From contig JAKMXF010000319.1 of NCBI GenBank assembly GCA_024704765.1, positions 186,001 to 250,000 on the forward strand: 64,000 bases of DNA. Reading direction: 5' to 3'. This stretch comes from Oopsacas minuta. Lineage: Eukaryota; Animalia; Porifera. The notes beneath the pieces are model-generated. The model searched no databases. It was not told the DNA's origin and saw only the letters and a program-made list of their open reading frames with translations. How positions within the stretch are numbered: position 1 is the first letter of the stretch; each line of letters starts with the position of its first letter. The translations under genes were made by a program, and so were the position numbers. Of this stretch, positions 1 to 64,000 are shown piece by piece.

Positions 1-30
1 GTCTCTTCACACACACATCACTCTACCAAT

Positions 31-2841
31 ATGTCACTACTAGTACGTTCACTGTCTCGTTTCAGACTCTTACGTACGCAACTACGATTCAATTCGACAC
101 AGAGATTCAAGCAAGCTCTCCTCAACAACCCTGAAACACAGGTAACAACACTATCCAATGGTTTACGTGTAGCTACCGAAAATACTGGTCTTCAAACGGC
201 CACGGTGGGTCTGTATATAGATGCCGGTAGTCGCTGGGAGACTGAGAGTACGAACGGCACTGCGCATTTTCTAGAACACATGATATTTAAAGGCACAAAA
301 AACCGTACACAGCAACAATTAGAACTGGAAATCGAGAACATGGGAGCGCATTTGAACGCGTACACATCTCGCGAACACACCGTTTATTTCACCAAATCTC
401 TCAGTGTAGACATCCCTCATTGTCTAGACATACTCTCTGATATATTGACAAATCCCTTACTCCCTGAAGCAGCAGTAGAGCGTGAGAGAGACGTGATACT
501 ACGTGAAATGGAGGAGGTAGAGAAAAATGTGGAGGAGGTTATATTTGATTATCTACACCAAACAGCGTACCAAGGCACCCCACTGGCATACAGTATACTC
601 GGTCCTACTAAGAATATTCGCGGAATAACTCGATCAGACCTGATACGCTATATAACCACACACTACCACCCTGCTCGTATAGTATTAGCCGGTGCTGGAG
701 GGGTAGACCACGATCAGCTGGTTAAGTTGGGTGAGAAGCATTTTAGTGGGCTGGGTCGGACTATGGATGTTGATTCTTTTCCTGAGTTAGAACCAGCTTT
801 CTATGTTGGTTCAGAAGTTAGGGTTAGAGATGATGCTATGCCTGCAGCTCATGTTGTGCTAGGTAAGATTGTTTAGTTTTACTGCTTAATCTGTTGTGGA
901 TGCAGTTCAAACGTAAGCAGGAGCGGTTCCAGGATCTGGCTTATCCAGGGAAGGCCAGGTCCAATATTTTCAAACTACGGGCAAAAATTTATTGCATAAT
1001 AGGTAGTGTTGGTCCGATGACTGGACGTGACCAGGATTTTCAAACCCGGGGTAAATGGCCCGTTTGCCCCCTCCCCCCCTTGGTACCGCCACGAAATATA
1101 AACAAGGTGGTACTGCCATGGTATATAAATTACAAAACTTGACAATGGGAAGGATTGTCTAATTACAGTGTTTTTCTGTCGTAATTTTGAACGAGTGTTG
1201 CGAGACTAAGAACTTTGTCCAAGCAGGGCCGTAGGAGCACAATTTTTCAAGCAATTAACATTTTAGCTTTCTAGTTATTTGCTTTTAAGTATTACATACC
1301 TGCCAACCTGAATGGAGAAATGAGCGGGACGTAAAGTGCTAATTTATCCAGACATCGTGGAACGTAGCATATTTGTATTAGGCTGGACTCCAAAAAAGCA
1401 GGATAGTTAAGGTTTTTGGCACGTTTTGGCGGGACATTAGCCTAAATAGCCCTCAACATATGTTCAAAAACGCGGGACTTCCCGCCAAAACGGGACTTTT
1501 GGCAAGTATGGTATTAGTCTTATTCAAACCGCTAACAACCTGTTCTCAAATTAGATATATACGGTAGAACACAAATATAGTTAAGGTCCCACTGCCATGG
1601 CCCCCGGGGAAATGCCCCGCTTTTTCATAGTTCCTGATTAATATTGATATTATACAATTATGTAGGTGTAGAGGGAGTTGGTTGGAGTCATCCTGATTAT
1701 TTGCCTCTGATGATTATTGCTTCTCTTATTGGTGAGTTATATTTATTTGTTAGTTTAGCTCCTATAAGGAGATGTCCTAATGGTATGGACAGTGTGTAAT
1801 ATCCTTCTGTCCCTACTTCCGCACGATTTTGCGGAATCTAATAGTTAACTTTTGGAATTCGCAGGATTGGTAGTTACAAAAAGATGTCACACACACACTG
1901 GTTGCGCATACGGATGGACGAACATAACACATATTCCATCGTCCATTACAGTAATGCATCCCTATTGGAGCTAAAAACTTAATTAGTACTACATAACGAT
2001 CAACCACTCTATAGCGGCTACATGTACACAACAACCCCTTTTGGCCAGTCCCTTCGGTGGCCGTTATATACAAGTTTGACTGTATATTTATACCTTTTGG
2101 CACTTAGAAATGCTAGTTTTGGGTAAATTATTTCCCCGAACGCTTTATAAAGGAAGAAAAATATCGTTCAGGGCAATAATCCACGGGCAGCAAGGTGTCT
2201 ACAGGTAAAAAGGTTGGAAACCGCTTGTATAAGGGGACCATTTTTGTATTAACATTCCCGCCTGGCCATTTTCTAGTGTGAACTATTTTTGTCTAAACGA
2301 AAAACTCTCTTTTGAATTTTCCTCTCTTATAGGCAGTTGGGATCGTTCAGTTGGCGGTGGAAACAATCTCTCATCAAAACTAGCTCAAATGTGTTCAGAA
2401 ACAGACTGGATGTGGTCGTTCAACACATTCAACACATGCTATGCAGATACAGGAATATTCGGTTTATACTTTGTATGCGATAAGATGGAAATAGATAACG
2501 TTGTATGGAATATACAGCGTGAATGGATGCGTATTTGTACGCTTGTGACTGCAGCACAGGTCGAGCGTTCTAAAAACATCTTCAAGACATCACTATACAT
2601 GTCATTGAATGGTTCCACTCCCATTTTTGAAGATATAGGACGTCAATTAACCGTTTACGGTCGTAGAGTTCCATTAGCCGAATGGAATCATAGGATAGAC
2701 CAGATAGATGAAGATGTGATAAGAAGAGTAGCGACGAAATATATATTCGATCGCTGCCCTGTCGTAGCAGGTGTAGGCCCTATAGAAGCTCTTACAGATT
2801 ACAATCGGCTACGATCTGGTATGTATTGGCTCAGGAGCTAA
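31..2841 (+). CDS. PMPCB: Mitochondrial processing peptidase beta subunit (M16 family), 3 exons, 468 aa
   Basis: Exons 31-862, 1666-1731 and 2333-2841 are joined by phase-1 GT-AG introns (1407 nt = 469 codons). Arg-rich N-terminal presequence, inverted zinc motif [15 protein letters not shown], rebuilt middle exon [23 protein letters not shown], and C-terminus [14 protein letters not shown]. Confidence 0.96.
1295..1510. mobile_element. Non-autonomous MITE in PMPCB intron 1
   Basis: Terminal inverted repeats CATACCTGCCAA / TTGGCAAGTATG, with GTATTA on both sides (1289-1294, 1511-1516). A related partial inverted copy lies at ~2997-3085. Confidence 0.7.
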
Positions 2842-3087
2842 CTGTATTCGTAACCTTTCTATTGATATTTATGTAATTTAGCTAATCCTAATATAGATAT
2901 ATGTTTATCATTAATGTCGAATTGTCTTATTCTGTGTTGTACTCGTTACCGGGCAAGGAATAGAGAATTATCTTGGTAAACTTACCAATCCTTATTCATA
3001 CTTCCAACTTTCCAGTTTTTCGCGGGACTTCCCGCTTCTTTGGACATATGTTGAGGGCCAATGAGGCTAATGACCTGCCAAAACTTG

Positions 3088-3440
3088 AACCTGCTTAACG
3101 GCCACCTCTTATAACGGTCACCTGTACATAGCGGCCACCATTTTAGCTCCCTTACTGGCGCTAAACCTGTCTCTAATGGCCAATTTATATTGTGTTCGCC
3201 TCACATAATGTCTATCTTGGACAATTCCCTTGGTTGGCTATCATTACCCGCTTCCACTATATTATCTTAAAAATCTGTCACTTGTCTTAAATGCTAATTT
3301 CTCTATATCAGCACCATTAACATAAAGTTACTACCAAACTAGCGTATAACGGTCAACCTCTCTATAGCGGCCACCTGTATATCACGTCCAATTTTGGCCT
3401 GTCTCTTTGGTGGTCGTTATAGACAAGTTTGGCTGTATAT
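3088..3440. mobile_element. TA-flanked MITE family with TACAGTCAAAC / GGCCGCTATA motifs (Tc1/mariner-pogo-like)
   Basis: Contains AACCTGCTTAACGGCCACC, TATAGCGGCCACC and ends in GGTCGTTATAGACAAGTTTGGCTGTA. The same motifs recur at ~2000-2085, 11150-11286, 23340-23405, 37320-37350 and 60036-60337. Confidence 0.7.
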
Positions 3441-4628
3441 AATTTATCAATACCACTTGCTACTACAATTTTTGGTGACGTAACTTCTATTAGACTGATT
3501 TCTGCAATAAATATTTTGCATCAAAACGGTAGTTCTCGAATTGTTAATGAGAAATCTCAGCATAGTTTACCAAAACAAGTAATTCTAATAATAATATTGT
3601 GACTTTCAAAATCTCATATTTCGAGGTTGACCTGTCCGTATAATACATTCAAATACATCACGTATAAAGTATTATACAACTTGTATTCAAAGTATCAGTA
3701 CACTACTGATTTGATGTTACAGCTATTCATTCAACATCATTGTGGTATATGTAATTTGCATAATTACTGGTTTGTTTATTAATAATTAATAATATTCAAC
3801 TTTGTATCAAACTTTACCTCTTTGCCCCACGGATAGTAACCATAGGAATGCTTATAGACACTATTGTGTCTTATACAGTTTTGTTTGCATATTAAGAAAT
3901 TATCCACTTTGATTATTTCACTTGTAGACTTCAAATTATATATATATGCGTTTGGAACAGTTTTGCTATAAAGAAACATCGCACATTTTGTAAATACAAT
4001 ATACACACTGATTTTCTCTCTCATTGTCTCTAATCATGGAATTGTGACCGAGGGTGTGTTGACGAGCATAATTGGTTTAGGGATATATGCCAGGACTGTT
4101 TAAGTCCCAATCCGTCCCTGATTGTGACAATCTACAATGGTCGGCTATTGATAAATGAATTCGAAATTCGAAATGCCAGATTTCCAGTGATGGAACTGGT
4201 CAGGTACCGGGCAAATTTTCGACCGGCATACTGAAATTAACCAACAGTTTGATATACAAACAACGGAACCTGTATGAACCGACAGAGTTTCTGATCTGGA
4301 ATAGCTCCTGCCAATAAAAATTCACTTGCATAATCCAATAATTGCAAAACAGACACAATTTTCATCTCCCAACGAGTGTCGGATTATGCAGGTTCCGCTG
4401 TAATTATCTCGATTTTTGCGACACATCTCTCTCATATATTCACTCAAGTTGTCAATCTCACAAATTCGGTCTCAGCCCCTAAATCTGGCGGGTACAGCCC
4501 CCCCATGCAGAGGCGGCGCGAGGATGGGGCCTGACCCAAACATTTTCGTATAGCATTTTCTAACACACCATTATATTCTAAAATTAATACTTTCATAAAT
4601 CTCACAGTACTTAGCGTATTATCCTGAG

Positions 4629-7600
4629 ATGGCTACTCTGTTCTCACTTCCTATTGAGAGTTTAGATCCTACACAAATTTCCACATTCCTCACCAACTTA
4701 CCAATATTTCTTCCATCGCTCCAAAAACTTTTGACTGAGATATCAGAAACCGCAGAAGTGCCTCCATCATTCAAACTACTCCATGACGAAATAACCGTTT
4801 CTCTGGAAAAATTAAGAACACACGCGACTAGGCCCCAGAATGACAAATCACCAGATTATGCTCCGATAATGAATAAAACAGTATTTTCCCGTGCAAAACA
4901 TAAGCAAGGTAATTTGCTATACAAAATCATAACAGACGAGGGTGAAGATTGGGTCCAGCATTTTGTACGTGTTCGGGAGAATATTCTAGAAATTTTCCTA
5001 GAAGAACCTGCAAAGGAACAGACAGAGTTTTCCGAAAAACCCTTGAAATCACTGACACTCGCAACATCTTTCACTTTTATATTAGACGGCAGCCAAGCTG
5101 GTTTGAGTAAGCCAAATTCATTTGCTATTCGTTTACAAGCTGGGAAAGAAAGTCATGATGAGTGTTTTGTATGTTCGTCGCCTTCTGAGTGTAGACATTG
5201 GTTGGAAGCTCTACAGATAGCACAGACACAATCTGAAACAGTACATATGCCACCTGACCCTACAACATATGAAGGTTAGTACTGTGTGATTCTCTTATTG
5301 TTTACGACAATATACTTAGAGTTATCGGAAAATTCGTTGCATATACATTAAGATTGGTCTTTCATCGTTCTTAGATATTTTGATGTACTCCTCGGCAGGG
5401 GTGTCGAACTTTCTAACAACTTGAACGATCCAGGGGGCTTACACATTACGTATTTTGTATTAGCTCTATGGGGCTGTAACCACACGAGGCGGAGTTTGAG
5501 AAATGCACGAACTCCACCATCCATGGTTAAATATCTAATAAGCTTTAAAAGCAACCCTCACAACTAACCTGCTTTCATAGAAATTGATGTAGAAATCTAC
5601 ATCAACTCTACGAGCCTACTTTTGTGGGTTATACATATTTCTAATGAGTACGATATCTACGTAGCATTTATATGATCCCACACTTGTAAATATGTATAGT
5701 GGGAGGTGGCAGCCATCCAAGCAACCCTCACGAACAGCCCATTGTTATTTTCTTATTTATTAGCGATAGCCTTTTGTAATAATGATTTTTCCCAATTACT
5801 TCAATTTACACAATCCACAGACAGAAGATCAATCATACAGATGTATGCTATTGATAAATTTTAGATTATTCAACATATTTACCCGAATAATGTAGCGTAT
5901 GTGTATAAATATCTTTCAAGAAGTACTCATAAGCGCAAGTCCGCGCAATTTGGACCAATTTGGGCGCAGGAGGGCGGCACAAAGGATCTGGCAGAACCGC
6001 GGCAAAACTTTGTGCTAAATTAGACAGGATCTGCTTTAGTACCTCCAATCAAAATATTCGAACGACGAAATGTCGGCGCACGAAGTGTCCGAATGCCCAA
6101 TGGGCGTGTTTTAGCCAACCCGATGCACGCATTGATGATCTTAACTGTACTGCTTTGTTTCTTAATCGATTAATTCAGACAGAAGATTGTGGTATACATT
6201 TTTCCATAGAATTTTAAGAAAAACCAATTAATTCGTAAGAATTCTATTCAATGAAAATATTTTAATTACAGAAACGTTAATAATTCAACTTTAATTAGAA
6301 GAAATGACTAGAAATTATTATAATTATTTCTATTAATTCGAATTATATTTGATAATGGACATTCTTACGATTATCGCTAACTTACAATACCTTACAAGGT
6401 CATTTAAAATATTTGTCTATTCATATACGTCATTAGAAAATTACTAAGCTACCCCACTGTTAGTTTGAAACTTGATTCTGCTCCACTGCCTGCATCAAGT
6501 TTGCCTGCCGCATGAATATTGTCATTATTACATTTTAACACGCTCAATAAACGTATTTCTACTTAGAGTCATTAAAGTTTCCATGAGTTTCCCACTTTGA
6601 ATTACGATAACGTTATAATATATAATGTACTGAGATGTGATAATGATTTTCCCAACGCAGGCATGCTTAAATAGACATCATATGGAGCTAAATACGTTGA
6701 TCATCAGCTTATTAGGCGTCTAAAATATTATGTCCTAAACCTTGGAACTCTCCATTGAACCGATCAGGGCTGAAGTTTTACGTTCGTAATGTAAAGGAAC
6801 ACTATTATTATACCAATTCCCACACCAACAACGAGATTTAGCACCTTTTTGACGTCATAAAATCACACATTTTCCCGGTAGTACTCTGTTAAATAAAGCA
6901 GCATTTTTAGAAGGACGGAACCTTTGAGTTCCTTTGTTTACTTTATTAACTATTACTACTGAATTTGTACAATGTATTATTCAAACACATATTTATCTCC
7001 AATTCTATTTCATAGGGCCACGAGAGCTACCAGATCCGTTGTTTCACTATGAAGTCCCACGAGTGAATTTTCGCAGAGAATCATTCAGTCGGGTAAGTAA
7101 AGCATCATCAGGATCATATGATAGAATTTCTGGGGACTCATCAATGCCCGATCTCAACGTATCACAAGATAAGAAACCATCTGGTCGCTTTAGGAACCTA
7201 GTCACAAAGCTGTACAAGAAGGATAAAGAAATTTCAAGTCCTATTTCAATTGATCTACAGAAATTAACTCCCATTGGCATATCTATTGCTGGTGTTCTCA
7301 ATGTAAAGTTTTACATGTCAAATGAGCCACAAGCATATTGGTCTATATTAATATCAACAAAACTATTTCTCTATGAAAACTATGAGAAACTAGCCACACA
7401 AACTCCGAGTTATTCCCTAAACATGCAGGATTTCAAATTTCAAAAGGGACCACCATCAGAATCAAAATTCAAATTATTCCACAACCAAAACAGTGTTGAG
7501 AATATTCAAATAGAAACTAATGCTAACCAATCATGGGCAAAATCTATTATAGCGATCGCGAATGCATTCGATTTCACAGATGAAATTGGAGAAGACGATG

Positions 7601-10413
7601 AGGTACAACCTGTATACGATATACCTAAGAAACAACCACGCGTCACTTCTGTTTTTGTCACACCTGATAACGAAATTTCAGTTTATGATGTCCCATCACA
7701 AAAACCGCGTATTGTCCATCAAGAAAGCACACCACCTCAACTACGTCCTGAGGATATGTATGACGTGCCTTCTAAAACCCCTAGGCCTGTCAAAAGTGAA
7801 GGTACACCTCCTGAAATGCGGCCACAGGACTTGTACGATGTTCCTTCTCAAAATATTCGTCCGGTCCATAGTCGTGAGGATTCAGACATAAACGAAGATA
7901 TGTACGACGTGCCCTCAAATCGACCGGTTGTCCCACCGCGTCCAAACTTCTCATACGGTTCAGTGTACTGCGATTCAGACTCACCACCTGTGTCACCTAC
8001 TAATGACCATCCTAGAGAACAAATTCATAGCAAGTTTTCGCCCCCACCTGCTCTGCCCTCGCCAAGACCTATCGATCCAGTTATTCGTTCTTCTAACCCG
8101 GAAATAACTAACATTGACAGTGCGAGCCCTGTCTCAGTTGAAGGGTTTTTAAAACTTTTGACGGACGTCAATCAGTGGACAAAATTCTTCTTCATATTAC
8201 GTGATAGGTTTTTACAAGCCTTTGATGACGTCACGAAATTGAATTCGCCTGTTTTGATTCTAGATATTTCGTGTTCTGATTTTTCATTCATTCCCCAAGA
8301 AGAGTCGAAACGCAAGTGTACTTTTTCTCTAGGAACTTCATCTCTCATATTCAATCCAGCTAAGAAAACATCAAGATTCTCATTCCATAATGATTTTATT
8401 TTCGCAGCTGATTCTTTTCGCGAGTTCAAAACCTGGCGTACGGCAATCTTTGAGATTCAGGGCGTTTATATGATATCAAAAAAATCGAATTCGTTCGACC
8501 AGTTGGCCACCTTTGACGAAATGAATCCTAGAAAACCAAAGCCAATTCGTAGAGTATTCAGTTCAATGCGAAGACGTGAATCTACATGGTATGGACGAGC
8601 TGAGCAAAAGTTTGTACCTGAAGATCACGTGTACGTGTCAAAGACAAAATCTAAAAGTATATCATTACCAATTACGAGTAGGAATTCTGAGAAAATATAC
8701 TCGCGTGTATATGAGACTAATCAGGGTAAGGACCCGGGTAACGGTGTTCTAACAGGGTTTTTATTGATATTCTCCGGTACTGAATGGAAGAAACATTGGT
8801 TTGAGCTGCGAAATATATTCATCACTTGTTTTGAGTCGCAAGAATCAATTCGCACAATTTTCGAGATAGATTTATCAAAATGTAAAATCACGGAAGCATC
8901 AAAGGAAACAAACCGTGATTTTTCCTTCAAGCTAACCAATACAGCTGGTGATATTGTGTACTTCTTTTGTGCAGACAATGAACATATATATACCGACTGG
9001 ATTACTGCACTGATATTGATTTCTATTAGAAAGTCAATTACTTCTCCTCCTCTACCCGATGAGGTTGCACAAGACTCACTAGACGGTTCAGGACTTTTGA
9101 ATGGAAATTTACCGAATGATTCACCCACCAAATCACCTCAATTTAAGGGAAATCTACTCAAGCGGACATCGAATGGGAAATGGGAACAGCGTTATTGTAT
9201 AGTCAAAAACTGTGTAATGTTGATATACAGACCAAATCAAACCACACCATTACAACGAATACAGTTAACTGACTCACTAATAAATGTGTGTAATAGTTTA
9301 GATGTGTTGAAGAATCATGCATTCGAAATTCGCGTTGTAAATTCTCCTGATTTACACCTTTTCGCGGCATTTTCAGAGTCTAAACTCGAGGAATGGCTTT
9401 CAGGTCTCCGTAATGCTTCTTCGCCAAGGAGTCCATTCGCATTAACAGACAGTAGTTCTTCACAGGAGAAAATCGATACTTCCCTTGACTCAACTTTAAA
9501 CAAACTAACTCCAGAAGTTAAGAATTCCAGACCACCCAAACCTACACGATCCGGTAGCACTCGCGAAGTTTCTACACAGCTTGATAAATTGCCAGCCTCG
9601 CATCTACAGAATCCATCAAAAGTTGGTAAACTTGATTATCGATCAGTTTCTTCCAAAGTTTGGGGCAGACGGCACTGTATTGTCCATGATCTATGTTTGT
9701 ATATCTACCTCCACCCTAGTAGTGAACATCCGCAGAAAGTTTTCGCACTTCCCGGCTGCGAAATTAAGTCTTCTTGGCATGAAACCTCGAAATATCTATC
9801 TTTTTCAATTGAAAATCGTACAATGAAAGCGTATTTATCCACCCAATCTCTACACGATATGCAAAAATGGGTTGAAGTCTTGACAACCATCGCGAATTCA
9901 GCGACCAGCAGTAGAGAAAATGGTTTAGATTTACCCGAAAATTCTAGCGAAATTCCACACTACAAACTCCAGACTAGCACCCCGAATCAGAATATGAAAG
10001 CTACAAATCATGCAGAAATTCAATCATTGATTTACCATTCAAATAAAGATGTATTTGACACGTATTTCCATTCAAATCAAGCTTCAACGAATCTCCGAAA
10101 TTCTATTGAATCCATTCAAAAGAAGCGTTCTAACCTACAAGGACATCTGTTGAAATTGAAACAGAACAAACAGAAAGAACCGGAGAAAATCAAGAAAATC
10201 AAGGAACTTTTGGCCAAATACGATGAAGCTATTCAAGAATTTCGTGCTACAATGGAATCGAATAAAACAGAAACTTCAAGCACAATTGCATTCCTCGAAA
10301 TCCAACTGGATAACTCACTTAACGGTTTGCGGTCATTGACATTGTCCAATGGTGAATTATCATTAAGTAATGGCATCCGTGGAATCTCATTTGACTCAGA
10401 AACATTGATTTAA
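4629..10413 (+). CDS. Multi-PH-domain scaffold (AFAP1-like layout): six PH domains, five YDxP motifs, C-terminal coiled coil; 2 exons, 1347 aa
   Basis: Exons 4629-5274 (GAAG|GTTAGT) and 7016-10413 (CATAG|GGCCA), phase 1, 4044 nt. Six segments show the PH pattern G-L...W..R/K.W/C...F.....W...L (e.g. KQGNLL..HWLEAL, VEGFLKL..TWRTAI, LTGFLL..DWITAL, FKGNLLKR..EWLSGL, KVGKLDY..KWVEVL). C-terminal heptad-rich helix. Confidence 0.85.
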
Positions 10414-11461
10414 AATAATATTATAGTAATAAGCTCTTTCATTTAAAACGCACCCACAAAAACCTTTCAATTTTGTAGGCTTTGAACATTAATTAAGCAT
10501 TCGATATTTTCAAATTGGGTGCTATTTTATTTTCTCAGGCATTATTTTAACCACATATGTATCTTTATTATCTCAATGTTCTGTGTATGATATTATGTTC
10601 GGTTTTTAAGCAGGGACGGATTGTGTGTAAATGGTGCTCCTCTTGGTCCTCTGTATCAGCATTATCAATTCCTCATAATTTTTATGTCTACTCGTACTAT
10701 TGCACAAATAGTGTTTCTGCATCAGCTGCCAAAAGTAAATGAGAACACTTTTTAAGTAATGCATGTATGATGTATGGCATAAATATTATGAACTCTCGGG
10801 TTAGTGGCATTAAACTTTTGGCCTGTAATTCTGCAGCCCTGAATTGTTCACACAAGATTCAAACTTTCAACTAATGCAATTGTTAATTTATCATAATGAT
10901 AGGCCCTTCCTGTGGCAATGCTAGCTAGCTGCTATTGGTGGGGCACAGGCCCTACCAGGCCTCACCCTCGGACCGCCTCTGGGCCCTTCTCATGTGATCA
11001 ATGTTTATCTTAGTATGCATTTATGTAATTTAGTTTTCGAATTTTGGAATTTTATTAAGGCAAGTGATCGATATGTAAGATAATATAGTGGAAGAAGTTA
11101 ATGATGGCGACCCAAGAGACTTGTCAAAGGTAGACCTTATGGGAGATGATCGCTATATAAATTGGCCTTTGTAGATAGGTTTAGCGTCAGTAAGGGACCA
11201 AAAATGGTGGCCGCTATACAGAAGTGATTATAATGGGAAATCGGAGGGGACTGTTTTTTAAGTGGGCGTTAAGCAGTTTGACTGTATATTTCTAACTTCC
11301 ATTATATCCAATTGATAATGTGTTTTGAAGCTCTCTACGACTCAAACTAATGTTTTAGTGTCAGGTAACGGCCTTGGATCATGGCATCCGGGCCGGCCAA
11401 AGACCCGGACAATAATTTATGAGTTACGACACCCATAGTCGACATGTTAGAAAGAGAAATG

Positions 11462-11672
11462 CAGGGGCGGATTAGCGTGCCGCGGCAGCCCGAGAAAAAA
11501 CTTTTGATGGCTAATATTGTATTTAACATTAGAACTCAGATAAATTCTTATAAATAATTGAAAATAGTTAAAACACAAAAATGTTAGCCAAGTACTTCTC
11601 CAGTAACTAAGGCTCCAATCAAACCGGCCCATCTGGAACTATCCAGTGTCCCACCGGGCTAATCCGCCCCTT
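11462..11672. mobile_element. hAT-like MITE
   Basis: Inverted termini CAGGGGCGGATTAGC / GCTAATCCGCCCCTTG. Confidence 0.55.
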
Positions 11673-11739
11673 GGAGGAACGCAACATCTTCAACCACGAA
11701 ATATATTAACTTTATTTCTCATATTTTTAGTCTAGTCAC

Positions 11740-14700
11740 ATGTCCAATAATCCCAAACGCTCAGGCCTTCCACTAAAATGGAATTTAGAGTCAGTAAACT
11801 GGTTCCATGAGGCACTACTAGAGCATGGAAAAGATTTTGATAAAATTTCATTTTCTATGTTGAAAAAGTCAATCAGAAATAATCCACAAAAAATTCCAAA
11901 TCACTTAACATCAGTTGGTGTTCGTTACTTTTACTACCGTAACTTGAGGAAAGCTTCAAATTTGCTTCACGCTTATGAGTGTAGACATCCTACAGCACCT
12001 GGTCTTGCAGGTGTAGCACTCAAAAAGTCTGGACAGAGTACTTTCAATGGAAATACTGCTTCACCGAAAAGAATAAATTCAACTGAAACTGAATCCAATA
12101 AAAGTGATATGGTAAGGAATTTGTTACTACAGTTAACCAGAGCCTCAGACTGGATCGGAGAGGCCCTGGCCATTTTACTATAACCCCGAGAATGAGTACA
12201 TACGTACAGTAAATTCCCGTGATAACGAAGTGATTATTACCCCAAATAGCTTGAAAGTAATCGATTTTACTCAGCACTTCGTTATAACGAGCGTTTAATG
12301 TAATTCCTATTGCCTTCAGTGTCGCCTATTCAATCGATAATTATTACAAATCTTGGTTTATTTGTCAATTTCTATCAATTGATGTCATTTTCATGGCTGT
12401 GGCTACAGTGCAGGCAAGGGCAGGTTATTAAAGTGTTGAATGTTTGGATGTGGTTGCCAGCACCCAATAGTTTCCTTCTCCAAGTTCCGGCAATTGCAAA
12501 TCTCAAATTACCACTCTAACACCTCAAGGTAAGTCTGAAAATGACCAAAACCATATCTAAAGGAATTGTAATCACTAATCTAATGGGAAGACACACTTCA
12601 ACGGGGACCTGTATTTGTCAGAATTTTCAATTGGCATTTATCAGAATACTCGTAACTGTCACTTGTCAGAATCAATATTTGGTTGACTGTCACTTGTTAT
12701 CGTCGGATCTGGAGCAAGCTGTGAGTTACTGAGAGTATTTAGAACTCACGTTGTATTTGGTTAGGACAAGTGACAGTCAACCAAATATTCATTCTGACAA
12801 GTGACAGTCACGAGTATTCTGACAAATGCATGCACCTCCTACATTCTATTATCTTTTCATGGTAAATAGCTCATGAAGGTTATATTAGCAATTCACATTG
12901 TCTTTTAGGTAACAACAGTTGTAGCTAATGAGAACAAAGACTATCCTGATAGCACCAATAGTCCATCTAACTATACAACACAAGAACAAGCTAATGAGAT
13001 ATCTACTGGGAAACGGTAAGAAATTACAATAGGCTCTGGGGCGTAACCAGTGGCGATCCCAGGAGGGATCGGATATGCCCCGGGCTATGCAAAATCCTGG
13101 GACCGTCCCTGAGAGTAAATAGAACCTTCAGACAGAGGAGGTGACGATGGATATTCACCTCATTAAATAGCAAATATAATATAGATAGCCAGATAACAAT
13201 ATTCAGCCATATCTAATATTTCCATGCAAATAATGCTATTTTTGGCCTAGGATTATTACTAATGGTCGCTAATCCCGCTATATAGAAGTCGATTGGCTTT
13301 TGTAATTCGTCGTTATGTGGAAGTGAACGTTATGCTCAGTCGTGAGGGAGTTATTTATAAATATACGATGTCTACTGTTATAGTCATGCTTTCCAACTAT
13401 AAAAAGGAAAAAATTGTATTATTTGCATATATAATTCGAAATCCAGAAAACAGTTTCTAAGGGTTGGTAAGGCTGACTGTTTACTCTAATTTATTAGTAC
13501 ATTACCTTTTAGAGGTGAAGACCCTTCCAATGAACTCAACTTACAAGTACCCACCAACACAAATACAACTTTAACACAACAAGAATCTGAAGAATCAATT
13601 CTGACTGATGTTGATAATCCAACCACAAATCATGTGACTAAGGAATTGTATGAGAAAAATTGTCAGTCAAAATCTATTACAAAAGAACAAATAGAAACAA
13701 CTAGTAATTTGAAAAATATTGAAAAAAGGAAAAATGAAAATACAATAGAAGAACCTAGCAAGCGAGATTTGACGAAAGAATGGGTTCAGATAGAGGGACT
13801 TGGTAGATGTTCCCTCGATTTAATCGCAGTTATTTGCTATACAAAATTACATATTATTCTAGGCGAAAAGATAAATTATCGTAATAAACTCCTTACTCAT
13901 CGTATTACAAGTTATCTAGGTGAGTTAGTGTATAAAGGAGCTACAAAATATCGTAACAGAGGTCACATTAAACGGATAAAACTTCCGAATTGTAAAGTAC
14001 TGAAAACTCCAACTTTCACTGTTGATAAATTGAAATTACAAAATGATCCCGCTGCTTTGGACACACATGCTAGCGGGAATAATAGCGACTCCAGTGGAGA
14101 TGAGCGTCCAACATCTACAACCAATATCGCTGTTTTACATAAACCGAAGAGATCGAAATTACGTGTAGGAAAGAATCTATTTAACGTCCGTAAAACTGTA
14201 TCACATTCTACACAGACGGATATATCTTGTATAAGGGAACAACGTTTTACCAAAAATCATAATATTTGCATTGAGTTTGTGCCTAGAGATGATTTGACGT
14301 ATAAAATTGTACAATCCATTGCGCAAAACCCACATTTACGAATTTTCGCATCACCGAATACATTTTTCGCAAATATAACTACTTTACTTAACACAAAATG
14401 GAAGAAACTTTTCGCAAGATCAGCTGACTTGACTATTGATTTCGACTTTGAATTTTCTGATACACAAATGGCAGATATGCCATCTCCTTCTAACCAATTT
14501 CTAACACACAATTTCACTGTTAAAGAGCTACTAATCAGTCAAATAAATACTTTGCCCAAACCGATTGAAGTAGAAGCATCAATTCTCCGTTTAAGATACC
14601 ATTTCTGTACAAACTATGAGCATGTATTGATTGATGGTATCGATAGCCAAATATCACCATTATCAGCCCTGGTTCAACTGCTGAATACCATCAATAAGTG

Positions 14701-15694
14701 CGATAGAAAAGGTTCTAGAATTCCGATTGGGAAGAACTTTCCGCGGAAGTTCACAACAGACGATAGGAGGGAAGATGCGAAAAATCTCATTACTCGAAGT
14801 CTACTGAAAAATAAATTGGAGAAATTACGACAAATTCATGCTTCTAAAAGTCCCTTGAATCGTAGCAAAATTGCAAAGATAGAACAATTAAAGAAATTAT
14901 CAAATCGGCCAAATAGTTCTGCGCTAAAATGCTTAATCGAATATCTCCGTAATCATAATGATCAACTAAAGAAAATTTCGAAAAATACGGCGGATACTCA
15001 GACAAAATTTTCTCATAAACCCCTACCGAAATCGAAATGTGTAAAATCAAGCTTCACTCGCTCTGTGCCATCTTCCTTTCATTCTGTTTTGAAAGAGAAA
15101 GCTACGTCTAGGAGTTTATTCTCATCTGAGGTTGAAGATCAAATCAACGCACATGCGAACCCCGAATTATCCCCGCGAAATGATATGCAAAGATTGATCG
15201 ATGAATTAGGCCCTGTTAATGATGAATTCTACTATGGTGATCCAAACAAGTCAGAGTATTTGCCTGATTTTTCCGGGGGTGACAATCAAATCAATACCTT
15301 TTCAATGTTGGCTGACGCATATTTTGGTGTGGACGGTGTGAGTGACTTACAACAAGGTAATAGTTCATTACCTGAAAATTTTGTATCAGCTTGTCCTTCA
15401 GTTGTTAGTGAAAATTTCCAAAGTCTTCTATGTGAATTAGATGGTATGGTGAATGAATGGGAAACAGATGAAGTATGCAATAATAATACAGAACCAGCTT
15501 TGAACCATACAGATCTTATCCCTAATCCCGCAAAAATGTTCTTGCAATACTTCCTCAATTCCCATGATTCGGATTCCGATGATAGAGTCATGCGAAGTAT
15601 CTTTGAAGACGATTCACTAGATGGACTCAGCTCACAGCATATGCCTTATAACAATAATAGTCAAAATATAGTAGAAGATGGGAATAGAATGTGA
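11740..15694 (+). CDS. CRAMP1: Cramped-like chromatin regulator (SANT domain), 3 exons, 886 aa
   Basis: Exons 11740-12111, 12909-13015 and 13513-15694 (2661 nt = 887 codons), GT-AG, with consistent phases 0 and 2. Cramped-type motifs: WFHEALLEHGKDFDKI, VRYFYYR, LIAVICY..L..GAT..R.RGH..RIKLP.CK.LK and IEFVPR..VQSIAQNPHLR..LNTKW. Confidence 0.88.
12634..12829. mobile_element. Fold-back MITE with ~65 bp inverted arms in CRAMP1 intron 1
   Basis: GCATTTATCAGAATACTCGTAACTGTCACTTGTCAGAAT..GGTTGACTGTCACTTGT is mirrored by ACAAGTGACAGTCAACC..ATTCTGACAAGTGACAGTCACGAGTATTCTGACAAATGC. Confidence 0.7.
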
Positions 15695-16364
15695 TATATA
15701 GTGTATTAATATTATTGCGGGCATTTTCAATCATTTATTGTTCTGTCAATTGAAAGTGTTTTGTTTGCAACTCCTTATTATTTATTATTCTTTGATTAAT
15801 AAACACTCTAATAAACAAAACAAAATTTTCGATTTTAATCTTGACATTGGACACTGGCAAAACCCTTGTTAGTATCCGATTATTTCGCCTGAGAAAGGTC
15901 AAATTGGAGAAATTCTGTAGGAGTAGCGGGCTTCACTTACTAATTTGATTCAGAACGTAAAAAATATCAGTGGAATATTGAAAATCAATATTGAAAAATT
16001 CGGTGATATATTAGGTATTTTTCGTTATTTTTCAGAACAGGTGCCAAACCTTGTATTATGTAACTCCGTAAATATTTTCAATTACAGTTAGGCATTATTT
16101 GCATTCTTGGTGTAAAATATATGCATTGAATTATATTTATGACTGACATATGTACAAATATGAAACGAATTTCAGTGACAGTGCAACCTCGCGCGGTCGC
16201 GCCTCGATTATCCGAAATAGTTGGGACCTTTCGAAAAAGTTCGATAATCGAGTTCGTTTATGTATATTATAGGAACTGGGACCAGGGAAAAAGTTCGGAT
16301 AATCTAAGAGTTCGTGTGTTGGTATCAGTTTTAGCCTTATTTGTACAATTCACAAAAAGTAATA

Positions 16365-16500
16365 CAGTAGAACTCGGATAAGACGTATCCCCTCGGGAAA
16401 CAGAAATTAGTACGTCTTATCTGAATATGTTTGCATTACAAATAATGATGACTGATATTTTGGGACGTAAGAAATACTACGTCTTATCCGAGTCCTACTG
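16365..16500. mobile_element. TA-flanked MITE (Tc1/mariner-type termini)
   Basis: TIRs CAGTAGAACTCGGATAAGACGTA / TACGTCTTATCCGAGTCCTACTG (1 mismatch), with TA on both sides. Confidence 0.8.
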
Positions 16501-17229
16501 TAGTTTCGAATTAGTCTGACTACCGGTAGACATCGCAATCTCTAAGCACCGTCGACCAGTCGAATGTGCTTGAGGCTCACCTTGGTATAGAGGAATAAGA
16601 CCAATTGAAATCGCGTGTGTATCGTTTTGTTTTGAGGGCAGAGCTATAGTTCATCATAATATAAGTTGGAATTGAAGTATTTAATGTCCAATCGACACTG
16701 GAAAGTAACAATGGTCATATAATATTTCAATGGTATATGCATTTGCCATACCTATCATTCATTTACATTGTGGATCAGGTTGTAATACAATCCACCATTT
16801 GATCTCAATACAATTCATTTCAAACCAAAACTGTTTTGTTAGAGAATTTGTTCATATAAATATCTTTCAGGACTAGATTATAATTGTGAGCCAAATACCT
16901 GCTTTTTGATTCTCCCTTTAGAGCCGACAGCTAATGGTCTAATGCCCTCAGTCTCGGGGGTTTCGATTCCTGGGACTGGGGGTTGAGGCAGGTGTAATTC
17001 GACACTCACTTTTTGGCGAAATTTACGGCTCTTCTCTACTTAATTACCCATCACTAAAAGTCGATACGAAATCTCTAGGATCCTTGGAAGAATATGCAAA
17101 AGGTGTAAAAATATGATCAATCTTGGAAATATAGATTTGAAATCTATATATCTGATAACCCGTGTCTCACCACAGTGAAACAAAATCTCTAACATCATTT
17201 GAGAATTTTTAGCAAAGTTGTGAAAATAT

Positions 17230-17572
17230 GATTAATCATATGACAAATTTGTGAATTTGTGACTTCCTAACTCTGAAATCCCAAAATCGGACTCTACGCA
17301 CCCAATTATCTTTGACATGTTGAAATCTAATCTCTCTAGCTTGCTTTTGAAGTGCACATGGAAAGGTGTGAAGATATGATTAATCACCACAAAGATGTGA
17401 ATATTCATTTTAGGAAAATTAATCCCTGAAGTGCAAATATCCAACCCAAAATGTAAGCTATGCCAATTTTCATGTTAATCGAGCTGCTAGAAGTCGCATG
17501 ACAGCGCAGACGGGCGGACATCGCGCATCGTCCATGCCATTAGTACATCTCCCTATAAGAGCTGCACTAAAA
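17230..17572 (+). mobile_element. Helentron/DINE-1-like non-autonomous repeat
   Basis: Motif order ..ATGCCAATTTTCATG..GACAGCGCAGACGGGCGGACAT..GTCCATGCCATTAGTACATCTCCCTATAAGAGC. The same 3' motif occurs in both orientations at ~1755-1980. Confidence 0.4.
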
Positions 17573-17709
17573 AGTCAATCGTACAGTATAGCCAAAATTA
17601 TATTTTAATCAAACAGTCAAAGGATAAATATACGATCTGCGGTCATCTACAATGCTATAAATACTCTAAAAGTTTAGTAATTGTAAATATAATGTGACGC
17701 AAAATGTGT

Positions 17710-18426
17710 TCAAAGACGGTCTAACTCTTCATCTTTCAACATCCTAATCGCTTCTCGTATCTGCGTAAGGGCTTTAGGATCATCCTTAGTCCAGATTCGA
17801 ATTATTTCAAGAACGCCCATTACAGCCCCTATCACAAGCAAAGAATAAACAAAAGCTTTGCTTCCTAATTTAGTGCAGGAAAATGCAGGTGTTAAGGTTC
17901 CACAAGCTCCACTCCCAGTGTATTTAGCTATACATTCTCCAGGTTTAGCACAAATTTTCTTAATATTCTCCACTAGAGATTCCAAGGTACATTGGATAAA
18001 TTTAGGGCAAAGATTTGCCAACTTTGGTATTACCTTTAGCTTATTAATCAAATTCGCACAAACGACGGTCTCGACGATAGTTTTGCCAACTTCAATCCAA
18101 TCAATCTCTAAACAATCAATCTTTTTAGCTACATTATACAAATCCTCCAACTCTTCTCTAGCTCTCTCTGCAAGAAATGAAAGCATAGTTGATTCAGTCA
18201 CCCTGCTTCCAATATAGGTAACGGCCCCTAATCCTGAGGCAAATAGACTTATCCCGCCTGTAAATGGAATTGCAACTAGGGATAACATGCTTGCACCAGT
18301 CTTCATCACCTTGCCATTGGTAACAACACCTTTCATGTGGATCTCTATATTCTGGAGTGCTTGGATTGCCTGTCCCTTCTTATATTCATAAAAGATCAAG
18401 TATGAAGCTGCACCCCAAGCCTCCAT
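17710..18426 (-). CDS. Apolipoprotein L-like protein, 238 aa
   Basis: ApoL-like hydrophobic hairpin MLSLVAIPFTGGISLFASGLGAVTYIG after an amphipathic helix, and a C-terminal VIGAVMGVLEIIRIW..AIRMLKDEE segment. Single ORF with TTTTTAG directly before the ATG. Confidence 0.7.
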   Translation of the reverse strand: MEAWGAASYLIFYEYKKGQAIQALQNIEIHMKGVVTNGKVMKTGASMLSLVAIPFTGGISLFASGLGAVTYIGSRVTESTMLSFLAERAREELEDLYNVAKKIDCLEIDWIEVGKTIVETVVCANLINKLKVIPKLANLCPKFIQCTLESLVENIKKICAKPGECIAKYTGSGACGTLTPAFSCTKLGSKAFVYSLLVIGAVMGVLEIIRIWTKDDPKALTQIREAIRMLKDEELDRL

Positions 18427-18659
18427 CTAAAAACTTATATATAAAAATTTGATGATTAAATGTTGTACGAAGTGCAGGCGTATAGGGTTTCTTAAATTCT
18501 TATGGACAAGGCGCACTTTTGTAAATAAAGTATCATAACCACATCCAGGTCGGCCTATTTGGCAAAGTCCGGTAATCAGTGGTGCGGGTAGCGACTTGCC
18601 GTGTAATTGAATACAATAGCATTTGTACTGGCGCAAAATAAACTTTACTTGGTTTTTGG

Positions 18660-18925
18660 ACTTGAATTTAAAGCATACTAGTTCAATATGAACCTAGGTT
18701 ACAGGAGAGAGTCCACAAAACTCGATTACCTCAATATAACCATTGAAAGCATGTTTCTACAACAATTTTGAAATATCTTTACTTTTATATTCATAAAACA
18801 ACAAAAACTTTAAGGACATGAATAATCCAAAAGTGTAAAATCGGATTCACATTTGATTTCTAGCTTACTTTCTTGATTACACGATAAACCTTGACAACGA
18901 ACAAACAAACAGACAAACAACAATT
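18660..18925 (-). mobile_element. Helitron-like repeat carrying a (GTTT)n microsatellite (partial)
   Basis: Reverse copy of the element at 47660-47930 (CAATTGTTGTTTGTCTG..GTCAAGG..AACCAAG.AAGTAA..GAATCCGATTTT.CACTTTTGGAT). Confidence 0.55.
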
Positions 18926-19357
18926 GAGATTTAGGGTTAACCAACCACAGCCTTGCATTGAAATAATACAAATCATACTGAAGCGGTGTTTTGACAAAAA
19001 TGGTCCAACACTTTAACACATTTATTTGTACACAAACGTCGCACCAGCATTGCACAAATGTTGCTTAGTAATACTTGCTAATCTTGCACTCTATGGTCTA
19101 GTTATAATAATTATACGGTGCAAGATTACTAAGCACGTACGTATCACTATGCAATAATATCGCAATATACAAATGACAAAGAAAGCAGCTTAATAATAGA
19201 ATGGAATAAATCAGTAGCTAAATAGAAACCTGGGCAGTAAATTCAAAATTAATAGCCACGAAGACATATAAATATAACACATACCATACGAGTATTAACT
19301 ACAAAATTTCATCGAATTGAAAAGACTCACTAACTAATCAACACCTAATATTTTGAC

Positions 19358-19907
19358 ATGGGAACACAGCGAGTGTGGCTTCTCTAATGCAACATATCAC
19401 AACGTCAAGTTCCAACTGCACGTGGATAGGATTAAGGTAGTGAAGGAGAAAAGGAGATAGGACTATCTGTTAAATTACCCCAGTTCCGAATCAAGGTGGG
19501 TTGAAGTTGAGCTCGAAAAAACAGGTTGAACACTGCTAGTTGATCCCAATTTTGATGGCTTCACGACTGTGAACAAAGGGGTGAGGCTAGACCTCAAAAA
19601 TCATCCATGTTTCTCGGAAAAACAAGCGTATATGACAATCGCCACCATATATCCCAATGGAAGTGTGGACATCCACGCTTCAAATTTCCTTGTGAATGGT
19701 GAGTGTTGCAACTATATGCTCGGAACCAATAAGCATGGTGATGACGAGTTTGTTAAAGTACACGAGAAGAGGACATGGCGGACGCATGGTGGAAACGGAA
19801 CACAAAACTATTATGGCGATAGAGTATGTAACGGCTGTGGTCAGCAAGTGAAATGCAAGAGGGGCTGTTCTGATCTGGCAGAATTCGGTGGTCTCAAAGA
19901 ACATTAA
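19358..19907 (+). pseudogene. Decayed gene of unknown family (~180 codons)
   Basis: ATG at 19358 reads MGTQRV. A +1 shift near 19376 then gives GFSNATYHNVKFQLHVDRIKVVKEKRR*DYLLNYPSSESRWVEVELEKTG*TLLVDPNFDGF, in frame with ORF 19569-19907. Stops at 19458 and 19527. Confidence 0.5.
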
Positions 19908-20909
19908 CAGGCACACTCCTACTATATTACTTCTACTACTACATATACCTTCTTTTCCTATAATGCATAGATATATTTGGGATGCAATAAACTTGAATTA
20001 TAGCCAATTGAGGTATATTGCAGGGCATCGCTACGGGTCTGGTTGGCCCAGGCGATGTGTAAAATATTTGTTTGTATCTCATTTCTACACTCTTGGTTGA
20101 CCACTGAAAGTACTTCTGACATGCATCATGGCGACTTTTAATACTCTTTATCAAAGATACAAAAGAACGAATTATTCTCTCTCTATTATTAGAATTCCTT
20201 GACCCACTGTCCAATCTGAACCCCACCCTGACCAAGCTCTATTCCGCTTAAGACTTTAGAACATGTTAAGACAATGATTCGCATCAGTCAAGAGCTAAAG
20301 GAAGGATTTCGATACAACGAATGCTTCATTAATACTTAAACATCGTATAGTCTTGCTTGTCGTATTCAACTAAGGTCGTTTTAAATAAAGTTAGATAAAT
20401 CAAATCCGAAGTTATAATAACTCGCCGTGTGTAACTCTAATTCCTCATATAAAACAGGTCACAAGGTTGTTTCCGATAAATGTATACGTAATATAAGTTT
20501 GATTAATAACAAATTCATACATTGTGTAATGCCAAATATAAATACGCACACTTCGAAGTTAAAACACTGAAGATATATGAGTTAATGGAAAATTCATCAT
20601 AATATATATAATGGATGCACCATCAACTTGGCAAATGGTTAAAACTATACGCCCTATATATTGGTATCATTTCAACATTTCCCTTTGTAGAGTGTGGATT
20701 CATATACTCAGACACATCAGGTACTTCACTACATCCACATATCCGTCCTCAGACGTTGCGCCTTCTCAGTATAATCCAGCTATAATTGAATTTTCAGTCC
20801 GGTTGCCAAAATAATTGAATTCAGTTGGCTAGATAATATTACAGTCTATATATAATATCAAAATATACTTTGATACTTGATACCCTCCATTAATTATATA
20901 GTCACTATT

Positions 20910-22607
20910 ATGTATCATTACCAAACAGACGAATCAACGAATCTCACGGGAGAAATACGAGCCAGACGAGCTTTAAATGAAAATAAAACAAATCTTCTCT
21001 GGACACCTGTCAGGAAACTCTACAGAGCACCATTACCCCCAGGTTTCTCACAATTTCCAAGTTGTAAAATCATCTTAATTATCGTTTTACTACATCGAAT
21101 ACACATATATTCTTCATTTAATTTCGTAGTTGGGTTAACTGCCGCACGTCGTAATATTTCAAATATTACCAATGAAGATTCTACCGTGACTGCGCAGTTG
21201 TTTTTGAGTTGTGCGAGATTATTAGCTCCTGTGGCAGGCATGATGGCAGACATGTATGTTCCACGTGTAAAAATGTTGTCGTTATGCTTCTTCTCGTCTT
21301 TCATTGGCTCAGCAATACAGTCAATGTTTCACACACTTTATGAAAATAAGATAGGTTACATACAGGATTACGCGTACTTTATTGTGCATGGTATTGCCTT
21401 GACGCTAATAGCTGTCGGTTCTTCAGGTGCTTATGCCCTTTTGGTGCCAGTGGGAGTTGATCAGATGGAAGGGGCGAACGAGACACGACTCAAGTCTTAT
21501 TTCTCCTGGCATTATTGGTTCATAAATCTAGGTGTTGTGTTCGTTGCAGGGAAATTTTTCATTAATATGGAAGGTTATTTGAAATGGCAAAGACCATATA
21601 TTCATTTGATAAGCTCCTATACAGCAACTCTATCTATATGGCTTGCGCTGATAATCTTAGTGCTCTCAAGCAGTTTTGGATTAGTACAAAGGAACAAACC
21701 TCCAAAGGGTACCCCTTTAACACAAGTGGTTGGAGTATTTAATTGCGCGGTTAGGAATAAGTACACCAAAAAGAGAGAGCGTAACTATGTAAAACATTCT
21801 TTCTTTGAATATGCACTTGTTGAAAATAATGGAAGATATTCATACGGACAGGTTCAGGATGTTAAAACATTCTTCAAAATTCTAGGAGTGTTAGTTTGCC
21901 TTATTTGGTATTTCGGAGTTGATAACCTGTATAATACGATATTCCCTTTACAAGCTACCGAAATTTCTGGCGCAGATGACAATTTTGATTCTACGAGAAC
22001 GATTTTCTTCTCTGTTTGCCTCACAATAATGTTAGTGCTTCCGTTGATAGAATTCTTAAGACTTTCATGCAACAAATTTCACTTTGGATTCAAACGAATA
22101 TTGCATAAAATCCTTATCGGCGTTGTTTTGGGATTTTTCGCTATAATAATTGCCTTGTCGATAAATCTTGTGTATTATTTCGGAGATGTACATGGCACGG
22201 ATAACGCTATTATAATTCCTCAAACGATTATCATTGCATTATCAGAATGTTTTGCATTTGTTGGTGCAATGGAGTTTGTTTACGCGCAGGCGCCACATCA
22301 AATGATTGGCTTGTTATTCGGTATATTTCAATCTGTTATAGGAATAGGATATTACATTCCTACCATTATGTACTACATACTTCAGCGTATAACTAGTTGC
22401 TATGACAACCTTCACTGTGGACAATGTCTCATACATTGGCCACCTTGTTTCCACATCAGTAAGCCAAAATCTCTTAATTTTGCATATTACTGTGTTTTCG
22501 CTGTGTTTACTATTGTTTACATTATCTTAATGGTATGCGTTGCGAAATGTTACAAAAGAAGAGAACGACAGAAGATTGAAGTTTGGCCTAAAGCAGATAA
22601 CTTTTAA
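20910..22607 (+). CDS. POT/PTR2 (SLC15-like) oligopeptide transporter, intronless, 565 aa from first ATG
   Basis: About 12 hydrophobic segments, GMMADMYVPR loop, GVDQM, PTR2-type SYFSWHYWFINLG, and MEFVYAQAPHQMIGLLFG. Confidence 0.88.
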   Translation: MYHYQTDESTNLTGEIRARRALNENKTNLLWTPVRKLYRAPLPPGFSQFPSCKIILIIVLLHRIHIYSSFNFVVGLTAARRNISNITNEDSTVTAQLFLSCARLLAPVAGMMADMYVPRVKMLSLCFFSSFIGSAIQSMFHTLYENKIGYIQDYAYFIVHGIALTLIAVGSSGAYALLVPVGVDQMEGANETRLKSYFSWHYWFINLGVVFVAGKFFINMEGYLKWQRPYIHLISSYTATLSIWLALIILVLSSSFGLVQRNKPPKGTPLTQVVGVFNCAVRNKYTKKRERNYVKHSFFEYALVENNGRYSYGQVQDVKTFFKILGVLVCLIWYFGVDNLYNTIFPLQATEISGADDNFDSTRTIFFSVCLTIMLVLPLIEFLRLSCNKFHFGFKRILHKILIGVVLGFFAIIIALSINLVYYFGDVHGTDNAIIIPQTIIIALSECFAFVGAMEFVYAQAPHQMIGLLFGIFQSVIGIGYYIPTIMYYILQRITSCYDNLHCGQCLIHWPPCFHISKPKSLNFAYYCVFAVFTIVYIILMVCVAKCYKRRERQKIEVWPKADNF

Positions 22608-22805
22608 GCTTAATTTTGTTGTTAAATATTAATATCTATCTTTCATTTGTATCAATAGTGATCTACCATATATGGTCAACTCAGCATAATTGGGACAAAC
22701 TCTGGTAATCAAGTGTAATTTAGTAGCTCAATCAATACGAAAATTTCTCTGTATTGGGAAATTATAATAAGATAGGTATATGTACAAGATTTAAATAAAT
22801 ATATA

Positions 22806-23090
22806 CCTTACTATAGGAAATTAACGCGAATGCTCCAATTCGCGTTAATTTCCATGACGTTATTTTCCTGCAATTTATACTATTTAGCAAATGTATACAA
22901 TGGATGGGCAAACTCCCAATTTACATGTTTTCCGATGCGTGACTGGTTTGAGAGGGTGCCATGTCTATCAAGTGGACTGGTTATTTCTTTTATGTTTAGA
23001 TAATTTAATAATTTCTTAATATTTATTCGCATAAAATAGTCTATATACAAATGTTCCCCCTAAAAATCGCGTTAATTTCCTATAGTAAGG
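22806..23090. mobile_element. TA-flanked MITE with perfect 24 bp TIRs
   Basis: CCTTACTATAGGAAATTAACGCGA / TCGCGTTAATTTCCTATAGTAAGG, with TA at 22804-05 and 23091-92. Confidence 0.85.
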
Positions 23091-23792
23091 TACTTTATTT
23101 AGGATTATTTTGGCCTAATCAAATTCTATTTACTAGTGATTATTATCAACATTGATTCACGGAATACGCTAAACGATAAGAATATTTCAATTTTATACAT
23201 TGCATTGGTTTGGCTCAACAATAGAGTGGTTAACCTGCTTTTGGGGACTCTGTGACTGAAAAAATAGAATAGGGAACTCCGCTTAATCGGGACAAAGGGC
23301 TGGAACCAATGTGTCCTGATTAAGCAAAATGGCTGTAGTATAGTCAAACTTGTTTATAACGGCCACCGAAGGGAAGGGATTGCCTCAAAGTGGCCGCTAT
23401 AGAGGTTCGCCGTTATCACAGGCGTGGTAGTATTTTAAAATTTCACTGTGGATTAGTTGTGGGTACAAACTTGGATACAACTTGCCTCCAAAGGGACCGC
23501 CATTGTGTCCAGGCCTCCCTCTACGAATCTAGGGTCTCCCGAATCCCCATTTTGGACATTACCTTCAAGATATGGATATTTTCCTGAGTTTTTCACATTT
23601 TCAGCCATTCCCCCTGTTTGTTGGTTGTACCCCACAGACACCATATGTAGTTATATTCTACTACAATGTATAATTATTCAATAACAATACATTCTACTAA
23701 TATCTATAATGTTGTACATTCTTACCCTACTAATAATAACATCAGTAAGCAGGAAAAAGTGTTATAATACAAATATATCAATACACTAATGT

Positions 23793-25217
23793 TTATAGTG
23801 TTGGTATTAGATGTATTATAATTTGTAGAGTATCGTTTGGAAGGATGGAATACAAATATTCATTCCCTAAATTTGCAATACGTATGTAATCCCCTGTAAT
23901 GACACTATTTATTATTCCTTTCTTTACAATTGGCGTATCTTCATAACTTCTTTTGAGAAGTTGAACTTGATAATAACAGAATTGATTTGTCTGTGGAACA
24001 GTTTTATCTGTCAAACACTTTATACTTATGTGTAATTCCGTTAATCCACCCCAATTCATATAAAATGTAGCTTGACATTGTAGAATATTATCGTATAATT
24101 GGAATATAGGACTTTCCATCTTCAAATGTTTCTTGATACCATTCATAACATCTGTTATTTCCCAGTCAAATTCATCGAAGAATTCTAATTCTTTCGATGT
24201 TAATTCTTGATTCATTTGTATTTTCATGATTGTTCTAATATATATAATTTCAAAATTTAGCTTTTCTACAACAATTTGTAAATTTTTGTTCAATTTTTCT
24301 TGGTTTTCCAGTTCAGTTTTCAGTTTATTAACATCCTTGTTGTTTTTCGTGATTTGTTCCTTCTGTTCACTACATACTTTCTCAAGGTTGAGAATTTGTT
24401 CCTTCTGTTCATCGCATATTTTCTCTAAATGATCCGCTCTCCCATTAATCCCAGCCGTTTCGATATTCAGCTGTTTATTCGATAGTTTCATTTGTTGATA
24501 CAAACATTGCTGATGTGACACAACATATTCTTGTTGATGTGTTTGCACATCTCTTTTTGCTATAGAGTTTGTCTTGCACCCAAATTCATGATATGGACAA
24601 GGTTCCTTCTTCATTTCGCAGTGTATTTCTGTGTGTTCATTCATTTTATCTCTTCTCACTCTCTCCTTACATCCTTGTAGACAATCCAATATATATGCTG
24701 GACATTTTGTTAAGTGCTTATTCACATTCTTAGCTAAACACAAATCCTCACAGAACTTACATGGTATATTCCTCATAGGGCAACTGTTTGTAATGTGCTC
24801 TGTCAAATCGTATTGAGTTAGTATAGTGCTACACTCCTGATTACAGAGTATTAAGAGGTGATCACATTTTAGAAGGTGTTGCTCCAGCTGTAGTAATTCT
24901 CCCTTCCATTCACAACCACGATAATTCAATGGACAGATGACATTCAGTCCATTAACTGACTCTCTAACGTCATCATTAGGTTCATGCGGTTTCCCTGCTG
25001 TACATAATGTGCAGATAGTTTTACCTTCACAAAACACGGCTTCTCTGGCTATTCCATTACATTCAGTGCAAATAAGAAGTTTATTCTCTAGTTTAGATAG
25101 TTTTAGTGTTAGAATATCTTGCTTGTAACCTCTGTACACACCAATCTGTATGTATAATAGATTATCTGGTGAATCTGGTGAATCTGGTGAATATGGTTCT
25201 GTTTGTATTGTAGCCAT
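23793..25217 (-). CDS. TRAF-like protein copy 1 (degenerate RING, TRAF zinc fingers, coiled coil, MATH-like domain), 474 aa
   Basis: CTECNGIAREAVFCEGKTICTLC, VICPLNYRGCEW.G.L..LEQHLLKC, repeated C..C..H...C fingers, a coiled coil, then FDWEIT..MESPIF. Confidence 0.85.
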   Translation of the reverse strand: MATIQTEPYSPDSPDSPDNLLYIQIGVYRGYKQDILTLKLSKLENKLLICTECNGIAREAVFCEGKTICTLCTAGKPHEPNDDVRESVNGLNVICPLNYRGCEWKGELLQLEQHLLKCDHLLILCNQECSTILTQYDLTEHITNSCPMRNIPCKFCEDLCLAKNVNKHLTKCPAYILDCLQGCKERVRRDKMNEHTEIHCEMKKEPCPYHEFGCKTNSIAKRDVQTHQQEYVVSHQQCLYQQMKLSNKQLNIETAGINGRADHLEKICDEQKEQILNLEKVCSEQKEQITKNNKDVNKLKTELENQEKLNKNLQIVVEKLNFEIIYIRTIMKIQMNQELTSKELEFFDEFDWEITDVMNGIKKHLKMESPIFQLYDNILQCQATFYMNWGGLTELHISIKCLTDKTVPQTNQFCYYQVQLLKRSYEDTPIVKKGIINSVITGDYIRIANLGNEYLYSILPNDTLQIIIHLIPTL

Positions 25218-26187
25218 TCATTTAAGCTAATTTAACAGTAAATATTCAAAGTCTTAATATTGCGAATATTATGATTATATAGTGTATCTGATGATATTCT
25301 TATAGTAAACATATCTAATTACTGTGCCGACTACTTTTCTATGAATTGAGCAAACATTGTTGATGCGTATTAGAAGATTATTGCATATATTATATTTAAT
25401 ACGATATAGCATACAACTCATTCATTCTTTCTTTATCTAAAAATATTTTTGCACTGGACAGATTTGTTAACAATCTTTGAATATTATCCAAATCACTCTG
25501 AACCATGTTGAGCTAACAGGGATTATTACTGTGTCGACTAAACTTTAGTATAAGAATTAGTATTTATCTCAGTAGTCCATTTTTCGTGTACTTTAGAAAT
25601 GCATGCCCTTTATGCCAGCAATGCAGAGCTACTTTAGCCTAATTAGTGTAATTTTTGTTTGCTTGATTAACTTATACACTAATCACGTGTAATGGCTTGG
25701 AATTCACAAGTGTTGCACTATATCAAAGGAAATGTAGTATATGTAATTTACCAAGGTATATACTCTAACTTTGAAGCTACTTCTGATTAACGGAAAATCA
25801 TTGATGCTTAGCCACCTCATGGTCTCTCAAAAGAGTGTCCTTAAAATCCGAAGTTTATTGTGTAGACAATAAGTGTAGTCCCTCGCAACCTCATTCTAGA
25901 CTTTACTTACTATGTAATTTCGCCTCAAAATATTGATCTATATTCTATAGGATATTTGCCTGATTTCCTCACATTGTCTCCCCTACCCCCTCATTGTTAG
26001 CTGTACCCCACAGGAATTTAGCTACACATCTGGTTATGTGTAGTTATATATTCTATTACAATTTATAATTATTAAATAACATTCAATTCTACTAATATCT
26101 GTAATGTTATACATCATTACTTTACTAATAATAATATCAGTAAGCAGGGAGAATGTGTTATAATACAATATACCAATACACTAATGT

Positions 26188-27567
26188 TTATAGGAGTGTT
26201 GGTATTAGATGTAATCTAAATAGGATATTATCGTTTTGAAAGGCGGGATGCCAAAAGGATCTTTCGAAAGTTGCAATACTTATGTAATCCCCTGTAATGA
26301 CAATATCTATTTTTCCTTTCTTTACCATTGACCTATTTTCATAATTTGTGTTGATAAATTGAACTTTATAATAACAGAATTGATTTTTCTGTGGAATAGC
26401 TATATCTGTCAAACACCTTATTCTTATAAGAATTTCATTGGTTAAAATACTATACTTACATGTAGCTTGACATTGTAGACAATTATCGTATAATTGGAAT
26501 ATAGGACTTTCGATCTTTTGATCTTTATTCATATGATACCAAAAATCAGTTATATCCCAGTCAAATTTATCGAAGAATTCTATATTTTCCGAAGGAAATT
26601 CTTGATTCGTCATCAGTAGGTTCATAAATGTTCTTATGAATCTATTTTCAACATTTTGCTTTTCTACAAATATTTGTAAATCTTTGTTGTTTGTCGTGAT
26701 TTCCTTCTCAAGATTGTCAATTTTTTCCTTTTGTTCACTGCATACATTCTCAAGATTGACAATTTTTTCCTTCTGTTCATCGCATACTTTCTCTAAATGA
26801 TTCGCTCTCCCTTTGATCTCAGCCGTTTTGATAATCAGCTGTTTATTCGATAGTTTAATTTGTTGATACAAACATTGCTGATGTGACACAACATATTCTT
26901 GTTGATGTGTTTGTACATCTCTTTTTGCTATAGAATTGGTCTTACATCCAAATTCATGATATAGACAAGGTTCCTTCTTCATTTCGCAGTGTATTTCTGT
27001 GTGTTCATTCATGTTATCTCTTCTTACTCTCTCCATACATCCTTGTGGACAATCCAATATATATGCTGGACATTTTGTTAAGTGATTATTCACATTCTTA
27101 GCTAAACACAAATCCTTACAGAACTCACATGGTAGTTTCCTCATAGGACAACTCTTTGCATTGTGCTCTATCAAACCGTATTGAGTTAGTATAGTGCTAC
27201 ATTCCTGATTACAGAGTATTAAGAGGTGATCACATTGTAGAACGTGTTGCTCCACGTGTCGTAATTCTCCCTTCCATTCACAACTCCGATAATTCAATGG
27301 ACAGATGACATTCAGTCCATTAACTGACTCTCTGACGTCATCATTAGGTTCATGTGGTTTCCCTGCTGTACATAATGTGCAGATAGTTTTACCTTCACAA
27401 AAGACAGCTTCTCTGGCTATTCCATGACATTCAGTGCAAATGAGAAATTTATTTTCTAGTTTAGTAAGTTTTAGTGTTAGAATATCTTGCTTGTAACCTC
27501 TGTACCCACCAATGTGTATGTATAATAGATTATCTGGTGAATCTGGTTCTGTTTGAATTGTAGCCAT
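26188..27567 (-). CDS. TRAF-like protein copy 2, 459 aa
   Basis: Paralog of copy 1 with the same domain order; intronless. Confidence 0.85.
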   Translation of the reverse strand: MATIQTEPDSPDNLLYIHIGGYRGYKQDILTLKLTKLENKFLICTECHGIAREAVFCEGKTICTLCTAGKPHEPNDDVRESVNGLNVICPLNYRSCEWKGELRHVEQHVLQCDHLLILCNQECSTILTQYGLIEHNAKSCPMRKLPCEFCKDLCLAKNVNNHLTKCPAYILDCPQGCMERVRRDNMNEHTEIHCEMKKEPCLYHEFGCKTNSIAKRDVQTHQQEYVVSHQQCLYQQIKLSNKQLIIKTAEIKGRANHLEKVCDEQKEKIVNLENVCSEQKEKIDNLEKEITTNNKDLQIFVEKQNVENRFIRTFMNLLMTNQEFPSENIEFFDKFDWDITDFWYHMNKDQKIESPIFQLYDNCLQCQATCKYSILTNEILIRIRCLTDIAIPQKNQFCYYKVQFINTNYENRSMVKKGKIDIVITGDYISIATFERSFWHPAFQNDNILFRLHLIPTLL

Positions 27568-28551
27568 TCATTTAAGATTATTTAACATTAAATATTCAAA
27601 GTCTTAATATTATGAATATTATGATTATATAGTGTATCTGATGATATTCTTATGGTTAACATATCTAATTACTGTGCCGACTACTTTTCAATGAATTGAG
27701 CAAGCATTGTTGATGCTTGTTAGAAACTTATTGCATATATTATAGTTAATACGATATAGCATACAACTCATTCATTCTTTCTTTATCTAAAGACATTTTT
27801 TGCACTGGACAGAATTGTTAACAATGCTGGAATATTATACAAATCACTCTGAACCATGTTGAGCTATACAAGGATTATTACTGTGTCGACTAAACTTTAG
27901 TTTAAACTTCAGTATTTATCTCAGTAGTCCATTATTCGTGTACTTTAGAAATGCATGCCCTTTATGCCAGCAATGCAGAGCTACTTTAGCCTAATTAGTG
28001 TAATTTTTGTTTGCTTGATTAACTTATACACTAATCACGTGTAATGGCTTGAATTCACAAGTGTTGCACTATATCAAAAGTAAAGTAGTATATGTAATTT
28101 ATCAAGGTATATACTCTAACTCTGAAGCTACTTCTGATTAACGGAAAATCATTGATACTTAGCCACCTCATGGTCTCTCAAAAGAGTGTCCCTAAAACCC
28201 GAAATTTAGTATACTAGACAATAAGTGGAGTCTCTGCAGCCTTATTTTAGACTTTACTTACTATGAAATTTCGCCTCAAAATATTGATCTATATTCTATA
28301 GGATATTTAACTGATTTCCTCACATTATCTCCTCTACCCTCTCATTGTTAGTTGTACCCCACAGGAATTTAGCTACACATCTGGTTATGTGTAGTTATAT
28401 TCTACTACAGTTTATAATTATGAAATAACATTCAATTCTACTAATATCTGTAATGTTATACATCATTACGCAATAAATACAAATATCCAATGTATTATCA
28501 GTAAGCAGTATAATAGTGCTATAAAATACAAATATATCAATATACTAATGT

Positions 28552-29073
28552 TTATAGGAGTGTTGGTATACATTGTACTCTAATTCAGATATCACCGTTT
28601 TAATGATGGGATGGAAATTCGTAATCCTTAAATTTGCAATATCTATGTAATCTCCTGTAATGACACTATCTATTTTTCCTTTCTGTACAATTGACTTATT
28701 TGTATCATTTCTGTTGATAAGTTGAACTTTATAATAACAATTGATTTATCTGTGGAATAGCTTTATCTGTCAAATACCTTATACTTTGTGTATTCTATTG
28801 AATACACTGCCAAGCGTAGGATATATAGCTTGACATTGTAGATTATTATCGTATAATTGGAATATAGGACTTTCCATCTTTTGATCTTTATTGTAACGAT
28901 CCAAAAAATTAGTTATTTCCCAGTCAAATTTATCGAAGAATTCGATATTTTACGATGTAAATTCTTGATTCATCAGCATTTTCATGATTGTTCTTATATA
29001 TCTATTTTCAACATTTTGCTTTTCTACAATCAATTAACTGACTCTCTGACGTCATCATTAGGTATTCTTGTAA
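28552..29073 (-). pseudogene. TRAF-like copy 3, internally deleted pseudogene
   Basis: A MATH-like 3' part with an in-frame TAA (FTS*NIEFF) and two frameshifts is joined directly to ACTGACTCTCTGACGTCATCATTAGG, which lies ~650 nt further 5' in copy 2. The start region is missing. Confidence 0.85.
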
Positions 29074-29657
29074 ATATGCCTGTGAGTTGGCTGGAAGTTT
29101 GCTGCGCTTGAATTTCCTAAAAAGTTATCAGATACACCTAATACAACCTGTTGAAATAGAATGTTCTCCTTTTGTAAATATGTACGCACTAGCTCAAAAA
29201 TCTTACAAATACTTGAATCTAATTCTAGGAAAGGACAAAAGGAATTAATGAGATAAGTGCGAATTCCTTGCTAATATATCCGTACAGGATCAACGTGAAT
29301 TCGTCAGTTGCAAGTATTATATCCTGTAGTGGAACTCAGGGTTATATTCCGCCAATTCTATTCCTGCCAATATTTAACTGCTCTTAATGGGACAGGATAG
29401 CATTAGCGATAATTAACAATAAAAATATGTAATGGTAGCTTGTTATCACTTCTAACCAAATTATTTTTACCAGAGTAGATCACAAATAGAGTATCGCAAT
29501 TATGTGTTTGGGTAATTTTCATATCTAACATTCATTTCGAGCATTATTTCCTTACCTATCATCCATCCATTTGATCCAATGGATTCACAGATTCGTGGCT
29601 ACAGGATATCACGTGGCACAACACAAAAATTCGCCTTCTCATATTGTCTATAGCTTT

Positions 29658-30104
29658 TAATTATTGTTATAATTGAACTTGTTGTCAAAGTATGTTCAAT
29701 TCCAAAATGCAATTGCTGTTGTCCACAATCGCCAATTTGATCAGAATTAGATCATTTAACTATCTTAGAGATATGATGGTTAGGCCTCAATATCACAAGA
29801 TCAGTAATTATATACATAGATTGTATTATCATTAAAATACATAATTAGAATTTACATATGTTAGATTTCTTTAGCACTTTTATAATAAAATATTTTAAAG
29901 ATTTTTGCTGATTCTTTCCAAATAATTCTCATTGTTTTGATATTGATTTCAAGGGTAATATAAGTATGGCAGGAATGGTGGGAACAAAAATTGGGGATAT
30001 TTCACCCTAGCGCCCCTAGATTCGTGGCACTAGGGTGAGAAGTCCTCCTTTAGTACATGTTCTCGTTTATCCCGGATTCCCAGTCCTACAGCTTAAACAT
30101 CGAA
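29658..30104 (+). repeat. ~447 bp direct repeat, copy 1 (partner 34681-35128)
   Basis: Near-identical from TAATTATTGTTATAATTGAAC to CTTAAACATCGAA; contains the hairpin TCACCCTAG..CTAGGGTGA. Confidence 0.9.
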
Positions 30105-30540
30105 GTTCGCTATATACTTCGTATTTCTTATTCATTTATGATACCAGGGGAACTGAACTTTCCCACAACTCGAACGGTCCAGGGAGGGCTCACTCATATA
30201 TTCTATATTAGCCCTATTAGGCTGTAACGAATCAAAGGGGAGGGGCCTCAATTTTACATAAATTTAATACTGGTGCATTGCGGCATCTACATGGTGGGGT
30301 CAGGGGGCACGTGTCCCCTTGAAGAGAACAAATACATAACCCTGAGCTGCACTACCAGTCTGTCGGCTGGACATTTTCAAAAAGTTGTACAAACGATGAA
30401 ACGCTGCCAACATGTGTAATATAGTATTATGTATTCGTCTACAGTGGAATTTGATATTAATTATTTTGAACATTTCAGAACACTTTCCAAAAGTTGTATA
30501 ACCTTTCGGACCTGTTCGCATTAGCGAGGGCCTAGTGTAC

Positions 30541-31413
30541 TTTGAAAGGGGTAGAAATATTATAATAACAAAATAGGAAGAACGTCTGCTATAATGAAAG
30601 TATGTCCAGAAGAAAATTCTCTGTGCACAACAAACATAATTGCCATCAGTGCATAGATACTGTATGGCATAATTGTGAGTATTCTGTATTACAGTGTAGA
30701 TAGTGCTCATAGACTATTAATAGATTGCCATAGAGATGTGAGAAATAGCCTGGAAATAGATGCTGTTATCATCAGCCACTTCAGCTTACAATAATTATAA
30801 CTAGAATACACACAATTGATCCAATAATCAAGAATATTGGATAGAAGAGAGATGCTACTTTAGGATCCATTGCTTGTTGATTCTCTACAATATGAGAAGA
30901 ATATGCTACCATAGCTTCATGACCTCCTAACTCTTTCAGAGAGGCTAATACAGACAATATGATAATAGGTTTCAATACTTTCCAGTCTTTTAAAGCTCTG
31001 AATCTTTCACTCCAACTAATTTTACTACTCAGTGTCTTCCCCTTAATCTTCTGTATTTCAGTATCTGCATCTAACTCACTACCATGTAAATACAAGAGAG
31101 TTGATTTAGCTTTATCATCCAAACCTTGTTGTACATACCATACAGGTGAAAGAGGATTTATTATAATCAAGAGACAATACATACATACTTGAAATAATCC
31201 AAACACTGTAAACCATCTGAAAGACTGCCAAATTCCTGCGAAATATACTATGAACAATCCTATTCTAATGCTGAATCCGAATCCTCCACTCATAACCTTT
31301 CTCTGATTATCCAAACTTACCTCAGGAATATAGGTAATTCCGACAATCACAGCAATCCCTGTATGATACCCTACTAGTGCGACACCTATCATCACATACA
31401 CAGCTGAATTTGC
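30541..31413 (-). pseudogene. 5'-truncated, frameshifted MFS sugar transporter paralog
   Basis: Aligns to 31782-33098 from ANSA.YV.IG onward. Frameshifts and stops follow ILVII (~30790), and there is an internal deletion near 30640. Confidence 0.85.
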
Positions 31414-31781
31414 ATGACAAGCCCTGTCAGAGGAAATAAACAAAGTTTGGGTACTAAAAGGAGATGCCCCTCGACTGAATTCAAGGCAAGACTTCAAAGA
31501 CCAGAAGTTTCTATATTCAATTCATTCGATACAAAAGATCCAGTTGCCCAGATTATAGCCCCAAAGGAAAAAGAATCACTGAAGAAATTTGAGGAAGAGA
31601 AGACCTAAATCACGATAAAGAGCCCACTAAATGAGGCCCCACTTTGAGAAGTTCCAATCTATCACCTTATACCATACCCTATAGCTTTTAGAGGTCAAAT
31701 ATATATGTATTTGATTATCAGCATAAATAAGGGATACAAAAGTTGTCTGAACAATTATGGAAATTGATAAAACAACAGGTA

Positions 31782-33098
31782 TTATATATTGAAGAAGAAA
31801 TATACCAATACAATAGCTATTAAGTAATTACAAGAGAATATTAGAAAAGTTGCAAATCCACCAATATTGTGAAGTAAATAGAAAAATATCATAACAACTA
31901 TGTATGCAGAAATGTGGGCGATCATGTCTGTTATAGCAGTAAAGAGTTCACTGTGCATAGTAAACATTATGCCAACCAACGCGAAGTACACAAGTCCCCA
32001 TCCAATTCCAAATGAAAATGAAAACAGAGCTATGTTAAATATGGGCCAAAATGCTAGTGTGTGATATAATTGTGAGTATTCTGTATTACAGTGTAGATAG
32101 TGCTCAGAAACTAAATAATAGATTGCCATAGAGATGTAAGAAATAGCCTGGAAAATAGATGCTGTTATCATCAGCCATTTCAACCTACAATAATTCATAA
32201 TTAGAATACACATGATTGCCCCAATAATCAAGAATATTGGATAGAAGAGAGATGCTACTTTAGGATCCATTGCTTGTTGATTCTCTAAAATATGAGAAGA
32301 GAATGCTACCATAGCTCCATGACCTCCTAACTCTTTCAGTGAGGCAATTACAGCCATCAAAATCATTGGTTTTAATACTTTCCATTCCTTTAAGGTCCTG
32401 AAACTTTCAATCCAACTAATTTTACTACTCAGTGTCTTCCCCTTAATCTTCTGTATTTCAGTATCTGCATCAAACTCACTACCATGTAAATACAAGAGAG
32501 TTGATTTAGCTTTATCATCCAAACCTTGTTGCACATACCATACAGGTGAAAGAGGATTGAATAAAATCAAAAGACAAAATAGACATGCTTGAATTAAACC
32601 AAATACTGCTAACCATCTGAAAGGCAGCCAAATTCCTGCGAAATATGCTATGAACAAACCTAATCTAATGCAGAATCCGATTCCCCCACTCATGACCTTT
32701 CTCTGATTATCCAAAGTTACTTCTGCAATATATGCAAATACGAATATCACAGCAATCCCTGAATAATACCCCACTAGAGCGACACCTATAATTACGTATG
32801 CAGCTGAATTTGCTATAACTATCAACACATACCCTGCAATACCAAGTACACTACTTATTACGACTTGCAATTTTAGATTGAAACCAAGTTGAACTAGAAG
32901 AGGTGCAGAACTCAAACCTAATATACATGTGATATATGATATTGAAGCGAATATTGGTAAAGTTTGATAATCTAGAATATTTTCATCGATTAGTTGTTTT
33001 TGAGTTGGAGAAGGAAATCCTACAATAAATATAGTAGATATTGCTCCTATGTAACTTGAAAAAACTGCAATATATGTAGGCAAATTGCTTAGATTCAT
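31782..33098 (-). CDS. MFS sugar-porter (SLC2A6/8, Tret1-like) transporter, intronless, 438 aa
   Basis: 12 hydrophobic segments, GFPSPT, YIAEV...R..MSG, PLSPVWY (PESPR-like), A...L..L.G, KP..L, and FSFGIGWG. Confidence 0.85.
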   Translation of the reverse strand: MNLSNLPTYIAVFSSYIGAISTIFIVGFPSPTQKQLIDENILDYQTLPIFASISYITCILGLSSAPLLVQLGFNLKLQVVISSVLGIAGYVLIVIANSAAYVIIGVALVGYYSGIAVIFVFAYIAEVTLDNQRKVMSGGIGFCIRLGLFIAYFAGIWLPFRWLAVFGLIQACLFCLLILFNPLSPVWYVQQGLDDKAKSTLLYLHGSEFDADTEIQKIKGKTLSSKISWIESFRTLKEWKVLKPMILMAVIASLKELGGHGAMVAFSSHILENQQAMDPKVASLFYPIFLIIGAIMCILIMNYCRLKWLMITASIFQAISYISMAIYYLVSEHYLHCNTEYSQLYHTLAFWPIFNIALFSFSFGIGWGLVYFALVGIMFTMHSELFTAITDMIAHISAYIVVMIFFYLLHNIGGFATFLIFSCNYLIAIVLVYFFFNI

Positions 33099-34680
33099 TT
33101 TCTCCCGCTCGATAGTATATATTGAAATTCTCTATTAATGCCCATAATTATACTTTTGATATTATGTACCTGAATTTTTTTCTACCTACAAATCCTTTTT
33201 TTAGTGTTTCACACAAGATTATTTATGCTCAGGATTCGGGTTGAGTAATATGTTTTCATATTCTGTATCATACATTAATCTTTACGAGCCGCTTCGTTTG
33301 CTCGCACTGCGTGGCTCGTGAACACTTTGTGTTCGCATGGGACTCGGCATTTCGTGCCTTGAATTCGAAAACTATAAATTGCAAAATTGAATTATAAATA
33401 AGTATTTAAACAATTTGTTTACTTTATATTCATACATATAGACAACAATAATTTACATATGATTAATTCCAGTGTGAAAATCGGAATCAGCAGACTCCAT
33501 TATCCAAATGTAATTGTTTACTTTTCCTATATCGTCAACAGAAGGACATGTTATTCCCTATAGTATATACGCAGATCATCTTCCCCTATTATTATAATAC
33601 AAAGTGGACAAACAAACACATAATAATTGTGTTTTAATCATATAGATATGTAGTAGAATCTGTTTTTCTGCATCTAAATAGAGAAAGTGTATCATTTAAT
33701 GGATAATTAAGCGTGTTATATGACGCGTTTTTAGGGAAACACTGTATTGTTATCTACTGCAATGTTAGCTTTCAGCAAATAATCATTACTCATTGCATCT
33801 TTTCGTTTATACTTATCTGCGATATATACTTTGTAGTGAAAGTATTCAGAACTTGTAAATTCGCTACACAAATCATTACTCATGGACGCATATCAAACGG
33901 TTGGACAAATTGCCACAAAGATAGGTGCATTATACTACTAGCAATAACTATAATTGTCAAATCAATAATCAGCTCTGATATGTCATGTGTACGAGGACAA
34001 ATCGGAATATTTTTGCATTAATTTTTCAATAGGATCACTACTATTAGTAACAGCAGTTACATTCTCCAGAGTTTAGAGAATATTCAAAATGGTAAATATG
34101 GTGTACTTACAAGTGATACTTTTGTCCTCAACAACCATTGCTATGATCATATAATTAACTGCTTCTTATATCATTTTAGTGGTTAACTTTCTGTGGGATG
34201 AATTTTTCTAGTATTTTTGATTGATTATTCTGGCAATCATAGGCAAGTATTTCCAGGTTAACCAGTATATACTGCCAAGAATTTGTGGAATTCCAGTTGC
34301 GGATCGAAATATTGAATATTTAGGTTTCAATATGTTGTCGGTAGTAATTGGTTAGGTAGAGTCCGAATTTGAGATTTTCCTTTAAGTAACAAATTCCCAG
34401 ATTTATCATAGGAATCATAACAGATTACACCTTTTGCAACATATTTCAAAAAGATGCTAGTGAAAATAGTATACGTTAACAACACTAGAATTTCAACTAT
34501 TTGACAATCATATTCTATTTATCAGTTAAATTTAAGAGTGGTTTTATATAGAATATTTTCGGAGTGGGTGATTTTACATATTCGTGATTATGGTTGTACG
34601 CGAGATCCTAATATACACCGAAGTGGTACGCGGTGGTAAAAGTTTGAGGACCGCTGCACTTGCGATTAAGAGATTTATAA

Positions 34681-35128
34681 TAATTATTGTTATAATTGAA
34701 CTTGTTGTCAAAGTATATTCAATTCCAAAATGCAATTGCTGTTGTCCACAATCGCCAATTTGATCAGAATTATATCATTTAACTATCTTAGAGATATGAT
34801 GGTTAGGCCTCAATATCACAAGATCAGTAATTATATACATAGATTGTATTATCATTAAAATACATAATTAGAATTTATATATGTTAGATTTCTTTAGCAC
34901 TTTTATAATAAAATATTTTAATGATTTTTGCTGATTCTTTCCAAATAATTCTCATTGTTTTGATATTGATTTCAAGGGTAATATAAGTATGGCAGGAATG
35001 GTGGGAACAAAAATTGGGGATATTTCACCCTAGCGCCCCTAGACTCGTGGCACTAGGGTGAGAAGTCCTCCTTTAGTACATGTTCTCGTTCATCCTCCGA
35101 TTCCCAGTCCTACAGCTTAAACATCGAA
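34681..35128 (+). repeat. ~448 bp direct repeat, copy 2 (partner 29658-30104)
   Basis: Direct sequence match to 29658-30104. Confidence 0.9.
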
Positions 35129-36396
35129 ATCATACTGTTCTCCGAAAATGAGTATTGGATGAGCAGTGGTTAATGATGTGATTTTTCGAAAATCCAAAGG
35201 TGATATTGACGTAATAATTTCGTCATAGGTGTGAATTTTCTTCCAAGACTCGAACATGTCCGATCCAGCATAAAATACCCAGTATGCCAAAAATCAGCCC
35301 TGGGGGTTCTCCAATTTCTTCAATCAATTGCCGACATTTGATCATATACGTATATACATACAGGTTAATTTTCGTTTTAATAGTATCGATAAATGCTATA
35401 ATTATCCCTAAAAGCTATTCGTATTTCAGGGCTCTATTTAACATCTGCACTTACATCATGATAATTTACTGAACATAGATTAGGTAGAGTAGAGTAGAAA
35501 ACAAATAGCATTCATCCAAATCGGTAGTTATTGAGTAATTACCAGAATGCGTCCTGAACATAACAATTTGAATGGAGTAGGATTACGATAATCTTGTATG
35601 TAACATAGTATAGTTTGAGTAACAACGGATTATGCATAGAGATTATTTGGATAGAGTTACATATAGACTTGGGCCTGACTGTATATAGTGCTGATTTGTA
35701 TAATATGCATAATTCTACTCACTTTTTTGAAAATATATTATTTATCATTGATTACGACTGCCACTTGTAACAAAAAACACACCTACACATGTATCCATTT
35801 TGGGGAATCATCAGACTTCGAATATCGTTTATCGTTCCAAAACGCGCTTATTTCCCTAGCTAAATTCATGAAGCAAGTTTTGGCAACGATATTTCGGTTA
35901 TCAAAACTCTCGAGGATATCGTAAATTCCGATAACTAATTGAAAATATACTGGATATCAGGATTTCCTCAAGAATACAGCGAAAGAAACATCGGAAATAT
36001 CAGAATTTTCAATTATTGATTTCCTAATTTCACCGATTTTCCGATATATTTCGATATTTTCCAATATTTTTGATATTCCAATATTTTCCTTTTAGAAATA
36101 TAAAACTGATATTTGCCAAAACATTGCATAGCGTATTAACCGGATATAATATTAAATTATCCAAAACCTTCATATTCGTACTTTTACAGTGGAAACCGCG
36201 CTATTAGCAAATCGCATTTTGCATGATTTTCTTTGCTGATACGCGAGTTTTGTATCATGCACAGTAATTACCATAACTGCACTCTGTCCATGATGGAAGT
36301 TTCAAATCTGCGGTTTCCACTCTATTTTGTTCATTTCAATCCAAATGTAAATCAATTTTCATTTGATTTTCCAATCACTTCTTGCCCGTATTTTAG

Positions 36397-39300
36397 ATGA
36401 GTCGTAGAAATGGGTTCCATAAACCCTCTCAGCAAATCTCTCCAATCGACATACAATATGATTTCATGGATATGGTAGGAAAGGGTACGTATGGAACTGC
36501 ATGGATTGCAAAAAGTCGTATCGATGGACAATTAGTTATTATCAAAGCTATTAAGAAAGTCAATACTTCAAGATCTGTTTTCAAGAAGGAATACAAGTAC
36601 TCTCTCAGTCTTTCTCTACATCCTTATATCATTGAAACCTTTAGAAATGCATATGAAACACCCAAAAGTTTTGTAATGGTACAAGAATTTGCACCTCATG
36701 GTGATCTATTCGATGCAATCGTACCTGAACAGGGCATGGCTGAAAATGAGGCTAAGCATGCTATTAGGCAAATTTCTGAGGCTCTAAAATTCATGCATTC
36801 AAAACGTCTAGTTCATCGGGATGTTAAACCAGAAAACATCGTGATTATGAATCAATCGAAAAGAGAAATAAAATTAATTGATTTTGGGATGACCCTAAGG
36901 GCTGGGACACATGTTGCAAGGGTGTGTGGTAGTATTCCGTATACTCCTCCTGAAATATGCCAAGCCAGTTTAGTTGACGGTTTCTATGTAAATACAGGCA
37001 ACGATGTATGGTCTCTTGGAGTTTTATTGTTTTGTATGTTGACAGGTAAGAAAATTTATTATTAGTCATTTTTGCTAACGCAACGTTACATATAAGGTAT
37101 TAACTGCGAGGATTATCTGAATTAAATTACAGTTAACGAATTTCCTGATTAAACGAACAAATATTTGCACAAAACAGGTCCCTATAATGGTTATTCTATT
37201 GACATTACTCCAGATAAAGCGAACAAAATTTGACCATAAGTTGATGTTTGAATTAAAGGTTTGCAAATCGTTTTGCTGCAAGTTAAAGTGTTGATGACTG
37301 CATACAGAGAGTTTAAAGTTACTGTACTGCCAAAAGTGGCCGTTAAGCAGGTTCCACTGTGCCTGTACGTATTAGTTCTAATGTGTATATATATCGTCCT
37401 GAAAATTATACAAATTTTTATCGTTGCTTTTCTTATACTAGGAACATTTCCTTGGGAGCAGGCTAGTCCCAATGATATCCACTATAAAGACTTTATCGAT
37501 TGGCAATTGTCTCTATCCCCAGATGTTGCGATTTTATGGAGGAAATTCACACCAGAAGCCTTAGCACTTTTTCAAAAGATGCTCAACTTAGATATTCGGA
37601 AAAGATGTAAGGTTTCAGAGTTGCAGAATTATTTACAATATCCTTGGTTGGAAACAAATCTTATATTGTTAGACACTTGTTCTGAGGTATCCAGCCTTTG
37701 TAGAACACCAAACCCTGATCATTTAGGTGAGTTTATGTGAATATATTTATACGTATTTCTTGTTGTTGATCATATCTAACTCATCATTATTATTTGATAA
37801 TCCAAATTTGAACATTGCAATTTTGGTTTACAGTTGTGAGCTAATTGATTATCAACTCGTATGGGGTATAGCGATGCCTTTATCCGAAAGTTGATGTGAA
37901 AAGTCATTCCGTCCTTACGCACAACGGTTCGACTCTACAAGTACATGTTCATAGTTCATTCATCACGAAATTGTCTACACTGTACACTAGCATACCTGCT
38001 AACCTTTATCACTGACACATCAATACCTGGACGGAGCCCAAATAGCAAATAATTTAAACGGGCCAAAGTGGCTCATACAGTATTGAGGAAGGGCTCACAC
38101 ATATATTTGTATTAGATATATGGGGTTGTAAGTTATTATGAATCCAGGAGGGCTCAAGCCATCCGTTCCCTAGGGTTCGACGCCTATGATTGTATGTATC
38201 CATCAGAGAGAGAGGGAACCGGTCGGATCAGGTATCGGTCGAAATCTTGACCAGCCGGTCGAGTTTTGACTGGCTGATTTTGTATAACCGCTGAATGAGT
38301 TACAAGTCAAATTGTGTTACAATAGTTGGTATTGTTTAGCACTGTTTAATAATTATTGTTAGTAGACATTGACTGGTCGGGTCATGGAAAAGCTGATCGG
38401 TTCTATCTCTGGTATCCATGTCATCCACTAATATAATTGAAGATTGTAAAATTACGTGTCCAGCAATCCCTAGAATCATAAAAATATGCAACTATAAGTC
38501 TATAATGTAGAACCGAGTCAATACAGTATTCTGCTTGATTATTTGTGTCATGATTGAAGATGAATTCCAAATGTTAGCAAAGATTATTCTAACTTTATTA
38601 CCTAAAGCAGAGTTCTCGAAAATTTGACCCTCCTCACTGTCTTATGTTTTTAAATACAAAAAGAATGAGGCTGTCATGTAGGGTGGCCAGCATGTTTAGG
38701 TCTAAATCCTGTACATTGGAGCATTTCCACACAAATTTCCTGGCTTTTCTGGACATAATTTTCAAAATCTTGGACAAGTATATGTATAAAAATATAAATG
38801 GATGTTTCATTTTGTAATAGAAATAGCGTGAAACCTCATTTGACATTATTACAGCTGATATTTATAGCCAGTTTAATATCCTTCTATTCAAAATAATGAT
38901 CTCGAGAATTCTGGACGCATAGGAATTTTGGCAAAAATACAGGATATATCCTAATGCAATGGTCACCATACTGTCATGTTACATTTCATAACACCTGGTG
39001 ATGATTAGTTAAGTTTAGACGTCTCATATTTAATTGTGTTCTGTTTGTGTAATTTAATGATTTAATTGGATACTATGGGTCATGCATACGTATCAACTTT
39101 TTTTAACAATTTTCATGGATATTTACCTCCAAATCCCGCCGTTTTCAAATTTTCCCTGGATTTCTAATTTTGTATCCAAATAATATTAATTTCTTCACTA
39201 TTTTGTTATATAATAGAGAGAAATATTCAATCTTTTCTCTGAATATCATGTCAAATCCCGGGAATTTGGCAAATATAGTTAAATTATTGGTTATGGGTCA

Positions 39301-39863
39301 CGTTGAGTGAGCCATTTGCAGCTCTGATTGATATACTTGCTCCTCAATATTCATTCTTAATCCCTCTATCCCTTCTAGTTGATGATTCTGACCCAGGTTT
39401 AGATATTGATGCTGTTAAGACGCTATTTTTGGATGATTGTTCTAAAGAATATAACCAATTCAATCAGGAAACTTTTTCTGATAACATCACGATGAAAAAT
39501 GATCTCTCTCATTCTGTAGACTATAATGAAGATCAATATTTCCCAATTCAATCAGAAGACACAGTTCCACATTCAGATCATATGTCTGAAAGCTATGTAA
39601 TTACAAATGAATCAAAAAATGACTCTGATGATAAAATGCTCTATCCATCCTCAATATATGAGAATTCAAAACTTGGTGATATAACAATTCACACATCAAA
39701 TTTCAATAATACCTATGCTAATGTTTCTCCTCGTCATAGTCACCATTTTTCGGATGGATTTCTCCTCCCAGAAACTGATAAAAATATTCTCTATTCGGAT
39801 AGCAAGGCATATGCATCTCACGCAAGAGGAAATAGCGTTTCGTATAACGTTAGTATTTGCTAG
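36397..39863 (+). CDS. SBK1: Ser/Thr kinase, SBK1/PKDC-like, 3 exons, 472 aa
   Basis: Exons 36397-37045, 37442-37726 and 39379-39863 (1419 nt = 473 codons), all phase-1 GT-AG. Motifs GKGTYG, IIKAI, QEFAPHGDLF, HRDVKPEN, DFG, GSIPYTPPE, DVWSLG and G.FPWE.A. Exon 3 assignment is less certain than exons 1-2. Confidence 0.85.
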
Positions 39864-40255
39864 AAAGTATACTATTGTGATTTGTTAACGCTCTTGTGAC
39901 GTCATATTTCCATACGCTACAGCTACATCATAGAAAATATTTCTATTTTCAACGTTTTGCAGCATGCATATATACTAGATACACAGATTTGTATATTTCC
40001 CTACTAATGACTATTGGAATATGTTTTGGTGATAATTTCCATTTTGTCTTGTTATGATTCCATACTTACCAACCCTATGTACTGTTTCCCTGGATATTTT
40101 GTCGAATCCTTGGAATTCGTTGGCCGCCCCGCTTCTGACAGCCCTGTCAAGAATAATAAATACTGGAATAATAATAATAATAGATCTAACGCAGTGTAAG
40201 TATAATGGCTATAAATGGATAAAGTGGCATAATGTGTCACGAGCAGAGGGATTTG

Positions 40256-40637
40256 AAATCCATTATATCAAACATCTATGCATTTCAGATAGATTTGAAT
40301 TCTCTAAAGTCCAAAGGAATTAGAGCTTACAATCCCGGACATATTTTGTAATCCCGGTATTTCGTTATTAGTCGTTTTCTAGAGTTTGGTATTCTTACGG
40401 TTTAGAAGTATATCGATTTGATACGTTGAATTGAGATGCATGTGTAATCCTATGGTTTTGCTTGTAAGATTGCAAATGTATCTAATCAGATACGTTTGCA
40501 ATCTTACAAGCAAACCAGTCCCATTCACAGACTACAATTAACTGATTAGGGTCGAATTGTTACATTCGTAACAAAAGGAACACTGAAATTTTATAACTTC
40601 GTTTTAATCAATTCGCCCACTCAAATCGAGATCTCAG
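40256..40637 (+). repeat. ~350-380 bp dispersed repeat (copies 44483-44827 direct, ~58560-58734 inverted, partial ~6760-6880)
   Basis: Match from AAATCCATTATATCAAACATCTATGC to TCAAATCGAGAT.TCAG. This copy has an extra local hairpin at 40457-40514. Confidence 0.85.
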
Positions 40638-40822
40638 CCCCTTATTTACATCCTAAGAGCATTTGTACCTTTTTCTAGTTTTACTCGTAGAATCCATCAA
40701 TTTACACACCCAGCATAATTCCAAACAATAATTATAATGATTACACTCACACACAATCAAATAGTAGAATAACTATAGACATATTTGTTCATTACTTATT
40801 ACTCAGAGATAACTTAGAATAG

Positions 40823-42211
40823 TCACAGTATAGATTGAAAGAACTTCACATAGTCTGCCTGGGGTATCTTTGCTCGGCTTGCATGTACACTTACAGCTTC
40901 ATCTCCAGGATACATTACACCACGACCAATTTCCATCTTCCCAAGAAGTGGGTCATACTTGCTTTCTCCGTTCAATGCCTTATCAGCCAGTATTTTACCA
41001 AACAGAGGAACAAATTTCATAGCCCAACCAGATGTGTACAGCACAATACGTTTGTCTGTTCCAGTTAGGAAGTCAAGAACAAAGCCAGGGTCCCCAGAGG
41101 AGTTCGTATTTAAGGCAAATCCAGCAACACATGTTGCAATGGTTTCAGTATTTAACTCTGGTTGTAGATCTGGCATGGATTGTCTGACAAAATCTTGGGT
41201 AAATCGAAGAGCATCTTCATCAACAGGTCTCGAATCAATTGGAGGTGGCTTTCCGTAAAAGTTAAAAGTAGATTTAGAGGTGAAACCTGGCGCAACTCTG
41301 CATTTACCGGAATATTCATCCTTATTAGTTGGGAAGCCATAATATGTATTTGCATCTATAGCATCTCCTGGTTCATGGTCCTTTGGAGGGGCAAAATAAA
41401 TCCACACTGGCCAATTTTCGCTTATAGTTTGATTAGGAGAGTCATTATGGAGAGAAAAGTAGTTGGAACACCACAGATAAATTACAATTCCCATTCTTTG
41501 TTCAAATGGAGGGTGCACTGTTTCTAAGAGCTCATTGATGAAGACACTCGGTGTCATGATAACTTTCTTTCCCGAATATACACTTAAATCGCCTGCAGTT
41601 ACTGTAATATGAGAACTTATTGAGTAATCAACTTTTGTTACCTTCGTATTCTCCAATAAGTCACAGTTACTGCTTGCCTTTAACATTTTTAGCAGAGACT
41701 TTATAAGTTCAAGAACATTGATTGAACCACCACCATCCCCAGGCACCAGTAGTGCACTAAAATTTTCGCTATCAGTAACTGCCCCACTGATGAACGGGAA
41801 TTTTTGCCGAATCTCTTCAGGATTTTTGTAATAGCAATAATCTTGACTTAATTCTTTGAGATTTGTTACTGCCTTTTCTATATTACCCTCTGCAGTAGTA
41901 ACAGAACTATCACCAAACCACAATACACCAGTAAACTTCACTAATTTAGGATTGTTAGTTTCGTCGATTAATTCGTGCCACAATCCACGCGTTTCGATTG
42001 CTAACTGACAGAGATAACGTTCTGAATAACAGATTCGCCATTGCCTTGAATACCCTGGACTAGAAGAATAATCGTTATGAAAAGTAAACTGCTCCAAAAG
42101 CAGTACTTTCTTGTTCCTCTTCACAGCACATTCGTAAGCTGCAGCCAATCCAACAGGACCACCTCCCACAATAATCACATCATACAGTTGTGTTGGATCT
42201 TTCGCTGCCAT
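40823..42211 (-). CDS. FAD-dependent oxidase, monomeric sarcosine oxidase / pipecolate oxidase family, intronless, 462 aa
   Basis: YDVIIVGGGPVGLAAAY Rossmann motif, LLEQF, SSSPGYSRQWR (MSOX GSS.G.SR), a Cys in ATCVAG at the likely flavin-attachment position, FVLDF, and GWAMKFVPLFG. Confidence 0.88.
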   Translation of the reverse strand: MAAKDPTQLYDVIIVGGGPVGLAAAYECAVKRNKKVLLLEQFTFHNDYSSSPGYSRQWRICYSERYLCQLAIETRGLWHELIDETNNPKLVKFTGVLWFGDSSVTTAEGNIEKAVTNLKELSQDYCYYKNPEEIRQKFPFISGAVTDSENFSALLVPGDGGGSINVLELIKSLLKMLKASSNCDLLENTKVTKVDYSISSHITVTAGDLSVYSGKKVIMTPSVFINELLETVHPPFEQRMGIVIYLWCSNYFSLHNDSPNQTISENWPVWIYFAPPKDHEPGDAIDANTYYGFPTNKDEYSGKCRVAPGFTSKSTFNFYGKPPPIDSRPVDEDALRFTQDFVRQSMPDLQPELNTETIATCVAGFALNTNSSGDPGFVLDFLTGTDKRIVLYTSGWAMKFVPLFGKILADKALNGESKYDPLLGKMEIGRGVMYPGDEAVSVHASRAKIPQADYVKFFQSIL

Positions 42212-43181
42212 CTAGAAGCTAGTTAACTGCTAATTGGTTGTGGTTTTACAGTTCAACTGGTTTGGGTAAATGTGGTTCAATGTTGGATGTGTCGGAAAAG
42301 ACAGTAGAACTTTGTTAGTACGTACACATTCGAAATTAATACACTTTATCTTATGTACGTATTGAGTGATATTGTAGGGACCTGATTTTACATATATTTT
42401 TCATATTATCCCGACAAGGTTTGTCAAATATCAATATCGGTTAATCACCGATTCTATACGATATATCGGTGCCAAACCTTGATCCGAAAATTCGCATTAG
42501 TGTGTTCGTAACTTAGTAGTAATGAGGTTCTGCTGTAATAAGGAACATAGTAAAATGTACAAGCAAAGAAGCAAAAATATAATTTCTAGATAATTATGTG
42601 AGTTCGGAAGCAGATGAAAAATATATTTTTAGTTAAAGGCCAATTGTTAGGTAGATATGAAAATATGTTCAAAATTCTAAAGCTCACAATAATTTCTTTA
42701 TTTCGAGATAAAGAATGGATATAAACGCCAGAAATTGGTACGAATACAATTGTTGTTCTGGAAAGTATATCTCTTGTTACAAGAGAGTTTGGAAATGCTA
42801 TGTAATATTGTTTGATACAGGTATGACTTCTATTGGTCAACTGCCAATTACTAGAGGCAATGTCAGGAGTCTATAACATGATCAATCCCGTTAGTGTTTC
42901 GAGACACTTTGACTTTTAGCCAACGCTGTTATTATGTAAACGAAGGAACCCAAACTAGAGACATACCTCCGCAATAAGAGATTGAAATATTTAACCTTAA
43001 GTAATGAATTAACACTCATAATTGTTTTAACAGGTTGGTATTCGCAAAACTGCATTACAATAATCAATTGAATCTCCATGATCACAAACTTCCAATTGTT
43101 ATACTTTACTCCAACATATTTGGCACGTATTGAAATATGAAGAAAGAAAGAAATTGAAAGAGAACGCAATGTTAGATTACA

Positions 43182-44116
43182 TCAAAATTTCCTGTTTTTT
43201 ATCAAGAAAGGTTCTCTTGATACTGAACTCGCGCAAGCTTTGATCTTCATTTCGATAGGGTAATGCTCGCTGATTGCAAGCGATTGTGATAAATCTTTTC
43301 CTAAAGCTAAACTGAAATTGTATACGTGTATATCTGTAACTTCTAACGCGATCGACTTATATAAAATCAAATTATCATAAGTACATGAAATGTTGCGATA
43401 TACCGAAGTACTATTCGCGCCTTTTTTTAACCCAAACGAGAACGCAGGATCTGTATTGAAGGAGAGCTTTTGAAAATCTTCATCTGAGAGGTAGCTACAG
43501 TCTGCATTTAGATTCCCCAGGATAATCCCGTCAGTCGTCCCAAATGAAAGTAATCAGAACGAAACGTAAACAAATACAAATCTTGAATTTCATTGAATGT
43601 ATTCTCAGGAGCTGTATGTGTAGCTTGTAGCCAAAACGAATTACAATTTGAGCACTTAGATGGCATGAAAAGTACTGAAAAAGGTGACCTCACGAAACTA
43701 GCCCTATAAGTTGGAAACTGATGGAAATCAAGCACGTCGACTTTGGAGGGCTTATATAGGAAACTGTATTGTTCGGGGTTAACCTTGCCTAATCGAATAC
43801 TAATAACTTGCTTATAACAATCCGCCAAGGGGACAGAAGTATTAAGTGTGCGTAGCAATTTGTTCGTGACATTCTTGACTGAATCATCTGGATCTCTTAA
43901 CCCGATTAGCAAAACAACATCATACCTCTTTATTATTGTTACTATGGACTGTAACACGCTGTTATTTTGAATTCTGCTGCAATCGATACGATCAAAACTA
44001 AATGTAGCTACATTTAGGATGGGACATTCGGCATTGTTTGGCACAAATGGTCCATATTTGAAAGCACACACGTGATAGAATAACGGGAAAACAACTATCA
44101 AAAGTGGTAGGAACAT
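43182..44116 (-). CDS. Secreted DNase I-like protein with one frameshift (G-run at 43539-43541) and substituted metal ligands; gene or pseudogene
   Basis: Signal peptide MFLPLLIVVFPLFYHVCA, then IIKRYDVVLLIGLRD, EQYSFLY, FVRSPF and ATHTAP. After a -1 shift: GIILGNLNADCSYL, CTYDNLI and SEHYPIEM, ending at the stop of ORF 43182-43370. Confidence 0.8.
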
Positions 44117-44656
44117 TATTTCCAATATATCTAGCTAAGGTTATGAATTGACAATAAACACAATAAAATTATATGATTTGCTAGACTAGATAAACGATTA
44201 ACCGAAGACCGTAGAAATGGAGAAATACTGGTATGTATAAGGCACAAATATCCAGTTACGCTAATAAGTATTCAATTAACAACGCCTGCATAAACCGACA
44301 CTCGTTGAGATATGAAACTTGCATCTATTTACCAAATTGTCGGATTTTGCAGATGAATTTGTATTATGAGAAGCTATTCTAGATCAGAAACAATTTCGGG
44401 TTATATACCCTGCCCAGACAATAGTATTCAGTCATTGATGGTCAATCCAGTAAACATTATGATTGAGAGTATGCCTAATGTTAAATCCATTATATCAAAC
44501 ATCTATGCATTTCGAAGAGATTTGAATTCTCTAAAGTCTAAATGGGTTATGGCTTACAATCCCGGACATATTTTGTAATCTCGGGATTTCGTTATTGGTC
44601 GTTTTCTAGAGTTTCGGTATTCTTAGGGCTTAGAAGTATATCGATTTGATACGTTG

Positions 44657-47287
44657 AATTGAGATGCAGGTGTAATCCTATGGTTTTGCTTGTAAGATTG
44701 CAAACCAATCCCATTCTCATACTACAATTAACCGATTACGGTCGAATTGTTACATTCGTACAAAAAGGAAGACTAAAATTATATAACTTCGTTTTAACCA
44801 ATTCGCCCACTCAAATCGAGATTTCAGTACCTTATTGACGTCATTAAATCACACATTTTCCCGGCCGTATTCGGTCATAGACATTTGCTACTAAATTCGG
44901 AATCTCAGGATTGTAAGCTCCAAAAGGAATCTATCAGATCCATAAAATTTATGTATTTCATGGATGTTTCATGAATTTGATTTGAATATTCACATTCAAA
45001 ATGGATATAGATTGGATATGGATCCATAATCGTGTGGGAAATGGATTACGGAGTGTATTTAGATTATAGTTTGTATCCATCCAGTGGTGCCTCTGGTCAT
45101 GAGTTGGAAATATTTGGCATCAGTAAAAAATATCTAAACTGGAAGTCTGTATACTGAGGTTACAATACGCGGAATGCAACTATGACATGGGAGATACGCT
45201 GAAGTTTTACTGTATTGGCCCATCAAAAATAGGGGAGATTATTAGTATTTGTATGGAAACTTTACCATTGCCTGATTACTTTTGTTGAGTAGGGTAGGTC
45301 AACCGGATTATACAGGTGTCTGTTTATGAAGGCCCCATGTACACCAAATAGAAAACGATTAATCATATCATATCACTAAAAATCATTACAAATACCAATA
45401 TATTCAATACAATAGATAACAAATTCCATCTCTAAAAAAGCCTAATCCCAGCACTCAAATGTTTGAACTTAAGTAATGAATTCAAAGCACACACATATAG
45501 TGTTCCTATACACTCACTAGAGCTCACACACGCACCCATTAGAAATCTCCAGATTGCGTGAGATATTCTAAATAAGAATTGGTTTGAGTCAATGACCCAT
45601 CCACCCATTCCTGGACAAGTGAATATGATTCTCCAATAATACCAATGTTAGGCCCTAACACATTGAACATCCCAGGAGAAACTATACTATCATTAGAAAA
45701 TACCTTCCATGCGTGACAAGAATCACCAAAACGCGGTTCTGTCCAGTGAGTGTATGTGGCTAGAACTGGATCAGGAATATTAATGAGTGGTTCCATGGGG
45801 GTCACATCTCTAGGGCTTCCTTTTTTGAAATTGGACCTTTGGAATAATTGCGCTAATTGATCCATGGCAACTACAACAACTTGTTCTTTGGCTAAAACAC
45901 TGTGAAGTGGAACTTTTACATTGTCTTTCGGCTGATAATCCTTACCAATCGATTGCATAGAATGCCAGTAATAACTATTGTCATAGTCACAATAAATAGT
46001 TAACGATCCAGGATCTTCGTATGCCTTCAGTCGTTCTGCAGGTTCTTTGATCGGATTAAATATATACACTGTACCAAGCTTTAAATCCGTATAATTCGGA
46101 CCACTATCAATTCCCAATATGGACCACCATTGCTTTTCAAAATACAAATTGATTTTTGTAAGGGATTCAGAGATTACGGAATCGACATATGGTGAAAATT
46201 TAGTGTCTGCCATCCATTCGTTACTTGAAGGTAAAGTTTGCAAGGCTAATTTGGGTAAAGCAAGTACACATCTTTTGGATCTGATAGTTTTTGCTGTGAT
46301 TTATTCGGATCATTTCTGTCAATATATTCAATACGAATTGGAAAACTTTGGCCAACATCTTCATCAAGTTTCACTAACTCAGATAGTAAATTGACTTTTA
46401 CTCCATTGTTTGTGATTTTTTGGCAAAGCCTTTTTGGTATTTCATCATAACCATATTTAAGAGTAAAAAAATTGGGGCTTGAGGTGAAGTCAAGGTTGGA
46501 TTGGAATCCGAATCCAGCATTTGCATTACGATTGAATAAACTTTTGAATCCAAGTGATATCTCAATCATTTTGATCGTTTCATAGGAAAGACCCATAAAA
46601 CGCAGTAGAGACCCAAAATCCCATTTATATAATTCGATATTGTCAACCTTCCATTCTAATCTAACATGTTGCCATTGTTGTGGAGTAAATGGTTGTTCTC
46701 CTGGTGGATCCTGCATCATGCGAATTTTATCGAATACATCATTTAGTATAGCGAATGGATCCGCATAATTCTCTTGCTCTGCTGCACTCAAGCCGGTGTT
46801 ATACAAGTCAAACCACACTTTAGATTCATCAGCTTGGCCAAGTGTAAAGCGAACACCTCTAATGAAGTTCAAATTATATTTGTTTCCCATTGAGAAAGGA
46901 ACAATTTCTTTCTCCAATCCTAATTCTATAGCTAATTTATAGGTCTCCCTATTGTTGTAAAAGCGCATTCCACCTTCTTCTTGTTTGATGGTTTTCCCAT
47001 TGATTGTTACAAGATTACTTTCCAACAGCCCACCAATGCGGTCCAGTTTTTCTATAATACATATGGTCTTTTTGGGATATTTCTCGTTTAATTTGTATGC
47101 GCAATAGAGTCCAGAAACTCCTGCGCCTGCAATTAGGATGTCATAGGTTTGTTCTGCAGTTGCCATTTTTCTCCGTTATAATGTCACGATCAGTTACTAA
47201 ACAAGAAGATAGTCTTTACTCATATTTTGAGTTGTTAATTATTTCTTGAATAAATCACTTATTAATGATCTTTAGTACTAAAGGTTA
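44657..47287. repeat. Left arm of ~2.63 kb inverted duplication
   Basis: Reverse complement matches 56103-58734 over coding and both non-coding flanks. Confidence 0.93.
45539..47166 (-). CDS. Flavin amine oxidase / L-amino-acid-oxidase-like, copy 1 (542 aa after repairing one homopolymer deletion at ~46290)
   Basis: YDILIAGAGVSGLYCAY, EKLDRIGGLLES, EEGGMRF, LKYGYDEIPKRL, SESLTKINLYFEKQWW, GPNYTDL, and GESYSLVQEWVDGSL. ORFs 46246-47166 and 45539-46243 join with +1 nt (1629 nt). Confidence 0.85.
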
Positions 47288-47659
47288 ATTACTCATAGAG
47301 TAATTAGTAATTATCTATAGGCAGGGCTGCAGTGGGTATCGGAATTCCCATGGGTGACTTATTTGCTATATTCCCGACATCTATATGAATATTCAACACA
47401 CTTATTCGGATAAAATGAACAGTTTGTGAAATATCATAATTATCATGACCAGGCCCGGTGGAAGCTCGAGAGAGGTGGGGCAGCCTTGAATTGTGATGAT
47501 CGCAGAGTAAATAAAGTTAATTTAATGGGATCGAGAACCCATCTAATATACATTACGAGAACAACTCCCCTAGAGATTACATTTGTTCTCAATGCAAAAT
47601 CAAAGTTGAGCTTAAGTTTTGGCAGTTCAAACTAAGTGATCAAATAAATATATCTAATT

Positions 47660-48340
47660 CTGTAATCTATATAATATAATCTCAATTGTTGTCTGTCTGT
47701 TTATTTGTTTGTTTGTTTGTTGTTGTTTGTTGTCTGTTGTCAAGGAAAAGATTTACGATATGCAATTTTGAAATTGTCGCATAACTATGTATTATCGTGT
47801 TAACCAAGGAAGTAAATAGAATTCAAATAAAACTCAACTCATGCTGAATCCGATTTTCACACTTTTGGATGGGTCATAATTAAATTTATTGTTGTATTTA
47901 GGAATATAAAGTAAACAAATTTCAAAATTAAGGTACAAGTAGAATCATACTTTCAACGGCTATGCTGGGGTAATCGAGTGTGCTGAGTCTGAATATGGCA
48001 TTGTAAACAAAATCTATAATATTAACTCTTAATTGTTGTTTGTTTGTTTGTTTGTTTGTCCGTTGATATGTAAATATATTGTTGTTTTATGAATATACAG
48101 GAAACAAATTAGCAAAACTCAAAATTACATAGATATTTGCTTTCAACGGCTACAAAAGGGGTTGATCTTACAAAATATTTCAATAATATATGTGCCATAA
48201 TCGCATATTTGTGAATTACGTTGTTGTGAATATATCAATATTATAATACTCAAAGGGCCCGTCAATTTGGAGAATAATGGACACCTCGAGGCGTAATGCG
48301 GGGAGTTCATCGCGAAGCGACGAGCCAAAGGCTCGTAGTA
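47660..48340 (+). mobile_element. Helitron-like non-autonomous element(s) with (GTTT)n microsatellite
   Basis: Start AATCTATATAA..CTCAATTGTTG followed by GTTT repeats, occurring twice (47660, 48010). GC hairpin ACGAGCC-AAA-GGCTCGT before AGT at ~48320. Related pieces at 18660-18925, 58965-59030 and 62700-62885. Confidence 0.5.
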
Positions 48341-50307
48341 ATTTACAACAAAATTGTAATTATACTATAGAAGATCCTCCGGCTTGAACTCGGTGCCAAA
48401 CATATTACTCAAATATCAAACACTCAATTATATCATAAGATGACAAAATATTATCGCGAACCATGCACGCGAAATGTATATACCAAAAGATTTACATAAA
48501 AAGTGGGGCGGCTCAGGCCGTCCCAGCCGCCCCGGCTCTGCCGGCCCTGATCATGACTATTTAGTGCATTGCATTGTTTGCAAGATGGCTACGCTACAAT
48601 CAATTGTACATGCAATTGACAACGCTGCTAAAGTCAAAGATAATTATTACAGAATGAAATTTTCAATAAATACGCTTTAGCGTATTTGCTTTCCTGAATG
48701 AGCGCTGGGGGCTAGAAAATTGCTCCAAAACTAAAATTTAATCTCCTAGAAGAAGATTTTGGCTGAAATTTACGTCACATTTGACCAATCAGGATAATTA
48801 GTCCCCCAAAACATTTTATTTTGTATCTTTGAAAATTGAAAAATTGTTTGGAAGAAATATTCCGACGAAAAGAATAAGCCTGGGCACTTATTCAATGAAA
48901 ACGGAAAATAGTATTTTAGGAAAATTCTCATGCGTTTCTAATGTTAGGGTAAATTCAATTCGTTGATAATAATAATTTTGGATTTACTTATTTCTACCTG
49001 TAATATTTGATCGCTGATTAGAAATGTAATAGCCATTTTATACAAGAAAACAGCAATAGGTTGCAATAATTACTAAAAATGCATAGAATATTTTAAGCAG
49101 ACGCCTGAGAGGCTGCTAATACGAATGCGAAGCATTTTTCTGAATCTGCGCAGATCAAGCAAGCGAAGCGTATTTATGTAAAATGAATATAAAAGATAGA
49201 TATAAACTTACAGTGAGTGTGTTTAAGACAGTCAATGTTGTGTGCGTGTGTTTCAATGTTGGATTGAGATGTTGACAGTTTATAGTATAGTAATGCATTC
49301 AAAGTATCTTGAAATTTATACTTAACTTGGTAGGTGGGTTAAGCTTAAGAGTCTATCTATACACTGATATTAAGTATTAGCTGTATTTGTTAATGCTTAA
49401 TGCATATAATGAAAAGTGGATTTGCCTGGCTTGGACAAGCTGGAATACCTTCCTAAGCGAATTTATATGTCACCCTTAGGGTATCCTGGATTATCACGGG
49501 ATATATTACTTCATATCCAGAGTTGAGTTTCTGAAGTAACCTATAACTGCAGGTATAAGGACATGTTATTCGGAAACACAAATGTTAGGACTCACTTTCG
49601 TTCCTAACTGAAGTCACGCAAATGATGAGTACACGTTTCGTATAAGGAACACCATTATTATGAACCACAGGCTGAGATTTGGCAAAAATTAAGGAACTCT
49701 TAAGAAGTGCGTACATACAGGGGCGCCCGCAAGCATACTCACTATACGCAGGTGCGTATAGTAAATGTCTCTAATATTTTTCCTGTACCGACTATACTAT
49801 AGTACATTGCAGTGTGTTTCTCGACCTTTTCGAACTGCTACATAATTATTTTATTAATAAATTTCAAGACACACCTTTCAAGGTGGCATTCAATCAGCGT
49901 AACCGGTGTGAGAATGTACTACAATTATATGTAGTAAATTAGTACTTTGATATCCAGAGGTGAAGCTAAGCCCCTTGAAAGTACATTAAACAAAATTCTA
50001 TTATGCCAGTGACATTTTGGTGGCAACTCAAAGGCGATGCCACAACTGGGAGCAATAGGATGGCAGGAATCATTTCTAGTGGGGCACAAAAATTTTTCGG
50101 AATACAGACTGGCTATTATGTGTGGCGGTGAAATTGGAATAGTATGTAATTTAAGCGAATTATTATTCATTTTGGCTACTGGAACTGAAACCAAATCAGA
50201 AAGTAAACCGGAACTATGACGTAAGCAAAAATGTATATTTTTGATAGTTATCAATTTTGGATAAATAACTGTTTATTGTCATAATTATTGTATAGAAAAT
50301 TCATTTA

Positions 50308-50408
50308 CAGTAGAGTCTCGTTAATACGAACACGGTTAAGGAGTAACTGCAAATAAGGAGTATGAATTTTGGCAGTCCACTGGTGTATGTATTAACGAGA
50401 GTCTACTG
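50308..50408. mobile_element. TA-flanked MITE
   Basis: TIRs CAGTAGAGTCTCGTTAATAC / GTATTAACGAGAGTCTACTG, with TA on both sides. Confidence 0.8.
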
Positions 50409-50834
50409 TAGTCACCATCTGTTCCCTTTGAGATAATTATTCATATTTTCTGCCGGTGAGGGCTGTTTTGATTTCAAATTATGGATTACTTTTCAGGCCG
50501 CTTGTGCTAAAAATTATTATAAGGTGGATATTGTACATCTAAGGCTCCCGAACAAAATTAGGATGGGAACGACTGCCTATGGCCACATTTTCGATTCCAA
50601 CTTGCATATTAAAAGCGGCTGTCTGCACTTCGCCTGTAAATTATCCAAGGGCTAACATTTCAAATCTCATCGAATCAACTTTTAATCACCAAATTCGTAC
50701 TTAGCGTCAAATTGCTTTTCTAGATTGATTTTCTTGATATTTCTTTCATACTCAACATGAATACACAATACTATCGTCTGTTTCGTTATTAATGCATGCT
50801 ACATATAAAATTAATTCTTTCATCGTAGACACAA

Positions 50835-50990
50835 TCTGTTATGCCATCGGTCATTTGTATAAAGAAATGCTTAGGTAGACCTTATCCTGTTATCCTATCA
50901 GTCATTTGTATAAATGCTTAGGTAGACCGTATCTGTTATCCTATTGGTAACTTGTATAAATGCTTAGGTAGACCTTATCTGTTATGCTAA
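50835..50990 (+). repeat. ~45 bp tandem repeat, about 3.5 units
   Basis: Units of the form CTGTTATCCTATCAGTCATTTGTATAAATGCTTAGGTAGACCTTAT; the motif also occurs at ~55590 and, as a hairpin, at 58769-58809. Confidence 0.8.
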
Positions 50991-52757
50991 CGTTCATTAT
51001 TATCTGTTTGCAAATATTTACATAGATGGTACTAGCATTGATATGATATGTTGCCCTTAACGGCATTACCTTGTTGTCACATAATATCATACTTGTAATC
51101 TCCAACAAGTTTATGATAACTATAACAGGAAAAAATTTCTAATTATATTGGACATATAATAGCACTCAATGTTCCATAGTTTTTATGGAAGATTAGCCAA
51201 TAAATGTGTGCTTAGCTTAACTCCAATATATATTGATCCGATTTGGAGTAGGTTTAATCAAACGTTGCATGTAAAGTAAACAAATAGCTGATATCTCGAA
51301 ATATACTTAGAGACTTACTCTCAACAGACATATAGGGTAATCAAGCACGCTGAATCGGAATATGATATTTCAATACTACGTGCCTAGTATTGATCTCATT
51401 CCCGTTGCAATAGCTGATTAAATATTTCAGTACTGAGCTGGTAAAGTTTATACATTTATCGTATATACTCTACATGCCAACCTGAGTGAAGAAACCACGG
51501 GACGGAGGTACTAATATAGCTCCGCTCCACCTTCCACTCCTGAATCATAAATGGAACGTGCTCCTTTAATGCTCTGTAATATATCGGGACATCGCTGGAC
51601 GCAGCATATTTGCTACAAAAATGCAAATATGGTGCTAAAATTCGGGGCAATAATGATTTGACAAATTCGGAAACAATATGATTATTTGGTTGTAATTTCT
51701 TCACTTCCTACTGTTAATAATCGTAACATTTCAAGATGTTCATTATCTTGAGAAGAAGTTATTGAAAACGTTTGGTTAACTAGAGAATACTCCAAATGTC
51801 CATCACACCTAAATCTCTCTTTCTATCATCTGGGTAACTTACTCATCAGTTTTTATGAGTGTGATAACATTGCAGTTTGGTATCTCGGCAGTAGAGTACT
51901 ACGATATTACACATTTCCAGATTATCGTGTTGAATATGAATCCCGTGGGTTAGCAGTGAGTGAGAATTTTCAGATTACTATGCATAGCTGTATACTATAA
52001 TGTTATTAGGATATACGAGCCTAATAATTGTGTGTATTTTGAATAATTACTTTTCATATATCTTAACATATACGAGTAATGTTTATTATATCCCACTTAC
52101 TATCTGATAACAATGATATAATAAACATTGAACAACTTATTATGTCAGACTTGCTCGCAGCAACATTGGCGGTCCTATCACTAAAATTGGGGGAACAAAA
52201 CTGGAGAGTGGTATGTGTTGGGTCCTGAACACATAATATATTGATTGTACAGTTAAACATGTTGAGGCCAAGGTATAACTATGGGGCAGCAATGAACCCT
52301 TTGCCATCTCGCCTAAAGGCGCTAAATGCTACTTGTTATACTTCATATTGAGTGAACTTGATTGAATTGGATTTGTTGAATTCACAGAAATCCTACATTT
52401 TATTGGACTGTCATAATTACAGCGGTGCTTATTGATAGCAAAGTCGACTTCGCGTATTAAAAGATGCGTAGAAAAATAGCATTCTATACTATTATAGAAA
52501 TTTTATAGAATATAAAGATGGAGGACGATCTGTGGCTGCCATATATGACTCGCCTTACCATTTCAGACGGCAGACCAAATATAGCGTGACTAAACCAGCT
52601 ACAGTAGATACAGCAGTAGAAAAGTTTATATAAGGATCTACACCATAGTAGAATTTATTTCTCGATAGTATTCTTATATTGAGTATACACTGTAATTCAG
52701 TTTTAATCTTCAATTTCCTTCTTTACACACTATTATAACTCATTGCTTGTAACAATA

Positions 52758-53717
52758 ATGGCAAGTGTAGGTTGTGTTATTGCGCCACCAACCGAGACCC
52801 AACCGCCGGATTTCGATAGTCCTTTGATCATAGAACCAAAACAGCCTCAGAATGTGCTAACGTTGGGTAATTTGGCTCCACTTGTTGGCACCTGGGTTAA
52901 CGCGCCTAACACATTTGGGTACAATGTGATGCCACTACCTCAAATGTATGATGAGACAGGAGGTGTAATGGTACCTTCGTACATCCTGAAGAATAATCAA
53001 TATTATGAAGAGATGACGTTTTCAGCAATCAACGGTGTAGCTCCTAATCGCGGTGGTCAAGGTACTCAGGTTTGCAATACGCTGTTTTATGAACAGCGAG
53101 TTTATCTTAGTGAAAATCCTGATCAAAATAAATTACTGCATGCAGAAAACGGGTCTTGGCTGAATTTCACTAGTAGGGAACAATTTCTTGGGCCATATGG
53201 ACAGACACCTCTTCCCAATAGTACCCCTCCAGTTTTACTATATCAAATTGGGAAGCAAATGTCAGTGCCTCATGGTAACTCTATTCTAGCTGTTGGTACG
53301 TCTAGTATTGATAAAAGTGGCCGACAGCCTGATATTCCCGATATTCCATTGATTAAACCACAAGGTGTTAATACATCTCAATACGATGATCAATCAGTAG
53401 GGAATCCGAATGTAACATATACATCAAATCCAAATCTAGTCATACAGCAGGGTCTAACAGGAGAAAAGATCGCTGAATACATCAAACTTGAAGTTGATTC
53501 AAAACCAGTAGCTCCGCCAACAAACATTGGATTCGAGCAAAAGTTTTCAAAAGTAACCAGCTACAAGCAAACTGTGTGGATTATAGCTAGTAAAGATCTT
53601 GGGCAGTTTGACCGTTTACTATACTCGCAGACAATTGGGTTACAATTGATAATCAATGGTACTAAAGTGGAATTCCCTCATGTTACTTCGAATGCGCTAG
53701 TTCGGAAAACTTTCTAA
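52758..53717 (+). CDS. Heme-binding / FMP-type peroxidase-like protein, intronless, 319 aa from first ATG
   Basis: Motif order LGNLAPLVGTW, GYNVMPLP, YYEEMTFSAI.G.APNRG, LFYEQRV, LHAENGSWL, SVPHGNSILAVG, W....D...LLYSQTI.L and FPHVT.N.L.K. I recognise this order from a mainly bacterial heme-binding protein family; not confirmed by search. Confidence 0.7.
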   Translation: MASVGCVIAPPTETQPPDFDSPLIIEPKQPQNVLTLGNLAPLVGTWVNAPNTFGYNVMPLPQMYDETGGVMVPSYILKNNQYYEEMTFSAINGVAPNRGGQGTQVCNTLFYEQRVYLSENPDQNKLLHAENGSWLNFTSREQFLGPYGQTPLPNSTPPVLLYQIGKQMSVPHGNSILAVGTSSIDKSGRQPDIPDIPLIKPQGVNTSQYDDQSVGNPNVTYTSNPNLVIQQGLTGEKIAEYIKLEVDSKPVAPPTNIGFEQKFSKVTSYKQTVWIIASKDLGQFDRLLYSQTIGLQLIINGTKVEFPHVTSNALVRKTF

Positions 53718-56102
53718 CTTGGTATTTCCTTTCTTTCTTTCTTTCTTACTATTCCCATTACTAGTTTACTATCCCCCATATATCTTTAGATGTTAAACTT
53801 TCCTTTTTTGCTGTATTTGTGAGTAGATTGAGTTATTATCTTGTGTGTTAAATTCCTGACTTACACATGTGTTGGCGGTCGATATTGTCTGAAAAATGTT
53901 GGATCAGATCATATTCCTAGATTAGAGAAAGGTCACATTTTCTGAGGGGATAACGTTCTTAATATTACAATATCGCTTAGAAATTCGGTCACCGAAATAT
54001 ACATAATGAAATAGCCCGTAAACTACGTTTTCTATAATCATAATATTTTCATAGTGGTTACTTAATTAACAGTGTAGAGGTAATTATTTGCTATCATAGG
54101 TTGCAATATATACGTAATAATCTTTTTCAGCATGAATTCAATTTTGTTTGGGAACACAAAGAGTTCTCACTAGCACCTTTGGCCCTTACAGTACAAGAGG
54201 TAACCCCTGGAATATAATTTATAACTCGTAACTTCACTTCAAATACTGTGAAATTCGCATTCAGCTTTTCCTCGGAAATATCGTTAAAATATCAGAATAT
54301 TTATTGTGTCAAACCTTGTATACATAAATTGGTAAATACGAACATAGTCAGCACAAACAGTTTTCCCCTTAAGCCTTATTAGCCACATTCATCCGGCCTC
54401 ATTGCTCGTTTTATCGACCCAGAATTCTCTAAATGCGGAAATTCTGCTTGGAGATTGCGATACTTTTTTGCCAGAAAATGAAACAAAGATACACTAAGGA
54501 ATTGAAAATGTAAAATTTATCAAGAATTGGCTTGGAATGTGGTATATACATTCGATATAATATGAGAAACCAGTCCTTCATCTCGGAAAATCGAGTTTTC
54601 TAATTAGATGGCTGAAAGGAAATGTATCTTCATTTAGATTGGCTGCGATTTGAATCGACCGGCCGTTGACATGCGAGTTGGCTTTATTCTACTCACGTTT
54701 AATTATACAATCAGGTATTAGTAGACATATGACTCATTGATTGATCTTCTATAATTTTCAATCGTAATTGTTGTCTGTATGTTTGTCTTACTTTGTAAAA
54801 ATATCTGGTGGCTATGCCACCAAACCACCCGATTTGTCAAGCACTCAACACGCACAAAACTCCTGTTTTAGCGTTATTGAAAATAACAAGCCAGAGGAAT
54901 ACATTTATAATCGAAGGATGGAAATCGTTAGGGATCGAAACTTTAAATTTGAATGTGTATATGGTCTGGTATAAGAACATTTTCTAGATTATAGCCGAAA
55001 TCTTCGAAACTCTCTGAGATGGTGTTAAGATATTTTGAGCCATCAGAATTGATGTTTTCTAAATATCTATAAGATTGGCCTCTGGGATATTCAGAGTTAA
55101 TGGTGTCCAAAGACTCTTATGTATTCAAATGGTAATGCTTAATTTGTTATTTCGATCAGTGCGATTTAAGAGTCAGGAATTTCCTCTACACAGTAGTTGG
55201 GAATTTGGTCAACGGTTCTCATTAAAGTTGTAAATAGACCAAATGATACTAGGGAGACGTATGAATATTTCGAGAAATTGTAAGCTTTATGTATTTCAAA
55301 GAAGACAGAAGCTCTATTGTATTTTGGTTGATATATCTTCATGATTTACTGGGATGAGAATGAATTGTATACCGAGAAATGGATCTTTACAAATGTTTCA
55401 GGAATTTACAATTCAGGGGAAGATCGATTGCACTACCACCCACTAGTGGAAGAATTCATTAAGTTATGTGTGGGCTTGAGTCTATATGTCGTGTATGACC
55501 TATTGAACAGCAAATTAATTAACTTAATATCCTAATATTTAGTTACAAAACGCCCATAAGTGATAAAGTTCAACTATACGTACTTAATCTAAATGCTTGG
55601 GTAGACAATATCTGTTATGTCATCGGTCATTTTGATCATTTGCAAATAATGTGCACGGGTCGTACCGCCACATTTTCAATGTATATTTTCTTCAATCTCA
55701 CAATATTTCTGGAATATGGGATTTTCTGCATTATTACATAGTGCATTATTCTTCTATTTTTAGCATTTTATAGCTTTATGGAAAACAATCAATATAGTAC
55801 TAATGTGTGCGTATTGAATTATCAATTTATAATTACGTAACCCATCGAAATAATATTGTGTAACCTTCTTTTCCAATTATCTGTTATTAGAACCCGATTT
55901 GTGTATACGTGTCTTTCACACTCTGTTTCAAAATTATATGCGGATTCAATTTTGCAGTATAATCTAAAATCTATGTACTGCGATATACTGCTAATATCAG
56001 GGGCGTAGGGCCCCAAACAAAGGAGGGGCTCCATAACTTCAGCTCCGAAGAGTTTTTTCGTAAATTCTTCCGACTTAGCTAATGATAATAAAGAATATAA
56101 GC

Positions 56103-58734
56103 TAAACCTTTAGTGCCAAAGATCACTAATAAGTGATTACTCAAGAAATAATTAACAACTTAAAATATGAGTAAAGACTATCTTCTTGTTTAGTAACTGA
56201 TCGTGACATTATAACGGAGAAAAATGGCAACTGCAGAACAAACCTATGACATCCTAATTGCAGGCGCAGGAGTTTCTGGACTCTATTGCGCATACAAATT
56301 AAACGAGAAATATCCCAAAAAGACCATATGTATTATAGAAAAACTGGACCGCATTGGTGGGCTGTTGGAGAGTAATCTTGTAACAATCAATGGGAAAACC
56401 ATCAAACAAGAAGAAGGTGGAATGCGCTTTTACAAAACTAGTGAGATCTATAAATTAGCTATAGAATTAGGATTGGAGAAAGAAATTGTTCCTTTCTCAA
56501 TGGGAAACAAATATAATTTGAACTTCATTAGAGGTGTTCGCTTTACACTTGGTCAAGCTGTTGAATCAAAAGTGTGGTTTGACTTGTATAATACGGGTTT
56601 GAGTGTAAAAGAGAAAGACAAATATACGGATCCATTCGCTATACTAAATGATGTATTCGATAAATTCGCATGATGCAGGACCCACAAGAAGAAGCACCAT
56701 TTACTCCACAACAATGGCAACATGTTAGATTAGAATGGAAGGTTGACAATATCGAATTATATAAATGGGATTTTGCGTCTATACTGCGTTTTATGGGTCT
56801 TTCCTATGAAACGATCAAAATGATTGAGATATCACTTGGATTCAAAAGTTTATCCAATCGTAATATAAATGCTGGATTCGGATTCCAATCCAACCTTGAC
56901 TTCACCTCAAACCCCGAGTTTTATACTCTTAAATATGGTTATGATGAAATACCAAAAAGGCTTTGCAAAAGAATCACAAACAATGGAGTAAAAGTCAATT
57001 TACTATCTGAGTTAGTGAAACTTGATGAAGATGTTGGCCAAAGTTTTCCAATTCGTATTGAATATATTGACAGAAATGATCCGAATAAATCACAGCAAAA
57101 AACTATCAGATGCAAAAGATGTGTACTGGCTTTACCCAAATTAGCCTTGCAAACTTTACCTTCAAGTAACGAATGGATGGCAGACACTAAATTTTCACGG
57201 TATGTCGATTCCGTAATCTCTGAATCCCTTACAAAAATCAATTTGTATTTTGAAAAGCAATGGTGGTCCATATTGGGAATTGATAGTGGTCCGAATTATA
57301 CGGATTTACAGCTTGGTAGCGTGTACATATTTACTCCGATCAGAGAACCTACAGAACGAGGGAAGGCATACGAAGATCCTGGATCGTTAACTATTTATTG
57401 TGACTATGACAATAGTTATTACTGGCAATCTATGCAATCGATTGGTAAGGATTATCAGCCGAAAGACAATGTAAAAGTTTCACTTCACAGTGTTTTAGCC
57501 AAAGAACAAGTTGTTGTAGTTGCCATGGATCAATTAGCGCAATTATTCCAAAGGTCCAATTTCAAAAAAGGAAGCCCTAGAGATGTGACCCCATGGAACC
57601 ACTCATTAATATTCCTGATCCAGTTCTAGCCACATACACTCACTGGACAGAACCGCGTTTTGGTGATTCTTGTCACGCATGGAAGGTATTTTCTAATGAT
57701 AGTATAGTTTCTCCTGGGATGTTCAATGTGTTAGGGCCTAACATTGGTATTATTGGAGAATCATATTCACTTGTCCAGTCCTGGGTGGATGGGTCATTGA
57801 CTCATACTAATTCTTATTTAGAATATATCACGCAATCTGGAGATTTCTAATGGGTGCGTGTGTGAGCTCTTAGTGAGTGTATAGGAACACTATATGTGTG
57901 TGCTTTGAATTCATTACTTAAGTTCAAACATTTCAGTGTTAGTGTTACGCTTGTTTAGAGATGGAATTTGTTATCTATTGTATTGAATATATTGGTATTT
58001 GTAATGATTTTTAGTGATATGATTTGATTAATCGTTTTCTATTTGGTGTACATGGGGCCTTCATAAACAGACACCTGTATAATCCGGTTGACCTACCCTA
58101 CTCAACAAAAGTAATCAGGCAATGGTAAAGTTTCCATACAAATACTAATAATCTCCCCTATTTTTGATGGGCCAATACAGTAAAACTTCAGAGTATCTCC
58201 CATGTCATAGTTGCATTCTTCGTATTGTAACCTCAGTATACAGACTTCCAGTTTAGATATTTTTTACTGATGCTAAATATTTCCAACTCATGACCAGAGG
58301 CACCACTGGATGGATACAAACTATAATCTAAATACACTCCGTAATCCATTTCCCACACGATTATGGATCCATATCCAATCTATATCCATTTTGAATGCGA
58401 ATATTCAAATCAAATTCATGAAACATCCATGAAATACATAAATTTTATGGATCTGATAGATTCCTTTTGGAGCTTACAATCCTGAGATTCCGAATTTAGT
58501 AGCAAATGTCTATGACCGAATACGGCCGGGAAAATGTGTGATTTAATGACGTCAATAAGGTACTGAAATCTCGATTTGAGTGTACGAATTGGTTGAAACG
58601 AAGTTATATAATTTTAGTCTTCCTTTTTGTTACAAATGCAACAATTCGACCGTAATTGGTTAATTGTAGTATGAGAATGGGATTGGTTTGCAATCTTACA
58701 AGCAAAACCATAGGATTACACGTGCATCTCAATT
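56103..58734. repeat. Right arm of ~2.63 kb inverted duplication
   Basis: Reverse complement of 44657-47287. Confidence 0.93.
56224..57850 (+). CDS. Flavin amine oxidase / L-amino-acid-oxidase-like, copy 2 (542 aa after repairing two homopolymer deletions at ~56663 and ~57590)
   Basis: ORFs 56224-56673, 56670-57629 and 57593-57850 together are colinear with copy 1; 1627+2 = 1629 nt. Confidence 0.85.
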
Positions 58735-59196
58735 ACATTGTCTCTAACGACACTGTAATCTATATTATTAAATGCCTAGGTAGACAGATATTGTCTACCT
58801 AAGCATTTAAATGAACTTATGCAGTCATCTATATTTGCTTGAAAATACTTACAGAGATGGTATTAACATTGATATGATGTGTTTCCCTTAACGGCATTAC
58901 CTTGTTGTCACATCATATCATACTTATAATCTCAACTTGTAAATTCCAACAGGTTCTTGATAACTATCTATATTATTCAATCTCAATCGTTGTTTGTTTG
59001 TCCGTTGTTAAGGAAAGGATTTACGGTATGTCTATCTGCCTCCACATATAGAGCAATGTGTGTTCGTCGGTAAATCCATGAAGTTACAGCCCCCCGCCCA
59101 CTCAAAATGGTCACGGAACGCCCCTGAGTGGTCACCCTAGTTAACTGTCTCGTAACCATTCTCGTTTTTAGTCTTATTTATCTTTCAGATGATATA

Positions 59197-59661
59197 CAGT
59201 AGACTCCGCTTAATAGAGCCACGGATTAACAGAACCATACAAATAGTGTAATTACTCTGGTTTATTAATCGGGTCCAGAAGACCTCCTCCCCAGTGTTCC
59301 CCCTAAGCGTTTTGACCGGCCGGCTGGACGCCCAAAACGCCAATTTGGCATTCCGACGGCTGGTCAATTCGGATCTGCAGCCGATCAAGAAAAATTGAGT
59401 AGATTTTATTAGTATAGGCATAGGCTTAACAGCTATTAATATAATAATATACGACATAAATTCAGTGATTTTCGGCAATATCGATGTTGAGTTTCATTTG
59501 TATGTTCTGAATAGTGTCGTAATCTCCAGCAGGAACTTTGCCGCAATTAGATAGTTTTCGGCCGATAAAACAGGCCATGAGGCCGACCAAATGTGACCCA
59601 TAACTTGGCTTAGGGGGAACACTGCTCCTCCCGATGTGACCTTATTAAGCGAAGTCTACTG
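59197..59661. mobile_element. TA-flanked MITE, ~465 bp
   Basis: TIRs CAGTAGACTCCGCTTAATA / TATTAAGCGAAGTCTACTG, with TA flanks. Confidence 0.75.
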
Positions 59662-60035
59662 TATCCTAAATAATCTCAAATTTGGTTCAAGCGAATCATG
59701 ATTGGTTGATTTCTAAATGACTAATTCATGAATTATTCAGAAAATTAATGAAAATTCATATTTAGATAATCGATATAAAAATTCTCATTTTATTCCAACA
59801 GAAATATCCGGTGGGGTAGATGAAGAGTTAAGTATCCATTTGTAAGCCGATTTATCTAACCCCTCTTATAGTGATGGAAATTTTGAGTAATTCATAGTTT
59901 GAATAATTCATAATTCATTACCATTTTCAATGAATTATTCAAGTAAGGTTGATCTTTGTGGGTAGAAAATTACCCCTATGCTCGAGCCGCACTCCCAGTT
60001 TGTCCAATGGATATTGTTCTTTCTTAGTTCATATA

Positions 60036-60337
60036 CAGTGAAACCTGCTTAACGGTCACCTGCACATGACGGCCAACTTAATAAAGTCTCGTGTATCAAT
60101 TTTCAATAGAAATCAACCTCTATATACAGGGCTCTCAACCTGGAAACTTTTCAAATCGTGAGTGTGCAATTTTGTATTAGTTTTCTGTGAAAAGACCAGG
60201 GATTCTGCAGTATTTGTAGACCCGAAATCGTGAGACTCACAACGAGATGGTGAGAGCCCTGTATATAGCGGCCAGCAATACATAACAACCACTCTTGGTG
60301 AGTCTCTTTCGGTGGCCGTTATAGACAGGTTTGACTG
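60036..60337. mobile_element. TA-flanked MITE hosting a nested insertion
   Basis: Termini CAGTGAAACCTG / CAGGTTTGACTG, with TA at 60034-35 and 60338-39. Confidence 0.8.
60127..60261. mobile_element. Nested hAT-like MITE
   Basis: TIRs CAGGGCTCTCAACC / GGTGAGAGCCCTG, with TATATA duplicated at 60121-26 and 60262-67. Removing it restores the host motif CTCTATATAGCGGCC. Confidence 0.8.
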
Positions 60338-60377
60338 TATGTCTCATTTCTCTATTTTCCTTTGAATTAGTATATGA

Positions 60378-63300
60378 ATGTCACAATTCAAATACTTGAC
60401 CGCCTCTCCAACATTTGACGAGCTAATATTCGGTCTATCTCTCCATCTAAATGACATAGAACAGCAACACTTCCACTTAGCATACAACAAATATCAAAAA
60501 GACAGAAGTATAATTGAATTCGTTGATGCTCTTGTTCCTCTATTCACTACAGGTCCCAGACGTACTCTCATTAATCCTATTCGTAAGATATTGAAACCAG
60601 TAGATGTTCCTAAGTATAATCAGCTACTTGTACGTCACGGGTATCTCACTACACGTAAGCCACTGAGTATGAAGTTACAGGAACATTATGATGCTAAGCA
60701 GAGAGCTCAGACACTACCGAGGAATATAGGTACAATAGACCCTCGCCAATCCGAACAGGTCATAAAGAGAATCCAACTTTTGGAAAATGTTCTAAAATAT
60801 TCTAAAATAACTATTCATGTCCAATTTTACTGTGGACAAATACTTACTCCTATATAAGCATCTTGTCAGCCTCTTCATCGTTGTACAACTTTCGAAACAT
60901 TGTCCCCCAGATCCTATAGTATTCTTTCTATGCATTCGCTAATCCAAACGAATTATTTTGCAATTGGAGCTGTGCTGTTCGGATTAGCGGGGATTTATTG
61001 GACTGTATATTTATGTAGGATCAAGGCTACATACCTTTTTCCATTGGGAATTATTCGATTCATAAAAATTACTCAAGATACCAGCAAATATTCAATTTCC
61101 AAATGAATCACTAAGATCGGTTTGATTATGCAATTTTAATACACTAAATCAGTCCAAATCAAATATTCTGTGTTTGACAGATTCGGAAGTTTTCGTATGA
61201 AATAATTTAAGGTTAGTCCGATGCCTATGTCCAGATTGCTATTCAGTTGGCTTGTTTCAAAGATCAGAAAGAATTTGCTCTGACTTTTGAGTCTGGCTTA
61301 ACAAGGCTGTTTAAACTAGGACGGACAGAAGCTATACATTTTCAAATGTATAATCAAGCAGAACCAATTTTTTTGAAATTATTTATGTAAAATTCCAAAA
61401 AATTACTTACCTGATTCTATGTACCTACTTTTAGCAGCCAAAAAATGATTTTATTGGCAAATCAATGTGTGATAGAAAACCGTAAGTACTTTCTACTGAA
61501 CCTATTTTTGAACCTCTAGCATCAAATTGTCCTCGTTATGACCGTTTAAAGTAATACCGTGGAAGTTCGAAGTGCATACCTTCCCCTCGAAAAGCTGGAA
61601 GATGAGTATCTCGAAATTTGTTAAGTTTCAAATTTCGGACATTTTACTTGATTCTATCTCCAGGATTCGGGTCATGGTGACACTTCCCTGAGGGTCCTAT
61701 AATTTCCAGGCTTATATCTTGTAATCTCATATTGCGATCAAGTGTCGCCCCCGCGAGTAGCCAACATTTCATTAAAACGGCTTTTCCCTGTACCTTCGAT
61801 TTATTTTATTTATTCAACTGACTAGCTACTGACTCCTTGCTTTCCAAGGTGAGGTTTTTATTATACAAATTATCTTACTGCCCCTTTATTGTCGTATTTA
61901 GCTAATTCCATGACTTTCTATTCATGAACTTGATCACTAATTTGAATCATGGATTAATTCCAAGGTTGCGACCGAATACTATCAGTATTTGGTTAGGCTA
62001 TTATTCATGAATACTGATATTTGGTTCAAGCGGTTTCAACCTTAATTTATTCGGTGGTTCCCAACCTAGGATACATTCACCCATTGGTTTTCCGCGGGAG
62101 ACTGTAGGGTGTCCACAAGATCTATCGTAATCTATGGAAGACAGCAGAGTAGCCAGGCATTTGTTTAAGGTGGTTGCGAGCAGTGGTGAATTGTATCCAG
62201 CAATTAGTAATTTTTGTCAAGTAACTCGAGAAATGATTAATTATATCATAGTTTCTCTTTAATCAGAAATTTACTTCATTAAATATCCAGTACCATTTTA
62301 CTATTATATATTTATATTTATCCGAACAAGTTCTGATAATGCACGCCACTTTGGCTACGTCTCTGATGGAAGAGGTCCACAGAATGTTTTAAAATTTGTA
62401 TAGGCGGCCCACTTGTAAAAAGGGTTGGTCGTTTGGCAACCGCTGGATTAATTGAAGTGCATTCAATGGGATACAGTGGATACACCATATAAGAGTATAC
62501 TACAGTGGAGTCTCTGTATAATAAACACGTCGGGAACATGATATCTGTCTGTTGTAGAGAATTGTCCTCTCCTCGGAGACTGCTTAAGTAGTAATTACAT
62601 GCTTTTTGAGTGTCCGTTTTGAGAGACTCTACTGTATATTCCAAGATATTTGATTTATTATCTTTGGTCCTGAAATATCATATTAGTAAGATTGAAATAT
62701 CAAAGAAATCAGCCAATTTGATATATTTAATCAAGTTTTTTGAATTCTACATACTTTCATTTGATGAACACGATAAATATATAGTTATGTGACTTCTCAG
62801 AATTTCGAATTCACGTTCAAAATTTCATATCATAAATCATTTCTTAACAACTAACAAACTAACAAACAGATAAACAAACATCAATTAGTTTGCACAAATA
62901 TAGATATTTATCCATGGTTCATTTAATAGGATCGAGTACACCAGTAGATGGTGGCATCAAGAAGATAACCCTGAAGAGAGACAGCTTAGGAGATCTAGGA
63001 TTCAGTATTAGAGGAGGAGCAGAGTATCATCTTGGTATTTTCATATCCTGGGTTGATGCAGGATCTGCCGCAGCTAAGAGCGGACTTGTTGTTGGAGATC
63101 AGATACTACAGGTATAGTAGAACCTCTTTATGTGATGATTTTCGACACGTCCCCCCCACAAAGCGTTCGTATCATTGGCGTAACGCTCGTAGCCTATTTC
63201 TTGTCAGAGCGCCTCGTTAGTTATTCCTAGACTAACATTACAGTTGAACCAATATATCTAATAAGAATTAATAAGAGCATTTTTGTCTATCCAATGAGAA

Positions 63301-64000
63301 ATACCACAGACATCTAGAATACTCGCACACGTGGCTCGAAAAGAGTTGGGAAAAACTGGAGCTGATTTAGTATCGAGGTACCTACCATAAAACTGTATAC
63401 GTTGCACACAATCTAACCCTACAAACTATTTCCAGACCAAAATGACGTCATCCTGATTGCTACTGCTAATGTATCAGAAAAATGCTCCCAATTTTACAGT
63501 TCTGTAAATAGTTTAATTAATACATTTACAGTCACAACATTTTACCATGGGGTTTAAGGATGTTTTCAAACAAAATATCAATATTTTGTTATAATAATAT
63601 TCGAATGTCCCAGAGATATAACTCTTTTTGAGTCATGCGTTCGTGGAAATGTTTATACAGATCCGGCATATGCCAGTAAAATGCCTGCCTTACCGCTCCG
63701 ACAATTAAGTCCTGGAAGCTATTAGCGAACTCCCACGTGACCAAAATATTATTTAATAATACAGAGACTTAAGTTAATACGAACCCTACGAGAATTATAT
63801 TATTTGCCAGCGACTTGGTTCTTTCATTGTAAGAAAATTTTCAAAAAATACCTGACCCTGACTGTTCTATGACTATTTATTCTAGGTGAACGGGGCTAGC
63901 TTTGAAGGTATCTCCCATTCCCGTGCAGTCCAACATCTCCGGAAAGCTCAACGTCTCCGAATAGTAGTATTGAACTCCCAGAGATTCCCCGTTGCTAAGC
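60378..64000 (+). CDS. WHRN: Whirlin/harmonin-family scaffold (N-terminal HHD + PDZ), 5' part only
   Basis: Exons 60378-60729 (HHD: LSLHLNDIEQQHF..YQKDRSIIEFVDALVPLF..RRTLINPIRKIL), 62930-63111 (LGFSIRGGAEYHLGIFISWVDAGSAAAKSGLVVGDQILQ) and 63886-end (VNGASFEGISHSRAVQHLR). Phases 1 and 0 are consistent. Orthology within the WHRN/PDZD7/USH1C family is not resolved. Confidence 0.8.
62503..62634. mobile_element. TA-flanked MITE in the whirlin-like intron
   Basis: Termini CAGTGGAGTCTCT / AGAGACTCTACTG, with TA flanks. Confidence 0.65.

What the first reader, a model, noticed from the sequence alone, without database searches (positions are those of the whole stretch)
40823..57850. Candidate oxidase-peroxidase gene cluster: three intronless flavin oxidases around a heme-peroxidase-like gene in an animal genome
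Seen: within 17 kb lie a sarcosine-oxidase-like gene, two amine/L-amino-acid oxidase paralogs and an FMP-type heme protein. All are intronless and lack an obvious signal peptide or SKL-type C-terminus (ends QSIL, SGDF, RKTF), while the flanking kinase and whirlin-like genes have introns. Established: MSOX-family and LAAO-family enzymes release H2O2, and heme peroxidases consume it. Inference: this may be a coupled H2O2-generating and H2O2-using module for antimicrobial defence, detoxification or small-molecule modification, possibly built from bacterial genes. I know of no described animal cluster with this make-up.
Basis: partly seen in the sequence, partly recalled or inferred. Interest (0 to 1): 0.78.

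Follow-up and report, generated by a model that had tools for sequence, protein, structure and literature searches.

The report
Sponge amino-acid oxidase and heme cluster
A glass sponge keeps an amino-acid oxidase next to two partner genes: a heme protein of bacterial origin that sits beside such oxidases in bacterial operons, and a second flavin oxidase that is fused to such oxidases in other organisms. The cluster therefore looks like a real working unit, though its chemistry is untested.

Summary
The window is Oopsacas minuta (glass sponge), contig C319.

- **The 'sarcosine oxidase':** it is intact (462 aa) and closest to NikD, the enzyme that turns piperideine-2-carboxylate into picolinate.
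- **The two amine oxidases:** they are inverted duplicates, 96% identical, of the Pl-LAAO/AncLAAO type. The assembly breaks them with three homopolymer frameshifts. Read contigs contradict one of these.
- **The 'heme peroxidase':** it is an FMP-family heme-binding protein with a nitrobindin fold. It passes NF040572 but fails the FMP-peroxidase model.
- **A fifth gene:** a DNase I-like gene lies inside the cluster.

New evidence:
- The FMP family is almost wholly bacterial. In 13 of 80 bacterial FMP loci, a homologue of the sponge oxidase lies next to FMP; in 16, a GMC oxidase lies within 5 kb.
- Oxidase followed by NikD-like gene is adjacent twice in another sponge-like assembly. A different oxidase type lies beside the NikD-like gene in an octocoral. 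The two are fused in a choanoflagellate and in bacteria.
- FMP has a very high word depth in an RNA-like run.

Functional coupling is therefore well supported. Peroxidase chemistry, the substrates and co-transfer of oxidase and FMP remain inferred. FMP is unlinked in the other assembly.

Other first-stage readers of this scan had flagged FMP and the duplicates on this same stretch.

The parts
40823..42211 (-). NikD-like MSOX-family flavin amine oxidase, intact single exon, 462 aa
   Evidence: It hits Pfam DAO at 87 bits. TIGR01377 gives only 108 bits against a cut-off of 480. The best solved relative is NikD at E 1.5e-41, against MSOX at 2e-15. NikD Cys321, Trp355, Lys358, Arg53, Glu101 and Tyr258 align to identical residues; Asp276 aligns to Gly. 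Relatives at 44-50% identity occur in sponge-like contigs and octocorals.
43508..44125 (-). First exon of a DNase I-like gene with a hydrophobic, signal-peptide-like N-terminus. It is an ordinary animal gene lying inside the cluster.
   Evidence: It matches DNase I chains at E 6e-14 over residues 37-185. It is co-duplicated with the oxidase on contigs C339 and C177.
45539..47166 (-). L-amino-acid oxidase copy A (Pl-LAAO/AncLAAO type). It is read as 306 aa plus 234 aa because of one frameshift in an A-run near 46292.
   Evidence: ORFs are listed. It hits Amino_oxidase and NAD_binding_8. The alignment with copy B and the C339 copy shows a 1-base gap private to A. It is 60-69% identical to the intact relative P0242, which matches the 653-aa amine oxidoreductase 7og2 and AncLAAO 7c4k at E about 1e-61.
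52758..53717 (+). FMP-family heme-binding protein with a nitrobindin-type beta-barrel, intact single exon, 319 aa
   Evidence: NF040572 scores 211 bits (cut-off 150); NF040571 scores 68 bits (cut-off 300). The AlphaFold model has pLDDT 88. Its best folds are nitrobindins, TM by target 0.6-0.7. Three histidines invariant across 30 sequences (H128, H172, H308) are kept. Word depth in RNA-like run X4 is 82,000-205,000, against 0-9 in the flank.
56224..57850 (+). L-amino-acid oxidase copy B. It is read as 149, 319 and 85 aa because of frameshifts near 56662 (A-run) and behind 57588 (C-run).
   Evidence: ORFs are and the alignment. B-specific contigs of runs X2 and X3 carry an extra C behind 57588. 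X4 word depth over the gene is 25-175.
44657..47253 (.). Left arm of the inverted duplication that carries copy A and its flanks
   Evidence: Inverted repeats I1-I6 are 95-98% complementary. blastn gives 96% over 1889 nt.
56137..58734 (.). Right arm of the inverted duplication that carries copy B and its flanks
   Evidence: A third copy at 94-96% identity lies on contig C339.

Best explanation
[quoted passage not shown] Two genes that recur as this oxidase family's partners elsewhere sit beside it.

**Partner 1: the heme protein.** It is an FMP-family, nitrobindin-fold heme-binding protein that entered the glass-sponge lineage from bacteria. In bacteria, the same family lies in operons directly beside homologues of this oxidase, or near a GMC flavin oxidase.

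**Partner 2: the NikD-like oxidase.** It is an MSOX-family oxidase with a covalent-FAD cysteine. The same pairing occurs as neighbouring genes in another sponge-like assembly and in an octocoral, and as one fused protein in a choanoflagellate and in bacteria.

**Most likely working.**
1. The amino-acid oxidase converts an L-amino acid to its imino/2-oxo acid plus ammonia and H2O2.
2. The NikD-like enzyme oxidises that product further when it is a cyclic imine, as NikD does with piperideine-2-carboxylate. This releases more H2O2.
3. The abundant heme protein consumes or uses the peroxide in the same compartment.

**Shown:** family memberships, the fold, gene order, synteny and fusions, the bacterial affinity of FMP, and strong representation of FMP in an RNA-like run.

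**Inferred:** substrates, H2O2 handling by the heme protein, and co-transfer of oxidase and heme protein as a pair.
For: **Organism and locus.** LOD99 names from Oopsacas minuta appear among the hits. The genome has 365 contigs and 61.46 Mb, matching PMC10280926. Flanking genes are animal genes. GC3 of the cluster genes is 0.32-0.33, against 0.28-0.33 for host genes.

**FMP.**
- It passes NF040572 and has a nitrobindin fold.
- All named relatives are bacterial, at 41-49% identity. The Atlas clusters are 85-100% bacterial.
- The two sponge-type sequences are sisters inside bacterial sequences, SH-aLRT 94. They share a deletion.

**Oxidase beside FMP in bacteria.**
- 13 of 80 loci carry an oxidase homologue at E 1e-50 to 1e-70. 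Eleven are on the same strand with gaps of -34 to 377 nt.
- The best-scoring one (L036) has the order FMP then oxidase, as for FMP and copy B here.
- A GMC oxidase lies within 5 kb in 16 loci. Together, 26 of 80 loci have one or the other.

**Oxidase family.** Pl-LAAO, a 653-aa broad-range, H2O2-forming enzyme without a signal peptide, is described in PMC6316408. Its equation with the 653-aa PDB chain 7og2 is inferred from length alone.

**Oxidase beside the NikD-like gene.**
- The two are adjacent on the same strand twice in assembly ERZ25071281.
- An intron-free NikD-like gene lies 1.7 kb from an Amino_oxidase gene in Dendronephthya.
- DAO plus Amino_oxidase fusions P0295, P0332 and P0363 (Diaphanoeca) match both sponge proteins.

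**NikD likeness.** NikD chemistry is described in PMC4021061.

**Expression.**
Against: - No activity has been measured for any of the proteins.
- FMP fails the FMP-peroxidase equivalog model. Known nitrobindins bind NO and isomerise peroxynitrite rather than act as peroxidases (PMC6275384).
- In ERZ25071281 the FMP gene is on another contig, with no oxidase within 10 kb. The closest oxidase relative, P0242, has neither partner within 10 kb.
- The sponge oxidase clade is sister to a Variovorax oxidase that is not FMP-linked. It lies next to, not inside, the FMP-linked bacterial clade. Co-transfer is therefore not shown.
- The oxidase copies carry frameshifts in the assembly. dN/dS between A and B is 0.94, so one or more copies may be decaying.
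- The copy of the cluster on C339 has a broken NikD-like gene and a stop in its oxidase.
- The octocoral partner oxidase and the fusion P0230 belong to a different Amino_oxidase subfamily.
- Contig word depth is a poor measure of expression (the tool's own caveat).
Confidence: 0.6

Rival explanations
1. The cluster is a small biosynthetic pathway rather than a peroxide system. The amino-acid oxidase makes piperideine-2-carboxylate from lysine (or a similar cyclic imine). The NikD-like enzyme aromatises it to picolinate or a related heteroaromatic acid. The heme protein carries out a further oxidative step on the product, much as heme partners act on the products of tryptophan oxidases in bisindole pathways.
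For: - NikD is by far the closest solved relative, and the residues aligned with NikD Cys321, Trp355, Lys358 and Arg53 are identical.
- NikD converts P2C, made from lysine, to picolinic acid (PMC4021061).
- Solved L-lysine oxidases are among the oxidase's relatives, at E 6e-31.
- The oxidase and NikD-like genes are fused or adjacent in distant lineages.
- Some bacterial oxidase-FMP operons also hold an indolepyruvate-decarboxylase-like ThDP enzyme and a PF12902 protein. That pattern looks metabolic.
Against: - The substrate is unknown. The characterised relative Pl-LAAO has a broad range and prefers Gln and Leu (PMC6316408).
- NikD Asp276 is not conserved.
- No NikD-like gene lies in the bacterial FMP loci.
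- No downstream enzyme, such as a methyltransferase or ligase, was found in the window.
- The roles of the NikD residues are recalled from memory, not tested here.
Confidence: 0.2
2. There is no functional coupling. The stretch is a hotspot of segmental duplication where unrelated single-exon genes lie together by chance, and the duplicated oxidase copies are decaying pseudogenes.
For: - Three frameshifts occur in the two copies.
- dN/dS is 0.94 between A and B.
- A rearranged third copy on C339 has a truncated NikD-like gene and an in-frame TGA.
- An unrelated DNase I-like gene sits inside the cluster.
- FMP is unlinked in another assembly.
Against: - Both pairings recur independently in bacteria, a choanoflagellate, an octocoral and another sponge-like assembly.
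- One frameshift is contradicted by reads. All three are in homopolymers of a PacBio/Illumina hybrid assembly (PMC10280926).
- Neither copy has a stop in the shared reading frame.
- Oxidase sequence is present in the RNA-like run.
Confidence: 0.12
3. The heme protein works on its own as an abundant nitrobindin-like NO, peroxynitrite or heme-buffering protein. Its position between the oxidase copies has no functional meaning in the sponge.
For: - It has a nitrobindin fold.
- Nitrobindins are known to detoxify peroxynitrite (PMC6275384).
- Its word depth is far above that of the neighbouring oxidase.
- It is unlinked from the oxidases in ERZ25071281.
- 54 of 80 bacterial loci have neither a LAAO-type nor a GMC oxidase nearby.
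Against: It lies beside flavin oxidases in 26 of 80 bacterial loci. The sponge has kept the same neighbour, in the same FMP-then-oxidase orientation as the best-matching bacterial locus.
Confidence: 0.15
4. The bacterial-looking genes are contamination or a misassembly of symbiont DNA.
For: The nearest relatives of FMP are bacterial. The sponge sample held a microbiome (PMC10280926).
Against: - The genes lie in the interior of a 365-kb contig among animal genes.
- GC and GC3 match the host, against 65% GC in the closest bacterial locus.
- DNA-like runs cover genes and spacers evenly and without a break.
- A 55%-identical copy lies in a 1.2-Mb AT-rich contig of another assembly.
Confidence: 0.01

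Closest known systems
Pl-LAAO of Pseudoalteromonas luteoviolacea and the AncLAAO family (PDB 7c4k; the 653-aa chain 7og2 is probably Pl-LAAO, judged by length only)
   Same: Both are FAD amine-oxidase-fold enzymes of similar size without a signal peptide. The intact sponge-type relative P0242 matches the solved chains at E about 1e-61. Pl-LAAO makes H2O2 and lies in an operon with an indolepyruvate decarboxylase (PMC6316408), as does the oxidase in locus L050.
   Different: Identity to bacterial members is only about 30-37%. The sponge genes are about 540 codons long, against 653 aa. They lie in an animal genome, are multi-copy, and are frameshifted in the assembly. Their substrate range is unknown.
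NikD of Streptomyces tendae (nikkomycin pathway; PDB 2q6u, 2oln, 3hzl)
   Same: Both are MSOX-family proteins. The match runs along the full length at E 1.5e-41. The covalent-flavin Cys321 and Trp355, Lys358, Arg53, Glu101 and Tyr258 align to identical residues.
   Different: The sponge protein is about 65 residues longer, with insertions. Asp276 is replaced by Gly. The upstream enzyme would be an oxidase rather than the aminotransferase NikC. No nikkomycin genes are present. The activity is untested.
DAO plus amine-oxidase fusion proteins: P0295 (a Thermoanaerobaculia MAG), P0332, and P0363 (the choanoflagellate Diaphanoeca grandis). NCBI names the octocoral NikD-like proteins after the Dictyostelium 'putative bifunctional amine oxidase DDB_G0291301'.
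   Same: The same two domains occur. The N-terminal half is 30-33% identical to the sponge NikD-like protein, and the C-terminal half is 24-31% identical to the sponge-type oxidases P0242 and P0243.
   Different: Those are one polypeptide with DAO first. In the sponge they are separate genes with the oxidase upstream. The oxidase halves of the fusions fall in a different clade of the family. The Dictyostelium protein itself was not examined here.
Nitrobindins (Arabidopsis At1g79260, M. tuberculosis Rv2717c, human THAP4 C-terminal domain)
   Same: They share the beta-barrel fold, TM by target 0.6-0.7. There is a weak THAP4_heme-bd Pfam hit. An invariant histidine (H308) lies near the C-terminus; I recall the nitrobindin proximal histidine lying there, but did not test this.
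   Different: The sponge protein is about twice the size, with a large insertion. It has no sequence match to any solved chain. It belongs to a separate, almost purely bacterial family, NF040572.
Tryptophan oxidase plus heme partner pairs of bisindole pathways (VioA/VioB, RebO/RebD, StaO/StaD); from my own knowledge
   Same: An amine-oxidase-fold L-amino-acid oxidase is encoded next to a heme protein that acts on its product. VioA is the best NCBIfam hit of the bacterial FMP-linked oxidases. PF12902, the commonest bacterial neighbour of FMP, also gave a weak, local hit to the VioB model (E 7e-5) for one sponge PF12902 protein.
   Different: FMP shows no detectable similarity to VioB. The VioA scores are far below cut-off. 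No bisindole genes are present.

Membership tests
MSOX/NikD family (Pfam DAO PF01266; monomeric sarcosine-oxidase-like) | DAO-family FAD domain covering the whole protein, with an N-terminal GxGxxG motif | tested here: met
   PF01266 scores 87 bits over residues 11-410. The sequence VIIVGGGPVGL is visible.
MSOX/NikD family (Pfam DAO PF01266; monomeric sarcosine-oxidase-like) | Cysteine that carries the covalently bound flavin (NikD Cys321, MSOX Cys315) | tested here: met
   In the phmmer alignment, the query 'ATCVA' aligns with the NikD 'STCLA' at residue 321. The covalent link itself is not testable here.
Monomeric sarcosine oxidase proper (TIGR01377) or N-methyltryptophan oxidase (NF008425) | Score above the curated cut-off | tested here: not met
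   TIGR01377 scores 108.5 bits against 479.65. NF008425 scores 104 against 257. The gene is therefore not filed as a sarcosine oxidase.
NikD-type P2C oxidase | Closer to NikD than to MSOX, with the NikD tryptophan over the flavin (Trp355) and Lys358 | tested here: met
   E is 1.5e-41 for NikD against 2e-15 for MSOX. 'GWAMKF' aligns with the NikD 'GWAFKF'. The roles of these residues are recalled from the literature, not tested.
NikD-type P2C oxidase | Four-electron oxidation of piperideine-2-carboxylate to picolinate | not testable with these tools
   This needs an enzyme assay. NikD Asp276 is Gly here.
Pl-LAAO/AncLAAO-type L-amino-acid oxidase (Pfam Amino_oxidase PF01593) | Amino_oxidase domain above cut-off, with an FAD-binding N-terminus | tested here: met
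   The pieces score 30-35 bits against a cut-off of 19.8, plus NAD_binding_8.
Pl-LAAO/AncLAAO-type L-amino-acid oxidase (Pfam Amino_oxidase PF01593) | Full-length similarity to characterised members | tested here: met
   P0242, 60-69% identical to the window pieces, matches 7og2 and 7c4k at E about 1e-61 and L-Lys oxidase 7eih at 6e-31. The window copies were searched only in pieces.
Pl-LAAO/AncLAAO-type L-amino-acid oxidase (Pfam Amino_oxidase PF01593) | Uninterrupted reading frame | tested here: inconclusive
   There are three homopolymer frameshifts in the assembly. The one behind 57588 is contradicted by B-specific read contigs. The other two could not be checked. No stops occur in the shared frame of A or B.
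FMP-family heme-binding protein (NCBIfam NF040572) | Score above the curated cut-off over the whole model | tested here: met
   It scores 211.3 bits against 150, over model positions 1-272 of 273. All 63 columns invariant in a 30-sequence alignment are kept, including three histidines.
Peroxidase, FMP-type (NCBIfam NF040571, equivalog) | Score above the curated cut-off | tested here: not met
   It scores 68.3 bits against 300. It is therefore not filed as a peroxidase, although peroxide handling remains a working hypothesis.
Nitrobindin superfamily | Heme-holding beta-barrel fold | tested here: met
   The model has pLDDT 87.8. Foldseek gives probability 1.00 and TM by target 0.56-0.71 to Rv2717c, At1g79260 and THAP4. 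Heme binding itself is not testable here.
Gene of bacterial origin fixed in an animal genome (horizontal transfer) | Nearest relatives are bacterial, and the animal sequences form one clade inside them | tested here: met
   For FMP. For the oxidase it is weaker. The nearest clusters that could be named include a bacterial one (Variovorax). The sponge clade is monophyletic on a long branch, with sister support of only 81.
Gene of bacterial origin fixed in an animal genome (horizontal transfer) | Physically joined to host genes, host-like composition, and transcribed | tested here: met
   The kind of run X4 is inferred from its depth profile, not from its record.
Conserved bacterial operon pair (LAAO-type oxidase with FMP) | Adjacent, co-oriented genes in several bacterial lineages | tested here: met
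   13 of 80 loci have the pair. They come from Flavobacteriia (Aquimarina), Rhodobacterales, Wenzhouxiangellaceae, Alcanivoracaceae and Verrucomicrobiales.

The most novel reading that the evidence does not exclude
An animal has kept two partners of a bacterial operon side by side after horizontal transfer: a Pl-LAAO-type oxidase and its FMP heme protein. It has wired them to an older eukaryotic partner, a NikD-like oxidase. The result is a three-enzyme cytosolic pathway that turns lysine or another amino acid into a picolinate-type heteroaromatic acid, such as a precursor of the marine metabolite homarine, while the heme protein removes or uses the peroxide. This would be an animal metabolic gene cluster with a bacterial operon core. 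It would also give the first functional assignment for the FMP heme-protein family.
Probability: 0.12. Interest if true: 0.85.

Novelty: new variant of a known kind. Interest (0 to 1): 0.68.

Why it matters
- **Rarity.** Functionally linked gene clusters are rare in animals. Cases where a bacterial operon partnership survives as linked genes after transfer to an animal are rarer still.
- **Convergent evidence.** Three comparative signals point to one working unit: bacterial operon neighbours, conserved adjacency in sponge and coral, and fused proteins in a choanoflagellate and in bacteria.
- **A lead for an unstudied family.** I found no experimental study of the large bacterial FMP heme-protein family. 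Its members sit beside H2O2-forming flavin oxidases in a third of the sampled loci, which gives a concrete, testable function.
- **A lead for NikD-like enzymes.** The widespread eukaryotic NikD-like enzymes also gain a candidate role, downstream of an amino-acid oxidase.
- **Sponge biology.** An apparently very abundant heme protein of bacterial origin in a glass sponge bears on peroxide handling, defence against microbes, or small-molecule synthesis.

Tried and rejected
- **Contamination or misassembly:** rejected.
- **'Heme peroxidase':** the protein fails NF040571 and matches no solved chain by sequence.
- **Bacterial origin of the NikD-like gene:** rejected. Its relatives are eukaryotic, and none lies in 80 bacterial FMP loci.
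- **P0230 as a direct Rosetta stone:** its oxidase half is only remotely like the sponge oxidase. P0295, P0332 and P0363 serve better.
- **N-terminus of P0259 as an FMP fusion:** no similarity.
- **FMP near the bacterial DAO-oxidase fusion P0295, or near the Variovorax oxidase:** none found.
- **Sponge GMC genes beyond the window as homologues of the FMP-linked bacterial GMC:** no match.
- **A sponge copy of the operon's ThDP decarboxylase:** only a marginal hit.
- **Sponge PF12902 genes as operon partners:** they are unlinked, and only 28% identical over 150 residues to the FMP-linked bacterial PF12902 protein.
- **The 400-nt similarity between the 3' flanks of the NikD-like gene and the oxidase:** part of it is a dispersed 120-nt repeat.
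- **Literature:** a search for 'FMP-type' with 'peroxidase' found nothing. The genome paper mentions neither horizontal transfer nor amino-acid oxidases.
- **Handling of the broken oxidase copies:** they were searched only in pieces.

Full report
**Where this is.**
The window is contig C319:186001-250000 of a 61.46-Mb, 365-contig genome. Protein hits carry Oopsacas minuta LOD99 locus tags. The figures match the published genome of this glass sponge: 365 scaffolds, about 61 Mb, 36% G+C, a PacBio plus Illumina hybrid assembly polished with Pilon (PMC10280926). The window holds ordinary animal genes, including a mitochondrial processing peptidase in several exons, tandem TRAF-like genes, MFS transporters, and a protein kinase split by an intron.

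**The observation.**
All four genes are at the stated places.
- 40823-42211(-) is an intact 462-aa DAO/MSOX-family ORF.
- 52758-53717(+) is an intact 319-aa ORF. It passes NCBIfam NF040572 'heme_bind_FMP' (211 bits, cut-off 150). It fails NF040571 'peroxidase, FMP-type' (68 bits, cut-off 300).
- The two amine-oxidase genes, 45539-47166(-) and 56224-57850(+), are not open in the assembly. Copy A reads as 306 + 234 aa, and copy B as 149 + 319 + 85 aa.

A three-way alignment with a third copy on contig C339 shows that each break is a single-base difference in a homopolymer, private to one copy. The breaks are an A-run near 46292 in A, an A-run near 56662 in B, and a C-run behind 57588 in B.

Read contigs from two DNA-like runs match B at every site that distinguishes it from A and from C339. 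These contigs carry the missing C exactly behind 57588. That break is therefore an assembly error or one allele. Neither A nor B has a stop in the shared frame.

The two copies are the arms of an inverted duplication, 44657-47253 and 56137-58734, at 95-98% identity, with the heme gene in the unique middle. A fifth gene lies between copy A and the MSOX-like gene. It is DNase I-like and its N-terminus is hydrophobic and looks like a signal peptide. Lack of introns means little here, since several plain animal genes in the window are also long single ORFs. I searched the broken copies only in pieces and made no joined protein.

**What the proteins are.**
- *The 'sarcosine oxidase'.* It is far below the cut-offs for sarcosine oxidase and N-methyltryptophan oxidase. 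Its closest solved relative is NikD at E 1.5e-41, against 2e-15 for MSOX. NikD Cys321 (covalent flavin), Trp355, Lys358, Arg53, Glu101 and Tyr258 align to identical residues, while Asp276 aligns to Gly. The roles of these residues are from my memory of the NikD literature. NikD converts piperideine-2-carboxylate, made from lysine, to picolinic acid (PMC4021061). Relatives at 44-50% identity come from large AT-rich eukaryote-type contigs and from octocorals. Fungal and bacterial hits are at about 30%. This is a eukaryotic family, not a recent bacterial import.
- *The amine oxidase.* It belongs to the family of the solved 653-aa amine oxidoreductase 7og2 and AncLAAO 7c4k. An intact 61%-identical relative, P0242, matches these at E about 1e-61, and matches an FAD L-lysine oxidase at 6e-31. 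Pl-LAAO of Pseudoalteromonas luteoviolacea is also 653 aa, so 7og2 is probably that protein, though I judged this by length only. Pl-LAAO is a broad-range, H2O2-forming flavoenzyme without a signal peptide, encoded beside an indolepyruvate decarboxylase (PMC6316408). An exhaustive search found only 54 representative clusters at E 1e-30 or better among 1.84 billion proteins. In a FastTree tree the seven sponge-type sequences form one long-stemmed clade. Its sister is a Variovorax enzyme (support 81), and it lies next to a bacterial clade that holds all FMP-linked oxidases.
- *The heme protein.* The model is confident (pLDDT 88) and folds as a nitrobindin-type barrel (TM by target 0.6-0.7), with a large insertion. 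It has no sequence match to any solved chain. It keeps all 63 invariant columns of a 30-sequence alignment, including three histidines. Its named relatives are all bacterial, at 41-49% identity, and the Atlas clusters are 85-100% bacterial. The one exception is a 55%-identical copy on a 1.2-Mb, 36%-GC contig of assembly ERZ25071281. The two group together inside bacterial sequences (SH-aLRT 94, quick tree) and share a deletion. GC3 of all cluster genes matches that of host genes. This is an old transfer from bacteria into the glass-sponge line, not contamination.

**Evidence that the genes belong together.**
I fetched 80 bacterial loci that encode FMP relatives.
- In 13 of them, a homologue of the sponge oxidase (E 1e-50 to 1e-70) lies next to FMP. 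Eleven are on the same strand with gaps of -34 to 377 nt.
- These loci come from Aquimarina (8), Ascidiaceihabitans, Pseudosulfitobacter, Wenzhouxiangellaceae, Alcanivoracaceae and a Verrucomicrobiales MAG.
- The best-scoring bacterial oxidase (L036) follows FMP, the same order and strand relation as FMP and copy B in the sponge.
- In 16 loci a GMC flavin oxidase lies within 5 kb. In all, 26 of 80 loci have one or the other.
- The commonest neighbour is a PF12902 ferritin-like protein, directly downstream.
- One locus reads oxidase, then ThDP decarboxylase, then FMP, then PF12902.
- No NikD-like gene occurs in these loci.

Separately, the oxidase and the NikD-like enzyme recur as a pair.
- In ERZ25071281 a 550-aa oxidase is followed about 900 nt later, on the same strand, by a 464-aa NikD-like gene. 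This happens twice on one contig.
- In the octocoral Dendronephthya gigantea an intron-free NikD-like gene lies 1.7 kb from an Amino_oxidase gene of another subfamily.
- Fused DAO-Amino_oxidase proteins exist in a Thermoanaerobaculia MAG, in an unnamed cluster, and in the choanoflagellate Diaphanoeca grandis. Both halves match the sponge proteins.
- In the window the order is oxidase A, then DNase I-like, then NikD-like, all on the minus strand.

**Expression.**
Three runs cover the 5.2-kb test stretch evenly, like DNA. A fourth run, X4, whose kind is not on record, shows word depths of 82,000-205,000 over the FMP gene. Depth is 0-9 in the spacer and 25-175 over copy B. This fits RNA with FMP among the most abundant transcripts. 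The tool warns that contig depth is a poor measure of expression, and cross-laying from the other oxidase copies is possible.

**Evidence against, and limits.**
- FMP is on a different contig from the oxidase pairs in ERZ25071281. The closest oxidase relative has neither partner within 10 kb.
- dN/dS between A and B is 0.94, with amino-acid changes in patches. It is 0.70 and 0.44 against the C339 copy.
- The C339 duplicate has a truncated NikD-like gene and a TGA in its oxidase.
- Co-transfer of oxidase and FMP is plausible but not shown.
- No activity is known for any FMP-family member that I could find.

**Reading.**
The cluster is real and is most likely a working unit built around an L-amino-acid oxidase. 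The heme protein is the partner it has in bacteria. The NikD-like enzyme is the partner it has in eukaryotes and in fusion proteins. The simplest mechanism has three steps:
1. The oxidase makes an imino/2-oxo acid and H2O2.
2. The NikD-like enzyme oxidises cyclic imine products further.
3. The heme protein consumes or uses the peroxide in the cytosol, since no gene in the trio shows a signal peptide or PTS1-type end.

I put this at about 0.6. A true biosynthetic route (lysine to P2C to picolinate-type acids) is a narrower version, at about 0.2 taken as an alternative emphasis. An independent role for FMP is about 0.15, chance clustering with decaying copies about 0.12, and contamination about 0.01. 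These are overlapping readings and are not meant to sum to one.

**Novelty.**
Each family is known. Oxidase plus heme-partner pairs are known in bacteria (VioA/VioB and similar; my own knowledge). Horizontal transfers into this sponge have been noted elsewhere in this scan. I found no description of this combination in an animal, of the operon link between FMP and flavin oxidases, or of the conserved oxidase-NikD-like pairing.

Noticed in passing
window 43508-44125 (-): This is the first exon of a DNase I-like gene with a hydrophobic, signal-peptide-like N-terminus (E 6e-14 to DNase I chains). It lies between oxidase copy A and the NikD-like gene. It is duplicated together with the oxidase on contigs C339 and C177.
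   Followed up: partly
beyond the window end: L015 4457-7072 (-) and L017 1239-3813 (-), i.e. C319:254457-257072 and 261239-263813: Two tandem GMC-oxidoreductase genes (GMC_oxred_C hits) are each split into two ORFs, as by an intron. They add two more flavin oxidase-family genes within 22 kb of the cluster. They show no similarity to the GMC oxidases that neighbour FMP in bacteria.
   Followed up: partly
G000:C339:140089-151252 (L026/L027): A rearranged segmental duplicate of window 40645-47313, at about 96% identity. It holds a NikD-like pseudogene (N-terminus and residues 260-328 missing, with stops), a DNase I-like copy, and a third oxidase copy with an in-frame TGA and a 3-base deletion.
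   Followed up: partly
G000:C177:719811-721412 (-): An intact, more distant oxidase paralogue (LOD99_1958, 550 aa, 57% identical) also lies beside a DNase I-like sequence. No NikD-like or FMP gene lies within 10 kb.
   Followed up: partly
G000:C15:12811-15720 (+) and G000:C335:85979-88948 (-) (L114 4811-7720, L115 2979-5948): Two unlinked single-exon genes of 969 and 989 aa have an N-terminal PF12902 ferritin-like domain, sponge-like GC, and a weak local hit to VioB. PF12902 is the commonest neighbour of FMP in bacteria, but these are only 28% identical over 150 residues to such a neighbour.
   Followed up: partly
bacterial loci L032-L111: FMP is followed directly by a PF12902 ferritin-like protein in 33 loci by phmmer (a cluster of 54 by BLAST). 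Some Aquimarina loci read oxidase, FMP, GMC oxidase, PF12902, with a divergent tyrosinase. Pseudosulfitobacter reads oxidase, ThDP decarboxylase, FMP, PF12902. This looks like an undescribed bacterial oxidative gene cassette.
   Followed up: partly
window 40538-40656 and at least 40 other places in the genome: A dispersed repeat of about 120 nt, 76-86% identical between copies, lies in the 3' flank of the NikD-like gene. The wider 400-nt flank is shared only with the 3' flanks of the oxidase copies.
   Followed up: partly
window 23793-25217 (-) and 26188-27567 (-): Tandem pair of TRAF-like single-ORF genes of 474 and 459 aa.
   Followed up: no
L002 14192-16948 (Rhodobacter MAG): In the closest named bacterial FMP locus, a LodA/LodB-type quinone lysine-oxidase pair lies 5 kb downstream, and a P450 and an acetyltransferase lie directly after FMP.
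   Followed up: no
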